Assembly: GCA_016748015.1 (NCBI GenBank)
Contig: JAAOMT010000175.1
Coordinates: 40,056 to 104,055 of the forward strand
DNA length: 64,000 nt
Source: Geosiphon pyriformis uo1
Taxonomy: Eukaryota; Fungi; Glomeromycota
Direction: 5' to 3'
Part shown: piece by piece, positions 1 to 64,000 of the stretch
Numbering within the stretch: position 1 is the stretch's first letter
Layout of the letters: every line of letters begins with the position of its first letter
Position numbers and translations under genes: made by a program
The notes under the pieces: generated by a model
Seen by the model: the letters and a program-made list of their open reading frames with translations, nothing else
Told to the model about the DNA's origin: nothing
The model's database searches: none

Positions 1-482
1 GATATTTTATAAGTATTTGATTTGGTCCTATATAAAAAAAATAATTATGTTTTATTAGCATTATATATGTTAACAAAATTAATTTCGAATATAATAATTT
101 TTAATTTTCTTTATTCTTTTAATAAACTTTTAATTGATACATTTTTTGTTTTATCATAAAATTAGTAAATACATAACTGGTTTTGTTTTTTGAATTTTTG
201 AACTCATCTATTTAAGAATTGTATTTTATTTTCATATATACTAAAAAGTTTGGCAATTTTTTTTTAATTAGTTAATTATTGAATTTAATAATAATTATAG
301 TTACTTATTTTATTCAATAACTTAAAGCTTAATCTAATAATAAAAATTTAATGCTTTTATATTAAATGAATTTTTCTAAGATTTTATTAATTTCAATATT
401 TAACTACTTTATATGTTCTTTAAAAATAAAAAATAAAAAACTTTTTTTTCTTCTTCACTTATTAATTCTCTAAAGAATGCAT

Positions 483-1329
483 TGTTACTCATAAAAAGAA
501 ACAGATATAGCAGACCAATAAGAGAATAGTATTTAGCACATGAGCACATTGCTCAGCAATATAGAGCAATATCAGAAATCATGGCACATTGCTCAGCAAT
601 GTGGAGCAATGTCAGAAAACATGGCACATTGCTTAGCAATGTAGAGCAATATTAGAAAATTAGAGCACATTGCTCAGCAATATGAGCATTGCTCAAGAAA
701 TCATAGCACATTGCTCAGAAATAAGAGCAATCTCATAGAACATCAATTATGTATATATAGCAGTAGCATTAGAAGTAGAAAAAGCAGAATTCTGTAGTTA
801 GAAATCTTCTATTTTCACAAATATTAAATAAATAAATTATTTACCATTCAAATCCACTCTTTATTATCAACACACCATGTTGATAGCAATTGATATTTAA
901 CCATACTAGAACAATAGCTCTTGATCACAGCTATTGACAAATACTAACTTGCATATTGTCTTGGCTTATTTCTTTATTTTATTTTCTTTATTTTTTTATT
1001 ACTAACTCTATTGAGGATTAATGTGTGGAGTACTGACATCAGGATATAGCACTGGTAAAAGACCCAGGAATAAGAATAGGACACTTGATTGAGGATAGCT
1101 TACCAGGAAGAATACTGGCCATCAAGCTGAGAAAGAAATTAACAAAACTGTGGTTTTGGGAAGCTATTAATAAAACCATTGCAATTGAATTTCTGTTCAT
1201 TATACAAAAGACTCAACCAAAACCTTCAGATAACAATATCTTCAGATATTCCCAACAACATTATATTAATTGAGCACCAAGTTATGAGTTTGTTATTTGA
1301 TTTGAGACCCCAAATAATCACTTGTAACA
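483..1329 (+). repeat. 5' LTR of A (847 bp)
   Basis: TGTTACTC...TGTAACA; direct repeat of 17415-18162. Confidence 0.95.
541..735 (+). repeat. U3 tandem array of about 40-bp units with palindromic core ATTGCTCAGCAAT
   Basis: gcacattgctcagcaat...gagcaat...cagaaa repeated about 5 times; fewer copies in the 3' LTR. Confidence 0.85.
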
Positions 1330-1341
1330 TTTGGTGCTCCC
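1330..1341 (+). promoter_or_regulatory. Primer-binding site of A (TTTGGTGCTCCC)
   Basis: TGG motif 2 nt after the LTR-terminal CA; the same TTTGGTGCTC core follows the 5' LTRs of D and F, and a decayed version follows E. Confidence 0.85.
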
Positions 1342-3150
1342 TGTAAAGTATAATCTTACAGAAAACCAGCACCAACAACCTCATCCAAAAGTGGCAGAAT
1401 CAGAAAGCATAGGAGCAAACCATCTAGGATTCACAAAATTCTTATTTCAACATTATTGTCAACACCTAAGATTAAATTATAATCACATATCAGCAGAATT
1501 AGCCTTCAATTTCTATGTTAACAAGAGAATTGCATATTTGTTGAATACATTAGTAAATATTGAATCAGCAAGAGAAACTTTTTACAATGAATTAATTCAA
1601 AACACCAGCCTACCAACAAATCATAATTTCACATCCATCATTACTAAGATCAACAAAAAAATAAAATATCATACACAGCAAAGATACCCAATTACTTACA
1701 CAAGTAAAGGTAAAGAAAAACTACAAACACCAACAGTAATACCTCAAAGAATACAACCACCTACTTGGAAGAAAACAAAGGTTGAATCACCAACCAACTC
1801 ATTATACTATTATACATCTGAAAGTGCCATCAATATCTCATCAACAGGTGTGTCCACATCAAACATGACATCAGCATTTAGACAATTCCCATTTCAAAGC
1901 AAACAAAGGAAAGAAGACTTATTAGAACCATATGATACATATTTTGAAGGATTTAAATCATGATTGCCAATACCATCAGGATTTTGATCACTGCCACCTC
2001 AACCAGATTTCAAAACTATGAGTCCTTAAGAAGTCACAGAATTGGAAGGAGAACAGGAAGAAGAAGAAGAAGAAGAAGAAGAAGAAGAATCTGAGGATCA
2101 GAAATTTACTTACCAAAATCCAATCCCAAAAAACCTGGAATTTAAAACTCCAAACGTTCAAACTCTGAATTTTCAAGCTCAGCCAGATCAGAATGATCGA
2201 AACCCTGAGACAATTAATCAGCTGAACTTACCTTCAAATATTGTCATCAATCAACCACACATTGATCCAATAGCACAACCACTACTACAGCAACTTATCC
2301 AGCAACCAATTCAACATCCACAACAACAGCTTTAACTACCAATACAACAACAACCAATCATGCCAATGGCTTTTGCACCAATAGCAAAAATTGAGAAGTT
2401 CACAGGCAAAGAGGACGACGCCTAAGCATAGATTAATAATGTTGCCAAAGCCATCACCATAAACAATTGGGATGACGCAAGAACAATGCAAGTTATCCCA
2501 TATTTCCTAAAGGATACCACCGACTCATGGTATCATAGCTTGGCCCAGAAACCCCAAAACTTCAATGCATTTAAAATTGACTTCCTAAGATATTTCAGTG
2601 ATAATAACAGCATCAACTGCCTGGCAAGTATTTTTACCACCATAAAACAAGAGGACACAGAAGCAGTTACCACTTACTTAGGATGCTTCCACAGAAATCT
2701 GCACCAAATTCAAGCTATCCAAGCTGATTACTTTACAGCATCACAAATCTTAAATCAGTTCATCAGAGGCTTACACAATAGCATTCTTCAACGAGTACAT
2801 CCAATGCATCTGGTAGACCTTTCTACTGCAGTCACTTATGCTAGAGATTTTGAAGCTGCCGAGTTAGAAGCCAACTACGCCCAAGCTGTGAATCTAGTAA
2901 TGAATAGATCATCTGACTTGGATTCTAAACTAAAACAATTCAGTGATTCCATTAATCAGAAATTAGAGAAATACTTAACTGACAATTGCCCAATCTATTA
3001 ACCTCCACAATGACACAATAATCAAGGAAATGCCAATCATTTCCAAAATTAGTCGTGTCTTTCAATGTCCTCCAATCAGCCATGGCAGCAAGAGACACAT
3101 GTTTGCCACAACTGTGATAAACAAAAACACCTTAGAGCCAACTGCTGAGG
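1331..3150 (+). pseudogene. gag: gag of A with long N-terminal extension, poly-Glu linker, capsid-like region and zinc knuckle
   Basis: ORF pieces 1331-1963, 2042-2335 and 2486-3001; KFTGKEDDA, IKQEDTEAVTTYLGCF, LNQFIRGL; CHNCDKQKHLRANC (CX2CX4HX4C) at about 3104-3145; internal stops. Confidence 0.85.
2057..2089 (+). repeat. (GAA)n microsatellite encoding poly-Glu in gag
   Basis: About 11 consecutive GAA units. Confidence 0.9.
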
Positions 3151-3744
3151 GTATAATAACTCATGATCAGGAAATCAATATAGAAACCTCGATGCCAATT
3201 TCAAATTCCAAATCAAGAACAATACCAACCTACTCACCTGCCCATGACGCAGCCACCAATATATCAACCACAAATATATTAGGCTCCAGTTTATCAACCT
3301 CCAACAATCTATCAGCCACAGTTACCAACAATTTATCAACTGCAGCCACAAGTAATTTATCAACCTCAACAAATTCAAACACCACCCCAAAACCCAGCTC
3401 AAATGACATCAGGAAATTCCAGACCCAGAATCACACAAAACTGGAGATCAGTGATGGTTGTACACCAACCAATCCCCAGCTCCTCTCACCAACCCACTGG
3501 ATTATGCTCACGGAATTCAGGTACCAGTTCCACCCAAAACCCAAATTCCAGCACTATTTAAGTCTCCTGGTTATTTCAGAAGACGTCACTTCTAACAACC
3601 TGGAACCAAATCAACCAGCAACACTTACCAACAACATCCCACCAGCAACCATTACTGACAACAAATTCTTAGCCGCCATATTTCCTTTTAAACTTGAAGA
3701 AATCACAACAGTACCACTATTCAGTGGAGCTATCATAGAGGAAA

Positions 3745-4140
3745 AACCCATCATGGTAATGTATACTGATACCAAAGTTGATGGTCAGTATATCAAACTG
3801 ATCCTGGATAGTGGATTAGCTGGCAGCATCATCACTAAACAACTCATGGATCAATTAGGTCACAAAGTTAACAAAGCTGCCAGCACAAGGATTATCACAG
3901 CCAATGAAGCAACCAAAACTCCTATTGGTAAGATTGACAACTTCCCTTTTGAAATCAACGGCATCATAGTCCCTATCAAAGTTTTGGTGATGGAAGCCAC
4001 TCAATACCAAGCACTAGTTGGTAATGACTGGCTCACCAAAACAAATGCCATCTTCAATTGGACCACTCAGAAGTTGCAACTTAGCCAAAATGGCCAATAC
4101 ACCCAAGTACCAGCAACATGTGGCCATTTCAAACCCAGTC
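3745..4140 (+). pseudogene. Aspartic protease domain of A
   Basis: KLILDSGLAGSII ... ALVGNDWL retropepsin motifs in ORF 3030-4193. Confidence 0.92.
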
Positions 4141-4489
4141 ACACACCAGCCCCACTAATTGACTTGGAAGAAGAGAAGCCGAAACCCACCTAGAAAGCAT
4201 ACCAAGTGTCATGGGCCAATATCAATCATAATGAATTGCCATCAATACTCGCCTGGGACGACAATAATCAGGAAAAGGGAAAAAGAAAGGAAGAACTTAT
4301 CTGGAACACTAACCAAGCCTGTGAAATCAGCAACGGTTAAGAAGACTCATCAATCTGGAAGTGGGAGGAAAGCAATCAAGAAAAAGGGAAAGGAAATGAA
4401 GAAAACCAACTTAAAACCAACAAAACCACCAAAGCCAGCACTAGTGGCTGGGAAAAAATCTATTCAACTGACACTAAACCAGAGCCACC

Positions 4490-5135
4490 ATGTATTTCTT
4501 TCAAGTGTAAAGACTGCAACAAGAAGTTGTTCTCAATGGGAGCTTGGGTTGCACCAGACAAAGACTACTGGATGCACACCCATTACTATTGCAAACCATG
4601 CCACTGCAAACGCTACAGGTATCCAAAGAGACAAGACAAGTGGAACAATAAACCATGTCTTGCTTGTGGAGAACAACTGCTTAATGAAGGGATGTGGAAT
4701 GACATTTCTGGTTGAGAAAGAACATGTGATGCTTTGTGCCAGTACACAATCCTCATCAGTGACTGGATGAGTCATGGAACACCCATTACAGCAGTCTGGC
4801 ACTGAGCAATCTCTCGCTTAGAAGGTTATCCACACGATAAAGATGAAATCTGGTGAATGGCCAATGCCAAAGTAAAAAGCACTTTGTCCAGTGAAATTCT
4901 GGAGATCAAAAACAACTCTCTAGAACCAACAGACATTGTTTTGGTTCTCAACCCAGATGCTTTTCTCAACTTAGAAAACAGCCCAGAAGAATTCTATGAA
5001 CACTATCAAAATCTAGCACCCACAAAAAAAAAGCAAGAGCAACATTTGGAGAAAATCAATACCTGATTATGTGACCACTGTTTAATCCCATATGACTTCC
5101 AATTCTGTGATGATTGTGACCTCATTTACAATTCA
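4490..5135 (+). pseudogene. Cys-rich putative zinc-binding domain between protease and dUTPase of A
   Basis: CKDC, YYCKPC, PCLAC, TCDALC, LCDHC and FCDDC; homologous blocks in D, E and F. Confidence 0.7.
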
Positions 5136-5367
5136 CCACCACACATGATCTACACAATTCCAGAAGAAGAAGAACCAATCAGCAGCTGCATATTGAAATC
5201 AGAATCAGTTTTCGATTCTGATTTAAACTCTGACAACGATGACGATAAAAACACCAGTTCTAGCTCTATTCAATATAACAATAAAGATAATAGCAATTTG
5301 GACTCTGATTCAAACCCAGAAACATATATTACACTTCCTGATCTCACCAAGGAGCAGACCTTAAAAT

Positions 5368-5709
5368 GATTCAGTGATAATAATAAAGGGATCAAGCCAG
5401 AATATGCACATGATACTAATACCAGGTTTGACTTGAGATATCCAGGGAAAGATGCCATCAAATTAGAGCCACATTCACACACCTGCATTGATCTGAAAAT
5501 AGCATTGGAAATACCAGCAACAATTATGGTTCAACTAGCTTCCAGAAGTAGTTTAGCAAAAAGAGAAATTACTATAAGAGGAGGAATAATCAATGCAAGT
5601 TATGTAGAAAATATCATAACAATACTACAAAATGACTCAGAAAAGACCTATATTATAGAACCAAATGAAAAAATAGCACAGGTAATATTTTTGTCTCTGG
5701 TTAGAATAG
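5368..5709 (+). pseudogene. dut: dUTPase of A, motifs 1-4 (split by B)
   Basis: RFDLRYP (motif 1), ASRSSLA (motif 2), GGIINASYVENI (motif 3), EKIAQ (motif 4). Confidence 0.92.
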
Positions 5710-6365
5710 TGTTACAGATTGGAGTAACAAGCTAATGGATAGCAAAAGAAAACAGAATTGTAGGGTGATGGAAATAATCAAAGAAGAATTCAACTTTAAA
5801 GAGTAAATTGAATGAGTATGGATTTAATGTGCGAGATCAGTCTCATAAAATATCTCAGTCACTATTCTTTTCAAAGGTAACTGGGGAATCTGAAGGTAGA
5901 GGGATAGTCCGTACTGTCAACAATTAATCACTGTTGGTATAATTCTATGCCTTCATATCAGTGCTCTTAGAATTCAATATCAGGTATTAACTTGTGCTTT
6001 TCAGTCATGTTTATTTAAATAGTCTTCAAATACTACAATTTATTTAAACAGAAAAAGGCCAACAAGTAATCTTTTATCCTAAGATGTTTAGATACTTGAA
6101 GGTAGAGAAAGGGAAATTAGCGATAAGAAAGTGATTGAGATGAAAGTTGTTATTTTTATTTATTTGATTCTTGTCTGAAAGATGATTTTCTACAGCTAAG
6201 AGACTTATCGCTTATATATCTATTGAAAGTGGTCAATGATCAGGTCAACGGTCAGATTATTGATCAGGTCAATGATCACTATCTAAAAATAGGGTGGCTA
6301 ATTATATGACATTAGTGGCTAATACATATGATAACTAATAAAAACTATGGGTTTTAACCATAACA
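5710..6365 (-). repeat. 3' LTR of B
   Basis: TGTTA...TAACA; preceded on the minus strand by purine tract GGAGAGGATGA (about 6366-6376). Confidence 0.95.
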
Positions 6366-7028
6366 TCATCCTCTCCAAAGAGATTGAGCTCTGGCAAAAT
6401 CAAACTATTTATGGAATATTCTAATTGAAAGGTTTTATCTAACTCAAAACTAACTAGTTTGTTGAAGTTTTTTGTGAATAGAGTGTATAGTACTTGAGGC
6501 GAAATAAGCTTTGTATCCAAGAGACCAAATCTTTGTATAAGAGTTTTGGTTCTTCTTGCAATGGTCAAAACTCTTGGAACATTCAGACGTATAATGTCCA
6601 AAATTTCTACTTGTATCTCTGAAGTTGTTTTTTTTGTGAGCTTCATGTCTTTTATGATTTTACCAAGGTGACCATAGAGCTCTAGTTGTCTTTCATATGA
6701 CAAGTTTTTGTCTATGGGCAAGATTTCTTTAATTGTTTTTCCAATTGTGATGGAAGGTACAAGTATTGCTGCTGTTATGCTTTCCAACAGATACTTATCC
6801 ATTTTGCTACCAATTTTTTCTCTTCTGGTAGTTGTTTTCTTTGGTTTGATAACAGTATAAGTTCCACTGTTGTCAGTTATTGTGATCTGTTTTCCAATAG
6901 TCAGAGTAGCATTTGGATAGTTTTTGATTCAATACTTATGGAAAATATAGAAAGTGTTTTGAATGTTTTGATCCAAAAAATAATTGTTCATGTCGATTGA
7001 AGATACCTCTGTTTTGGGAATGATGCAT
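6335..7028 (-). pseudogene. ORF3 of B (unknown function, between integrase and 3' LTR)
   Basis: Open 155-aa portion at 6335-6802; probable ATG at 7028, 4 nt after the integrase stop; ELYGHLGK...TIARRTKTL...LYTL pattern resembles ORF3 of A, D and E. Confidence 0.7.
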
Positions 7029-7032
7029 TTAT

Positions 7033-8346
7033 TTATACTTGATTTTTGCTGATTAATTGGGTTGGTATTACCACAACTGGTAACCAATCAAGTCATTTGT
7101 GATATTTCTTGAATTATGTGCCATAAACAGGACAATTATTAAAGATTGTTCCATATTGATCTTGTAAGATATAAGAACCATTGTTCAAAACTTTGTTGAC
7201 TATAAAGGGTTCTTTCCACCAGCTAGAGAATTTATCACCATAGACATTGTCTCTGTCTAAATGGTATTTCAAAACTAAGTCACCAACACTTAAGGAAAGT
7301 GTTTTATATGTTTTTTTTTTCTTAAGCTTTTCTTGAAACTGTTTTATCTTTTCAAAGGCAATTATCCATGTCTCTATCAATGAGTCAAGAATGGTACCAA
7401 GTTTTCTTTGCAAAATGTCTTTGTAATTCTCTATTGTGATTTCTTCAAAGAGTATTGTTTCAATATCAGTTTCTATTGGTAGTGTTGCCATTCGTCCATA
7501 GAACAGATAAAAGAGTTTATAACTTGTTATGTCATGGTTCACAGTTCTATAAGCAAACAAAGCTGAAGGCAGTACTTTGTCCCATAAGTTTGTTTCTTTA
7601 CTTGTTTTGGCTAAGATTTCACACAGTATTTTATTGAAACATTCCACTAGACCATTTGTTTGGGGGTGATAAGAGGAGAAAAGTTTGTGATGTATTCCCA
7701 TTTTTTTACAAAGTTCTTCAACAAGTGTACTGAAAAAAGCTCTTCCTCTATCAGATAATAGTTCTTTGGGGCAGCCATAATGGCAAATAATATCTTCATA
7801 TATGAAATTGGCTATTGAGACTGCTGTTTGGTCTAAAGTGGCTCTTGCTTCTACCCATTTTGTAAGGTAGTCAGTAGCTGTGATAATGTATCTTTTGCCA
7901 TTAGGAGTTATTGTTAAAGATCCAACAATGTCTATATTAATTCTGTCAAAGGATTGACCAACAGAGATTGGATGGATATCTTCTTTGCGATTGGGTTTTC
8001 CTCTTCTTTGGCAGGTATCACAGGTTTTAATGTAATCAGCAATGTCTTTTCCCAAGGTAGACCAATAATAGCAAGCTAGAGTTTTCTGGATTGTTTTTGT
8101 TTTTCCAAAGTGTCCAGCTAATGGATCAGTGTGCATGTTGTAGATTACAATTTCTCTTTCTTTAAATCTAATAACTCTCTGGAAGTGGTCAAGATCTTTT
8201 CTATTTCTTTTATAAAGTTGGTTCTGGCAAATCAAATAGAAATTTGATTGTTTATGCAATTGTTCTCTTTGTTGTCATGTGTATTTCGGTGGGTATTGTT
8301 CTTTACCCAAAAATTCCATTAAGGCAGAATAGTTGTCCAAGTCCAT
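7033..8346 (-). pseudogene. Integrase of B (stand-alone ORF)
   Basis: MDLDNY start; HTDPLAGHFG...CDTCQ (HHCC); DIVG, TDYLTKW, SDRG, HPQTNGLVE (DDE); WKEPF (GPY/F-like). Confidence 0.93.
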
Positions 8347-8414
8347 TATTGTGTGTGTTTGTGGGGGAGTTACTAATAATTAGGTTGGTTTGGTTTGAGA
8401 GGGTTGTACTGTCA

Positions 8415-9909
8415 CTAGATGGTAAGTTTGGAGAGAGCGTTAGCATTTTGATGATTAGTTCCTTTGCAATGTTGAATATCATAGTCGAATTCATCCAGGT
8501 GGAATATCCAGCGAGTTATCTGTTTGTGTTCCAGCTTCTTTTTGTTGTGCAGCCAAACCAGAGCTTGGTGATCTGTTACCACCAAAAACTTCACACCAAG
8601 AAGATACTTACTCCAGTAGCTGATAGACTATACTACTGCTAAGCATTCTTGCTCAGTAACTGAGTAGTTCTGTTCTGCTGGGGAGAGGGTTCTACTGGAA
8701 TATGCTATAACATGTTCTTTGTCATCTTCATCTTTCTAAGATAGGACAGCACCAAGTCCAAAGCCAGATGTATTAGTGTAGAGAATAAAGGGTTAATCCA
8801 GGTCAGATTGCTTGAGAATAGGTTCTGTAACCAGTTTTTTCTTTAAAATTTCAAAGGCTTTTTGCTGATGTGTACTCCAGTGGTAATTGACATTTTCCTG
8901 AGTAGCTGATTGAGAGGAGAGGCGATTTTGGAGAAATTCTTGACAAATTCTTGACAAATTTGCGATAATAAGAAGCCAAACCAAGGAAAGAGCATAGTTC
9001 ATGAATATTCATTGGCTGTTTGATGTTCTGGACTTTTTCAACTTTGGCTGGGTTAGAGAAGATTCCATCTTTTGTAATAAGATGTCCAAGGAACTGGGTA
9101 GATTGACGACCAAAGAAAGATTTGATTGAGTTGATCTTGAAACCAGCATTTCTGAGGAGGTCAAAAACCTTTTGCAAATGTTCAAGGTGTTTATTCCAGG
9201 TTTTTGAGTATACCATTATGTCGTCCAAATAAACCAGAACAAAGTTTTTTTTCACTGATTCAAATACTTTGTCCATTAAGTGTTGGAAAGTGGAAGGGGC
9301 ATTGGTGAGACCAAAAGGCATAACTGTGAATTCATAGGTGTCATACTTGGTGATAAAGGCAGTTTTCTTTCTGCTTTTTGGATCCATCTCTATTTGCCAA
9401 AATTCAGCAGTTAAGTTAATGGTTGAGAAGAAAGCAGCATCTTTGAATTGGTCTAACATTGCATCAATCTTGGAAAGTGGGTACATGTCTTTTTCAGTGA
9501 TGGCATTTAATTGGTGGTAGTTAACACAGAAGCATAGTGTTCCACCTTTCTTGGATACTACTACAATTGGGAAAGCCCATTCACTCTTGGTTTTTTGTAT
9601 GAATCCAAGTTTTTTCATCTGGTTTATCTCTTTCTTGATGAATTCATTATTGTGGCAATTGGATTGATATGGTTTTAAATAGATGGGTCGAGTTTCTCTG
9701 GTTGTGATGGTGTGTTGTATTACATGAGTTCGTCCAGGGGTATCATCTTCTTTTGAGATAACTGGGCTATTTCTAGCCAGCAGATTTTCAATGTCTATCT
9801 TTCTTTCTTCAGAGGAGAGTTTTCTTTGTTCTACAGCCAGTGATTGGATCTTAGGTGGTTCATTCTCAAAAGACTTCTGTATTTTTTTCAATTCTTCTCT
9901 GGGTATCAA
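8415..9909 (-). pseudogene. pol: Reverse transcriptase and RNase H of B
   Basis: FCVNY, MPFGLTNAPSTFQ, VYLDD, FLGLASYYRKF; RNase H ends NANALSKLTI followed by stop. Confidence 0.95.
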
Positions 9910-10290
9910 ACTAATTGGTTCTCAATCTTTGTAATAGATCAGGCATAATTTGCATTTGTTGCTTGAAGAATACAAGGGTTTGTTGCACCAGCATTGGGCA
10001 CAAGGACCATGTCACCAAAAACTGTATTTGGCTTTCTTGCCAGGTTTTCTTTCAAAGATTCTTCTAAGGATATCATAATAAGGCCAACAGATCAGCTTGT
10101 CATTTACAATGATTTCTTCTTTGTCTGCTTTAACATTGTCTAGTGGTTTGCTATTGCTGGTGAAGGTAGTGTAAGTGAGTTCAGCAGTTTCTTCTTGTTC
10201 TTCTTATTCTTCTTCTTCATCGCTCTCTTCATCATCTGATTCATTTGATTGTTCTTCTTTTTGGTTTTGTTTGAGTACTGGGGGAATTGT

Positions 10291-10660
10291 TCAATGGCAG
10301 CACTTAACTACAATGGGTTTCTCACCACATCTGATGGTTAATTCACAAAGTTTATAATCAAGCAAAGCTTTTGCTTTTTTGAGCCATTCATTGCCAACAA
10401 TGATGGTATATTCCTTGGCTTTAGAAACTTCTATGTCAGTTTCAATGCTGATTCCATTGATGCGGACAGGAACAGCTTTGGCAATACCCAGTCTTTTCTT
10501 TTTGTCACCATGTACATTGGTCATTGGTCTGGTGGAAGGTTCATCAATCTTTCTACCAATTGCTTCCAAGAAGTGTTTGGCAATGACACTAACAGATGAT
10601 CCACTGTTCAGGATTAAATCAATAAAGTATCCAGCTACTTGGGCTTTACAAATCAGAGGG
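10291..10660 (-). pseudogene. Aspartic protease of B
   Basis: LILNSGSSVSVI (DSG decayed to NSG) ... IIVGNEWL. Confidence 0.88.
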
Positions 10661-11099
10661 GTGACATTGCTGTTGTCAGCAAGTCCAGCTTGGCAAAGGT
10701 GCTTGTTGGTTTTTGGTGTCTTTTTCTTTAAAATCAAGAATTTGTGAAGATCTTTTCTGAACTGTGGGTGGGTCATTAACTGGCCAAAGATAATATGTGC
10801 TGGGGTTTCCATGAGATCTTTGACAACAGAATAGGGTCCAGATTTTTGTACAATTTCTGGGGGTTTCAACTTTGGAGGATTCTTAAAAACTTTAGCTTTT
10901 GGTGGCTCATTGTTATTAGTGGCAGAAGTTGAGGCTTTGTTGGGGTCTAGAACGAAATCAACCTTGGCTTTTTTCTTCTTCCTTGTTGATTCTAAGGTGT
11001 TGATTGGTAGTTCATCCATGTCATGGTCATCATCAGTTAAGTTAAAAGCATAAAAAGGGTTTTCTTCTGGTTGGTTTGCACTCTCACCCTTTGGAAGTG

Positions 11100-12656
11100 C
11101 ACCTACCAGTTTAAAGACTGGTAAACTGTGGCTTCAACTAGGAGATCCTCTCCAAAGAAATTGATGTTGGCATGATTGGGTCTTTGATTGGGGGCATTGT
11201 TGTTATTGATTCTGTTGTTTTGGTTGTCATTGTTTCTAGGAACTGGAGGAGACAAAGGAGGATTGTTGCAATCTCTGGAGAAATGTCCAGTTAATCCACA
11301 TTTATAATACACAGGAGGACCACGATTTTACTGTCTTTGGTAAGGGGATTGCTGAGGCTGATTAAAATGGTTTTCAAATCTGGGTTTTTGTGGTTGTTGG
11401 TTATCTCTAACTGCTTGGAGTAATAGTTCTAATAGCTGAGCAAGATTTGCTGTAAGTCTATCTATTAATTGTTCATTTGGATCTTGTATCTGGGCAGCAA
11501 AAGAAGTAGCAGCTATTTAAGGAGTAGGAGCCATAATAGGAGCAAGAGCAAAAACTGGAAATGTGGATCCCAAATGCATTCTTTGATTGTTTTCAATTTT
11601 TTGGGCAAGTTCAATGGCCATATCTATAGTGAGATTATTTTTTAAAGCCAAGAGAGGCCAAAGAGCATATGATAAATCAGTTTTCAATCCTTTTGTAAAG
11701 GAGTGGATCTTTTGCTCTTCAGTCCAGTTTCTACCAGAATCTACACACTTGATAAGTTTTCTGATTGCTTTGGCATATTTGGTCACAACTTCACCAGAAC
11801 CTTGGGTTCTTCTTTCTAATTCTATACGTCATTTAGATATTAAGATAGGAGTTCTGAATTTGTTTTCAAACTGGGTAGTGAAAGAGATGTTGTTTTCTCC
11901 AATATTTGCTGAGGTCTATCTAACAATTCTTTGTTAAGCACCAGCATTGGTTTCTTGTGAAAACCAGGTAGCAGGGGAGTCTTAGAGGTAGCCACCAACA
12001 ATTTGGAACTTGTATTCATTATCATACTGGTTTGCAGTAGTTGCTCTTTCAAAATCATTTAACCATTCAATTGGATCTTGTGTATCACCTCTAAATAGTG
12101 GTAGTGGGATATTGTTTCTTCTTCCTAGAGCAGTTTGTATATCTTGGAGGGTGGCCAGAATGTTTGCTTGCATGGGATTATTAACCATTGGTTCAGGGGT
12201 AATTGTTTGTGTAGATGAGTCTGATTTGTTTGATAAAAGGTCAAAAATAGGGGCAGTTTGGTAGCTTTCTTCTTCTGTTTCAAAGGAAGTTTCAGTTGCT
12301 TAATGGGCAGCAATCCAAATGTGGATTTGATGATTCAGATATTCAAAATCAGGGGGCTGTTGTTCAAAGGTTGCAAAATATAAGAGCTGATTAATACTGT
12401 TGTTTCTTTCTTCAAAGTTGTCTTCAAAATAAGCTTGGTCAAAGTAATAGGTTGTATAAGCTGTATAGGTTTCAGCTGAATGTTTGTTCAGAAACCAGTT
12501 CCAAAAGTCTTGGAATTGTCTGCTGGATTGTTTTTCAATAGGAAAGCAAATTAAGCAGGAGGGCAAAAGATTGAGTTCAATAAAGTCTAGATCGTTTTTG
12601 TTGTGTGCTTTAAAGTGTTCTTTTGATTGTTGTGGCAGGTATGAATAATCACCCAT
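11100..12656 (-). pseudogene. gag: gag of B with N-terminal extension and zinc knuckle
   Basis: LFRGDTQDPIEWLNDFE, KIHSFTKGL, YKCGLTGHFSRDC. Confidence 0.88.
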
Positions 12657-12685
12657 ACAATAGGAAACAAAGTGGATTTTGACAA

Positions 12686-12702
12686 CCTCACAAGAAGCAC
12701 CA
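12686..12702 (-). promoter_or_regulatory. PBS of B (TGGTGCTTCTTGTGAGG)
   Basis: 6 nt from the 5' LTR; its complement CCTCACAAGAAGCACCA resembles a tRNA 3' end (elongator Met or Ile-UAU type; not verified). Confidence 0.8.
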
Positions 12703-12708
12703 CTTTTA

Positions 12709-13364
12709 TGTTATGGGTTGGAGTAACAAGCTAACGGATAGCAAGGGAGAACAAGATTGTAGGGTAATGGAAATAATCAAAAGGGAATTCAACTTTAAAG
12801 AGCAAATTGAATGAGTATAGATTCAATGTGCAAGATCAGTCTTATAAAATATTTCAGTCACTATTCTTTTCAAAGGTAACTGGAAAATTTGAAGATAGAA
12901 GAATAGTCTGTACTGTCAACAATTAATCACCACTGATATAATTCTATGCCTTTACATCAGCACTCTTAGAATTCAATATCAGGTATCAACTTGTGCTTTT
13001 CAGTCATGTTTATTTAAATAGTCTTCAAATACTACAATTTATTTAAACAGAAAAAGGCCAACAAGTAATCTTTTATCCTAAGATGTTTAGATACTTGAAG
13101 GTAGAGAAAGGGAAATTAGCGATAAGAGAGTGATTGAAATAAAAGTTGTTATTTTTATTTATTTGATTCTTGTCTGAGAGATGATTTTCTACAGCTAAAA
13201 GACTTATCACTTATATATCTATTGAAAGTGGTCAATAATCAGGTCAACAATTAGGTTAATAATTAGGTCAATAATCACTATCTAAAAATAGAATGGCTAA
13301 TTATATGACATTAGTGGCTAATACATGTGATAACTAATAAAAACTATGGATTTTAACTGTAACA
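12709..13364 (-). repeat. 5' LTR of B
   Basis: Direct repeat of 5710-6365, same length. Confidence 0.95.
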
Positions 13365-13793
13365 GTAGCTCAGTTAGTATCAATGGGAAAAAGAGAAGAA
13401 TTAGGGATAACGGCTAAAGGAATACAAGGATTCGGATCCATGAATAGAATAGACGTACCAGTTAATATGGCAGAAAAAAAAATTATTGGCCAAGGAGAAA
13501 TTATCTCAACTGGTCAAGTAATTTTCATTCCACCATATGACCAGTACATAGTAGTTATAGAAAGAAAAGTGAAAGATAAGGATCAAATTTTTGAAGCAGA
13601 AACAAGCCTTTGTGAATCAGAAGAGATTAGACTTATCAATTTCTACATACCAGCCAAAAGCCACAACCATATTAAAATTCCCATTTACAACACAACAGGA
13701 AATGCCATCACAATACCAGAAGGAACCATCATTGGATACATGAACACTGAATTAGAAAATCAACCACCAAGCATTATTCCAGATTTTCCATAA
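13365..13793 (+). pseudogene. dUTPase motif 5 of A followed by a second dUTPase-like beta-rich domain
   Basis: TAKGIQGFGS, then KIPIYNTTGNAITIPEGTIIGY. Confidence 0.75.
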
Positions 13794-13879
13794 CTATGTG
13801 GATATGTGAATATCACATCACAAACAATTTACAGACGAAATAAATATTATTTGCTCCAATCAGAACAATTAGAACAAAT

Positions 13880-15278
13880 GAACATGGGAAATTTGGATTC
13901 ACTTCAATGTATACAACTTAAGATGTTACTCAACAACTTCAACGACATCTTCACTAGTGAAAACAAATTTGGCAGGACTGACATTATTCAACATCAAATT
14001 AAGACTAGAGATACTATGCCAATTAAACAATGAGCATACAGAGTACCACCAGCCAGCCATGAAATTATCTGTCAAAAGATCAACCAAATACTTGACAATG
14101 GACTAATTCAGCTATTTATAAGCCCATAGTCATCACCAGTGGTACTCGTCTAGAAGAAGAATGGAAAGATCAGATTTTGTGTGGACTACAAAAAATTCAA
14201 TGAAGTCACTCGTGGAGACAGCTATTCAACTCCATGAATCCAGGAGCTATTCAATGCTTTTGGAGGAAATAAATGGTTCTCAACACTAGATCTAGACAGT
14301 AGATACTGGCAGGTAGTCATGGATTCAGCAGACAAAAAAAAAATGGCTTTTATGACAAGAGAAGAGAATTTTGAGTTTGAAGTCATGTTATTCGGCTTGA
14401 TAAATGCTCCAGCCATATTTCAATGGTTAATGGAAATAGTATATACTGGCTTATTGTGGAAATCAGTAGTAGTCTATTTAGACAACACCAATGTATTCTC
14501 AAAAACATTTGAGGACCATTTATATTATCTCCAACAAGTGTTTGAAAGATTAAAAAGAGCTGGATTAAAATTGAATACAACAAAGTGGTTTTTTGGCAAA
14601 ACAGAACTCAAGTTCTTGGGACATATAGTAAGCAAAGACAGTATCAAGACAGATTCGAATAAGATAGAGATAGTAAAAAAATTTCCAGTATCAACCAACA
14701 TGACCAAGTTAAAATTATTCTTGGGATTGGCAGGCTATTATTGCCACTTCATCAAAGACTTCTCTAAGATAACTCAGCCACTTAATCATCTCTAAACCAA
14801 GAATGTAAAATACGAATGGACTGAAACCCAGCAAAAAGCATTTGACATCTTAAGAAGAAAGCTTATTCAAGCTCCAGTGTTGATCTATCTAGATCACAGT
14901 AAACTATTCATTATTATTACTGATGCATCAGATCAAGCATTAGAAGCAGTACTATCACAGAAAGGATCAGATGGAAGAGAACATCCAGTTGCATATGCCA
15001 GCCGAGATTTAACACCAGCCAAAAAGAACTATAGAACACCAGAATTAGAACACTTAACAATTTATTGGGCAGTCATGAAATGGAAAAAATATTTAAGCCA
15101 AAAGTTTGAGGTGTACACAGATCACAAAGAACTGACATCACTCCAAAAACAAGAATTTGGAGATGACAGACAATCAAGATAGAAAATGGCACTCTCGCCA
15201 TATACTTATATCATACATTATAAAAAGGAAAAAGACAACAGAAATGCTGACGGTTTGTCATGAATAAGACAAATCTAA
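13880..15278 (+). pseudogene. pol: Reverse transcriptase and RNase H of A
   Basis: RFCVDY, FSTLDL, FGLINAPAIFQ, VYLDN, FLGLAGYY, TDASD, HPVAYAS, YTDH, NADGLS; stop at 15276-15278. Confidence 0.95.
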
Positions 15279-15347
15279 GAATGTTTCAACCCAAAAAAAA
15301 AAAAATATAACAAAACCAAACCAAACTCAATGAAAATATAACAAAAA

Positions 15348-16724
15348 ATGAACACCCAAAAATACCAACAACTCAAATATTATATAGATACTCGACAGTT
15401 TAAGGAGAAATTATCTCAATCGGAACAAAATAGTATCAAACAACAATCAAAATACTTTATTACACACCAAAACATACTTTATCGGAAGAATAGAAAAGAC
15501 CCAGATCAACCAACCAGAGTAGTTACAGAGCCAGAAAAAGAGACAGTACTATTTAACATGCACTCAGATCTAACAGCAGGACATTTTTATAAAGAAGTAA
15601 CTATGGAAAGAACTAGAAAAAAATACTACTGGCCATCAATATATTTAGACATTATCCAATATGTTCAAAATTGTGATGCTTGTCAAAAAAGAGGAGGAAG
15701 CAGACCCTGTGAACCACTGAAACCAATCAAAATAGGACAACCATTCAATCACATCAAAATTGACTTAGTTAGACTATTAACAATTACCAGCAGAAAGAAC
15801 AGATACATTGCAGTAGCCATAGACTATCTCACTAAATGGCCAGAAGCAAAAGCAATTCAAAGAGTGGATGCAGAATCCGTTGCCAAATTCGTCCATCAAG
15901 ATCTGATTTGTTGACACAGATGTCCAAAAGAATTATTATCAGACCAAAGAACTCACTTTGTAAACAGAACACTAGCAGAATTGAGCCAAAGATTCGGAAT
16001 TAAAAGACCACTATCATCACCATATTATCCACAAACAAATGGTTTAGTTGAAAGATTTAATAGAACATTGTGTAAAGCAGTTGCTAAACTCAGCCAAGAA
16101 AACCAAGATGAATGGGATTTGTTCATACCATCAGTACTATTTGCTTATCGGACAATAAAGCAAAATACTACACAAGCAACACCATTTAAATTAGTATATA
16201 ATAGAACAGCAACAATACCAGTTGAGATAGAAGTTAACACATATCCAACTGAATCAATAACAGAAAAAAATTTCCAGAAAATACTGTTGAGAAGAACATA
16301 TGACTTAATAGAAATATTGGAAAACAAACAAAGAAGAGCAGCTGATAATATTCAAAAGTCACAAGAAAAACAGAAAGAAAGACATGATAGTCAACTACCA
16401 GACAAACCAGTGGAGTTCAAGATTGGAGACAAAGTACTCTTACATCATACCAAAATGGAAAAACAATAGAGTGGAAAATTTGACCCCAAATGGAATGGAC
16501 CATTTCACATAGAAGAAATTCTTGAAAATGGAGCTTATAAATTAAGATGGGACAACAAAATCTTAGCCAAAGCAGCACATGGTGATCAACTGAAACCATA
16601 TCACCATACAGTGTCACTATTCACCAATAACATTCCACAATTAGGAGTACAATAAATACTAGTTCAACCAGATGAGATTCCACAAGATCTAAAACCAATC
16701 ATAATCATTGGACCAAACATGTAA
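15348..16724 (+). pseudogene. Integrase of A (stand-alone ORF, no chromodomain)
   Basis: ATG at 15348; HSDLTAGHF...CDAC; IDLV, DYLTKWPEA, SDQ, PQTNGLVE; KWNGPF. Confidence 0.93.
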
Positions 16725-16765
16725 AATCAAAGACACAGTATATGCAATAAAGACAACTAAGAAAA

Positions 16766-17401
16766 ATGGAAATACCAGATCATATTCACACCATAGTTCA
16801 ACAATTATTCCAGGCCTTAAATCAACAATCTTTAGACATGGAAGTTATTGTTAACAACCAAACAATTTGCTATCAAAACACCAAAAGAAAGATAAAGAAT
16901 ACACCATATTAGTGAGTACCAAAGAATAATAAAAACTGGTCAGACAACATAATAGAAAAAGTAAAAAACACTTTTGGGAAAATACTTATTATAGCACCAA
17001 CAGAAAAACTTACAAAAGAGAATTGGAAGCAATGGACAGAACAACTTCCAATATCATATTGCTACTATTAGCTAGGTCGAAAGTTGAATATTTAGAAGTT
17101 GTATATCAACAAATTCAAGAGAGTATTTAACCAAAACATAATACAGCAAATTAAAAATTTTATTGGGAAAAAAACAAACTCAACACTACATGTGAGAACA
17201 ATTTATTGACTGCACAACATATTTCAGAATTATTCAGAAATACTGTTACACTCAGACATGGAAACCATAACTATTAACCAATGGGGAAGAATGAACAATA
17301 CACAAGTAGAAAATGTGAAGAACAGAGTCGAACAAACAATACTTGAAAAAAAAGTATTAGAATTAATTCAAAATGAAGATTTCAACAGAGCTCAATATTA
17401 A
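16766..17401 (+). pseudogene. ORF3 of A (unknown function)
   Basis: Manual translation MEIPDHIHTIVQQLFQAL...YCYY*LGRKL...VRTIY*LHNIF...ITINQWGRMNNTQ...FNRAQY*; homologous to ORF3 of D and E. Confidence 0.7.
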
Positions 17402-17414
17402 AAGGAAGAGATAA
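17399..17414 (+). promoter_or_regulatory. Polypurine tract of A
   Basis: AAAAGGAAGAGATAA abutting the 3' LTR. Confidence 0.85.
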
Positions 17415-18162
17415 TATTACTCATAAAAAGAAAACAGATATAGCAGACCAATAAGAGAATAGTATTTAGCATATGAGCATATTGTTCAGCAATGTAAAGC
17501 AATGTCAGAAATCATGGCACATTGATCAAAAAATCATAGCACATCACTTGGAAATGGGAGTGATCTCATAGAACATCAATTATGTATATATAGCAGTAGC
17601 ATTAGAAGTAGAAAAAGCAGAATTCTGTAGTTAAAAATCTTCTATTTTCACAAATATTGAATAAATAAATTATTTACCATCCAAATTCACTCTTCACTAT
17701 CAACACTCCATGTTGATAGCAATTAATACTTAACCATACTAAAACAATAGCTCTTGATCATGGCTATTGACAGATACTAACTTGTGTATTGCCTTGGCTT
17801 ATTTCTTGATTTTATTTTCTTGATTTTTTTATTACTAACTCTTTTGAGAATTAACATGTGGGGTATTGATGTCAGGATATAGCACTGGTAAAAGACCCAG
17901 GAATAAGGGTAGGACACTCAATTGAGGATAGCTTACCAGCAAGAATACCGGCCATCAAGCTAAGAAAGAAATTGATGAAACTATGGTTTTAGGAAGCTAT
18001 GGATAAAACCATTGCAATTGAATCTCTGTTCATTATACAAAAGACTCAACCAAAATCTTCAGATAACAATACCTTCAGATATTTCCAACAACATTATATC
18101 AATTGAGCACCAAGTTATGGGTTTGTTATTTGATTTGAGACCCCAAATAATCATTTGTAACA
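17415..18162 (+). repeat. 3' LTR of A (748 bp; initial TG mutated to TA)
   Basis: Repeat of 483-1329 with fewer U3 repeat units. Confidence 0.95.
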
Positions 18163-18268
18163 GCGTTTTTGAAAAAAAAGTTTTTTTATTTTTGTTAGTT
18201 TACATATTAACATTTTTTTACCTAATAATTTTTTTATTATAGAGTTGGAGACTGCTTTGAGTGACAAC

Positions 18269-20100
18269 ATGTTTAAAAAAAAGCTCTTAAAAGTGCTTTC
18301 TATAGTCCTACTAGTGATTTTTTTTCACAAAAGAAAAAGATTGTTCTTAGAAATATTAAACACTCTGGTAATAAGAAGGATGTATTTTTAATTAAATCTG
18401 GGCCTGGTAATAATGTGTATTCTGATATGAATAGTTTGTTTAGTAATAATGAAAGAGTTGGCATGTCTGATATTTATGATGGGTCTCCTCTGGACTTAAC
18501 TGTTACTACTCCCAAAATAAAACATGTTAACACTAGTGCTGGTTTTGGTTCCCTATTTGGTTTTTCCAACTTTGATATAGATGATAATGAGGAGGTTTCT
18601 TTTCCTCTCCATCTTCCAATTTCTTTAGATAAGAAATGGATTGACTCTAAAATTGTTAAAACTTAATTGGAAGTTGCTATTAAAAAGTCATTTGCTTTGA
18701 ACATTAATTTTTTGGTGGTGGAGAGCAAATCAGTAATGACAAAAACACAAGTGATCAGAAAAATTTTTTCACTTGTTAATAGTTTTAGAAGAGCCACTAC
18801 TCCCTCAAAATTTGAAGAGATTATCCAATCTACATTTACCTCAGAAAAAAGCATGGAAAGAGTCATATCATTGGCCAAAGAGAAAAGAATTGTCATAAAC
18901 AATGATCTCAAAAGACAAAGAATTCATTCAGATTAGGCTGTAGTAATTAAAAAAATTCTCATAGATACATCAAAAAAAATGATTGTTGCCACTCTGTCTG
19001 AGTTTGGTCAAGTGGTGTCAATTCAATTACAACTAATTAGGCTGTGGTAGAATTTACCAAATCAAGTCAAGCTGATCTGTTGATTGTAAGATAGTTATTT
19101 TTAATCAAGAAAGATTCTGTGCATATAACTAAAGCCATAAAAAATTGTGATATATAGGCATTAAAAAATTGTTTTAAGGCATTTCTGTTTACTTTGCCAA
19201 TAAAAACAACAGCTCATAATTTGGGCACTTTATTAAAAAGTGTTAGTGAGAAAACTTATATTATTAATCAATTATTTAAATCTGGTAATAAGGTCTGCTG
19301 TGCTGTGGTTGGCTTTGAATCTAAAAAAAAATTTAACTCTGCTTTTTGCACAAAACCAATCCTTGATGGAGTTAAACTTTTTTGGGCTAAATTTGATTTG
19401 GTTTATTGTAAAAAGTGTGAGTATTTTAGACATTCTGTTTTTGAGTGTAATGTGTCAAAGGCATCAGTTCTGTTTTTCTCAAAACCTTATAAAAAATTTG
19501 TCTTAGAGAAGCACTGCTTTCAGCTTACTAAGTTGTATGCAAAAAAAAGTGTTTCAATTTCTCATCCAGTTGCCTTTGGTAACAAATCTTGGATGCAAAT
19601 GGCCTCACTTGTTCCTTTTTCTTCTGGTGGTTTTTGTTTCAGTTCTGGTTTTGGCTTCTCTCTTTCAGGTGTCTTAGGTAACAAAGTTTACACAATGGTT
19701 GTTTAAAGTGGTTTTTCAATTAATGATTGTTTGGTATCTTTGAAGCAGTCTTTAAAGTTTTTGGCTAATCAAGTTTTGGGTATTATAAAAAAGTTGAACA
19801 TAGTCAATTTAATGCCTCTGGTGCCTGTTTTCTGATTTTCTTCTTTTACTGTAACTGTTTTTAGGTTTGAATTCAAAATTGAATATAATATTAGATGCTG
19901 TGCCAAGACCTCTTGTGACTTTTTTTCAGCTGTATTAAAACCAAATTCTGCTTTAGACTTGAGCAGTTTGAAGATTTTAATCACTAAAGTGGGCTGTTTA
20001 GAGTCAAAATTGGTGGCTCTTAAGGCTTCTATTAGTTCTGTTTTGATAAAGTTGGATTGTTTGTGTGCTGGTTTGGGTTTTTTGGTAAAATTTTCATTTT
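18269..20100 (+). pseudogene. LINE ORF1 (zinc knuckle-containing)
   Basis: KSFALNI, ATTPSKFEEIIQSTFTSE, QLIRLW, CKKCEYFRHSVFEC (CCHC). Confidence 0.75.
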
Positions 20101-20101
20101 T

Positions 20102-23100
20102 ATAAGTAATTTAATTTGAAAAATTGCTATGTGTAATGTTCATGGCATCAACATTCTAGCCAAGCAAAAAGAAGTTGTACATTGACATATAGACTCAGAT
20201 AACATAATATTAATTATTACTGAAACAAAGTTAAGATCTAGTATTAAGTCATGGATTATAAACAAATTTAATGAGATCAAGATTTTTACATCTGGTTTGG
20301 ATAAAAATTTTCTTGGTACTGAGATGGCTATCATTGTAAACAATTTTTTGGCTTGGCATATGTATAAAGTAGATGAAATTTCTGATAGAATTATTTTAAT
20401 TAAGCTGTTGTTTAAGAGAAAGTTGTTAGTCATGGTTTTAGATTTATATACTGGTGTTTCTGTCAAAACAAGATTTGGTCAGACATTGGTTATTAATTTC
20501 TTCATTGTCAAAGCAGTTAACTTCAGTACTTTTGTGATATTGGGTGAAGATTTCAATAAAGATAGATCAAAAAAGAGTGCAAGTTTCAATTTTTGTGTAG
20601 ATCTAGAGTTGGCTAATTTGTTTCTTGAATATTTTTTGGTTAAAGCTTCTACTTGGAGCAATTTCAGAAGTGTTAAGAAAGTCATTGATTTTATTTTTGT
20701 AAGCCAAAATTTGACATTTATTATCACTGGTCACAAGATTGATTCTGTGTTTGAGTTTTTTAACATTGATTACAAAGTAGTTTTAATTACAATTGGTCTA
20801 AATGACTTTTTAGATGTTCAACTTAACAATATATGCAAATAGACTAATATAAATAGGTGAAAATTCAGAATTAAGGATACTAATATCAATAAATAAATGA
20901 GTTTTTAGAAGTGTTTATTGGGTTTGTTTCTGAAAAGATTGGTGGATTTCAATAGTGCTAAAAATAGTAGCAACTTAGATTTGATATAGAAGATTCTTAA
21001 GGAAATGGTGATATGCTTTGCTAATAAAGTGTTCTCCAAACTATGGTTTTTTAAGTTTGACAGTTTGAAAAATATGCAGTCTTCAAAGTTTTTCAAGCTA
21101 GAATTATTAGTGATCAAACTTGTAAGATGTATCAGTTCAAATTAGTTTTTGAGAATTGGCTGTCTTATTAATGCTTGGGTTATCATTAATGAAGAAGAAG
21201 CTGTCAAAGTCCATGCTATAATTAATGCTGGTGTTGGTTCTGAAGAATTTTTGCATCATTTGTTATGTGTTAAGAAAAAATATTACAAATCAAAATACTA
21301 TAAATCCAAATCTGTTAGAGATGATTTCATTAGAAGATTTATAGACAAATATATAGAAAATTTTTGTTTTGATAAGAGTAAAATAATCAAAAGTGTCTTA
21401 AATTGACTATTTCAGAAAGTAGTTCTTAATCACTTGATGGTTGATGATAAACTGGTTCTAGAGTTATAGATAGTCAAATTTTTAATTAATGCTATTATGG
21501 AAGAATAAATAAGGAAGTATACAGTGCCAGAAATTCTGTCTAGTTATTGGCTTAATTAATATGCTTCTCTAAGTCACATTAATAACAAAGCTTTTTTGAA
21601 TGTTATATGTAAGATCAAGGTTGATAAGTTTTTGCAGGTTATTAAGGATTTGCTTAATAAAAAAGCTGCTGGCCTATTTGGTATTCTGAATAAGCTCTGA
21701 AAAAATGGTAATAAATGAGTTTTGGATGGTTTGTTGGATATTTTAAATAGATGCTTGATGTTAGATACTGTTCTTAAGCAATAAAAGAAGACCTGAGTTT
21801 TTATAATACTAAAGTCTTATAATTAGAAGAAAATTCTAACAAACACCAGACTAATAGTCTTGATTAAAACAGTCTGTAAAATTTTGTTTAAAATTTTTTC
21901 AAATAAGATCTCCTTTGTTTGTAGCAGATTTGATATTTTATGTGGTAATAACTTTTTAGTATTAAAAAACATGTCTATTCAATTTCTTATTTTTACTGTT
22001 AGCTTTGTTGTTAAGAATGTATTGAAGAAGAACCATGAACTATGGCTGGTTCTACAGAATATGTACAAGACATATAATTAAGTTGGTTGGTTTCATTTAA
22101 GAAACAGTTTAGTTAGAATCAAAATGTGTTCCTGTTTTATTAAGTTTTTTGAGACTATACACAATAAAAGATTCAATTATGTAATAATAAATTTTGGGCT
22201 AATTGATAGATATACTGTTTATAATGGCCTAGATTAGAGTAAAGTTTTCTCATCTTTGTTGTGGAGAATCTTTTATGATTCACTACTTTGTGAAGTTAAG
22301 AGACATAAAAGTTTATATGAATATAGATTGAATTCTAAGTTTTTCATACATATTGGCAGACAAGATCAAAAAGATGGCCTGATCTTTTTTTTTGCAGCTG
22401 GAACTTTTATGAATAATACTATTTGGGTTGAAAATAGCATGTCTGTCACTCAGCATATTTTAGACTTAGCTAATGAGTTTTTTCACATAAATGATATTTC
22501 AATCAATATAAATAAAACAGTAACCATATCTATTAATTAGAGAGTAGAAATTCCTCAGTTGTTAATAAGTGAGTCTTACATCTTAATTGTCAAAAAAGGC
22601 AAATTTTATAGATAGTTGGACATCTTTTTGTCTACTAATGGTCTTTTAAGATTCAGTTTTGCTAAAGCTCAGTCTAATATTAGGTTTTTTGTAAATTTGG
22701 TTTTAAAAAAAACAGTGTTTGACAAACAATTTTTATATTTGATATCTGCTGTTTTACAGTCAATAATTGATTACAGATTACAATTTAGTTATGTATCTTT
22801 AAATATGTGTAAAAAGTGAAACAAGTTACTAAGAAAAAGACTGAAGCTAAAAGCCAATTTGCCCAAAAATTTTTCCAATGAAGCCATTTTTCATCTTGAA
22901 TTGTATGGTCTTAAAACTTTCAGATAGGTGTTGGTTAAAAACTTTTTGGCAAATTTGGTGAATTTTGTAAATTCAAAAGGCATTCTTAGTAGATTATTCG
23001 AACATAAGGCCATGGATCTGCAGACCATCAGTTAGATACTCTGACAATCTCTTAGTTTCCCAATTATATTGTCAATCAATTTCATAAACTGTTTTCTAGC

Positions 23101-23463
23101 TGGTGTGACTAACACTCTGATATTATGTAGGCTCTTATTGAACATTAATTTGTTGAATGTTTTTTGAGCTAGAAATGACATTGTTGTTGCTAATGTATTG
23201 GGTTTGAAGTGCTATTTGGGTGCTATAGGTGCTTTGAGAAAATTTGGTATTATTTTTACAAACCAGCTCTTAGATTATTAGAGTGCATGTTTTACATAGA
23301 GTAATTTTTGCAGATAGAAAAAATTGGATCTCAAAAGACTGGTTCTGGTTGGTTTAGTCTAATAATTAAGTTTATTAGAGATGGCAGTTTGACTAATGAA
23401 AACTTTTTTGCTTTTCATCTTATTTCTGATTGTTGTTTAAATAGTTTTGACTATGTTAGTAAC
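20102..23463 (+). pseudogene. LINE ORF2: APE endonuclease and reverse transcriptase
   Basis: CNVHGIN, TETKL, LGEDFN, IDFIFVS; NTRLIVL, LVLQNMYKTY, LWRIFYD, FMNNT (decayed F.DDT). Confidence 0.85.
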
Positions 23464-24413
23464 TCTTTTTTTGAATGTTGTTAATGTTGATTTGCTGTGA
23501 ATTCATGTTCTCAGAAAGAAGTTGGACCTCTAGTAACTGAATTTATCTTCAAATTATCTCTTATAATTTGAACTGTTGGGCTTATAAGTGGAATGGCCAA
23601 TTCCATATCAGTTGCTTTGTGTAGTTATGTTGTAGTAAACATCAACTTTTTCCCAGGAATTGCTTGTCTGGAAGCTCACTAAAAATGTGTAGTTATTTTA
23701 CTGTAAAAGTCAACTCTTCTACAAGAATTTTACCTGTAGGCTACCCTAATAATTATAATAAAAAAAGAAAAAAAAAAGAAAAAAAATATAAAAGAAATAG
23801 AATTGTGTCAAAAAAAACGTTTTCTATCCAGGCCTGGAGTTATTAACAGATTATTGAAATTGGTAGCTAATCAATTTCAAAACGTTAGTTGTGTTGAAAA
23901 AATTTCAAGTATAATAATCAAAGGATTTGGTTTTCGAATATTTAATTTTTATTTGAAATGTGTAAAAAGTGATTTGTTCTAATTAAGATATTTAAAGTGA
24001 GATACTATGTTAAGATACTATGAGAAGATACATTTTCTTGAAGAGAGAAGCTCTTTTTTTATACAACTTGTTGTAGTACTAGTCTTTGAACCTGCACTTT
24101 TCTCTTTGCTATAATTTGGGTGAACTAAAGATACATTTCGGCAAACTACAAGTTATTTCACTGAACTATTGATTATTTCAGCCAATTTCTATTAATTTCG
24201 GCAAATTTTGACTATGTTAAATGGTTTAAGATATTGTGTAATTTGATCATCTTAATTTCTAGAGTACAAATTGAATTATTGATTGAGTAATGATATTTGA
24301 TAATTTGAATAAATAATAAGTGATATTTGAAATAATGATAATATATGCTAATTAATAATAGGAATTATGAGAGTAATTTTATGCTAATTAATAGTTAAAT
24401 TCTACTGGTAACA
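23464..24413 (-). repeat. 3' LTR of D, missing about 19 terminal bp
   Basis: Aligns to 32392-33344; lacks the terminal tattactggaggtttttgg segment. Confidence 0.9.
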
Positions 24414-24424
24414 TAATCTCTTCC

Positions 24425-25100
24425 TCAAGACTGAGCTCTGTTGAAATTCAAGCACTATCTGTGATATTAAGATAGTGGTCCAAGATAATTGAAGTGATCT
24501 GGTCTGAAAATTGTTGAAATTTCAGTTCTGTGAGTTTGCCAATATGTTGAACTTTTATTGGTTGCAGTATTGAATTTTGTAGGACATTTTTGCAAGTATT
24601 GAACAAATCATAAAGTCTAAAAGCTGTTCTAAGTTTGTAGTGAGTGTTTGTTGGTCCAGCTACTGTTTTAAATTCATTGTGAATTTGTTTTTGTATAGCC
24701 TCAAAAGTGATGTTGGTTGCTTCAAGTTCCAGTTTTCATTTATAAAGTGTTTTTCCAATATGAAAATATCTATATATTAAAGTATGTTTATTGTTCTGTT
24801 TATTAAAAAATAGTAGAAGTTTTTGTTAAATTGTGACATTTGGTGGGATGTCAATAGAGACAATTAAAAAGTTTTTTTTCAGTGTTTGCTTCAAAAGTTC
24901 TGGTAATTTATTTTCAAAGTGACCTCTTGTTTTTTTTTATAGGAGTGATAATTCTGAGAATTATTTACTACTGGGGCTGTGGTTTCTTTTTGAATGTAAT
25001 TAATTTGACTTCCATTAATCGTTATGAATAAGTCAGGAAGTGTTTTCAAAGCTAACATTAATTTTTGGAATATTTGTTGAATATTTCGGGGAATAATCAT
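24425..25100 (-). pseudogene. ORF3 of D
   Basis: MIIPRNIQQIFQKL...ITING...YRYFHIGKTL...LRTAFRLYDLF...HIGKLTELKFQ...FNRAQS*. Confidence 0.72.
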
Positions 25101-25264
25101 GATAAAAATGACTAACTAATAAACAAAATTTGTAAAAAGAATAAAGAAAATTATTTTTGGGTATAGAATTTTTATTTGTTTTTGGGTTTGAATGTTTATA
25201 ATTATTTACTATTTTTGATTTATGTTTTTGTGTCTTTTAAAAAGGTTTGTAAAAATGTTAAATT

Positions 25265-26648
25265 AAGTGTTCAAGTTTGGTTGTTGTTCTATTATAATTA
25301 TTGGTTCTAAATTTTGAGAAATATTTTCAGGATTAATTAAAGAGAAATGTGTACCAATTTGTGAAATTAATGGTTCAAGATTGTTTTTGAAATGATAGTG
25401 TTTCAATCAATCTCCATGTGCAACTTTTGTTAGTACTCTGTTATTAAGTCTTAACTTATATGATCTATTGTCTAGAATTTCGTGAATATAAAATGGTCCA
25501 TTTCATTTATGTTCAAATTTTTCACTCCATTGTTTTTCAGCCTTAGTTCTATATAAGAGAACTTTATTTCTAACTTTAAATTCGTTGGTAACTGGTGGTA
25601 GTTTGTTGTCATGTCTTTTTTTTTGTAAGGGTTGAAAGTGTTCAATATGAGTGGCTGTTATGTGTTTCTTTCCTTTTAATATACTAAGAAGAGTGTAAGC
25701 TCTTCTTTGAAGTGTTTTTTGGAAGTTTTCTTCATTAATTGGTTGCACTAGATATGTTTCTACTGTGAAATTATTTGGTAATATTGCTGTCCTTCCATAA
25801 ATAAGATCAAATGATGTGTGTTTTATAGTATTTTGTTTTAGTGTTTTGTATGCTAGTAACACTGATGGAATAAAAATATTTCATTCCTATTCAAAATCTG
25901 TTGAGACTTTGGCTAAATATTCATACAATGTTCTGTTAAACTATTCTACAAGTTCATTTGTTTGGGGGTGATAAAGTGATGATAAAGGTCTTTTAATATT
26001 GAATTGTTTACAAATTTCTTGTATCAAGTTGTTCACAAAATGTGTTTCTTGATTTGATAAAAGTTCAATTGAACATCCATATCTACAAATAATGTCTTTA
26101 TAAATGAAATTTGCTACTGATTTTACATCTGCTTTTTGGATGGCTCTAGCTTCAGACCATTTGGTAAGATAATCTACTGTAACTGCAATATAACAATTTT
26201 CTTGAGTTGTAATAGATAATGGTCTAACTAAATCAATTCTAACTCTGTCAAAAGGTTGTCCAACTTTGATTGGATTTAAAGACTCTGTGGGGTGAGTTCC
26301 TTATCTTTTTTGACAACTATTACAAGAATCTACATATTGTTGAATGTCTTTTTGCATGTGAGACCAAAAATAATGTTTAAAAGTTCTCTGAATTGTTCTA
26401 TCTTTTCCCAAGTGTGTTGAAGAAGAATTTGTGTGCATGTTGTATAGAATTGTTTTTTTTTCATTTTTTTGTACTAATCAGAGTAGTTGGTTTGGATTTC
26501 TGTGATTTTTGTAATAGATTTTGTTGTAGTGTATAAAATATTGTTTAGATTGGTATTGTAATCGATGTTTTTCACTTGGAAACCAATTTTCTGGTATGGT
26601 AAGAGTCTCCAAATAGTTTTTAAGATTGTTGTAATTTCTGGGATCTAT
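25265..26648 (-). pseudogene. Integrase of D (stand-alone ORF)
   Basis: (M)DPRNYNNLKNY start; HTNSSSTHLG...CNSCQ; IDLV, DYLTKW, HPQTN; GPF. Confidence 0.88.
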
Positions 26649-26704
26649 TGTTGTTTTGTTATTTGTTAGTAGGTTGGTAAGTTGTAGTGGATTTGTTGGT
26701 GGTA

Positions 26705-28100
26705 TTAATCTTGTTTCATTCTTAAAAAGCTATCAACATTAGTGTATAGTTTTTCTGGTTTGTAGTGTACAATATATTTGTAGTTCATTAGGAAATTATT
26801 CCATTAAGACTGTTTGGTATTTTGTTCAGTCTTCTTTTTATTGAGCCATTTGAAACCAATATTGTCAGTTATAATGTCAAATTTTTTTCTATTCTTTAGA
26901 TATTGTTGAAAATATTTAATAGCCCAAATAACTGTAATAGCTTCTAATTTAGTTGAACCATATTTGAGTTCTGTTAGTTTGAGTGTTCTGCTGACATAGA
27001 CAATGACTTGCTCTTGGCTATTTTCATCTAATTGTGATAAAATGGCACTGAATGCTATATGTAAGGCATCAGTGGCTAGTTAGAATCATTTGTTGAAGTC
27101 TGGGCAAGCAAGAACTGAGACTGTTGTTAATTTTGTTTTGAAAGTATTAAAGACTTTTTGTTGTTCTTTAGTCCATTGATATGGCATGTTTTTGTTGATA
27201 AAATAATTGAGTGGTTTGGCAATTTCTGAGAATTCTTTTATGAATTTTCGATAGTAGGAGACTAATCTTACAAATCTTCATAGCTCTGTGGTATTTTTGG
27301 GAATTTGAAAGTTTTTGACAGCACTGATTGTTCCAGGATTTGGTTTGACTCCATCTTTGCTAATAATGTGTCTAAAAAAGATTAAACTTGTTTTTTCAAA
27401 GTGACATTTCTTAATGTTCAACTTTAATCTTGCTTTCCATAATCGTTAAAAAACTTCTCACAAGTGAATAAAATGAGCTTCAAAGCTTGGGAAGTATACA
27501 TCAGTGTTATCAAAATAGACAACTACTGATTGTCACAAGAGTCTTTTATATACAACATTCATGAGTTATTGAAATGTTGTTGGTGCATTGCAAAGGCCAA
27601 AAAGCATAATATTGAATTTATAGTTTTCTTCTTGAGTGGTAAATGCTGTTTTGGGTCGATCTTTTGGATCTATTTTGACTTGTCAGTATCTACTTTCCAA
27701 GTCTAAAGTTGAGAAGAACTTGGCTTTTCTTAAAGTGTCTAACATGTTATCAATTCTTGGAAGAGGGTAGGCATTTCCAATTGTGACACTATTCAATTGT
27801 CAATAGTTAACACAAAATCTGATTTTTTCATTTTTCTTTTTGATAAGAACTACTAATAAGGCCTATGCACTTCTTAATGGTTGAATCAATCCATTATTGA
27901 GCATTTTTTGGACTTCTTCTCTGATGAATTGGTGGCTGGCAGGTGGTACTTGATAAGCTTGTTGTCATTTTGGTAGAACATCTTCTGTGTGGATCTGGTG
28001 TTGAACAATATCAGTTTTTCCAAGATAATTGTTGTCTTTTGCAAATATATTTGCAAATTCAGCTATCAGTTGTTTCAATTGTCTTTGTTGTTGGGGTTTT
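26705..28100 (-). pseudogene. pol: RT and RNase H of D
   Basis: RFCVNY, FGLCNAPTTFQ, VYFDN, TDAL, NVDSFLRMKQD*. Confidence 0.9.
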
Positions 28101-28199
28101 AAGAGACCCATGTTGATTTGAAAGAGTTTTTCTTCCAAAAGGTGGTAGTTTTTAGTAGTAAAAATGATGTTTGGATTTGGAAGTAGTGTATGTCTTATA

Positions 28200-28975
28200 A
28201 TTTCGATAAAATTAGAGACAATTTGAGGGTTTTTATCTTGAAAAATGTTACTGTATATGATTCCAATCTCTAATTTGTTCAATAAGACAATAGGGTAATT
28301 ATTGGGATTGTAGAATATAACTTGAAATTTTTTTATTCTTTTGGGAATATAAACATTTGGGATTAAGATTTCATGCTTTAAACAGATTTGTTTATTGGAT
28401 TCAAAAATTTGTTGGGTATTGGTGGGTTTTGAGCAAGTGTAAATTTCATAATGTTCTCCAAAAGATAAAATAATAGTTGATTGGAGAAGTTGAAGAATCT
28501 GGTGGGATTCATTTTGTGTATTGAGAGCTATGTTTACTGGTACTGTAAACCATCTAATTAAACCAAAACTTTGCATCCCTCTTTCACTTTTTCCCAATTG
28601 TTCTCTGTTGTTTACTGATTGTAAACCCGAAATGTTGATTAAAAGTAGATAAATTACTTGGACAATCTTTTCAGCATGTTCAATCCTGAATAATTTGTCT
28701 GTTTCATTCTGCAACATGATAGTAATGTCTTCAGTATATTCTGCATCTATAACTCCTCCTCTAATGTTGATTTCTTTGCTTGCTAATAATGATCTGAATG
28801 CAATTTGAATCATTGCTCTAGGTAAAATTTCAAGAGTGATTTTGAGATTGATTTTTGTCAAAGACTTTGGTTGGAGAACCAAAGTATCTTTTCCTGGGTA
28901 TCTTAGATTATATCTAACATTAATTTCGTGTGCTTTTTCTGGTTTTATTCCTTGGCCATGGTTGTCAAAATATTT
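28200..28975 (-). pseudogene. dut: dUTPase and second dUTPase-like domain of D
   Basis: YNLRYP, FRSLLA, GGVIDAEY, EKIVQ, SERGMQSFG; then IFYNPNNYPIVLLNKLEIG. Confidence 0.88.
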
Positions 28976-29099
28976 AAGTTGTAGAGGTAATTGATTTTTA
29001 AGAAAATAGATGGAAGTACTTGGTAGTTTTTCTACCAGTTCAAATATTCCAAATTCGATTTTATTTTTATCATTTTCATCTGATAGAGGAATGCTAAAA

Positions 29100-32000
29100 G
29101 CATAATATTCTAAACACCATTGGTTATCACAAGACATAATACATTCTTCACATAATTAAATGTTCAATTGCTCTAATTATTGAATTTAAGCTTCTTTGGT
29201 TGGGTATGTATAACTTGCAATTTGGTGGTAGGTTTCTACTTCATTTTTATAATCAAATCTAATTAATTCTATAGTATACTCAATATATTCAGCTTCTTTC
29301 ATTTGGTGGACATCTTTTTGTATGGCTCTATTGATTAATGCTATTGCTAAGTCAAAAATCATTTCAGCATTATGAAGATAGTGATAGAGTTTATTGAGAA
29401 TATTGTTGTATGCTGCATCAAATGGTGTTTTTTTTTTGACTTTTTCCGAAATTAATAGAGCATATTAACAAGTTTGATTACATATTCCTCCTCTCATTGC
29501 AACATCAATCCAGTTGCATTCTTTTGGTAGCATATCTCCACATATAAGGCAAGGTGTGTTGTCCTATTTTCCACTTTTTTTTGGAAATCCAAATCGTTCT
29601 CTATGGCATGTTTTGCAAAAGTAGCAGGTGCAAGTTTTATATTTCTCTTCTGAAAAAATACATGCTCTCATTGATAAAAGTTTTTTGTTGCAATTTTTGC
29701 ATTTAAGTAGAATGTAAGGTGGTTTTTTTTGTGGTTCTGGTGTAGAATACCTAACTTTTTTCTATTCTCTTAATTCTTCAAAAATCTTTTGTTCTGTTTC
29801 CTCAGCCCAATTGGATGTTGATCCAAGTGCCATATAAGTTTCAGTAAGTGGCATTTCCTTCTTTTCCTCAAATTCAAACACTAGGGCTTTTTCTAATTGT
29901 TTGTTAAAAGTGTTACACATAGCAGGTACTATGGTGTATTGTTCTTGATATGAGATTTTAAGTTCCTAAGTTTCTCAATCTAACTTTGCATTGGTCTTAA
30001 GAAGCCAATCATTTCTGATGAGAGCTTGGTATTGAGATGCATTCATGACTAGAACTTTAACTGAAATGGTGATTTCATCAATAGTGAATGAGAAATTGTC
30101 AATTTCTCCTACTGGTGTCTTTTTTATATTATTTGTTGTAATAATTACTGTTTGGGCTAGTCTGTTAACATTTTGATTAAGTTGTTGCATTAATTGGTAG
30201 ATGATAATACTTCCAGCAGATCTACTGTCTAGAATTAATCAAATGGGCTTTTTTTTTACTGTAGCTTTAGTGTATATGGCAGTAATAGCTTTTTGCTCAT
30301 TAACTGCTGCATTGCTAAGCAAGAATGGTGATTCATTGGCTTCAAATTCGAATCGAAAGATATCTGACAGGTTGGCATTTTGGGCAATTTGGGCTGATGG
30401 AATGATATTGTTAAAAGGGTTTGATCTTAATGCTATAACTTCATCTTCAAAAAGTACAGATTGTTGAAAATTCGATCTTTCAGGCATTGTAAGATAACTG
30501 GGTTGAGTGTAATAGTGATTGGGTCTTTGCTGACCAGAATTTTGAAGAACCAACTGGTTGTTTGGATTGTTTCTGTTGTTGTTATTCTGAAATTGATTTT
30601 GGGGTGTAAATTGGTTATGTTGAACCAATCTTCTGGCTGGTATTTGATATTGTTGAGTAGGTGGTGTCTGATATTGCTGAATTGGTAAAGGTTGCTGATA
30701 TTGTTACTGCATTGGTTGTGAAGCTGGTTAATAGTAACTGTTTTGATTTTGTGGTCTTGGTGAATAATAAGTTGGTGGTGGAGGTTGGTAATAAGATTGT
30801 TGTAGTGAAGAATAACATTGATTACTCCTGTTTTGTTGGTCTCTCTGTAATTTCTTGCAATCTTGTTTCCAGTATCCTGAGATTTCACAATAATAGCAAT
30901 TTTGAAATTGGTTGTTGGATGGTAATCCAAAATTGTTTTGATTGCGTTATTGTGGGGGTTGGTATCTTTGTGGTTGTTGCTGCTATTGTTGTTGATTTGT
31001 AAAGTAGCTTTCAACCTTTTTTGTGAGTTGGTTTATTTTTTTTTCAGCTGCTGAGCTGGTTTTTCCAATAGCTAGATTGACAAGTTTGGTGTGGTTTGCT
31101 TCTTCCATTGCTATTTTATAGTTTTTTGCATGTCTAATGACAGTTGCTAAGTCTTCTAAAGCATGTGGACAAACTTTTTTATGAGTTTGTCTTTTAATTT
31201 TGCTATGAACTGATTCAGAATCTGGGCATTGAAATAGTAGTTATTGGTTTCCAATTGTCAAATTTGTCTCAAAAGTTTATTGAATCTTTCAAGATAGGTC
31301 ATAACAGTTTCAGATGTTTTTTGTTTAATATTTTGAAAACAATTGTGAAGAGTGATAGAGGTGTTGTTGTCAGTGAATTGTTATAAAAAAGCATCTTTAA
31401 ATGCTTGCCAGTTTTCAAATGGTTTTTCTAAGTTTTCAAACTATTCTTCTGCAGTTCCTTGGAAAAAGTATGAGATTACTTTAAGCATTTTTGCTGTATT
31501 TCAACCATTTGCATCTCCTGCTTTCTAGACTTTATCAAGCCATTCTTGTGAACTGGTATCATTGTCTTCACCAGTGAATTCAAGAATCTTTGCAATATAA
31601 GCAGTTGTCATGTCTTCTTTATTTTTTGTGGTTTCTTCTTGTTTTGATTCAGTTTCTTTACTTTTCAAGTTTTTTGAATGATTACTTTCATTTTCCTGTA
31701 AGTAATCAATAATATTGGTGCTTGTTGATATGGATTTCTGCAGTTGAGTAGGATTTTTAGGTGACTGAAAATCTTCTGGTCTGGAAAAATGGTTAAATGG
31801 TGAATTTAGTGTTTGTAGTTAAGCAAGTAAAATTAAAAATAGTATAATAGAAAGTGGTAATTTGACACTGGTTCTTTGTTCAGGTGTTTGCAAGTATTTG
31901 ACAGTTGTCTTTGGTAGTATTGGAGTGTTTAAGGTGATTCTTGAGTATTGTTTCACTTTTTGTTTGCCTTTGTTGCTTGTTTCTGTTTTTGATTTAAAGT

Positions 32001-32327
32001 CAAGAGAGTATTTGAACTGTACTGAGTATTTTTCTTCACAATACTCAGTAATGTTAAAATTAAGTTCTTGAAAGTAAGTAACAAGTGTTTCACTGTTTAG
32101 GTCTTTTATTCCCAATTGTGAATAGTGCACTAAATTATTGTAGAGATTGTTTCTGACTTCTGAAATGTTGTAGTTTCCAAAAAATAGTTGTTGATGCAAT
32201 TTTCAATGTATTGGTATAGTGATTTTTTGAAAATTTCAATTCCGTCTTGGATGTTGAATCTTTGCTTGCAGTGTATATAAATTGACTGATAATACTCTAG
32301 AGTTGTTGTGTCTGATATGGTCGCCAT
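29100..32327 (-). pseudogene. gag, protease and Cys-rich domain of D
   Basis: EFTGEDND, LNQFIA; ILDSRSAGSII, ALIRNDWL; CKNC, CKTC, CLIC, CEEC. Confidence 0.85.
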
Positions 32328-32372
32328 TTTGAAGTTGTTTTTGTTGTGTTGTTTCCATGAAAGAGCACCAAA

Positions 32373-33344
32373 TATTACTGGAGGTTTTTGGTCTTTTTTT
32401 TTGAATGTTGTTAATGTTAATTTGCTGTAAATTCACGTTCTCAGGAAGTAGTTGGACCTCCAGTAACTGAATTTATCTTCAAATTATCTCCTATAATTTG
32501 AACTGCTGGACTTATAAGTGAAATGGCCAATTTCATACCAGTTGCTTTGTGTAGTTACATTGTAGTAAATGTCAACTCTTTTCCAGGAATTGCTTGTCTA
32601 GAAGCTCACTAAAAATGTGTAGTTACTTTACTATAAAAGTCAACTCTTCTACAGAAATCTTGTTTGTAAGCTACTCTAATAATTATAATAAAAAAAGAAA
32701 GAAAAAAATAAAAAAAATGTCAAAAAAATAGAATTGTGTCAAGGAAAACGTTTTCTATTCAGGCCTGGAGTCATTAACAGTTTATTAAAATTGGTAGCTA
32801 ATCAATTTCAAAACATTAGTTGTGTTGAGGAAATTTCAAGTATAATAATCAAAGGATTTGGTTTTCGAATATTTAATTTTTATTTGAAATGTGTAAAAAG
32901 TGATTTGTTCTAATTAAGATATCTAAAGTGAAATACTATGTTAAGATACTATGAGAAGATATATTTTTTTGAAGAGAAAAGCTCTTATTTTATACAACTT
33001 GTTGTAGTACTAGTCTTTGAACTTGCACTTTTCTCTTTGCTATAATTTGGGTAAACTAAAGATATATTTTGGCAAATTACAAGTTATTTTACTAAACTAT
33101 TGATTATTTCAGCCAATTTCTATTAATTTCGGCGAATTTTAACTATGTTAAATGGTTCAGAGTATTGTGTAATTTGATCATCTTAATTTCTAGAGTACAA
33201 ATCGAATTATTGATTAAGTAATGATATTTGATAATTTGATTAAATAATAAGTAATATTCGAAATAATGATAATATATGCTAATTAATAATAGGAATTATG
33301 AGAGTAATTTTATGCTAATTAATAGTTAAATTCTACTGGTAACA
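32373..33344 (-). repeat. 5' LTR of D (972 bp)
   Basis: Followed on the minus strand by TTTGGTGCTCTT; repeat of 23464-24413. Confidence 0.93.
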
Positions 33345-34684
33345 GCATTTTTTTAATGCCATAAATTTTGTTGGTTGGAATTCCAAGTGTGCATTTGGTG
33401 TTGTATATAATACTCTGCATAATTTGTTTAATATGAGTAGGACATTTTGTGTGTGGTATTTTAATAGTTGGTTTCATGCTAGTTTTATCAACTTTGTTTT
33501 TATATTACTTTGATCTTACTTTATGAAGACTCTCTATTACTATTACTTATAGTCAAGAAAAAATGTTGATATGATTCAAGCTATTCTAATGTGCTGTGTA
33601 TTTAATATGAATTGGTCAAAAACTTTAACTACACATTTTTTTGTGCTCATGATGCTGCCACTAAGGAGAATTTAATCTTGTTAACTATTAGAACTTGGAT
33701 TGATTTGCTAGGTTTTAATGCTACTAACAGTATGATGATTTATTCTCTGTATAAGACTGGTTTTTCAGATCAATTGTATATGACACTTGCCAAGAGCTTT
33801 GTAATAAAAGTGTGGGTAACTGATACAATATGACTTATAGGTAGTGGTTCCAATAGTGTTAGTTGTGTTATAAAGCTGGTATGGAGTTTTACCAAAAGTC
33901 ACAGATCTATCATATGATTGCTGATTGCCAAATTGAGATTACATTATAAGAAATGTGATCTGTTGTCATGTAATAGATCCAAGATACTAACAGTATTTGG
34001 GCTAGTTTTCTTTTGGTCTCATGATACAATTTTTAATTTTAGTATTAAGCTAAATATTTATGTTTGTTTTGGTTTGTATCCTTATTTGACTAGTATTAGA
34101 TTTGGCTTTCTGTATGACATTCTTGTAGTTGATAATTTTAGTGCTTAGTGGTGTCTTAATTGGCCCAAGTGGTCAGTCACATGTGAAAAAATACATAAGC
34201 CATACTTAATATAGAAGCTTATATGTTTCTATAATCTTAGATAGTAGTTGGGCCTTACTTATTAATTATTTAATAATAAAAAAATGCTTTTTAATTATCA
34301 TAGAAATAATTAAATAAAAAATAAAGTTTTAAATATTTATTATTGAAATAAGTTACAATATTATTATGTTTTATATTATAGTAATTTTTGAAATATTGAC
34401 AATTTTTTTTATAAAAAGCATTATTAATTGCTATTTATTTTTGTTTTTTGAATAAAAGTTCTAATATTGTAATAATTTAACAAATTTCTTAAAAAATGTG
34501 CTTATAGCAATAATATTAGATTTGGTTTTAACAAGTCTAAATTAAAATATAATAAAAGCTAATAACTATATATAAAAACAAACAAAATTAAAAAAAGTAA
34601 GTTTAATATAAATTAATTTAAATAAAAACTAAAAAAAAATTAATTTAATACATTTTAACTTTTTTTTTAATTACCAATTAATAT

Positions 34685-35614
34685 TGTTACAGGTGATTAT
34701 TTGGGGTCTTAAGTCAAATAACAAATCTGTAACTTGGTGCTCAAAAGCTATTTTGCATTGTTGATGATCTGAAGGTTTTGTATCTAAAGGTTTTGTTGAA
34801 GTCCTTTGTATAATGAACAGAGATTCAATAGTTGTTTTATCCATAGCTTCTCAGACTTGCAAGTCTGTCAATTCTTTTCTCGGCTTGGTGGCTGGCAATC
34901 CTCTGGTAAGTAATTCGTATCTTCTGTACGTGTTCTACCCACTTGCAAGGGTCTTTTACCAGGCAATTCTTGACGTTAGTAATCAGCACTTTTAATCAAT
35001 TGGTTAGTGCACAATAACAAAATCACAGAAAATAAAGAAAATAAAAAAATATAAAAAAAAAAAAGAAATAAGCCAAGGCAATTTGCAAGTTAGTATTCTA
35101 TCAATAGCCATAATTAAGAGCTATTGTTCCAATATAGTTAAGTATCAGTTACTATTAACACTTCATGTTGATAGTAAAAAATGAATTTGATATAGTGAAT
35201 AATTATTTATTTGAGGATTGTGGTAACTAAGCTAAGAATTCTTGGTGTTGATTCTTTTTTTTTTTTTTTGTAATTTTAATAATTATGATTTTGCAAGTCT
35301 AATTGATTTTATGAGTCTAATTGACTCCACAAATCAATTGACTCTAAGTCCCATTGACTAATTTTCTAACTTCTGATACTACTGCTATATATACATATTT
35401 GAGATTCCTCAATTCTTCAATTTTTTATGTCAGGAATCCTGGAATTTCTGGAATTTTGCAATTCCTTTGAGAGGAATTCTAGAATTCTGGAATTTTGCGA
35501 TTCCTCATGTGAGAATCCTGCAATTCTTGGAATCCTGGAATTCCACATTTACTATATCTATCTATGATTGGCTAATTTATATGCTAATATACTTTCTATA
35601 TTTTATGAGTAACA
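34685..35614 (-). mobile_element. Solo LTR related to families A and F
   Basis: TGTTAC...TAACA; starts TGTTACTCATAAAA on the minus strand like A; flanks ATAT/ACAT. Confidence 0.88.
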
Positions 35615-37347
35615 ACATTTAATACATAATATTTGTTCTTATATAAAGAAAAATTTCGAATAAATGTTTGATAAAATTATTTTTTGCTCTTTTATAAATT
35701 GTTTTTATATAAAAAAAATTGTTAATTAATTAATTAGTTCTATAAAAAATGTTCTTTGTAAAAAGTTGTTCTTTTATTAAAAAATTTTTATAAAGATCTA
35801 ATTATAATAGTTAATTTAAATTTAATTTTAATAATAAAAACAAAATTTTATTAAATTCTAAAATAAATACTTTTAAAATAAAAATAAATAAATATTAACT
35901 ATAATATTATAAAATACAAAAATATCTTTTTTATTTTTTATTTAAATTAAGTTAATTTGCTTTTGTAATTATTAAAAAACGTTAAAAATTATTCTTAAAA
36001 AATTATATGTTTTAAAAGCTAATAACTTGGATAATTGATTATAAAAAAAATTTAATATATTAATTTAAATAATTTAAAAGATAATAAAAACATAGACAAT
36101 ATAATATTATGTTATATTTGAATTATTACTTTTAATTTATTAAAATTATTATATTTATTTATAATTAATTATATAAGTAATGATAATATTAAAAAAAAAA
36201 TTTACCAATTTTTGGTATAATAAATACCAAAATTTTTTTGTTAATTAAAAAAAAAGAGTTTTTGGTTTTATTAAATTGTTTGTTTTGAATATAAACATAT
36301 TAGCTATTTTTGAAAAAATCTAAATAATAAATTAAAAATTATTAAGAAATTATTTATTAAATAAATTGTTTTAAAAAAACTTTAATTTTTTTATGATTTT
36401 ATAAAATAATTTAATTTATATTTACTTTTAAATCTAGTTTTAATTAGACTAAAAAATTAATTATTAATAAAAAAATCTTAATGAATACTAATCTAAAACA
36501 GATTAATAATAGATTAAATTAAGAAGTAATTATTAAAAAAATCTCTGTTAATCTTCTTAAATTAATATTAAAATTAGTATTTATTAAATTTAATAAGATA
36601 AAAACAATTAAAATACAACTAATTGGTCTTTAACAAAAAGTATTAATAAAATTTAAGAGTGTTAATATTACTACCTTAATAGTTTTTAAATAATTATAAA
36701 AATTTTGTACATGTTACTAAAATTAATATAAACAAATAAATATAGAATTTAAAAAACTAATATTATGCTTTTTTATATATGCTTTTAATATATACTATAG
36801 TTTATATTTTTTTAAATCTAGTAATATCATATAATAAAAAAACTTGTATTATAATATGTAATTTAATTACATATATATAAGCTTATTGTACTATAATATG
36901 TTTTAATTTGACTGTTATTAAAGATGTTATTATTTATTTAATTTTAATTTACAAAAATATAAGCTTATATTGAACTGGATTTATATATTTTTCTAATTTA
37001 AACAGATAGTATTTTATATATATATATACAAAAAAACAAGTTTCTGTTTTTTGTCCAGTTTTTTTAATAGTAAAACTTGAATTTTAATAGTCAATAATAC
37101 AAATTTTAATTTTTTTTATAATTTATATTATAACAAAAGACTTATTTAATGTTTTAAATTATAATTTTATGGCTTTGGCTTTAAATTCATATCTAAATGT
37201 TTTAAAACATTTTTTAGAACTTTTGATTAACTGAATTTTCAAAATTATATACAAGTTAAATTTTTTTTATTTATCTTTATATTTGACAAACATTAAAAAA
37301 AATATTTTTTAATATAATATACTACTTTTATATATAACTATTAATAT

Positions 37348-38181
37348 TATTACAGATAGATTCTTGAAATAATAAAGTTTTTTTTGTAATTTAGTGTTTA
37401 AGTTGATTACTGCTGTAATTTAAAAGTTTTAGTAATAAAATTTTTTATATAATAGACAAAAATTTACTGTAAAAATAGATAATACTTAATAATTAATTTA
37501 TTCTGATGTTTATATTTTTTTGGTAAACATTTCTAGTTCTTATAATTATATTTACACTCTTTTTGGTATTTTTTATCAAGCAATTCTTAATGTTATAATT
37601 TCAGTATTTTTATTTTTAATTAATTAATAAAACAAAAAAAAACAAATAAAAACATAATAATAAAATTAGAAATTAATATTTTATTAATAATTATAATTAA
37701 AAACTATTATTCTAATATTATTAAGTTAATGTTATTAATACTAATAGCATTAATATAAATAAAATTTAATTTTAATAAATCAAGTTTGAATTTATAAATT
37801 AATGAATTTAGACATAATTAATTAATATATTTATTAAAATAATTATAATTTAATCTAAAATAATAATAAAAGACTAGATTGGTCTTTAAATAAACTTATT
37901 TGTTTTTAAAATAGTCTGTTTTTTTGGTTTTTAATATTTTTGCTATATATATATAAATTTTTATTATTTAAGATTTCTGAAATTTCTACAATTTTTTTGA
38001 ATTATTGCTGAAATTTTGGTATTTTTGCTGATATTTTTAGAATTTTTAAAATTTTTAGAATTTTTGAAATTTCTACTGGTATTTTTAAAATTTTTGATAT
38101 TATATATTTTAATAATTTTTTACTTTAGTATTGGTTATTTATACTATTATTATTATTATTTTGTTTTTTATATAAATAACA
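37348..38181 (-). mobile_element. Old solo LTR (A/F-like)
   Basis: TATTACAG...TAACA with perfect ATAT/ATAT TSD; colinear with 34685-35614. Confidence 0.7.
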
Positions 38182-38268
38182 ATATTTTTTTAACAAAACT
38201 TTTAGCTGTATTTAATATAATAAACAAGTTTTTTCTATTGTTTATAAGTAGTTTAAAAGTTTTAATAC

Positions 38269-39264
38269 TATTACTTAAGTAGAAAACTGATCAAAAATTA
38301 TCGAAAAAACATAATTATTATATAAAAATACAAAATAATATAAAATAATATGAAATAACATAAAATTATATGAAATAACAAAAAATAATACAAAATCACA
38401 TACAATAATATAAAAAAACACAAAATAATTAGCAATAACATAAGATAATTAATTATAACATAAAAAATAAAACAATAACTAACAATGTAAACAATAATTA
38501 ATAATAACAAATAATTAAAAACAATCTTATAAAATTAAAAAATATGTATAAAAATAAATAGTTTTAAAGATAAAAAAAAACAAAATCAAATTTATTTTAA
38601 ATAATATTCTTAGTTTTCAGAATAATTTTTTATTTTATTATCTTTTATATTTTTATCAATTAAAATAAAATATTATTATTTAATTTATAATTTTATAAAT
38701 TTGAAATTTACTTTATTTACTTTTGTGTTAAGTCAAATACAAATAAACATAATATTTTTAAAACTTTAAAATAACAAATTAGACTAATTATTCTTAATTA
38801 CAGTAATTAACAAGATATTAATTTTTTTTTAGGTTTTTTTTTTATTACTTTTTTTTTTAAGAAATAATAACATTAAAAATAAACTGTTTTAGAATTAAAT
38901 TTTATAATAGCCTGGTAAAAAAAAAGAAGCTTTTTTTAGAATTAGATATTAACTTTATTTTGTTAATTTACCAAAAAAACAAAAAGACAATACCAAATTT
39001 TAGCTTTTATAATTAACTAGCATAAAGTAAAACAGACTTATATTAACACAATTATTAAAACAATATTTTTGTATTTTATAACCAAAAAACTTAACAAATA
39101 AAACTTTAAACAATAAAACTTTCAAAGACTGATTAATAAATTAAAACCAAACATATTGCCACTAAAAACTTTTAAACAATATTTTAACTTACTAAATAAG
39201 CTCTTATTACTAAATTATAAGCATTAAATATTATAATACTATACTATCAAATTTATTTATAACA
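38269..39264 (+). mobile_element. Old solo LTR (E-like)
   Basis: TATTACTTAAGTAGAAAA...TAACA; shares blocks with 44034-45006; flanks ATAC/ATAG. Confidence 0.7.
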
Positions 39265-39619
39265 ATAGTTAAAATTGGTAGTCTAAAAATTAAATTTTTG
39301 GTTTTAAAAAAGTCATTAAAACAGTTTTAAACAAACTTATTTTTTTTGTTTAGATAATAGTATAATATTTTATTTTTAATAAGTAGTTTAATCTGAAAAA
39401 TAACTACTATAATATAAAAAACATAAATATTTTTGTCAAGCAGAAAAATATTATTAAATAGCATAAAAGTTTGAATAATAATATTTTAATTATAACTGAA
39501 ACTAAGTTTTATTCAAGTGTAAATTAATTTATTACAAATAAAATTTAATAAAATATAAGTTTTTATTTTAAGATTAGATTTAAACTTTTTAAATACAGAT
39601 ATTGTAATAATTATTTTTT

Positions 39620-41180
39620 TTTTATCATTTTACAAATAAAGCTCAAATGTTATCTAGCACAATACATCAAACTAAATAATCTAAACTAAGTGCAAATCAT
39701 GTATTTTTTATATGTGACCAGCTATTTGGGTCAATTAAAACAATATTATAAATTTATTTTGACAAAAACCATACAATTAGTACCAAAAAAAACTGCAAAG
39801 CTTACAAAAACCAAAATTAATGCTATATGTCTTTGCAATCTCAAGCAACTTGACAATACTAACAGAAAACAAAGACAAAAGATCACAAATATCATAAAAC
39901 ACAGAACTATTATTTGCAATTAAATTTTTTTTCTCCATAAATACTTTATACTTAGTCCTTATTAACTACATATTAACTTGATGAGCCATTTCCAAGCTTT
40001 ATACCAACTTGAAAATTTTCTTGCTGAAAGTTTTGGCACAGCCAAAAATAGAAACATTCTCTAAACACAAAGTCTTTACACAATACAATATACACAGTAT
40101 TGTTAGATGTACATACTAAAAGCAATTGTAAAACACAAAACAATGATAAATTTAAGTCTAATACAGAACTTTACTAAACAAAACATAAATCAAGTAGTTT
40201 TTTGCAAACACCAGTGTCTATTATACATTGTTATAGGATGGTTTTCTTGGTATATTTAATTGCCAATATCCCATTTTAATTGCAATCAGTTTTTTGTGAG
40301 TTCCTCAATTCTATTTGTGTGATAATATTACTGTTATACTAAAGGCTTTCTCTTTAATGTCACAATGTAAGTTATTTCTCAATTCCTGATTGTTGTATGT
40401 GTTTATGTACTCCTTCCCAGAGGCTAAACTGAAATCTACTCACTGTTTAGGGTCTTTTTTGAGGCTATCTTTGCAATTGCCTGATGTGTTTCTCTAATCT
40501 AGAAACACAGAATGTTAATAATCTTTAGTGCTTTTCTTAATTCTTACAATAAAGCTTTTATCAATTAGTAACAATGTGAATAATCTTGATCAAGGATTAT
40601 TCTTCCAAGGGATTCAGTTGATAATGATAGTTTTATTCAATAAATAATACAAGTAAGTTTCTTAACACTTTGGGTTGTGATAATTTAGTTTTAAATATTT
40701 TTTTCATTTCTTTTTGATTTAAAAATTTTTTGGAATATTTTATTTAAAAGTACAATTTAAAGTAGAGTTTGTTGGATAAATTGGATCTATTGCTTGATAA
40801 GTTATGATTTTTATTACTTTCTTGACTTTTCTTAATATTAAAGCTATTGTATATATATATGTTTGTAGTTCTATGAAAAAACACATTGTAATACTTTCTT
40901 TTTAATATTTCAACCTGGTGTTTGCTGCTATCACCAGTTGGTGTTGACTGCTATTGTGAACTGGTACTTGTCACTATTACAAGATGGTGTTTTGCTATTA
41001 TGTTAATCATTATCTTTCTAAAATTATTATTACACTATATTATGATTGAATAGTTTATATTATTTTTATGATTCTTTTGCTAAATTCTTAAACTGTAACA
41101 ACATATAAAAAAATAATCAAAAAGCTTAATTTCCTCACAATATAAACACAATACACTGGAATACTTTTTATTATATAAGT
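39620..41180 (-). mobile_element. LINE relic 3 (3' end only), interrupted by a solo LTR
   Basis: 39700-39740 is an inverted homologue of the LINE 3' UTR at 34155-34196; 41101-41180 encodes LYNKKYSSVLCLYCEE...DYFFIC (C-terminal Cys motif). Confidence 0.65.
40229..41100 (-). mobile_element. Solo LTR family G, copy 1 (872 bp)
   Basis: TGTTA...TAACA, TSD ACAT/ACAT; inverted homologue of 49515-50388. Confidence 0.9.
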
Positions 41181-44033
41181 GAATCTAGTATAGATGATTT
41201 CCATGAGTTATTGGAAAATAGCTGAAGTATTTATTAAGCTAAATGGCATTACATTAAATTTAAAGTTTTCTTCTCTGATTGTAAATGCTGTTTTTTCTTT
41301 GTCAGTTGGGTTTATAGCTACTTGCCAATAACTACTGTTTAGATTCAATATTAAAAACTATTTTTTTTTTCCAAATACATCAAATAATTTTTGGATCCAT
41401 GAAGTTAGATAACTATCTTCATAAGTAATATTGTTGAGCTTTTTATAATCTACACAAAAGTGGATCTTTCTATTTTTCTTCTGGACTAGTACTATTGGTA
41501 ATGACTATAGACTCATTGATAATTGAATTAATCTATTGTTTAATATCTGGTTAATTTCTTGTTGGATGATCTTATAACTTGCTGGTAGTACTCTATATGT
41601 TTATTGTTTTATTATTATTGCATATTCTGTTTTGATTTGGTGTTAGATGATATCAGTTCTATCAAATTCATTTTCATTAGCAAAAATGTTAGTAAAATTG
41701 TTGAGTAATATTTTAAGTTGCATATATTGAAGTGGGTCTAAGTTTCCCAAGTTCATTTGTTCCAATTGTTCTGGTTGGAGCAAATAATATTCTTCTTGTC
41801 TATATATTGTTTGTAATATGATATTCACATATTCACAAAGCTATGAAAAATCTGGAATAATGTTTGGTGGTTGGTCTTTAACTTTAATGCTTAAATATCT
41901 GATGGTAGTTCTATTTGGTATTTTGATAATATCTTTAGTTATATTGTATATGAAAATTTTGATGTGTTTATATTTCTTGGCTAATATGTAGAGATTAGTA
42001 ATTTCAATCTTTCCTAATTCACAAATGGTTGGTTCTACTTCAAAAATCTGGAGCTGGTCTCTTATTTTTTTTTTATTACTAATATATATTGATTATATGA
42101 TGAGATAGAAACTAATTAATTGGTGGAAATAATTTCTCTTTTATCAATGATTTCTTCCTCTATCATATTGACTGGTACATTTATTCTACTTGTGAATTCA
42201 AATCTATTTTTCTCTCTTGTAGTTATCCCTAATTTTTTTTTGTTTTTACTAATACTAAATGAGCTATTTTGACCAAAGATATGAATATTGTCTGTACTAT
42301 CTTTTTATTTGGTTTAATTATATATGGTTTTTCTAATTTATTTTGTAGTATTGCATTGATATTTCTTACATATCCTGTGTTAATTATTCTTTTTCTAATA
42401 CTGATTTTTTTTTTGCTAAACTAGATCTAAATATTAATTAAATTATTATTGTAACTGGAATTTCTAATGCTATTTTTAATTAATACAAATGTACATATTG
42501 AGCTTCAATGTTATGGCATATTTTCTTGAATATCTTAGATCAAATCTTGCATTAGTATTATGCATGTATTCTGGCATGATATTTTTATTATTATTACTAA
42601 ACTATCTTAGTTCTTGCTCTATAGATAAATTTGGAAGCACAATATATTATTCGGAGTTGTAATTAAAGTTTAAATTGTTATTGTTATTGCCATAGTAAAT
42701 GGTATTAGAATTATTGTTGTTGTTATTATCAAAGTCTGAATTGGAATTGAATTTTAATTCCAATTTTGTTGTGTATTCACTAATTGGTTTTTCTTCTTCA
42801 GGAATTGAGTAGATTATTTGTGGTGGTAGATTGTAAATAAAATCACACTTATTACAATATTTGAAGTTATATAATATTAAATAATAGTTACATAGTTAGG
42901 TGTTTAATTCTTTTGATTATTGCTTTTGCTCTTTTTTAGTAGGTGCTAATTTCTGGTAATATTTGTAGAATTGTTCCAGATTTATAATGTTAAGGATAAT
43001 ATTGGGGTTTGAAATTCAAATAGTTTCTTTGAATTCTGATGAGTTGTTTTTAATTGTTTTTATTTTTTCTAGAGACATGTCTTTGATTTTGGTAATTGCT
43101 ATTCTTCAGATTTTGTCATCATTGTGTGGACAACTGTTCAAACATTTTACAGCTCTTTTCCAAACAATGTCTATTGGCATTTTTTTTATCTAATCACTTA
43201 TAAGAATTGTGTATTGACATAAGTTGTTATATGTTCCTTTATAACTAAAAATATTATTCCATATTTTTTTGTGTAGAAAAGTTTCTCCACAAACAAGGCA
43301 TGGTTTGTTGTCTCATTTTTTTGGTCTTTTTGGTCATCCAAAGCATTCAAGAACACATAAGTAACAGTAGTACTTGGTTGCCATTGGCCATTTCTTATTG
43401 TTACTACAACATACATTTATTGTTAACAATTTCTTGCCACAATTAACACAGATTAGCTTGGATTGATAATAAGTTGACTGGCTTTGATTGGTGGTAATGT
43501 AAGGGATATATGTAGAGGTAGTTGTTTAAAACATTTTTTTTCTCTTTCTTTTTCTTTTCTTCCTATGTGAGTACTGGTAACAAGCTGTTATGGTTGTCAT
43601 TAGCCCAAAAGGCTTGATAAGCCTTCCAGATAGATTTTTTTTTTCCTTCAATTCAATTATTGATTGTGATTGGGTAGTTTGTAATTTGAAATGACTGCAA
43701 GTAGCAAGTACTTGCATGTGTTGTTTATTTTGACTGAATTGTAGTTCTTAAGTAATTTAGTCAAGCACAGTACTGGTTTTTAACAGCCAGTCATTATCAA
43801 CTAATGCTTGATACTATGTGGCTTCTATAATAAGAATCTTGATTAATGTAATAATGCTGTTAATTTTAAATGGGAAGTTGTCAATTTTGCCAATTAGAGT
43901 TTTTGTTGCTTCATCCATGGTGATAATTCTAACATTGGCAGCATGATCAACTCAGTGACCTAATTGGTCCATGAGTTGTCATGTAATAATATTGTCTGCT
44001 AACTTACTATCAAGGATTAGCTTGATAAAGTGA

Positions 44034-45006
44034 TATTACCTGAGTAGAAAAACCAATCTAATATTATAAAAAAAACATGACCAAAAACATGATAACATAA
44101 AATAACACAAAATAATGTAAAAGAATACAGAATAACATATAATAATTCAGGATAACATAATACAAAACTTAATAAGATGTTATAATATAAAATAACTTAA
44201 AACATAAGATAACTAGTAATAATATAGAAAAACAAAGCAAGAACAGAAATAGTAAAGCAATAACTAACAAGAATAAAACAATTAAAAAACAATTCTATAG
44301 AACCAAGAAAAATATATAAAAATAAGTAGTTGTAGAAGTTAGAAAGACAGCCAGACAAGAATTAATTTTCTTTCCATATAGCTATTATATCTTATAAAAA
44401 TTAAAAGACTTATTTAAAACTTAAAATAATCAATATATGGTTATTTATTATTCCATATTTCTCTTAAACTAATTTCTGTTTTGTACTTTCATTTTGGAAC
44501 AAATATTTTTAGCATAAATACTTCGAAACATTAACAACTTAAACCAATTACTCTTGATCATAGTAATTGACAATACTAATTTATCTTCTTTTATTTTTAT
44601 TTTTTTTCTTTTATTCTCTCTTGTGAAGCAGCAACATAAAAAAATTGACTGTTTGGAAATAGATTTTATGATAGCCTGATAAAAAAAAGAAGCTTTTCTT
44701 AAGTTTAGATATTAACATTATCTTAGTAGCTTATTAAAAAGGCAAAAAAACACTGCTAAATCTTAATGATTGTGCATATTAGCTCAAAAAAGGTAGCTCA
44801 TATTTACAATAAAAGTTGCAAAACATGAAAGTAAAAACTCTGTGTCTTATAACCAAAAAATTTTATAGATAAATACATATTTAAAAAAAGACCTTCAGAG
44901 ACTGATAATAAGAATCAGCTGTACTACAAAGACTATTCAAAGCTTTTATTATTCGAATTAGAGCACTAAACATTATTACCATATCTTATCAAGTTTACCT
45001 GTAACA
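44034..45006 (+). repeat. 5' LTR of E
   Basis: Direct repeat of 54925-55910. Confidence 0.92.
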
Positions 45007-48000
45007 TTTGATGCTTTCTATGAGGTTATAAAAACCACAGAGACAGAACACCTCAGAAATTCACAAAAGTAGTGACTATTAGAACAGTAAAAAAAGATCA
45101 CTTACCATATAAAAAAGCATTATTTTAATATTTTAGGAAAGATTTAAGAATATCACTCAAAGCTGTTACAGCTAAAAATAATTTTTGTTAATATCTACAT
45201 GCAAAAATTAACTGTCTGCTAAGCCAAGCAACAGATATAAGAAGAATCAGAAAACAGATATATCAAAAATTATTGCCATATTCAACAGAAACCACCACCT
45301 GAGCTATAGCTAAGACTTTTTGTATAATTAACAAAAAAATCAAAGAATACATAACACAACAGTATTCTCAAGTAAAAGAAAGACAAATAGCAAAACCTAA
45401 TTTCACAGAATTTAAATTTAAATCTGAAAATACAACAGCTGCACAAAAAAAAGCCTGATCCATAGTCAACAAAAAATCAAGATTTCTTTTACCAATTATT
45501 CTGTCATATTATTAGACACTAAAAAGTAGAATCCTATTTAACCAATTCATGAAAACACAAACAAAAACTTCAAGAACTCTCAAAATCCTATACTTCTGGG
45601 ACTATAACAATAATCTTTGGACAAAATCTTTAGAAGAATATGAATCATTATTTCAGAATCTTACTTCAACAGCCAACCAACTCAGTAGAAGCATATCCTC
45701 TTAGACATTACCATTAATACAGTCCCTAGCAGAGTTAGCAATTATTTCTACAGAAAAAACAATCATCTTGCCACTTATTGGTCTTAACAAAAAGAAACAA
45801 CCAATATTAGCATTTGAAAAACAATATAGTATACCACCATTAAATCTCTCATCATTAGTAAGTCAATTATCTCTTGTTTTTTAGATAATAACTTACCAAA
45901 ATATTGCTAGATTGGAGAAATTCTCCAGTAAAGAAGATAATACATATATCTAGATAACAAAAACTAAAAAAGCAATTATTGCCAATAATTGGAATAATGA
46001 CAAAACAATTTAAGCACTGTTTTTCTTCTTAATGAAAACTGCAAACTCATGGTACTAAAGTCTCAAAAAAAAACCTACCACCTTTACTGTCTTTAAACAG
46101 GCCTTTTTATAATACTTTTGTAATTTTAACATATTTATCTGGCTACAAAATCAGTTCAACAATAAAACAAAAAAATTACAAAGCAATGACTACTTATTTT
46201 GAACAATTTAATCAAGTTTTTTGACAGATACTAGCAATTGAGAAGAATTACTATACTATAACACAAGTTTTTAATTAATTTGTCAAAAAATTAAAGAGCA
46301 GCATTCTATGATCCATGAAACCTCATTATTTGACAAACCTACAAGAAGCAGTCACTCTTGCTCATGATTTTAAGTTGGCAGAACAAAAAGCTAATCATAT
46401 TTAAGTCATTAACTTGGCCATCAATAAAATCTCAGATATTAACACTAAAATAATCCAATTAAGTAAGACATTAACTCAAAAAATTAAAAGATTCTTAGTT
46501 AGTACTACTGGAACTTATCAGCCACTTCAACAAAAAGACAACAACAACAACAGATACCAACAGCAATAGAATTATTAACAACAACAACTCTGGAGATCAG
46601 ACCTCCATAATTGTTATTACTGTTAGAAACTTAGCCATATTGTTTAGAAGTGCTAAAAAAAAATAGCAGATCAAAACAAAAGCAACTACTATTAACAACA
46701 ACTGAAATATTTTCAAACTATAGGAGCTTAATATTTTACTTCTTAATACCAACCAAGCCAGTATTTTAAGCAACTGCTCTAAAATTAGTATTTACTACTA
46801 TAAATATTGGCTCAAACAGTGTTTTAATACTAAAATCTCATATATAGCTAGTCTAGATCTTACATAATTGATTATAACCAGGGATGACAAAACAATAATA
46901 GAAACCAAACACAACTTTTAAATAGACTATTCTAACCAAACAATCATGGCAATATCTCATTATGACCAATACTAATTAAATATTCCAATTAGATTTCATA
47001 CCATGGCTTTATTAAAACTCTGAATTTTAGTAATATTACATTTTTAGAAGAAAAAAATATAAGAAAAACTCTTAATTCTTTGACTTTAAACCAAATTAAC
47101 AATATAATTCCACCTGCTACTATTATAGAAGACACTACTCTGGCTGCTATCTTCTCTTTTGACATTGATAATTTGAACACAACTAGTCTGTTTAGTGGAG
47201 CTGCCATTAATTAGAACAAACTAATCACAGCAATATATACTAATACTTAAATTAGAAACATAAACATTAAATTAATTCTCAACAGTAGATTAGCAGGTAG
47301 TATAATTATGAAACAACTTATAAATTAATTAGGTTACTAAGTAGATTGTGCTACCACTGCCTAAATCATTACTGCAGATAATAATACCAAGACTCTAATC
47401 AGAGAAATTAATAATTTTTTATTCAAAATTAGTGGAATTTAAATTCTTACCAAGGTGCTTATCATAAAAGCCACACAATATTAGACTTTTATAGAAAACA
47501 ATTGGCTAATAAAAACCAATACTACTTTAGGCTGGAATACATAAGAGCTCCAAATTACTTTTAAAAAACAACATGCTTGAATATCTACAATGTGCAAATA
47601 TTTCTAAAGAGCAATTCCAAAACAACTTTTAATTGAATTTAACAAACTGATTTCCTAATCAATCTTAGAAACATACCAGATTTCTTGGGCAAATAATTTC
47701 TGAACAGAGCTACCACCACCTTTTACTTGAGAAAAAAAAGAAAAAAAAAGAGCTGATAAGAAACATTAGGTTTTACTATCAATGTATCAAACACTACAAA
47801 CAAAAAATTAACCATACTAATCTCTGAAATTAATCTGTATTGATTGTGGAAAGAAATTATTTTTGATGGATGCATGCATTAAAAATAATAAAAAATAGCC
47901 AACCACTACCAGATATTATTGCAAATCTTGCATATTAAAAGATTTGGAGATCTGAAATAATAAAGTAAATAGAACTATATGCTATGCCTTGCATATGACA

Positions 48001-51000
48001 AAGTCCTACCAGATAAAAAATTGTGAAATAATGTCTTTGGTAGAAGAAAAACATGTAATAAAATGTATTAATATACAGTATTGATCAACAATTAAATACA
48101 AAAAAAAACTCTGATTAACAATGCCTGAAAATAGGCATTAAACTATTTGAATAATTACTCATATAACAAAAGTAAACTCTAAAGAATGACAAGTGTTAAA
48201 GCTAAAGATGTTTTACCCTATAAAATATAAGAAATCAAAAACAACCTTTTAATGCTTTCTGAACCCAAATACAATCCATTCACAGATAATTTAGAAGCAT
48301 TCCAAAATTGATACTAAGACTTAGCTCCAATCCAAGAAGAGCAAAAACAAAAACTAGCTGACTTAAACATAAAACTGTGTGATCACTGCCTAATTTTTTG
48401 TCATTTTTAGTACTGTGACAAGTGTAATCTCTTGTTTAATCCAATGCCAAAAACACTATATCTTATCATTAAATTACCAGAGCCTAATGAAAAATATGAA
48501 TCCACTATAGAAGATTAAGAGCCAAGAAAGACTACCAAAATAAAACAGTTCTCTGCCTATCTAAATCTTTCCAAAAAATTAGAATTGAAATAGTACAGTA
48601 ACAACAATAAAGAAATATGCCTGGAAAAAGCACATAAAACTGATGTTGGCTTTGACTTAAAATATCCAGAACAATTATCTATTATTATAGTCTCATATTT
48701 TTTTGTAAAAATAGATCTCAAAATAGCTTTGGAAATTCCTATTAGCATAATAATACAAGTTGCATTCCAGTTTAGTCTTACAAAGAAAGAAATTAATATG
48801 AAAAAAGAAATCATTGATGTCAGTTATACAGAAATATTATTGTAATACTACAGAACAATTTTGACAAATTTTATAAAATAGAATTATAAGAGAAGATTAT
48901 CCAAGCTATCTTTTTACTTCTTTTAAAAATACCACAGTTGACTTCAGTTACTACCTGAGAAAAATTAGATCTTACTACCAGAGAAATCAATAGGTTTGGA
49001 TCAAGTGGAAAAAGAAATGTACTAGTTAATTTTATTAAGGAAGACAGTGACAAGATAAAACTTATTTATATTGATACAGTTATCTTCATTTCTTTATATC
49101 GACAATACATTTTTAAAGTAGATTGGAAAATTCAAGACCAAGTCCTATTATTTGAAGTTAACTCTAAAATCTGTTCTTTAGCTAATATTACAAATATATA
49201 TATACTTGCCAGAGCTTATAAACATTTCAAAATTTCCATCCATAATTATACTGAAAACATTATCAAAATCCTTAAAGATACTTTTATTGAATCTATTTCT
49301 CCTAACATACAGAATCTTAAACAACTTCAGACTATTCCAGATTTTACACAATTGTTTTTATTTTGTGATATTATTTTACAAGTATGGAATCTGCCAAAAA
49401 AAAGTTATTTGTTTATACTGAAAGAAATTAATAAACTCAATTTGGGAAACTTAAGCACCTTGCAACAAATACAGCTTAAAGTTCTCTTAATCAATATACT
49501 AACATTTTTGCCAGTGTTATGGTTTAAAAATTTAGCAAAAAAATCATAAAAATCATATAAACTATTCAATCATAATATAGTGCAGTAATAATTTTAGAAA
49601 GGTAATAATTAACATAGTAGCAAAACACCATTTTGCAATAGTGGCAAGCACCAGTTCACAATAGCAGCCAACACCAATTAGTGATAGCAGCAAACACCAG
49701 ATTGAAATATCAAAAAAAAGTATTACAATGTGTTTTTTTATAGAACTACAAACATGTATATATACAGTAGTTTTAATATTGAGAAAAGTCAATCAAGTAA
49801 TAAAAATCATAACTTATCAAGCAATAGATCCAATTTATTCAACAAACTCTTCTTTAAATCGTACTTTTAAATAAAATATCCCAAAAAACCTTTAAATCAA
49901 AAAGAAATGAAAAAGAATATTTAAAACTGAATTATCACAATTCAAAGTGGTAAGAAACTTACTTGTATTATTTATTGAATGAAACTATCATTCATCAGCT
50001 GAATCCCTTGGAAGAATAATTCTTGATCAAGATTATTCATGTTGTTACTAATTGATAAAAGCTTTATTGTAAAAATTAGAAAGAGTGCTAAAGACCATTA
50101 ACATTCCATGTTTTTAGATTAGAGAAACACATTAGGCAATTGCAAGAATAGCTTCAGATAAGATCTTAGACAGCAGATAAATTTCAGTTCAGCCTCTGGG
50201 AAGAAGTACATAAACATACACAACAATCAGGAATTGAAAAATAACTTAGATCACAACATTAAAGAGAAAGCCTTCAGTATAACAAGTGATATTATTACAC
50301 AAATAGAATTGAGGAACTCATGAGAGACTGATTGCAATTAAAATGGAATATCAGCAATTAAATATACCAAGAAAACCATCCTGTAATACCAGCAAAAATA
50401 AGTTTGGACATACAGACATTATAAAACATCAAATTGATACAAGAAATACCTGCCCTATTAAACAATAGACATATTGAGTAATTCTAATAGGCAATAATTT
50501 GATTAAAAAAGAAGTATAATGAATGTTAGACCATGGACTGATTAAGCAATTATTAAACTCTTGGTTCTCTTCAGTGGTGTTGGTTACTAAAAAGAATAAA
50601 AAAATATGGTTCTGTGTAAATTACCAAAAATTAAACAGTGTTACTTATGGCAATAGTTACTCTACTTATTTTATATAAAAAATATTAGACAATTTAGGCA
50701 ACAAAAAATAGTTCTCATTATTAGACTTAGCCAGTAGATATTGGCAAGTGAAAATAGATCCCAAAGACAAAAAGAAAATAGTCTTTATCATGTGAGATAA
50801 AAACTTTAAATTCAATGTAATACCTTTTGGGCTGTATAATGTTTCTGCTATTTTTCAATATCTTATAGATGTAGTATACAAGAAAATTCTTTGAAAATCA
50901 GTCATAGTCTATTTGAACAACACCAATATGTTCTTTAAAACATTTGATGATCACTTATTTTACCTACAACAAATTTTCAAACATCTTTGAGGTGCCAAAT

Positions 51001-51712
51001 TGAAACTCAACCCTGACAAATGTTTCTTCAAAAAAACTGAGCTGAAATTCTTAGAACATATAATCAGCAAGAACAAAATCAAGCCAGATTCAGATAAAGT
51101 CCAAAAAGTCAGAGATTTTTCAGTTTCAACTAATCTATGAAAATTAAGAGGATTCTTAGAACTAACTAGATACTACTACAGATTTGTTAAAAAATTTTTC
51201 AATATTGCAAAACCTTTTTACTACCTACTGTTAAAACACATATCATACTTATAAAAAAAAAACCAGTAAAAGGCATTCAATTATCTCAAACAGTGATTAA
51301 TTACAGCCCCAATATTAATCTATTTTGACTTTAACAAACATTTTATGATTGTTACTAATATCTTAAAAATGCACTTGGAGTAGTTTTGTCTCAAATTGGA
51401 CCAAAACAAAGAGAATATCTAATTGCTTATACTAGTTACAGCACCAGTCCAGCAGAGAAAATATACAGTATGACAGATTTGGAATGTCTCATCATCTATT
51501 GAGCAGTACAAAATTGGAAACACTATCTTTACTAATTATTTAATCTATACACCAATTATAAGAGACTTATTTGGTTACTCAGTAAACTACAACTAGAAGG
51601 AAGATATGCATAATGAAGTACTTATCTGCAACAATTTTCATACAAAGTTCATTACAAAAAAAGATCCAAAAACATTAATGTTGACAGTTTTTTGAAAATG
51701 ATACAAATCTAA
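45007..51712 (+). pseudogene. gag-PR-Cys domain-dUTPase-RT-RH of E (heavily decayed, split by a solo LTR)
   Basis: EKFSSKEDN; LILNSRLAGSII; CIDC, LCDHC; VGFDLKYP, NRFGSSG; FCVNY, FGLYN, VYLNN; NVDSFLKMIQI*. Confidence 0.85.
49515..50388 (+). mobile_element. Solo LTR family G, copy 2 (874 bp), inside pol of E
   Basis: TGTTA...TAATA; perfect TSD CCAG/CCAG; host frame IFAS-KNKFG restored on removal. Confidence 0.92.
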
Positions 51713-51722
51713 TCTTGAATTC

Positions 51723-54057
51723 ATAAATACAAATACTTATTAGCAATTACATCAGTATCTATTAATACTACAGTTCAAAGAGATATTATCTTAACAAAAA
51801 CAAAGTAATATATAAAAACAAGCTTGTAATTATTTTATCCAGAACAATTAACTATATTGCTGAAAATGCCAAAACCACACTACCCTACAATAAATTATAA
51901 AAGACAATAAAAAAAAACTATTTTATATAACATGCATTTTGACTTGACCACAAGACATTTTAACAAAGATACTACTTTAAAAAAAACAATGAACATATAT
52001 TATTGGTCAACAATATATAAAAATATTTTTGAATATATCTTTAACTATGACTTATATTAATGAAGAGAAGAAGCTAGAACAATAAAACCACTTCAACTCA
52101 TTCTAGTTGGAAATTTATTTGATAGAATAGAGATTAATTTGGTTGGTTTTTTCTCAATTACATTTAAGAGAAATTGTTACATAGCTGTAGCTATAGATTA
52201 CCTTACTAAATGGCCAGAAACCAAAACAATTCAAGTAGTTAACATTAAAACAATAGCCAAGTTTGTACACTGTTACCAGAGGTTTTTGGTCTCTTCTTAG
52301 CTCTTGTATGTTTGTTGTAATGCTGTTAATTTACGACTATGGGAAATGTTTGAACCTCCAATAATTGAATTTATCCTTTCAAATTATTTTCTATAATTTG
52401 AATTGCTGGGCTTATAGTGAAATGGCCAATTCCGTGCCAGTTACTTTATGTAGTTACGTTGTAGTAAATGTCAACTTTTTCCCAGGAATTGCTCGTCTGG
52501 AAGCTTATTAAAAATGTGTAGTTACTTTGCTGTAAAATTCAACTCTTCTACAGGAATCTTGTCTGTAAGCTACCCTAATGATTGTAATAAGAAAAAAAAA
52601 GAAAAATAAAAGAAATGTAAAAAAAGTAGGATTTTATCAAGGGAAAACGTTTTTTTCTATCCAGACCTGGAGTCACTAACAATTTACTGAAATTGGTAGC
52701 TAATCAATTTCAAAATGTTAGTTGGGTTTTAGGGATTTTCTAAGTGTAATAATTAAAGAATTTGGTTTTTTTCAAATTATTTGATATTTATTTCTTTTTG
52801 TGTGTATAGAAATGGTTCTAAATAATAAATCTAAAGTAAGATACATTTTCTCGAAAAGAGAAGCTCTTTTTTTATACAACTTGTTGTAACACTATTTTAT
52901 GAACTTGAACTTTGCTCTTTTCTACAATTTAACTGAACTAAAGATACATTTCGGCAAACTACAAGTTATTTCTGCAAACTATTAGATATTTCAGTGAATT
53001 TCTACAAATTTCGACAAACTTTTGAATGTTACATAGTTCAGGGTATTGCATAATTGATCATCACAATTATGTTACATTTGTGTTATGTACAAATTGGGTT
53101 ATTAATTAAATGATAATTTCAGATATTTTGCTAAATGTAATAAGTGATAATTAAAATGATAATATGCTAATTAATGATAGAAATTATAAGGATAATTTCA
53201 TGCTAAATAATATCTTTAATTTTGTCTGGTAACAATACCAAGATTTAATTTGTTATCATAAATGCCCAAAAGAATTGTTATCTGACCAAGAAACACATTT
53301 TGTCAATAGTAGATTAACTAACTAAGCCAATAGTTTGGAATAAAACTACTTTTATTATTATTATATTACTTACAATCAAATAAACTGATAGAATAATTTA
53401 ACCAAACATTATGTGAAGCATTAGCAAAAATAAGTAACAAAAATGCACAAGAATAAAACTTATTTATATCTTCTGTATTATTTGCATACTAAACATTAAA
53501 AGCAAAATACTATCCAGTTCATACCATTTAAACTAGTCTATGGAAGGAAAGCTATCTTATTTATTGAACAAAAAATACCTTCTTTTCTAACAAAAACTAT
53601 TACTGAGGAGAATTTTGAAATTATCTTATATCAAAGAACATATTAACTTATAGAAATATTGGAAAACAATTGTAAAACAGCAGCTGACAATATTAGCAAA
53701 GCTTAAAAACAACAAAAAAAAAGACATAATAATCGCATACCTAACCAACCAATCAAATTCAAGATTGGAAACCAAGTACTATTACATCATACAAAGACTA
53801 AAAAACAGTGAAATGAGAAGTTTAACCCAAAGTAAGATGATTTATTTCACATACACAAAGTTTTAAGCAATAAAGCTTACAAATTATAATTGGAAGATAA
53901 GATTTTAAAGAAAGTAACACATAGAAATTGGTTAAAAATTTTTCATACAAAACAAAAATTATTATTATCTGTACTTCAACTAGAAACACAAATTCTATTA
54001 ATTAGACTTGAAAATATACCATGAGATTTGGAACCAATTATCATTATCGAAACATAA
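51723..54057 (+). pseudogene. Integrase of E (stand-alone ORF), split by a solo LTR
   Basis: MHFDLTTRHF, DYLTKWPE, AKFVH|QDLIC, SDQETHF. Confidence 0.85.
52271..53234 (-). mobile_element. Solo LTR of a D-related family inside the integrase of E
   Basis: TGTTACCAG...CTGGTAACA; colinear with 32373-33344; TSD ACAC/ATAC. Confidence 0.92.
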
Positions 54058-54138
54058 TTAATACATGACTATTTAATTGGAAAATTTAAGTATATATAAC
54101 CATTAAAACAACAAAAATAAATTGATAGAACTTGCAAT

Positions 54139-54910
54139 ATGAATTTTTTAGATCAAATTCTGCAACTCTCAAAACAACTATTTAATACAATTCAACAATT
54201 TACCACTTAAATAGAAATTACTATTAATAAAAAAGAGATACAATACAAAAACAGGAGTAGAAAAAAGATGGGTAAGAGTTTAATTAAAACTAAATAATCT
54301 CATCCCTATAAACAATCTTCTATTTTAGTGGTCAGTACTTTGCACAACAATTAAGGAAAGAGGAGGACAAAAAAAAAGAAAGAAATACATTTTGGACAAA
54401 GCTCAATACAATTAAGAAGAAGAAAAAGATAACAGAAATAAATACATGTTAGGCAAAGCTCAAAGAAATTAAAGAAGCTTTGAGCAGGCAAATGTTAAAA
54501 CCAGTAACAGAAAAATAGATAATAGAAAACTTTAAAGTATGAAAAAAAAACTGCCACTAGTCTACTGGTTTTATAAGATTAGTGAACAACTAAAATTGAG
54601 TACATTATACAAAAATTTTAACCATCAGACATTTAACAAAGCAGCTTTTAAACAAGTAGAAAAATTCATAAAAAAAAGCAACATAATACTAAATTATAAA
54701 GCAGCATACTGCTTATACTTAGCATTCAAATATTGACCAGCCATACTACTAAACAGTTCATTAACAACTATTATAATCAACAATATAGGACAAATAACAA
54801 ATAATCAATTTAAAAACTTACAAAAAACAATACTCAATGCTATAATTAAACACTACACAAAGAACACAGATTTTACAAATACATACAATTTCACACAAGC
54901 TTAATTTTAA
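54139..54910 (+). pseudogene. ORF3 of E
   Basis: MNFLDQILQLSKQLF...EITINK...YWFYKISEQL...YKAAYCLYLAF...NIGQITNNQF. Confidence 0.68.
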
Positions 54911-54924
54911 AAAAAGAGGGATAA

Positions 54925-55910
54925 TATTACCTAAGTAAAAAAACCAATCCAAAGTCATGGAGAAAACATGACCAAAAATGTGATGTTATGAAATAACACA
55001 AAATAATACAAAAAAATACAGAATAATATGTAATAACTCAGGATAACATAATACAAAACTTAATAATATATTATAACATAAAATAACTAGTTAAAACATA
55101 GAATAACTAGTAATAATATAGAAGAATAAAGTAATAACAGAAATAGCAAAGCAATAGCTAGCAAGAACAAAACAATTAAAAAGCAATTCTATAGAACCAA
55201 GAAGAATATATAAAAATGAGTAGTTGTAGAAGTTAAAAAGACAGCCAGACAAAAATTAATTTTCTTTCTATATAGCTATTATATTTTATGAAAAATAAAA
55301 GACTTATTTAAAATTTAAAATAATTAATACATGATTATCTACTATTCTATGTTCTTTTTAAACTAATTTTTGTTTTATACTTTTATTCTGAGACAGATGT
55401 TCTTAGCATAAACACCTGAAAAAACTAATGACTTAAACCAATTGCTTTTAATCACAGTGATTGACAATACTAATTTATTTATTTTTATTTTTATTTTTAT
55501 TTTTTTTATTTTTTTTTATTCTCTTTTGTAAAGTGGCAACATAGAAAAATCAACTGTCTGAAAATAGACTTTATAATAGCCTAATAAAAAAAGGAAGTTC
55601 TCTTTAAGTTTGAATAGTAATATTATCTTGGTAGCTTACCAAAAAGACAAAAAACACTACCAGACCTTAATAACTGTGCTTGTTGGTTCAGAGAAAATAA
55701 CTCATATTTACAACAAAAGTTGTAAAACATGAAAGTAAAAATTCTGTGTCTTATAACCAAAAAACTTCACAAGTAAATACACATTCAAAGAAAGATTTTC
55801 AGAGACTGATAATAAAAATCAGCTGTATTACAAAGACCATTCAAAGCTTTTATCACTTAAATTAGAGTACCAAATATTACCACCATACTCCACTAAGTTT
55901 ACCCATAACA
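54925..55910 (+). repeat. 3' LTR of E
   Basis: Follows the PPT; ends TAACA. Confidence 0.92.
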
Positions 55911-58294
55911 GTGGCCATCAACTTTTATATTGGTGTACATTACAGTAATTGGTTTTGCTTTAAAAGTGGCTCTACTGAATAGAAGCATTTTGACTGGTTT
56001 TTTAAGTTCAAAAAAAAATAATAGTAAGTAATTTGTCTTTGGTAATGATTGCTAGTAGAATATTGTGAATAGATAATTGAGTTTGATTGAATTTTAATAG
56101 ATTAAGTATAGTGATTTCTGGAGATACTAAGAGACTTAAATAGTGTTGAACATTCAGGTTTTGGGCATAGTTAATTTCCAAATTTTGCTGTTATGATTTC
56201 AATTATTGGGCTGTTAAACTGGGAATTAGTTAATGTATTACTATCATTGATCTCCAGTTCTGACAGATTTAAGTAGTCCTCAGCCTTTGGCTTCTGTTTT
56301 GATATAAGTCTTATGGCTGGGTTTGAATTTGTTGGGATTGATAAATAACTTAGAACTGTAGTTAATATATTATTGGTACTAGAAGCTAATAAATTGGCAG
56401 TAAGTATATTGTTTGTTGCATTATTGAGGTGTAATGAAGTTAATATAGTTGATAATTTGGAGTTTAAAATTGGTGATTGGGGTTTCAATATTGATTTCCT
56501 GATCATTAATCATTTAACTGAGTGTAGCAGTTGATTTGCAAATGTCTTTGTTTACTATAATAGTAACAAATATGCATTTTTTGTTATTACTGTTAATTGG
56601 TTGATAAAAATAGATGCAGTTGATTTTGAAGATGATTTGGGTTCTCTGAATTACTGTGACATTGTAAAAATTAATAAATTGCTTAATTGTTAGTTAAATA
56701 TTCCTCTAATTTTTGATTAATAGAATTACTAAATTGTTTTAATTTGGAGTTCAAGTTAGATGATTTATTTATTACTAGATTAATGACTTAAGTGTGGTTG
56801 GCTTTCAGCTCAGCTGATTTAAAATTTTAGGCATATGTGACTGCATCTTAGAGTGTTTGTAAGTGCAATAAACATATGTATTGTAAAAAACTACTGTGTA
56901 GACCACAAATAAATTAATTTAAGATTTATAGTACAGTAAAATAATTTGCATTGATGACTTGTATTTATTACAGATTTCAATAAAAGTGTCTTAAGTAAGT
57001 AGTAACAGCTTTAGTATCTTTTTACTTAATGATAGTAAGAATATTTGCTAGACAATTGATGCTGTTATTGTTACTAAAATATCTTAGAAATTCCAGTTTA
57101 AACATATTGAAGTCTTGAGACTTCTGGATCAAGTGTTAATATCATAAGTTGGTAATATCTTAAAGAAAGTATGAAATTGTCTATAATGCTTTGGCATTGT
57201 CTTATCTATTGACTGTGATGGCTTTTTTTACATCATTGAACTAAACTTGTGTGTTGTTTTCTTTACCAGTAAATTTCTTAAGTTTTGTAATTGATGTGTA
57301 TGCCATTAATGCAAGTAATAGTTGTAGTTGTGGTTGTTGTTAAGGTTGTTGTTGTGGCAGTAGTAGTTGTAGCTGTTGTTACAGTTATTGTGGTTTGGCA
57401 ATTGGTGCAACTGATGATAAATTGATCATAATTACTGAAGGTAAGTTTTGGAGAACAATAAGAGCTGGGTTTGAATTATTTGGGTTTTGCTGGATTGAAA
57501 TAATCAGAATTTGAATTTTCAGATTTTCTGAAATCAGGTTTTGATAATTAAATTCTTAATTTTCATCTTCTTTCTCTTCTGAGTTGGTTCTTTCCCAAAG
57601 ACTAATGGCTCTAAAATTAGGTTAAGGTGGCAGTAATCAAAATCTTAATAGTATTAATAATTATAATTTAAATTCTTCAAAAAAATCACCATAAGTTTCC
57701 AATAAATCAGTTTTTTCTTGTTAGCTTTAAAACATTATTCTTGCTGATGGTGTTTTTGTTAATGATAATACAACTTCTAATAGTATATTAATAGTACTTT
57801 TAAGTATATAATAATATGATAAATGTATAAGTAAAATAATTTTTGGCTTCTTTCACATCAGTAGTTGTATTCTTCTTGGTGTTTTTGTCAGAATTTGTAG
57901 TTTTTTTTTGTTTTTGTTTGCATAGGTAATGGAAAATTTTTGTTGGGTGTAACTTTCAATTTTTCAGTTAATTTCAGTAATAGTAGAAGCAAAATTGTAA
58001 TTTAATAGTAAGTTGGTATATTGAATTAATTCAATATAGAAATTTTCTTTTGCTGATTTAGTATCTGTTGGTTTTTCTAGAAAGTAGGTAATTCTGTTAT
58101 TGACATAACAATTGAAGACTAATTTGGCTGGCCAATGATTGTTGATTAATTTTAACTATTAGTAATATTGTTGAAATAGAGATTTTGTGAATTCTAAGTA
58201 ATTTGTCCTTATTATTTCTGATTTTGCCACTGTTTCAAATAGTTGTTACTGGTGCTAATTTTTTGTTGAATTATATCTTACAGAGAGCACCAAA

Positions 58295-59024
58295 TATTAC
58301 AGGTAATTATTTAGAATCTGGAAACAAATAACAAATTTATAACTTAATGCTCAATATCTTGGTGATATTGGTAATATCTGAAGGTTTTTGTATTTAAAGA
58401 TTTTAGATGAAGTCTTTTGTATAATAGACAGAGATTTAATGATTGTTTTAATAGCTTTCTAAAATAGTTATTCCATCAATTTCTTTTTCAATATGGTGGC
58501 TGGTTTATTTTGGCAGTTATGCTCTTCTAATAAGCTATCTATTAATATATATATTCGATTTTACTCTTATTTTTGGGTTTTTTATCAAACTATTTTTAAT
58601 GTTAATATTACTCAATACTTAATCTCTTTAATTAGTAAGTAAGTTAACACAACAAAAGAAAATAAAAAAAAATAAAAAAAAAATAAGAAAATTAGTATCC
58701 TGTCAATAGCTGTAATTAAGAGCTATTGTTCCAATATAATTAAATATTAAATATTATTAACATAGAGTATTAATAATAGATGAATAATGAGAATTCTTAA
58801 TCAACTGATAATAATATGGATTTAGATGATAATAAGTATGTTTTATTGAATATTTTATAAATTTATTTCAAATATTACTGTTATATATATATAGTTAATA
58901 TTATATGAGATTTTTAAAATCCTGCAATCTTTTTAAAAAAATTCTGGAATTCCTTTGTTACTACACTTACTTCTGATTGGCTATTTTTCTAACTATATAA
59001 TATTCTTAATTTTTATAAATAATA
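58295..59024 (-). repeat. 5' LTR of F
   Basis: Adjacent to the PBS; colinear with 34685-35614; both termini show TG>TA decay. Confidence 0.8.
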
Positions 59025-59155
59025 ATGTGTATTTCTTACCACAAATTAATAAAATATTGGACACTCTAGAAAAATTTAAATAGTTTTCAATCCTAGATCT
59101 TATTAGTGAATATTGACAAATAACCATAAATTCTAATGATTAAGACAAAACTAGA
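59025..59155 (+). pseudogene. Gypsy RT fragment (target of F)
   Basis: VYFLPQINKILDTL..FSILDL..Y*QI. Confidence 0.65.
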
Positions 59156-59157
59156 CC

Positions 59158-60456
59158 AAACCTTGTAGTTATAATTCTATATTTTCTTGTAAAAATAAAT
59201 ATAAAAATAACTTTAAAAATTTTTATTAATACTATAATTTAAGTTGTATTTCAGTCTAGTCTTACAAAGAAAAAAATTAACATAAAAAGAGAAATTATTA
59301 ATACTGGATACACAAAAAACATTAATATAATATTATAAAACAATTTTAACAAACTTTATATAATTAAATTACAAAAAAAAATTGCCCAAGCTATTTTTCT
59401 GCTTTTCATAAAAATACTACTATTAAATCCTTGTTATCATGCACAAAAAATTAGGTTTTACTGCTTAAGAAATTAACAAATTTGAATCAAGTAAAAAAAA
59501 ATGTACCAATTAATTTTATAGAGGATAATAGTAACAAAATAGAACTCATCTACACTAATATAGTTATCTCCATTTTTGTATATTAATAGTTTATTTTAAA
59601 AGTGGATTGAAAATTTTAATATCAAGCTTTATTATTCAAAGCTAATCCAGAAATTTGTTCTCTAATTAATGTTATTAACTTATATATATCTGCTAAAGTT
59701 TACAAATATTTCAAAATTTCTATTTACAATCTTATGGAAGAGATTATTAAAATTCTTGAAGAGATCCTTATTAGTTTTATTTCTTCAGACATTTAGAATC
59801 TTAAGAGATCCCAGTTTATTCCTAATTTACACAATTGGTTTTATTTTGTAACATTATCTTATAAGTATAAAATCTGTCAAAAGAAAGTTATTTGTTTATA
59901 CTGAAAAAAATTGCTAAACTAAACTTGAAAAATTTAAGTATCTTATAACAGATACAACTTAAAGTTTTTTTGAATTAATATACTAATATCTTTGCCAGCA
60001 AAAATAAATTCAGATACACTGATATTATAAAGCACCAGATTAACATAAAAAATGTCAGATCTATTAAACAACAATTTGATTAAACAAAAAATACAATAAA
60101 TATTAAATAATAGATTAATTAAAAAATCATTAAGTCCTTGGTTTTTTCTAATAGTATTAGTTACCAAAAAAAATAGGAAAATACATTTTCTGTAAACTAC
60201 CAAAAGCTCAACAGTATTACTCAAGAAGACAGTTATCCAACTTTTTTTATTCAGGAAATTTTGAATAATTTAAAAAATAAGAAATGGTTCTCTTCTTTAA
60301 ACTTAGTTAATGAATATTGGCAAGTCAAAATAGACTTCAAGAACAAAAAAAAAACAGCATTCATCATGTAAAATAAAAATTTTGAATTCAACATAATGCT
60401 TTTTGGACTTTGCAATGTCTTAGCTATCTTTTAACATTTTATAAATATTGTATATA
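59158..60456 (+). pseudogene. E-like dUTPase-to-RT fragment
   Basis: Colinear with 48680-49514 plus 50389-50880 (without the solo LTR); FSVNY, FSSLNL, FGLCN. Confidence 0.8.
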
Positions 60457-62957
60457 GGGCATGCTGCAACAAAACCAAACAAAGTGAACATTCTATTATG
60501 TAACATAAATGAAAGGCTGATTTTATAATATGGCTGTAAAATTGACCAGTATGACTAATGACGTTTTGAAAAGTAATAATGGTGCTCATTCATAACTTAT
60601 AAACTTGTTAATTTTAATACTCACTTTATCATACCAGAATGTGATGAATATAAACCATAACAGGATTAACATAGGATTATTTCTATATAAAAATAAAATA
60701 TATGAAACTAATTTACATTAAATCCACTATGGAACCCAAGAATTACAGCACTATTAGAAGCATTCAAAAGAAAGCTCAAGGAGAAAAAATTGCTCCATAC
60801 GTTTTTAAAATCAAAGTTCTCCAGAAATACCTAGATCAAGAAAAATTTACTTATGAAATTTATCAAGAAGAAAGGAAAATAATAACTAATAAACGAGCAT
60901 TAACAACAACACATGATGAACCAAGAAAGAAAAGAAAACTAGAAGCATAGCTCTTTCTTTATTACCATTTGATTACCATCAGTAATTTCCATGATTCTTT
61001 ATATACTGTTCGAGTAAGAATAATAATAAATATGATAATTTTGGTTCGCTGTGCCCAAGTACTACAAATCCGACACAATTCATGACCAGCAAAACTTGTA
61101 TCGTTTTAGAAACTATGGGTAAGTATTAAAGGTAATAAAAGGAAACACTAGGAGAGCAGCCCACGTTTTCGTTAAAAAACAAATTACAATCGATCGAATT
61201 GCAACTGCATTATCTACAAAAATCAACCAATAATCCCACTCAAAATGATCACTTTCGCTATTGAAATCTTCTGCGAGTTACTGCTGCTGATCACGCTTAT
61301 CGCTGGTACTTCGCTCTACCATAAAACTCACAAGCAAGTCCGAACTACAACTCAAACCCTTTTTCAAGCGATAAAATCAAGGACAATTAAATCAAAATAC
61401 CAGCTGCTCATTGAGCGGAAATATTTATCAAGTTTGTGGGAAGAGCAACACATAGACCCCAAAATCATCCTGTTCAAGTTTTTTTTTCTTCATTGTTTAC
61501 TAAAAATTTATTTTGGAGAAATCCTTTTTCAAAGTTTCTTCCGGTAATTCTTAAATCACGAGCCTTTTGCTCTTGAATAGTTTGGACTTCTTTTTGGAGT
61601 TCGGCTTCCCGCTCTTGGATTTTTTCTTGGTTTAATTTTTGTTCTTGGGTCAGGTAATCGTTAATTCGGGTGTTGAGGTCTTCCAAATTAGCTGGTTTAT
61701 AACTATCCTGAAAACCAGCCAGATGTGTTAGCAACCGTTTACAAATCGCGCGAAAGAAATAGCATTATTGCTTTTATTCTAAAAGGCCTTCACCAACAAA
61801 AATTCTCGAGAAAAACTATCAAAGCGCTTAAAAATTGGGTAGATACATACTTTGTATAAGAGAGTAATAAAGAGAATCGATTGTTGTTGTAACTATTTTT
61901 TGCAATTCAAATTCAGTTATCCATTATCATACGACTCGTTACAATACGCACGTAAAAAACAATTCCTCACTTCCGAAAACAGAAATGCAGCAGAATACAA
62001 TACAACAATTAAACCATTTGTTAATTGTTCCATAACGTGATATGCAAAAAAGTATATAAAAGAGATTTCCCTTTGTTTTCATTATCCTTTGTCTGACAAA
62101 AGCATGGAGGGTTCCCAATCTGCTTTGCCAAGTGTGCTGGATCCAGGTAACTATAGTTAATTCGGCGCTTCAATACAGAGAAATATCACATGATTGTGTA
62201 AGTAAAACATATAAACAGGGCTGAATTGGGTGGACGCAGATCGCGACTATTCCTTTTTATCACTATCTTTCACTAACTTACGAAAAACATCTAGACATGG
62301 ACGTAAAAGTATTTTATTGGAAATACGGTAAAGACTATCCCAGCGCAACCTTTGAACAATGGGATGCTGCATACAACGAATACAAAGACTTCTACGCTAA
62401 ATACCATCAAGACAACCCTGGCGCGACCACAAACTGCTATGAGGAATACCTCAAGACAAAGCAAGGTAAGCAATGAATACACGTTTATTGGAGGATAGAG
62501 GAGCAACGGGGAGAAGAGTTTGAATACTGTTACTGGTTTTGTGCTATATTGCAAGAGAGGCAGTTGGAGGTTGTTAGTTGGGGCAGAGCTGATCGTAGCA
62601 GAGCTAGGTTTATACGTAAACTCGTTTCAAAGGCAAATAAGCAAGATCAATAGTTTGGGTTAATAGAGGAGCAGTGGAGAGAGAATAATTCGAATGCTGC
62701 TGTCGCATGCATTCTGTATGTTGGGTCTCCTTGTTATATTTCGCTTGTCCACCTCTGAGAAATGTCGGCAAACTGTAACTAAATACCTTTTTTTGCACTA
62801 CTACAGGACATCGAGGAAGACTAGGTATGGAGTTACATTTCGTCTTTTGTATTCATACGTTTTGTTCTTATATCATAACCTCGTGGTCTGATAGGAGGGC
62901 TAGGTGGCACTATTATAGCTGGTGATGAGCTTGGCCATGGGTACGAAGGTGTTGATA

Positions 62958-63451
62958 NNNNNNNNNNNNNNNNNNNNNNNNNNNNNNNNNNNNNNNNNNN
63001 NNNNNNNNNNNNNNNNNNNNNNNNNNNNNNNNNNNNNNNNNNNNNNNNNNNNNNNNNNNNNNNNNNNNNNNNNNNNNNNNNNNNNNNNNNNNNNNNNNNN
63101 NNNNNNNNNNNNNNNNNNNNNNNNNNNNNNNNNNNNNNNNNNNNNNNNNNNNNNNNNNNNNNNNNNNNNNNNNNNNNNNNNNNNNNNNNNNNNNNNNNNN
63201 NNNNNNNNNNNNNNNNNNNNNNNNNNNNNNNNNNNNNNNNNNNNNNNNNNNNNNNNNNNNNNNNNNNNNNNNNNNNNNNNNNNNNNNNNNNNNNNNNNNN
63301 NNNNNNNNNNNNNNNNNNNNNNNNNNNNNNNNNNNNNNNNNNNNNNNNNNNNNNNNNNNNNNNNNNNNNNNNNNNNNNNNNNNNNNNNNNNNNNNNNNNN
63401 NNNNNNNNNNNNNNNNNNNNNNNNNNNNNNNNNNNNNNNNNNNNNNNNNNN
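62958..63451. other. Assembly gap (494 N)
   Basis: Run of N. Confidence 1.
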
Positions 63452-63667
63452 ATATACAGTTAGTGTATATCCTCCTGTAATTATGAAAAATGTAGGAAGG
63501 CTAATCTGTATCCTCCTTCTGGGTTGACCTATCGCTTGATAGTAGTGTTAGACAGAATGTTTTTGCAATCACTCTTTCCATCAATTTGCTGGTTCTTTGG
63601 AATCTAACAATAGCCAAAAATAATAAACTGACATGTTCTGCTTGCTAAAGCAATTACGTTTGTAAAG

Positions 63668-64000
63668 ATGAATTTAAAAATAATATATAGGATTACCCGT
63701 ATCAGGTATATGGAAAATTATAATTATAATGGTTCGACTGAATACGAAAAAGCAATACGTTTCCTGGAGATAGGTTTTAATTGTGGTTGTTCAAAAATGA
63801 TTCCGAGAGAGAAGTTTGCTGAATTACGTGAGGCGTTTCACGCTCTCTCTAGATCCGAACAAGACATATTTTTAATGGCCCAGCTGAAAGCAATGAATGG
63901 TGGAGAAATAACTGCCAGTCGACGCCTTAAAAAGAAAACGCGTACTAATAAGCGAACGTTTTACTACTGAGATCGGAATACGCCGCTTTGTCAGAAAACG
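63668..64000 (+). pseudogene. N-terminus of a probable DNA transposase (Sola-like), running off the window
   Basis: CGCS...FAELREAFHALSRSEQDIFLMAQL...KRTFYY*DRNTPLCQKT resembles the CxC...R..F..L...EQD..L...(V/L)C pattern of Sola transposase N-termini; in-frame TGA at 63968. Confidence 0.45.

What the first reader, a model, noticed from the sequence alone, without database searches (positions are those of the whole stretch)
1272..1339. U5 carries an antisense copy of the element's own PBS (tRNA-mimic or self-priming hairpin)
Seen: GAGCACCAA (1272-1280) is the exact reverse complement of the PBS TTGGTGCTC (1331-1339). The stem extends inward (GTTATGAG with CTTGTAAC using G-U pairs; TTATTTG with CAAATAA). 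The same arrangement occurs at 34685-34742 and 58283-58352. In family E the consensus of 44960-44976 and 55864-55880 (AGAGCACCAAATRTTAC) is complementary to the LTR-end/PBS junction GTAACATTTGGTGCTC. The PBSs of A, D, E and F diverge right after TGGTGCTC, while B has a long tRNA-like PBS and no visible internal complement. Known: Tf1-group elements self-prime with the transcript 5' end. Inference: either a different self-priming mode using an internal ...GCACCA end, or a structural switch that gates tRNA access.
Basis: partly seen in the sequence, partly recalled or inferred. Interest (0 to 1): 0.75.

Follow-up and report, generated by a model that had tools for sequence, protein, structure and literature searches.

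The report
Double-locked tRNA primer site, fungal retrotransposon
In decayed jumping genes of what is likely a soil fungus, the site where DNA copying starts matches the end of a fungal methionine tRNA and has complementary sequences on both sides, so the RNA is predicted to hide this site in hairpins until a helper protein likely opens it, rather than priming itself.

Summary
The hairpin is real: 1272-1339 folds at -26.9 kcal/mol, z -6.8, and family E has a 17-nt equivalent. But 34685-34742 is a solo LTR with no PBS, and the PBSs do not diverge. Four of five match the 3' 18 nt of an elongator-type tRNA-Met from another eukaryote at 15-16 of 18. Most mismatches are G>A/C>T decay, and majority letters of sister copies give 17-18 of 18. 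The host's own tRNA was not seen. TATA and poly(A) motifs lie 440-520 nt upstream of the antisense copy, so it is likely internal U5, not a Tf1-type 5' end. No chromodomain was found. Families B and C lack the antisense copy. New here: a second antisense copy downstream in the leader (A, E, F), so 16-17 of 18 PBS bases are predicted paired. Best reading: tRNA-primed Ty3/gypsy elements with a PBS locked from both sides, as in HTLV-1 and MMLV; the gating role is inferred. The scan noted similar-sized LTR-end hairpins in other genomes, read there as self-priming with non-tRNA PBSs.

The parts
483..1329 (+). 5' LTR of element A (847 bp, TGTTAC...GTAACA)
   Evidence: 91% identical to 17520-18162 over 643 nt; termini and 4-bp flanks
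752..759 (+). TATA-like motif, predicted promoter in U3
   Evidence: a TATA-like motif at LTR offset 148-358 in 10 of 10 LTR copies examined; inferred, no RNA data
826..836 (+). AATAAA-type poly(A) signal, predicted in R
   Evidence: AAATAAA present in 9 of 10 LTR copies, 50-180 nt after the TATA-like motif; inferred
1272..1280 (+). Upstream (U5) antisense copy of spacer base plus PBS nt 1-8
   Evidence: exact complement of 1331-1339; pair probability 0.72-1.0 in a fold of 785-1420
1281..1328 (+). U5 terminal stem-loop: inverted copy of the LTR end plus inner helix
   Evidence: analogous terminal stems of different sequence in C (12 pairs) and B (4-5 pairs of the GTTAC core counted)
1332..1349 (+). 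18-nt primer binding site, tRNA type (likely elongator tRNA-Met)
   Evidence: 15 of 18 in this copy, 17 of 18 with majority G at 1345 (65%) and 1347 (75%)
1353..1374 (+). Downstream (leader) antisense copy: 1353-1361 pairs with PBS nt 10-18; 1368-1374 can alternatively pair with PBS nt 1-7
1328..1960 (+). Open frame running from the PBS towards gag; first in-frame GTG at 1391
   Evidence: 5 of 120 fetched proteins align to it, best 62% over 181 aa
2432..4193 (+). gag (with a CCHC-spaced motif at 3104) and protease of A
   Evidence: Pfam Retrotrans_gag, gag-asp_proteas; CCHC pattern
17415..18162 (+). 3' LTR of A, antisense copy at 18105-18113
34685..35614 (-). Solo LTR 'D' of the A lineage; antisense copy at 34742-34734; no PBS follows
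58250..58352 (-). Element F junction: decayed upstream copy 58352-58344, PBS 58292-58275 (16 of 18), downstream copy 58256-58250
44960..45052 (+). Element E junction: upstream copy 44960-44976, PBS 45009-45026 (15 of 18, all 3 mismatches decay type), downstream copy 45034-45052
55864..55880 (+). Upstream copy in the 3' LTR of E
   Evidence: 15 WC + 1 GU of 17 against the majority junction
12685..12702 (-). PBS of element B (outgroup family): same tRNA type, no U5 antisense copy
   Evidence: 15 of 18 vs tRNA-Met, 16 of 18 vs tRNA-Thr
32353..32467 (-). Element C junction: 12-bp U5 terminal stem (32467-32456 with 32385-32374), PBS with the same first 9 nt but a different 3' half; no antisense copy
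   Evidence: its tRNA not found

Best explanation
These are Ty3/gypsy LTR retrotransposons with an 18-nt tRNA-type primer binding site, likely for elongator tRNA-Met, that is predicted to be locked inside the RNA by two antisense copies and would be opened by the Gag zinc knuckle or a host helicase when the tRNA is placed. Shown in sequence: (1) the PBS matches a tRNA 3' end; (2) a U5 segment complements the LTR end and PBS nt 1-8; (3) a leader segment complements PBS nt 10-18 and alternatively nt 1-7. Predicted by folding: both hairpins coexist and cover 16-17 of 18 PBS bases. Inferred: transcription starts about 490 nt upstream, so the U5 copy is internal; free tRNA anneals poorly, which would confine priming to the assembling particle and would shield the PBS on cytoplasmic RNA.
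For: PBS vs tRNA-Met of L241/L243: A 15, B 15, E 15, F 16 of 18; 9 of these 11 mismatches are G>A or C>T. Positions 9-18 match at 7-9 of 10 (chance 2.7e-3 to 1.6e-5 each). The G letters at 1345 and 1347 were predicted from the line-up (note) before one search showed them as majority. A fuzzy scan of both strands with the tRNA-derived 18-mer hits 4 sites, all 4 directly behind LTR ends. Folding: z -6.76; opening cost 19.3-22.4 (A) and 21.1 (E with majority letters) vs control median 4.0 kcal/mol. The downstream copy is present in A, F and E, and in a loose-end consensus of 9 contigs on E, although A and E are only 64-67% identical in RT and IN. CCHC motif in gag of A and E and B (Pfam zf-CCHC). 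Precedent: HTLV-1 PBS in a stable hairpin needing Gag, RPL7 and DDX21 (PMC13366004); MMLV U5-PBS remodelled by NC (PMC11181671); Ty3 5' PBS paired intramolecularly (PMC11381356).
Against: The host's tRNA genes were not seen; the match is to tRNAs of other eukaryotes, found with a pattern built from the PBS, so the match itself is partly circular. A tRNA-Thr (L242) fits only one base worse for A, E and F and one base better for B. Position 9 of A's PBS is C in about 67% of depth, a mismatch to L241. The tRNA for C was not found (0 hits). No RNA data fix the start site. True covariation could not be shown for the PBS-paired arms: the PBS is fixed and variation among copies is mostly decay. B and C lack the upstream copy, so it is not needed by the whole group. 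Contigs laid on E's junction probably include sister families (depth triples over 44995-45024), and laying favours letters like the query. All copies in the window are broken, so function cannot be read from them.
Confidence: 0.68

Rival explanations
1. Tf1-type or internal self-priming: the U5 copy is the 5' end of the RNA (or is cut free) and primes reverse transcription.
For: Exact complementarity in the right orientation, 50-60 nt from the PBS; the scan's notes on other genomes describe hairpins of 55-83 nt read as self-primers (unchecked).
Against: The PBS matches a tRNA beyond the paired part. B shares the PBS without the copy. TATA-like and AAATAAA motifs lie 520 and 440 nt upstream; if R lies there, an internal primer would copy only about 50 nt of U5 and no R, so first strand transfer would fail (inference from the standard scheme, PMC7175516). 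No chromodomain among 19 fragments after the integrase cores. Tf1/sushi and Tcn1 elements lack tRNA PBSs (PMC6317226).
Confidence: 0.08
2. The elements are tRNA-primed, but the hairpins do not gate priming: they are a U5 terminal stem (U5-IR-like) serving RT initiation, packaging or translation control, and the extension into the PBS is incidental.
For: The terminal stem is the part shared by A, C, E and B with different sequences; B and C lack the upstream extension. The open frame towards gag has no ATG for 183 nt after the PBS start, so leader structure could act on translation.
Against: Two separate antisense copies are kept in two lineages at 64-67% pol identity; a given 6-7-nt complement within 35 nt has a chance of about 0.005-0.007 per element.
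Confidence: 0.17
3. The hairpins mainly shield the PBS from silencing by 3' tRNA fragments or other small RNAs rather than timing priming.
For: The upstream copy covers exactly the bases that pair with the CCA end; copies show heavy C>T/G>A decay (24 C>T and 12 G>A of 66 variant places), consistent with host methylation pressure (inference). tRNA-fragment silencing at PBSs is recalled from mammals.
Against: No small-RNA data; no paper found linking the two (0 hits). Not exclusive of the best explanation.
Confidence: 0.05
4. Chance or a neutral inverted duplication of the junction in one ancestor.
For: A 9-nt match alone is modest (37 of 2000 shuffles); A and E share an ancestor; the tree does not resolve whether they are sisters.
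Against: 26-bp hairpin with 0 of 200 shuffles; kept while the enclosed loops differ wholly between A and E.
Confidence: 0.02

Closest known systems
HTLV-1 PBS hairpin (PMC13366004, passages read)
   Same: 18-nt tRNA PBS embedded in a stable hairpin that blocks annealing until Gag and host factors open it
   Different: Retrovirus, tRNA-Pro, one 10-bp stem; here a fungal retrotransposon with two antisense copies, one on each side, untested
MMLV U5-PBS segment (Miller 2014, seen only as summarised in PMC11181671)
   Same: U5 and PBS form a structure that NC remodels to expose the PBS
   Different: Specific NC sites are defined there; none tested here
Ty3 of Saccharomyces cerevisiae (PMC11381356, passages read; best PDB match of RT, E 3.9e-53)
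   Same: Ty3/gypsy organisation; tRNA-Met primer; 5' PBS tends to pair intramolecularly
   Different: Ty3 uses initiator tRNA-Met and a bipartite PBS with 8 nt at the 5' end; here a contiguous 18-nt PBS matching an elongator-type tRNA, dUTPase in pol, 4-bp TSD
Tf1/Tf2/Tj1 and the Tf1/sushi group (PMC7175516, PMC4600332, 10.1101/2022.12.06.519325, passages read)
   Same: An LTR segment complementary to the PBS
   Different: There the segment is the first 11 nt of the RNA, the PBS is not tRNA-like, the fold is a three-duplex pretzel and integrase bears a chromodomain; here a tRNA-type PBS, a simple hairpin, likely internal position, no chromodomain found

Membership tests
Ty3/gypsy LTR retrotransposon | LTRs with TG...CA termini and target-site duplication | tested here: met
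   TGTTAC...GTAACA; 4-bp flanks agree at 3 of 4 in A, B, D, E and the C-like solo LTR (read by eye), each mismatch a transition
Ty3/gypsy LTR retrotransposon | gag, PR, RT, IN order with IN after RT | tested here: met
   Pfam hits; RT best match Ty3 Gag-Pol
tRNA-primed LTR element | PBS starting TGG 0-6 nt after the 5' LTR, complementary to a tRNA 3' end over 12-18 nt | tested here: met
   15-16 of 18 in 4 of 5 elements, 11 of 18 in C; non-host tRNA
tRNA-primed LTR element | The matching tRNA is encoded by the host | not testable with these tools
   no genome held; no tRNA gene in the window
Tf1/sushi self-priming group | LTR segment complementary to the PBS | tested here: met
Tf1/sushi self-priming group | PBS not complementary to a tRNA | tested here: not met
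Tf1/sushi self-priming group | Complementary segment is the transcript 5' end | tested here: inconclusive
   motif positions argue against; no RNA run listed
Tf1/sushi self-priming group | Chromodomain at the integrase C-terminus | tested here: not met
   0 chromodomain hits in 19 fragments downstream of IN in A, B, C, E; copies are decayed, so a weak domain could be missed
Tf1/sushi self-priming group | Three-duplex pretzel structure | tested here: not met
   MFE and ensemble give a simple hairpin plus a leader hairpin; pseudoknots not modelled
Tf1/sushi self-priming group | RNase H cleavage releases the self-primer | not testable with these tools
   needs biochemistry
Retroviral-type occluded PBS (HTLV-1, MMLV), works-like | PBS sequestered in stable intramolecular pairing | tested here: met
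   in silico only:
Retroviral-type occluded PBS (HTLV-1, MMLV), works-like | Chaperone-dependent tRNA annealing | not testable with these tools
   CCHC motif present; activity untested

The most novel reading that the evidence does not exclude
A dual-priming lineage caught between tRNA priming and self-priming: it keeps a full PBS for elongator tRNA-Met and, in the exact geometry of a self-primer, an LTR copy that primes when transcription starts at about 1272. It would be a living intermediate for the switch between priming modes that has been proposed for LTR evolution.
Probability: 0.07. Interest if true: 0.78.

Novelty: new variant of a known kind. Interest (0 to 1): 0.36.

Why it matters
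An LTR segment complementary to the PBS is often taken as a sign of self-priming. This case shows it can sit beside a full tRNA PBS, and that methylation-type decay can hide the tRNA match, which is a caution for such annotations. A two-sided lock gives a compact test of how retrotransposons time tRNA placement. If the primer is elongator tRNA-Met it would be unusual, since the yeast models use the initiator (Ty3 per PMC11381356; rarity of elongator use is recalled). The family dominates its host lineage: LTR elements cover 41.2% of the Geosiphon pyriformis genome (PMC11952901).

Tried and rejected
No whole genome is held, so host tRNAs and genome-wide family consensuses could not be built. 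Junction pattern in viral contigs: 120 loci, none with retroelement junction context, 1 of 120 with an upstream complement (a terminator-like hairpin). RT query in viral contigs: 0 of 44 candidates confirmed. Junction pattern in metagenomes: 0 hits, so cross-species covariation could not be tested. tRNA pattern in prokaryotic genomes: 0 hits. In viral contigs 114 of 120 hits were tRNA-Met genes of viral contigs: these show the geometry is that of a real tRNA but are not host tRNAs. tRNA for element C: 0 hits twice. My first guess of tRNA-Thr (note) was lowered, not excluded. No RNA holder listed, which is no evidence on expression. Runs X2 and X3 gave 1 and 0 laid contigs. The apparent compensatory pair 1287/1322 was rejected as covariation, since each side can arise by independent G>A and C>T decay and the 3' LTR shows the mixed G-U state. 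Site 60580 was rejected as a PBS: it lies next to RT sequence and fails the 18-nt scan. The RT and IN trees did not resolve A, C, E. Levin 1995 and Lin and Levin 1998 are not held. Literature searches with no relevant hit: elongator tRNA-Met primer; Glomeromycota PBS; dUTPase Ty3 fungi PBS; PBS occlusion and tRNA fragments; most subscription papers and all supplements were not searched.

Full report
Setting. The window is 28.6% GC and consists of nested, broken Ty3/gypsy LTR retrotransposons: gag, protease, RT and integrase domains, dUTPase between protease and RT in A and C, best structural-database match Ty3 RT. Of the 120 best protein hits to the gag-protease frame of A, 119 are labelled Geosiphon pyriformis (41-73% identity) and one is the window's own, so the host is likely that fungus or a close Archaeosporales relative. 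LTR pairs are A (483-1329, 17415-18162), B (minus, nested in A), C (minus) and E; D and a C-like LTR are solo; F is a 5' junction of the A lineage. Copies show heavy C>T/G>A decay (36 of 66 variant places).

Observation. The hairpin at 1272-1339 is real: -26.9 kcal/mol, z -6.76, 0 of 200 shuffles; 3 of 5068 windows are as stable; it persists in a fold of 785-1420 (pair probabilities 0.72-1.0). F has it with two G-U pairs, and E has a 17-nt version (16 of 17 WC from the better of its two LTRs). D is a solo LTR with no PBS; what was read as its PBS is the antisense copy on the other strand. And the PBSs do not diverge.

The PBS is tRNA type. Lining up A, B, E and F suggested one 18-nt site decayed by G>A (note). 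Laying 4660 contigs of one DNA run on 1200-1420 then showed G as the majority at 1345 (65%) and 1347 (75%); 85 contigs on E's junction showed majority changes at 45011, 45016 and 45020 (96, 67, 90%; these probably include sister families). A pattern made of this site plus a T-arm found 3 loci in metagenomes, all 3 tRNA genes: two tRNA-Met(CAT) and one tRNA-Thr(AGT). The Met genes have a G1-C72 pair and a TTCGA loop, elongator features by recalled criteria, and L241 lies beside a eukaryote-type methyltransferase gene. Window copies match tRNA-Met at 15 (A), 15 (B), 15 (E), 16 (F) and 11 (C) of 18; with majority letters A gives 17 and E 18. Positions 9-18, outside the U5 pairing, match at 7-9 of 10 in the four. 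The search was seeded by the PBS, so the match is partly circular; what is independent is that real tRNA genes exist in exactly this register, that the majority letters were predicted first, and that the tRNA-derived 18-mer picks out 4 sites in 128 kb, all behind LTR ends. Thr remains possible, best for B. C shares only the first 9 nt and its tRNA was not found. The host tRNA was not seen.

A second lock. A, F and E carry a second antisense copy in the leader (1353-1374; 58256-58250; 45034-45052; loose-end consensus). In the ensemble for A, PBS nt 1-8 pair upstream (p 1.0) and nt 10-17 downstream (0.5-1.0); with majority letters nt 10-18 pair at 0.8-1.0. Without U5, the leader copy alone covers most of the PBS (-13.2 for the copy, -19.2 with majority letters). 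Opening the PBS costs 19.3 (A copy), 22.4 (A majority), 21.1 (E majority), 10.8 (F), 10.5 (B), 9.5 (E copy) and 5.6 (C) kcal/mol against a median of 4.0 for 180 control 18-mers. Adding 8.8 for opening the tRNA, annealing to A majority (-30.7) is roughly neutral and to E majority (-35.5) mildly favourable; these are crude sums without modifications or proteins. A and E are 64-67% identical in RT and IN, about as far apart as each is from C; B is more distant (51-56%). The terminal U5 stem is shared with C in a different sequence (12 pairs), but the extension onto the PBS is limited to the A lineage and E.

Against self-priming. [quoted passage not shown] Here TATA-like and AAATAAA motifs sit at LTR offsets 270 and 344 of 847 and at similar relative places in the other families (10 of 10 and 9 of 10 LTR copies), while the antisense copy is at offset 790. 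If these mark R, a primer freed at 1280 would copy about 50 nt with no R, and strand transfer would fail. This rests on motifs, not on RNA. No chromodomain was found in 19 post-integrase fragments.

Mechanism proposed. Shown: complementarity on both sides and a tRNA-type PBS. Predicted: both hairpins form and hide the PBS. Inferred: Gag's CCHC knuckle or a host helicase opens them during particle assembly, timing priming. This works like HTLV-1, whose PBS lies in a 10-bp hairpin that needs Gag, RPL7 and DDX21 (PMC13366004, passages), and MMLV U5-PBS (PMC11181671, passages; primary paper not seen). Ty3's 5' PBS also pairs intramolecularly (PMC11381356, passages). PMC3601003 (passages) proposes hairpin priming preceded tRNA priming, which frames the novel case. 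PMC3185550 (passages) gave background only. Five searches found no description of this arrangement or of elongator tRNA-Met priming in these fungi; the library lacks most subscription papers and no supplements were read.

Verdict. A real structure, with the self-priming reading unlikely. It is a new variant of a known kind: a two-sided occluded tRNA PBS in a fungal Ty3/gypsy lineage, with a likely unusual primer. Interest 0.36.

Noticed in passing
window 912-936 (+), and equivalents at about 17745, 35125 (-), 58730 (-), 44545, 55440: A second conserved U5 hairpin (8 bp) in A, D, F and E LTRs: 48 of 48 cells paired, 2 of 8 pairs with a change on both sides, 6 of 500 shuffles as high; it lies just before a TACTAAC motif.
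   Followed up: partly
window 942-1016 (+) and LTR equivalents: Branch-point-like TACTAAC followed by a long U-rich tract and AG inside U5 (6 of 10 LTR copies... present in A5, A3, D, E5, E3 by pattern, and F by eye); may be the 3' end of a 5' UTR intron.
   Followed up: no
window 1328-1960 (+), 58296-57667 (-): The frame leading towards gag is open from the PBS with no ATG for 183 nt; an in-frame GTG at 1391 is kept in F. Possible non-AUG start or spliced start.
   Followed up: partly
window 17386-17395 (+), 6393-6384 (-), 24441-24432 (-): A conserved motif containing the palindrome GAGCTC lies about 20 nt upstream of the 3' LTR, just before the polypurine tract, in A, B and C.
   Followed up: no
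window 5370-5708 (+), 27968-29155 (-): dUTPase domain between protease and RT in elements A and C.
   Followed up: no
window 40231-41100 and 49515-50386: An 870-nt inverted pair at 89.6% identity with no assigned element.
   Followed up: no
window 1303-1318 (+): The loop and inner helix of A's hairpin aligns with E's antisense copy, so it may be a decayed earlier duplicate.
   Followed up: no
window 62833-63547: Long open frames on both strands span the N gap at 62958-63451 and are artefacts of it.
   Followed up: yes

What the first reader, a model, noticed from the sequence alone, without database searches (positions are those of the whole stretch)
16766..17401. Conserved uncharacterised third ORF in the env position
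Seen: A (16766-17401), B (7028-6335), D (25100-24425) and E (54139-54910) each have an ORF of about 210-260 codons between integrase and the PPT. Shared features are an N-terminal amphipathic helix followed by [IV]T[IV]N, then Y/F-x-x-[LI]G-x-x-L, [RK]-[TA]-A-[YF]-R-L-Y-x-x-F and I-G-x-[LI]-T-x2-Q. B is the most divergent. There is no signal peptide or transmembrane segment, so it is not an envelope. It recalls small helical proteins expanded in AM-fungal genomes (recollection, unverified). Inference: an ancient accessory gene, possibly a nucleic-acid-binding, targeting or anti-silencing factor.
Basis: partly seen in the sequence, partly recalled or inferred. Interest (0 to 1): 0.85.

Follow-up and report, generated by a model that had tools for sequence, protein, structure and literature searches.

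The report
Third gene in fungal Gypsy retrotransposons
Gypsy-type jumping genes, most likely of the fungus Geosiphon, carry after their integrase a small extra gene of no known family that is broken in the four copies here but intact in relatives, and it likely encodes a nuclear helper protein predicted to act on the element's own RNA, a job not yet tested.

Summary
Largely real. Four Ty3/gypsy elements each carry a separate sense-strand coding region between integrase and the PPT. Close hits point to Geosiphon pyriformis as host. None of the four window copies is open: they carry stops, and D and E have frameshifts. Intact relatives exist: a 211-aa A paralogue, twenty 218-aa B copies, and a 230-aa ORF3 behind RT-RH-IN in a metagenome contig. 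A, D and E are clearly homologous (0/1000 shuffles). They keep about 20-35% amino-acid identity although synonymous sites are saturated, which indicates long purifying selection. B is only a probable remote homologue, and it starts at 6991, not 7028. The protein has no transmembrane segment and no match in Pfam, NCBIfam, PHROGs, PDB or BFVD. AlphaFold predicts a two-part, mostly helical fold with no conserved catalytic set. Five of eight families keep a PY-type nuclear import motif in a disordered linker. Best guess (about 40%): a nuclear regulator of the element's own RNA, analogous to Cer1 CERV. Expression and binding are untested. The scan noted similar third ORFs in other genomes; I could not tell whether they are this family.

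The parts
16766..17401 (+). ORF3 of element A: 211 codons, 5 in-frame stops (decayed copy)
   Evidence: intact 211-aa paralogue P0003 at 77% identity; HMM 7.6e-72
16886..16909 (+). Basic R/K/H-X2-5-PY motif (putative PY-type nuclear localisation signal) in the predicted disordered linker of ORF3
   Evidence: 5 of 8 families, same place; pLDDT below 50 for residues 42-54; consensus as in the abstract of PMC2408616. Function inferred
15342..16724 (+). Integrase end of pol of element A (H2C2, rve, then a C-terminal region that scores weakly as SH3_Tf2-1 in relatives); stops 41 nt before the ORF3 ATG; no chromodomain hit
   Evidence: SH3_Tf2-1 hits in relatives
17380..17400 (+). Conserved DNA motif just before the PPT (core AGCT), shared by A, B, D, E and L001 and read in two frames
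17401..17414 (+). Polypurine tract of A
17415..18162 (+). 3' LTR of A (5' LTR 483-1329; 91.4% identical)
483..1329 (+). 5' LTR of A, followed by the PBS
6335..6991 (-). ORF3 of element B (nested in A): 218 codons, 1 stop, runs through the PPT into the LTR; probable remote homologue
24388..25100 (-). ORF3 of element D: frameshift near 24950 plus stops; likely ends inside the LTR
54139..54910 (+). ORF3 of element E: frameshift(s) and several stops

Best explanation
ORF3 is a separate gene behind integrase in a fungal Ty3/gypsy lineage, conserved at the protein level across divergent families and broken in the four copies here; it likely encodes a non-enzymatic protein predicted to enter the nucleus through a PY-type signal and to act on the element's own RNA (export or stabilisation, as Cer1 CERV does). 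Shown: position, own ATG, homology of A/D/E and of two metagenome lineages, synonymous saturation with retained protein similarity, no membrane segment, no match to known families or folds. Predicted: an N-terminal helix plus beta-hairpin, a basic disordered linker, and a roughly 130-residue helical domain. Inferred: expression from a subgenomic or spliced RNA or by reinitiation, Kap104/transportin import, binding of nucleic acid through the conserved basic helix (residues 139-153), and the RNA-export role itself. Probability that it was a functional accessory gene: about 0.93. Probability of this particular mechanism: about 0.4.
For: Selection. For 8 well-aligned pairs pS is 0.66-0.74 and pN 0.43-0.52, a rough dN/dS of 0.2-0.5. 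The ORF frame gave the best score in 9 of 10 pairs. DNA-guided alignments give pooled identity of 0.49/0.60/0.51 at codon positions 1/2/3, p=1e-7 with non-independent pairs. Linkage. L001 reads RT-RH-IN, intact ORF3, motif, PPT, LTR. L002 starts with the same integrase tail. 55 of 217 fetched proteins include an integrase part in their gene model, and it lies upstream of ORF3 in 55 of 55. Co-descent: B is the outlier in both integrase (42-46% against 55-57%) and ORF3. Nuclear and non-enzymatic: the PY motif sits at residues about 41-55 in families A, E, F, L001 and P0157/L002, where shuffles give it anywhere in 2-27%, inside the low-pLDDT linker. pI is 8.4-9.8 in the Geosiphon families. Conserved columns are hydrophobic, aromatic, Gly and Asn plus one Arg, with no Asp/Glu/His/Cys set. 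[quoted passage not shown]
Against: No RNA run was found, so expression is unknown. The PY motif was noticed after the fact, is absent from families G, D and B and from 4 of the 13 sequences scanned in the motif-bearing families, and the families are related. There is no Arg-rich motif; NES-like patterns are generally no more frequent than in shuffles, although one recurs at the same place in 5 of 10 sequences, inside the folded domain. The two metagenome proteins are acidic overall (pI 5.4 and 5.9). No conserved splice acceptor was seen upstream by eye, and the TATA-like sites in 5 of 6 spacers are at chance level. Within family B, 17 of the 40 listed variants (40 of 81 shown) are synonymous against 34% expected, p=0.17, so present copies show no selection signal. 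dS is saturated and protein-guided alignment inflates position-2 identity; only 3 of 10 DNA-guided pairs are individually significant. CERV is described as a large three-domain protein made from a spliced mRNA; no sequence comparison with CERV was run.
Confidence: 0.4

Rival explanations
1. ORF3 is an anti-silencing factor: a nuclear protein that binds the element's DNA or a host chromatin or RNAi protein and lowers methylation of its own family, as VANC does for plant MULEs.
For: Strong CpG depletion in the elements (o/e 0.02-0.21) implies methylation pressure. Rhizophagus TEs are highly CG-methylated and produce small RNAs (10.1101/2021.03.30.436303, passages). ORF3 diverges about twice as fast as integrase at non-synonymous sites, as arms-race proteins do. 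LTR elements cover 41.2% of the G. pyriformis genome (PMC11952901, passage).
Against: No similarity to any chromatin reader, demethylase or known suppressor in Pfam, PDB or fold searches. Faster divergence than core enzymes is unspecific. The copies are heavily CpG-depleted despite carrying the gene.
Confidence: 0.2
2. ORF3 travels with the pre-integration complex, helping nuclear entry or choosing insertion sites in place of the chromodomain that chromoviruses carry at this position.
For: No chromodomain hit at the integrase end in A, B, D or L001. A PY-type import motif would suit cargo import in a fungus. Nested insertions in the window fall in other elements.
Against: It is a separate ORF in another frame, or 160-320 nt away from pol, so it is not a fixed integrase fusion. 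The database fusions join at varying points, as gene-model artefacts do. No fold match to chromo or reader domains. Nesting is expected in a TE-dense region.
Confidence: 0.2
3. ORF3 is a self-restriction or packaging cofactor acting on Gag or particle assembly in the shared cytoplasm of a coenocytic fungus.
For: Small, helical and non-enzymatic. Copy-number control proteins exist in Ty1 (recalled, not checked).
Against: No significant similarity to the elements' own Gag (HMM scan; one weak tblastn piece at E 0.004). The nuclear-type motif points away from the cytoplasm.
Confidence: 0.12
4. The region is a captured or neutral sequence without function, kept only by linkage to the PPT.
For: All four window copies are broken. 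B-family variants look near-neutral. The last 10-20 codons are constrained by a DNA motif, not by the protein.
Against: Similarity over 140-200 residues is confined to the ORF frame, at saturated synonymous sites and in separate lineages. The alignment yields a confident fold (pLDDT 79 against 36 for the single sequence). Intact ORFs exist in L001, P0157 and P0003.
Confidence: 0.05
5. ORF3 is a degenerate envelope or movement protein.
For: It occupies the env position.
Against: No transmembrane segment, 0-3 Cys with none conserved, and no match among predicted viral structures.
Confidence: 0.03

Closest known systems
CERV of Cer1 (C. elegans Ty3/gypsy), PMC10309623 (abstract, outline, passages and section 15 read)
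   Same: [quoted passage not shown] The authors note that many such 3' ORFs are of unknown function.
   Different: CERV is large, has three domains with a Cys loop and a G-like domain, and is completed by splicing. ORF3 is 211-245 aa with its own ATG, no conserved Cys and no Rossmann-like fold. It is an analogue only; no direct sequence comparison was run.
Sense additional ORFs (aORF-3S, 'env-like') of plant LTR retrotransposons such as Athila and Bagy2, PMC7264820 (first of three parts read)
   Same: [quoted passage not shown]
   Different: Those often have transmembrane domains; this one has none, lies in a fungus, and matches no Pfam family.
ORF3s of bdelloid rotifer LTR retrotransposons, PMC5408684 (passages read)
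   Same: Small (some 210-230 aa) family-specific third ORFs, in lineages of which three encode dUTPase, as elements A and D do here.
   Different: The rotifer ORF3s are env, GDSL, DEDDy, coiled-coil or TM types; none of these was found here.
VANC anti-silencing proteins of plant MULE/VANDAL transposons (passages in PMC13547354)
   Same: Fast-evolving, lineage-specific accessory protein of a transposon in a methylating host.
   Different: Different TE class; VANC derives from MAIN/PMD-like proteins; no such similarity was found here.

Membership tests
Ty3/gypsy LTR retrotransposon (host element) | LTRs, PBS, PPT, gag, and pol in the order PR-RT-RH-IN | tested here: met
   4-bp target duplications with one transition each at A, B and E
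Sense additional ORF (aORF-3S / ORF3) | [quoted passage not shown] | tested here: met
Sense additional ORF (aORF-3S / ORF3) | Present across copies and families and kept by selection | tested here: met
   within-family test inconclusive
Sense additional ORF (aORF-3S / ORF3) | Transcribed and translated | not testable with these tools
   no RNA holder listed
Retroviral/errantiviral Env and env-like ORFs | Signal peptide and transmembrane anchor | tested here: not met
   maximum KD19 of 1.31 or less in 11 sequences; hydropathy only, no dedicated predictor
Retroviral/errantiviral Env and env-like ORFs | Fusogen fold or family match | tested here: inconclusive
   no hit in Pfam, BFVD or PDB; absence from a list does not exclude
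Rev/CERV-like RNA export proteins | Nuclear import signal | tested here: inconclusive
   PY-type motif in 5 of 8 families; localisation untested
Rev/CERV-like RNA export proteins | Arg-rich RNA-binding motif and leucine-rich export signal | tested here: inconclusive
   no conserved Arg-rich motif; NES-like matches near shuffle level, one at a recurring position
Rev/CERV-like RNA export proteins | Required for export of unspliced genomic RNA; oligomerises | not testable with these tools
   needs experiment; the homodimer prediction could not be run
Chromovirus integrase chromodomain | Chromodomain fused in frame to integrase | tested here: not met
   separate ORF, no Chromo Pfam hit; predicted fold mostly helical
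Enzymatic ORF3s (GDSL, DEDDy, 2OG-dioxygenase) | Conserved catalytic residues and family match | tested here: not met
   no conserved Asp/Glu/His/Ser set across 7 families; no Pfam or NCBIfam hit at cut-off
   no named non-Geosiphon hit; weak Atlas feature hit 0.94 to Mucoromycota clusters, recognition below the tool's threshold

The most novel reading that the evidence does not exclude
ORF3 founds a new protein family with an undescribed fold. It is the nuclear regulator that let this gypsy lineage keep exporting or expressing its RNA under CpG methylation and RNAi and so drive the LTR invasion of the Geosiphon genome. Some relatives carry a second accessory gene in tandem, and the protein may recognise the conserved motif next to the PPT.
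Probability: 0.15. Interest if true: 0.78.

Novelty: new variant of a known kind. Interest (0 to 1): 0.5.

Why it matters
Non-env third ORFs of LTR retrotransposons are common and almost all lack a known function; CERV is one of the few worked out. This is a compact, foldable and apparently undescribed example from an early-diverging symbiotic fungus whose genome is reported to be 41% LTR sequence. Intact natural versions make localisation, RNA-binding and structure experiments straightforward. It also shows that well over a hundred Geosiphon 'hypothetical proteins' are transposon ORF3 copies or chimeric gene models, which matters for claims about gene-family expansion in that genome.

Full report
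Setting. The window is a nest of decayed Ty3/gypsy LTR retrotransposons (Pfam gag, protease, RT, RNase H and integrase hits; repeat map). Element A (+) has LTRs at 483-1329 and 17415-18162. B (-) is nested in A, with LTRs at 5710-6365 and 12709-13364. D (-) has matched LTR stretches at 23463-24413 and 32393-33344, and E (+) at 44033-45006 and 54924-55910. LTR pairs are 91, 92, 93 and 84% identical, and CpG is depleted to 0.02-0.21 of expectation, so these are old, mutated copies. Every named close hit is Geosiphon pyriformis (8 of 8; 120 of 120 listed), so the host is most likely that fungus or a close relative (inference). PMC11952901 (passages) reports that LTR sequence covers 41.2% of that genome.

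Observation. In each element a same-strand coding region lies between the pol stop and the PPT. None is open in the window: A has 5 stops, B has 1, and D and E have frameshifts and stops. Intact relatives exist. P0003 (211 aa) is 77% identical to A. 129 proteins match B among 356 candidates, and 20 of the 120 listed are exactly 218 aa; this fixes B's start at 6991, since the ATG at 7028 is out of frame. A, D and E are homologous: scores of 88, 168 and 102, with 0 of 1000 shuffles reaching them, and a family HMM finds exactly these three in the window.

Element B is less clear. It fails against A and E, reaches 2/1000 against D, and fails HMM and profile-profile tests. It does align end to end with the metagenome ORF3 P0177 (score 95, 0/500, best of 10 comparisons). 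With the motif-coded tail removed, 11 of 21 B copies stay at 2/300 or better; the window's own copy does not (67/300). I call B a probable remote homologue.

Range and linkage. An unindexed phmmer over 1.84 billion representatives gave 54 hits. Of 28 looked up by exact sequence, 26 are Geosiphon and 2 are unnamed metagenome proteins. A profile search gave 54 hits among 7,992 scored candidates, 53 Geosiphon and 1 metagenomic; it missed P0157, so its reach is limited. The hits fall into at least six Geosiphon families (A, B, D, E and two more that I label F and G) and two metagenome lineages, at 17-36% identity among the non-B families. A metagenome scan gave 2 loci from 592 pattern matches. L001 reads RT-RH-IN, a 317-nt AT-rich spacer, an intact 230-aa ORF3, the same pre-PPT motif, a PPT and an LTR start. 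L002 reads the same integrase tail, a spacer, an unrelated 128-aa ORF, then ORF3. Of 217 fetched proteins, 55 include an integrase part, upstream of ORF3 in all 55. These fusions join at varying points and are gene-model artefacts, but they show adjacency. No named homologue from another AM fungus, virus, phage or prokaryote was found. The Atlas hit to Mucoromycota clusters is a weak lead only.

Selection. In eight well-aligned ORF3 pairs pS is 0.66-0.74 (saturated) and pN 0.43-0.52. Integrase in A, D and L001 has pN 0.26-0.28. Rough dN/dS is 0.2-0.5, but dS is unreliable and protein-guided alignment is biased. Two controls agree with selection: the ORF frame scores best in 9 of 10 pairs, one only marginally, and DNA-guided alignments show more identity at codon position 2 than 3 (0.60 against 0.51 pooled over 10 non-independent pairs, p=1e-7; 3 of 10 significant alone). 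Against this, variants among present B copies are not enriched for synonymous changes (17 of 40 shown, of 81; expected 34%; p=0.17), as expected if most copies are dead. B is the outlier in both integrase and ORF3, consistent with inheritance along with pol.

The protein. With a 34-row alignment AlphaFold2 gives mean pLDDT 79 and pTM 0.65, against 36 for the single sequence. The model has a helix and beta-hairpin (residues 5-38), a disordered linker (42-54), a helix, and a helical domain (about 84-203, pLDDT mostly 82-94). No fold or family match was found; single domains were not tested separately. There is no transmembrane segment, and across seven families the conserved columns are Y98, Y100, G104, L107, N138, R148, L149, Y150, F153, L160, I168, N171 and G174. 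That is a structural core plus one basic helix, not a catalytic site. A basic R/K/H-X2-5-PY motif occupies the linker in five of eight families (A, E, F, L001, P0157/L002) and is absent in G, D and B; shuffles give it anywhere in 2-27%. It matches the PY-NLS consensus given in the abstract of PMC2408616 (search listing only). I noticed it after the fact, and the families are related. Most Geosiphon versions are basic (pI 8.4-9.8); the two metagenome versions are acidic overall but keep the basic linker. No Arg-rich motif or clear export signal stands out.

A caution on the C-terminus. A DNA motif with an AGCT core lies just before the PPT in A, B, D, E and L001. A and E stop right after it in one frame; B, D and L001 read through it in another frame into the LTR. 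The shared last residues therefore reflect a cis element, not protein conservation. A hairpin is supported only in L001.

Mechanism. Shown: an inherited, selected, soluble, non-enzymatic-looking third gene. Inferred: it is made from its own ATG by an unknown route (no promoter or splice signal stood out; no RNA data), enters the nucleus, and acts on the element. [quoted passage not shown] I give an RNA-level regulator of that kind 0.4, anti-silencing 0.2 (host methylation and small RNAs documented in Rhizophagus, passages), pre-integration-complex import or targeting 0.2, Gag-level control 0.12, no function 0.05 and env 0.03. A homodimer prediction could not be run because the queue was full.

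Comparison and novelty. It is a member of the known class of sense additional ORFs (PMC7264820, first of three parts; PMC5408684, passages). It is not env, not a chromodomain and not one of the enzymatic ORF3 types. The protein family appears undescribed in the searches made, but the Geosiphon genome papers and their supplements were not seen. The scan's own notes list similar third-ORF findings in other genomes; look-ups by sequence and by related place found no look-alike, so I cannot say whether they are the same family. Verdict: new variant of a known kind, real, function open; interest 0.5.

Noticed in passing
L002:425-811: A second accessory ORF (128 aa; cluster of 3 unnamed proteins) lies between integrase and ORF3. 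It has no Pfam or NCBIfam hit and is absent from the window. One member's contig has the same length (19,119) as that of P0157, which suggests the two-ORF layout occurs in more than one assembly.
   Followed up: partly
window 17380-17400, 6375-6395 (-), 24425-24445 (-), 54895-54915; L001:3085-3105: Conserved DNA motif immediately before the PPT across families whose integrases are only 42-57% identical, read in two frames; probably a cis element for plus-strand priming or RNA handling.
   Followed up: partly
window 4341-5735 and 27968-29155: Elements A and D carry dUTPase in pol upstream of RT; A also has Cys/His-rich segments between protease and dUTPase with no convincing Pfam match. A four-term literature search found nothing.
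   Followed up: partly
window 1328-1963: A 211-codon frame upstream of the gag core with no Pfam hit; it looks like an N-terminal Gag extension (helical part plus low-complexity linker).
   Followed up: no
window 1330-1350, 12690-12708 (-), 45007-45025: PBS sequences start TGGTGCT or a decayed form in A, B, D and E. I recall this as a tRNA-Ile type; not checked.
   Followed up: no
window 34685-44033 and 55910-58775 (-): A fifth element related to A, interrupted by E and other inserts, appears to have lost integrase and ORF3; a D-like solo LTR sits inside E at 52273-53234.
   Followed up: no
NCBI Geosiphon gene models (P0003-P0226): Many 'hypothetical proteins' are ORF3 copies or chimeric models joining ORF3 to integrase, gag or unrelated frames.
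   Followed up: partly
window 62833-63547: Six overlapping open frames on both strands, typical of a low-complexity repeat.
   Followed up: no
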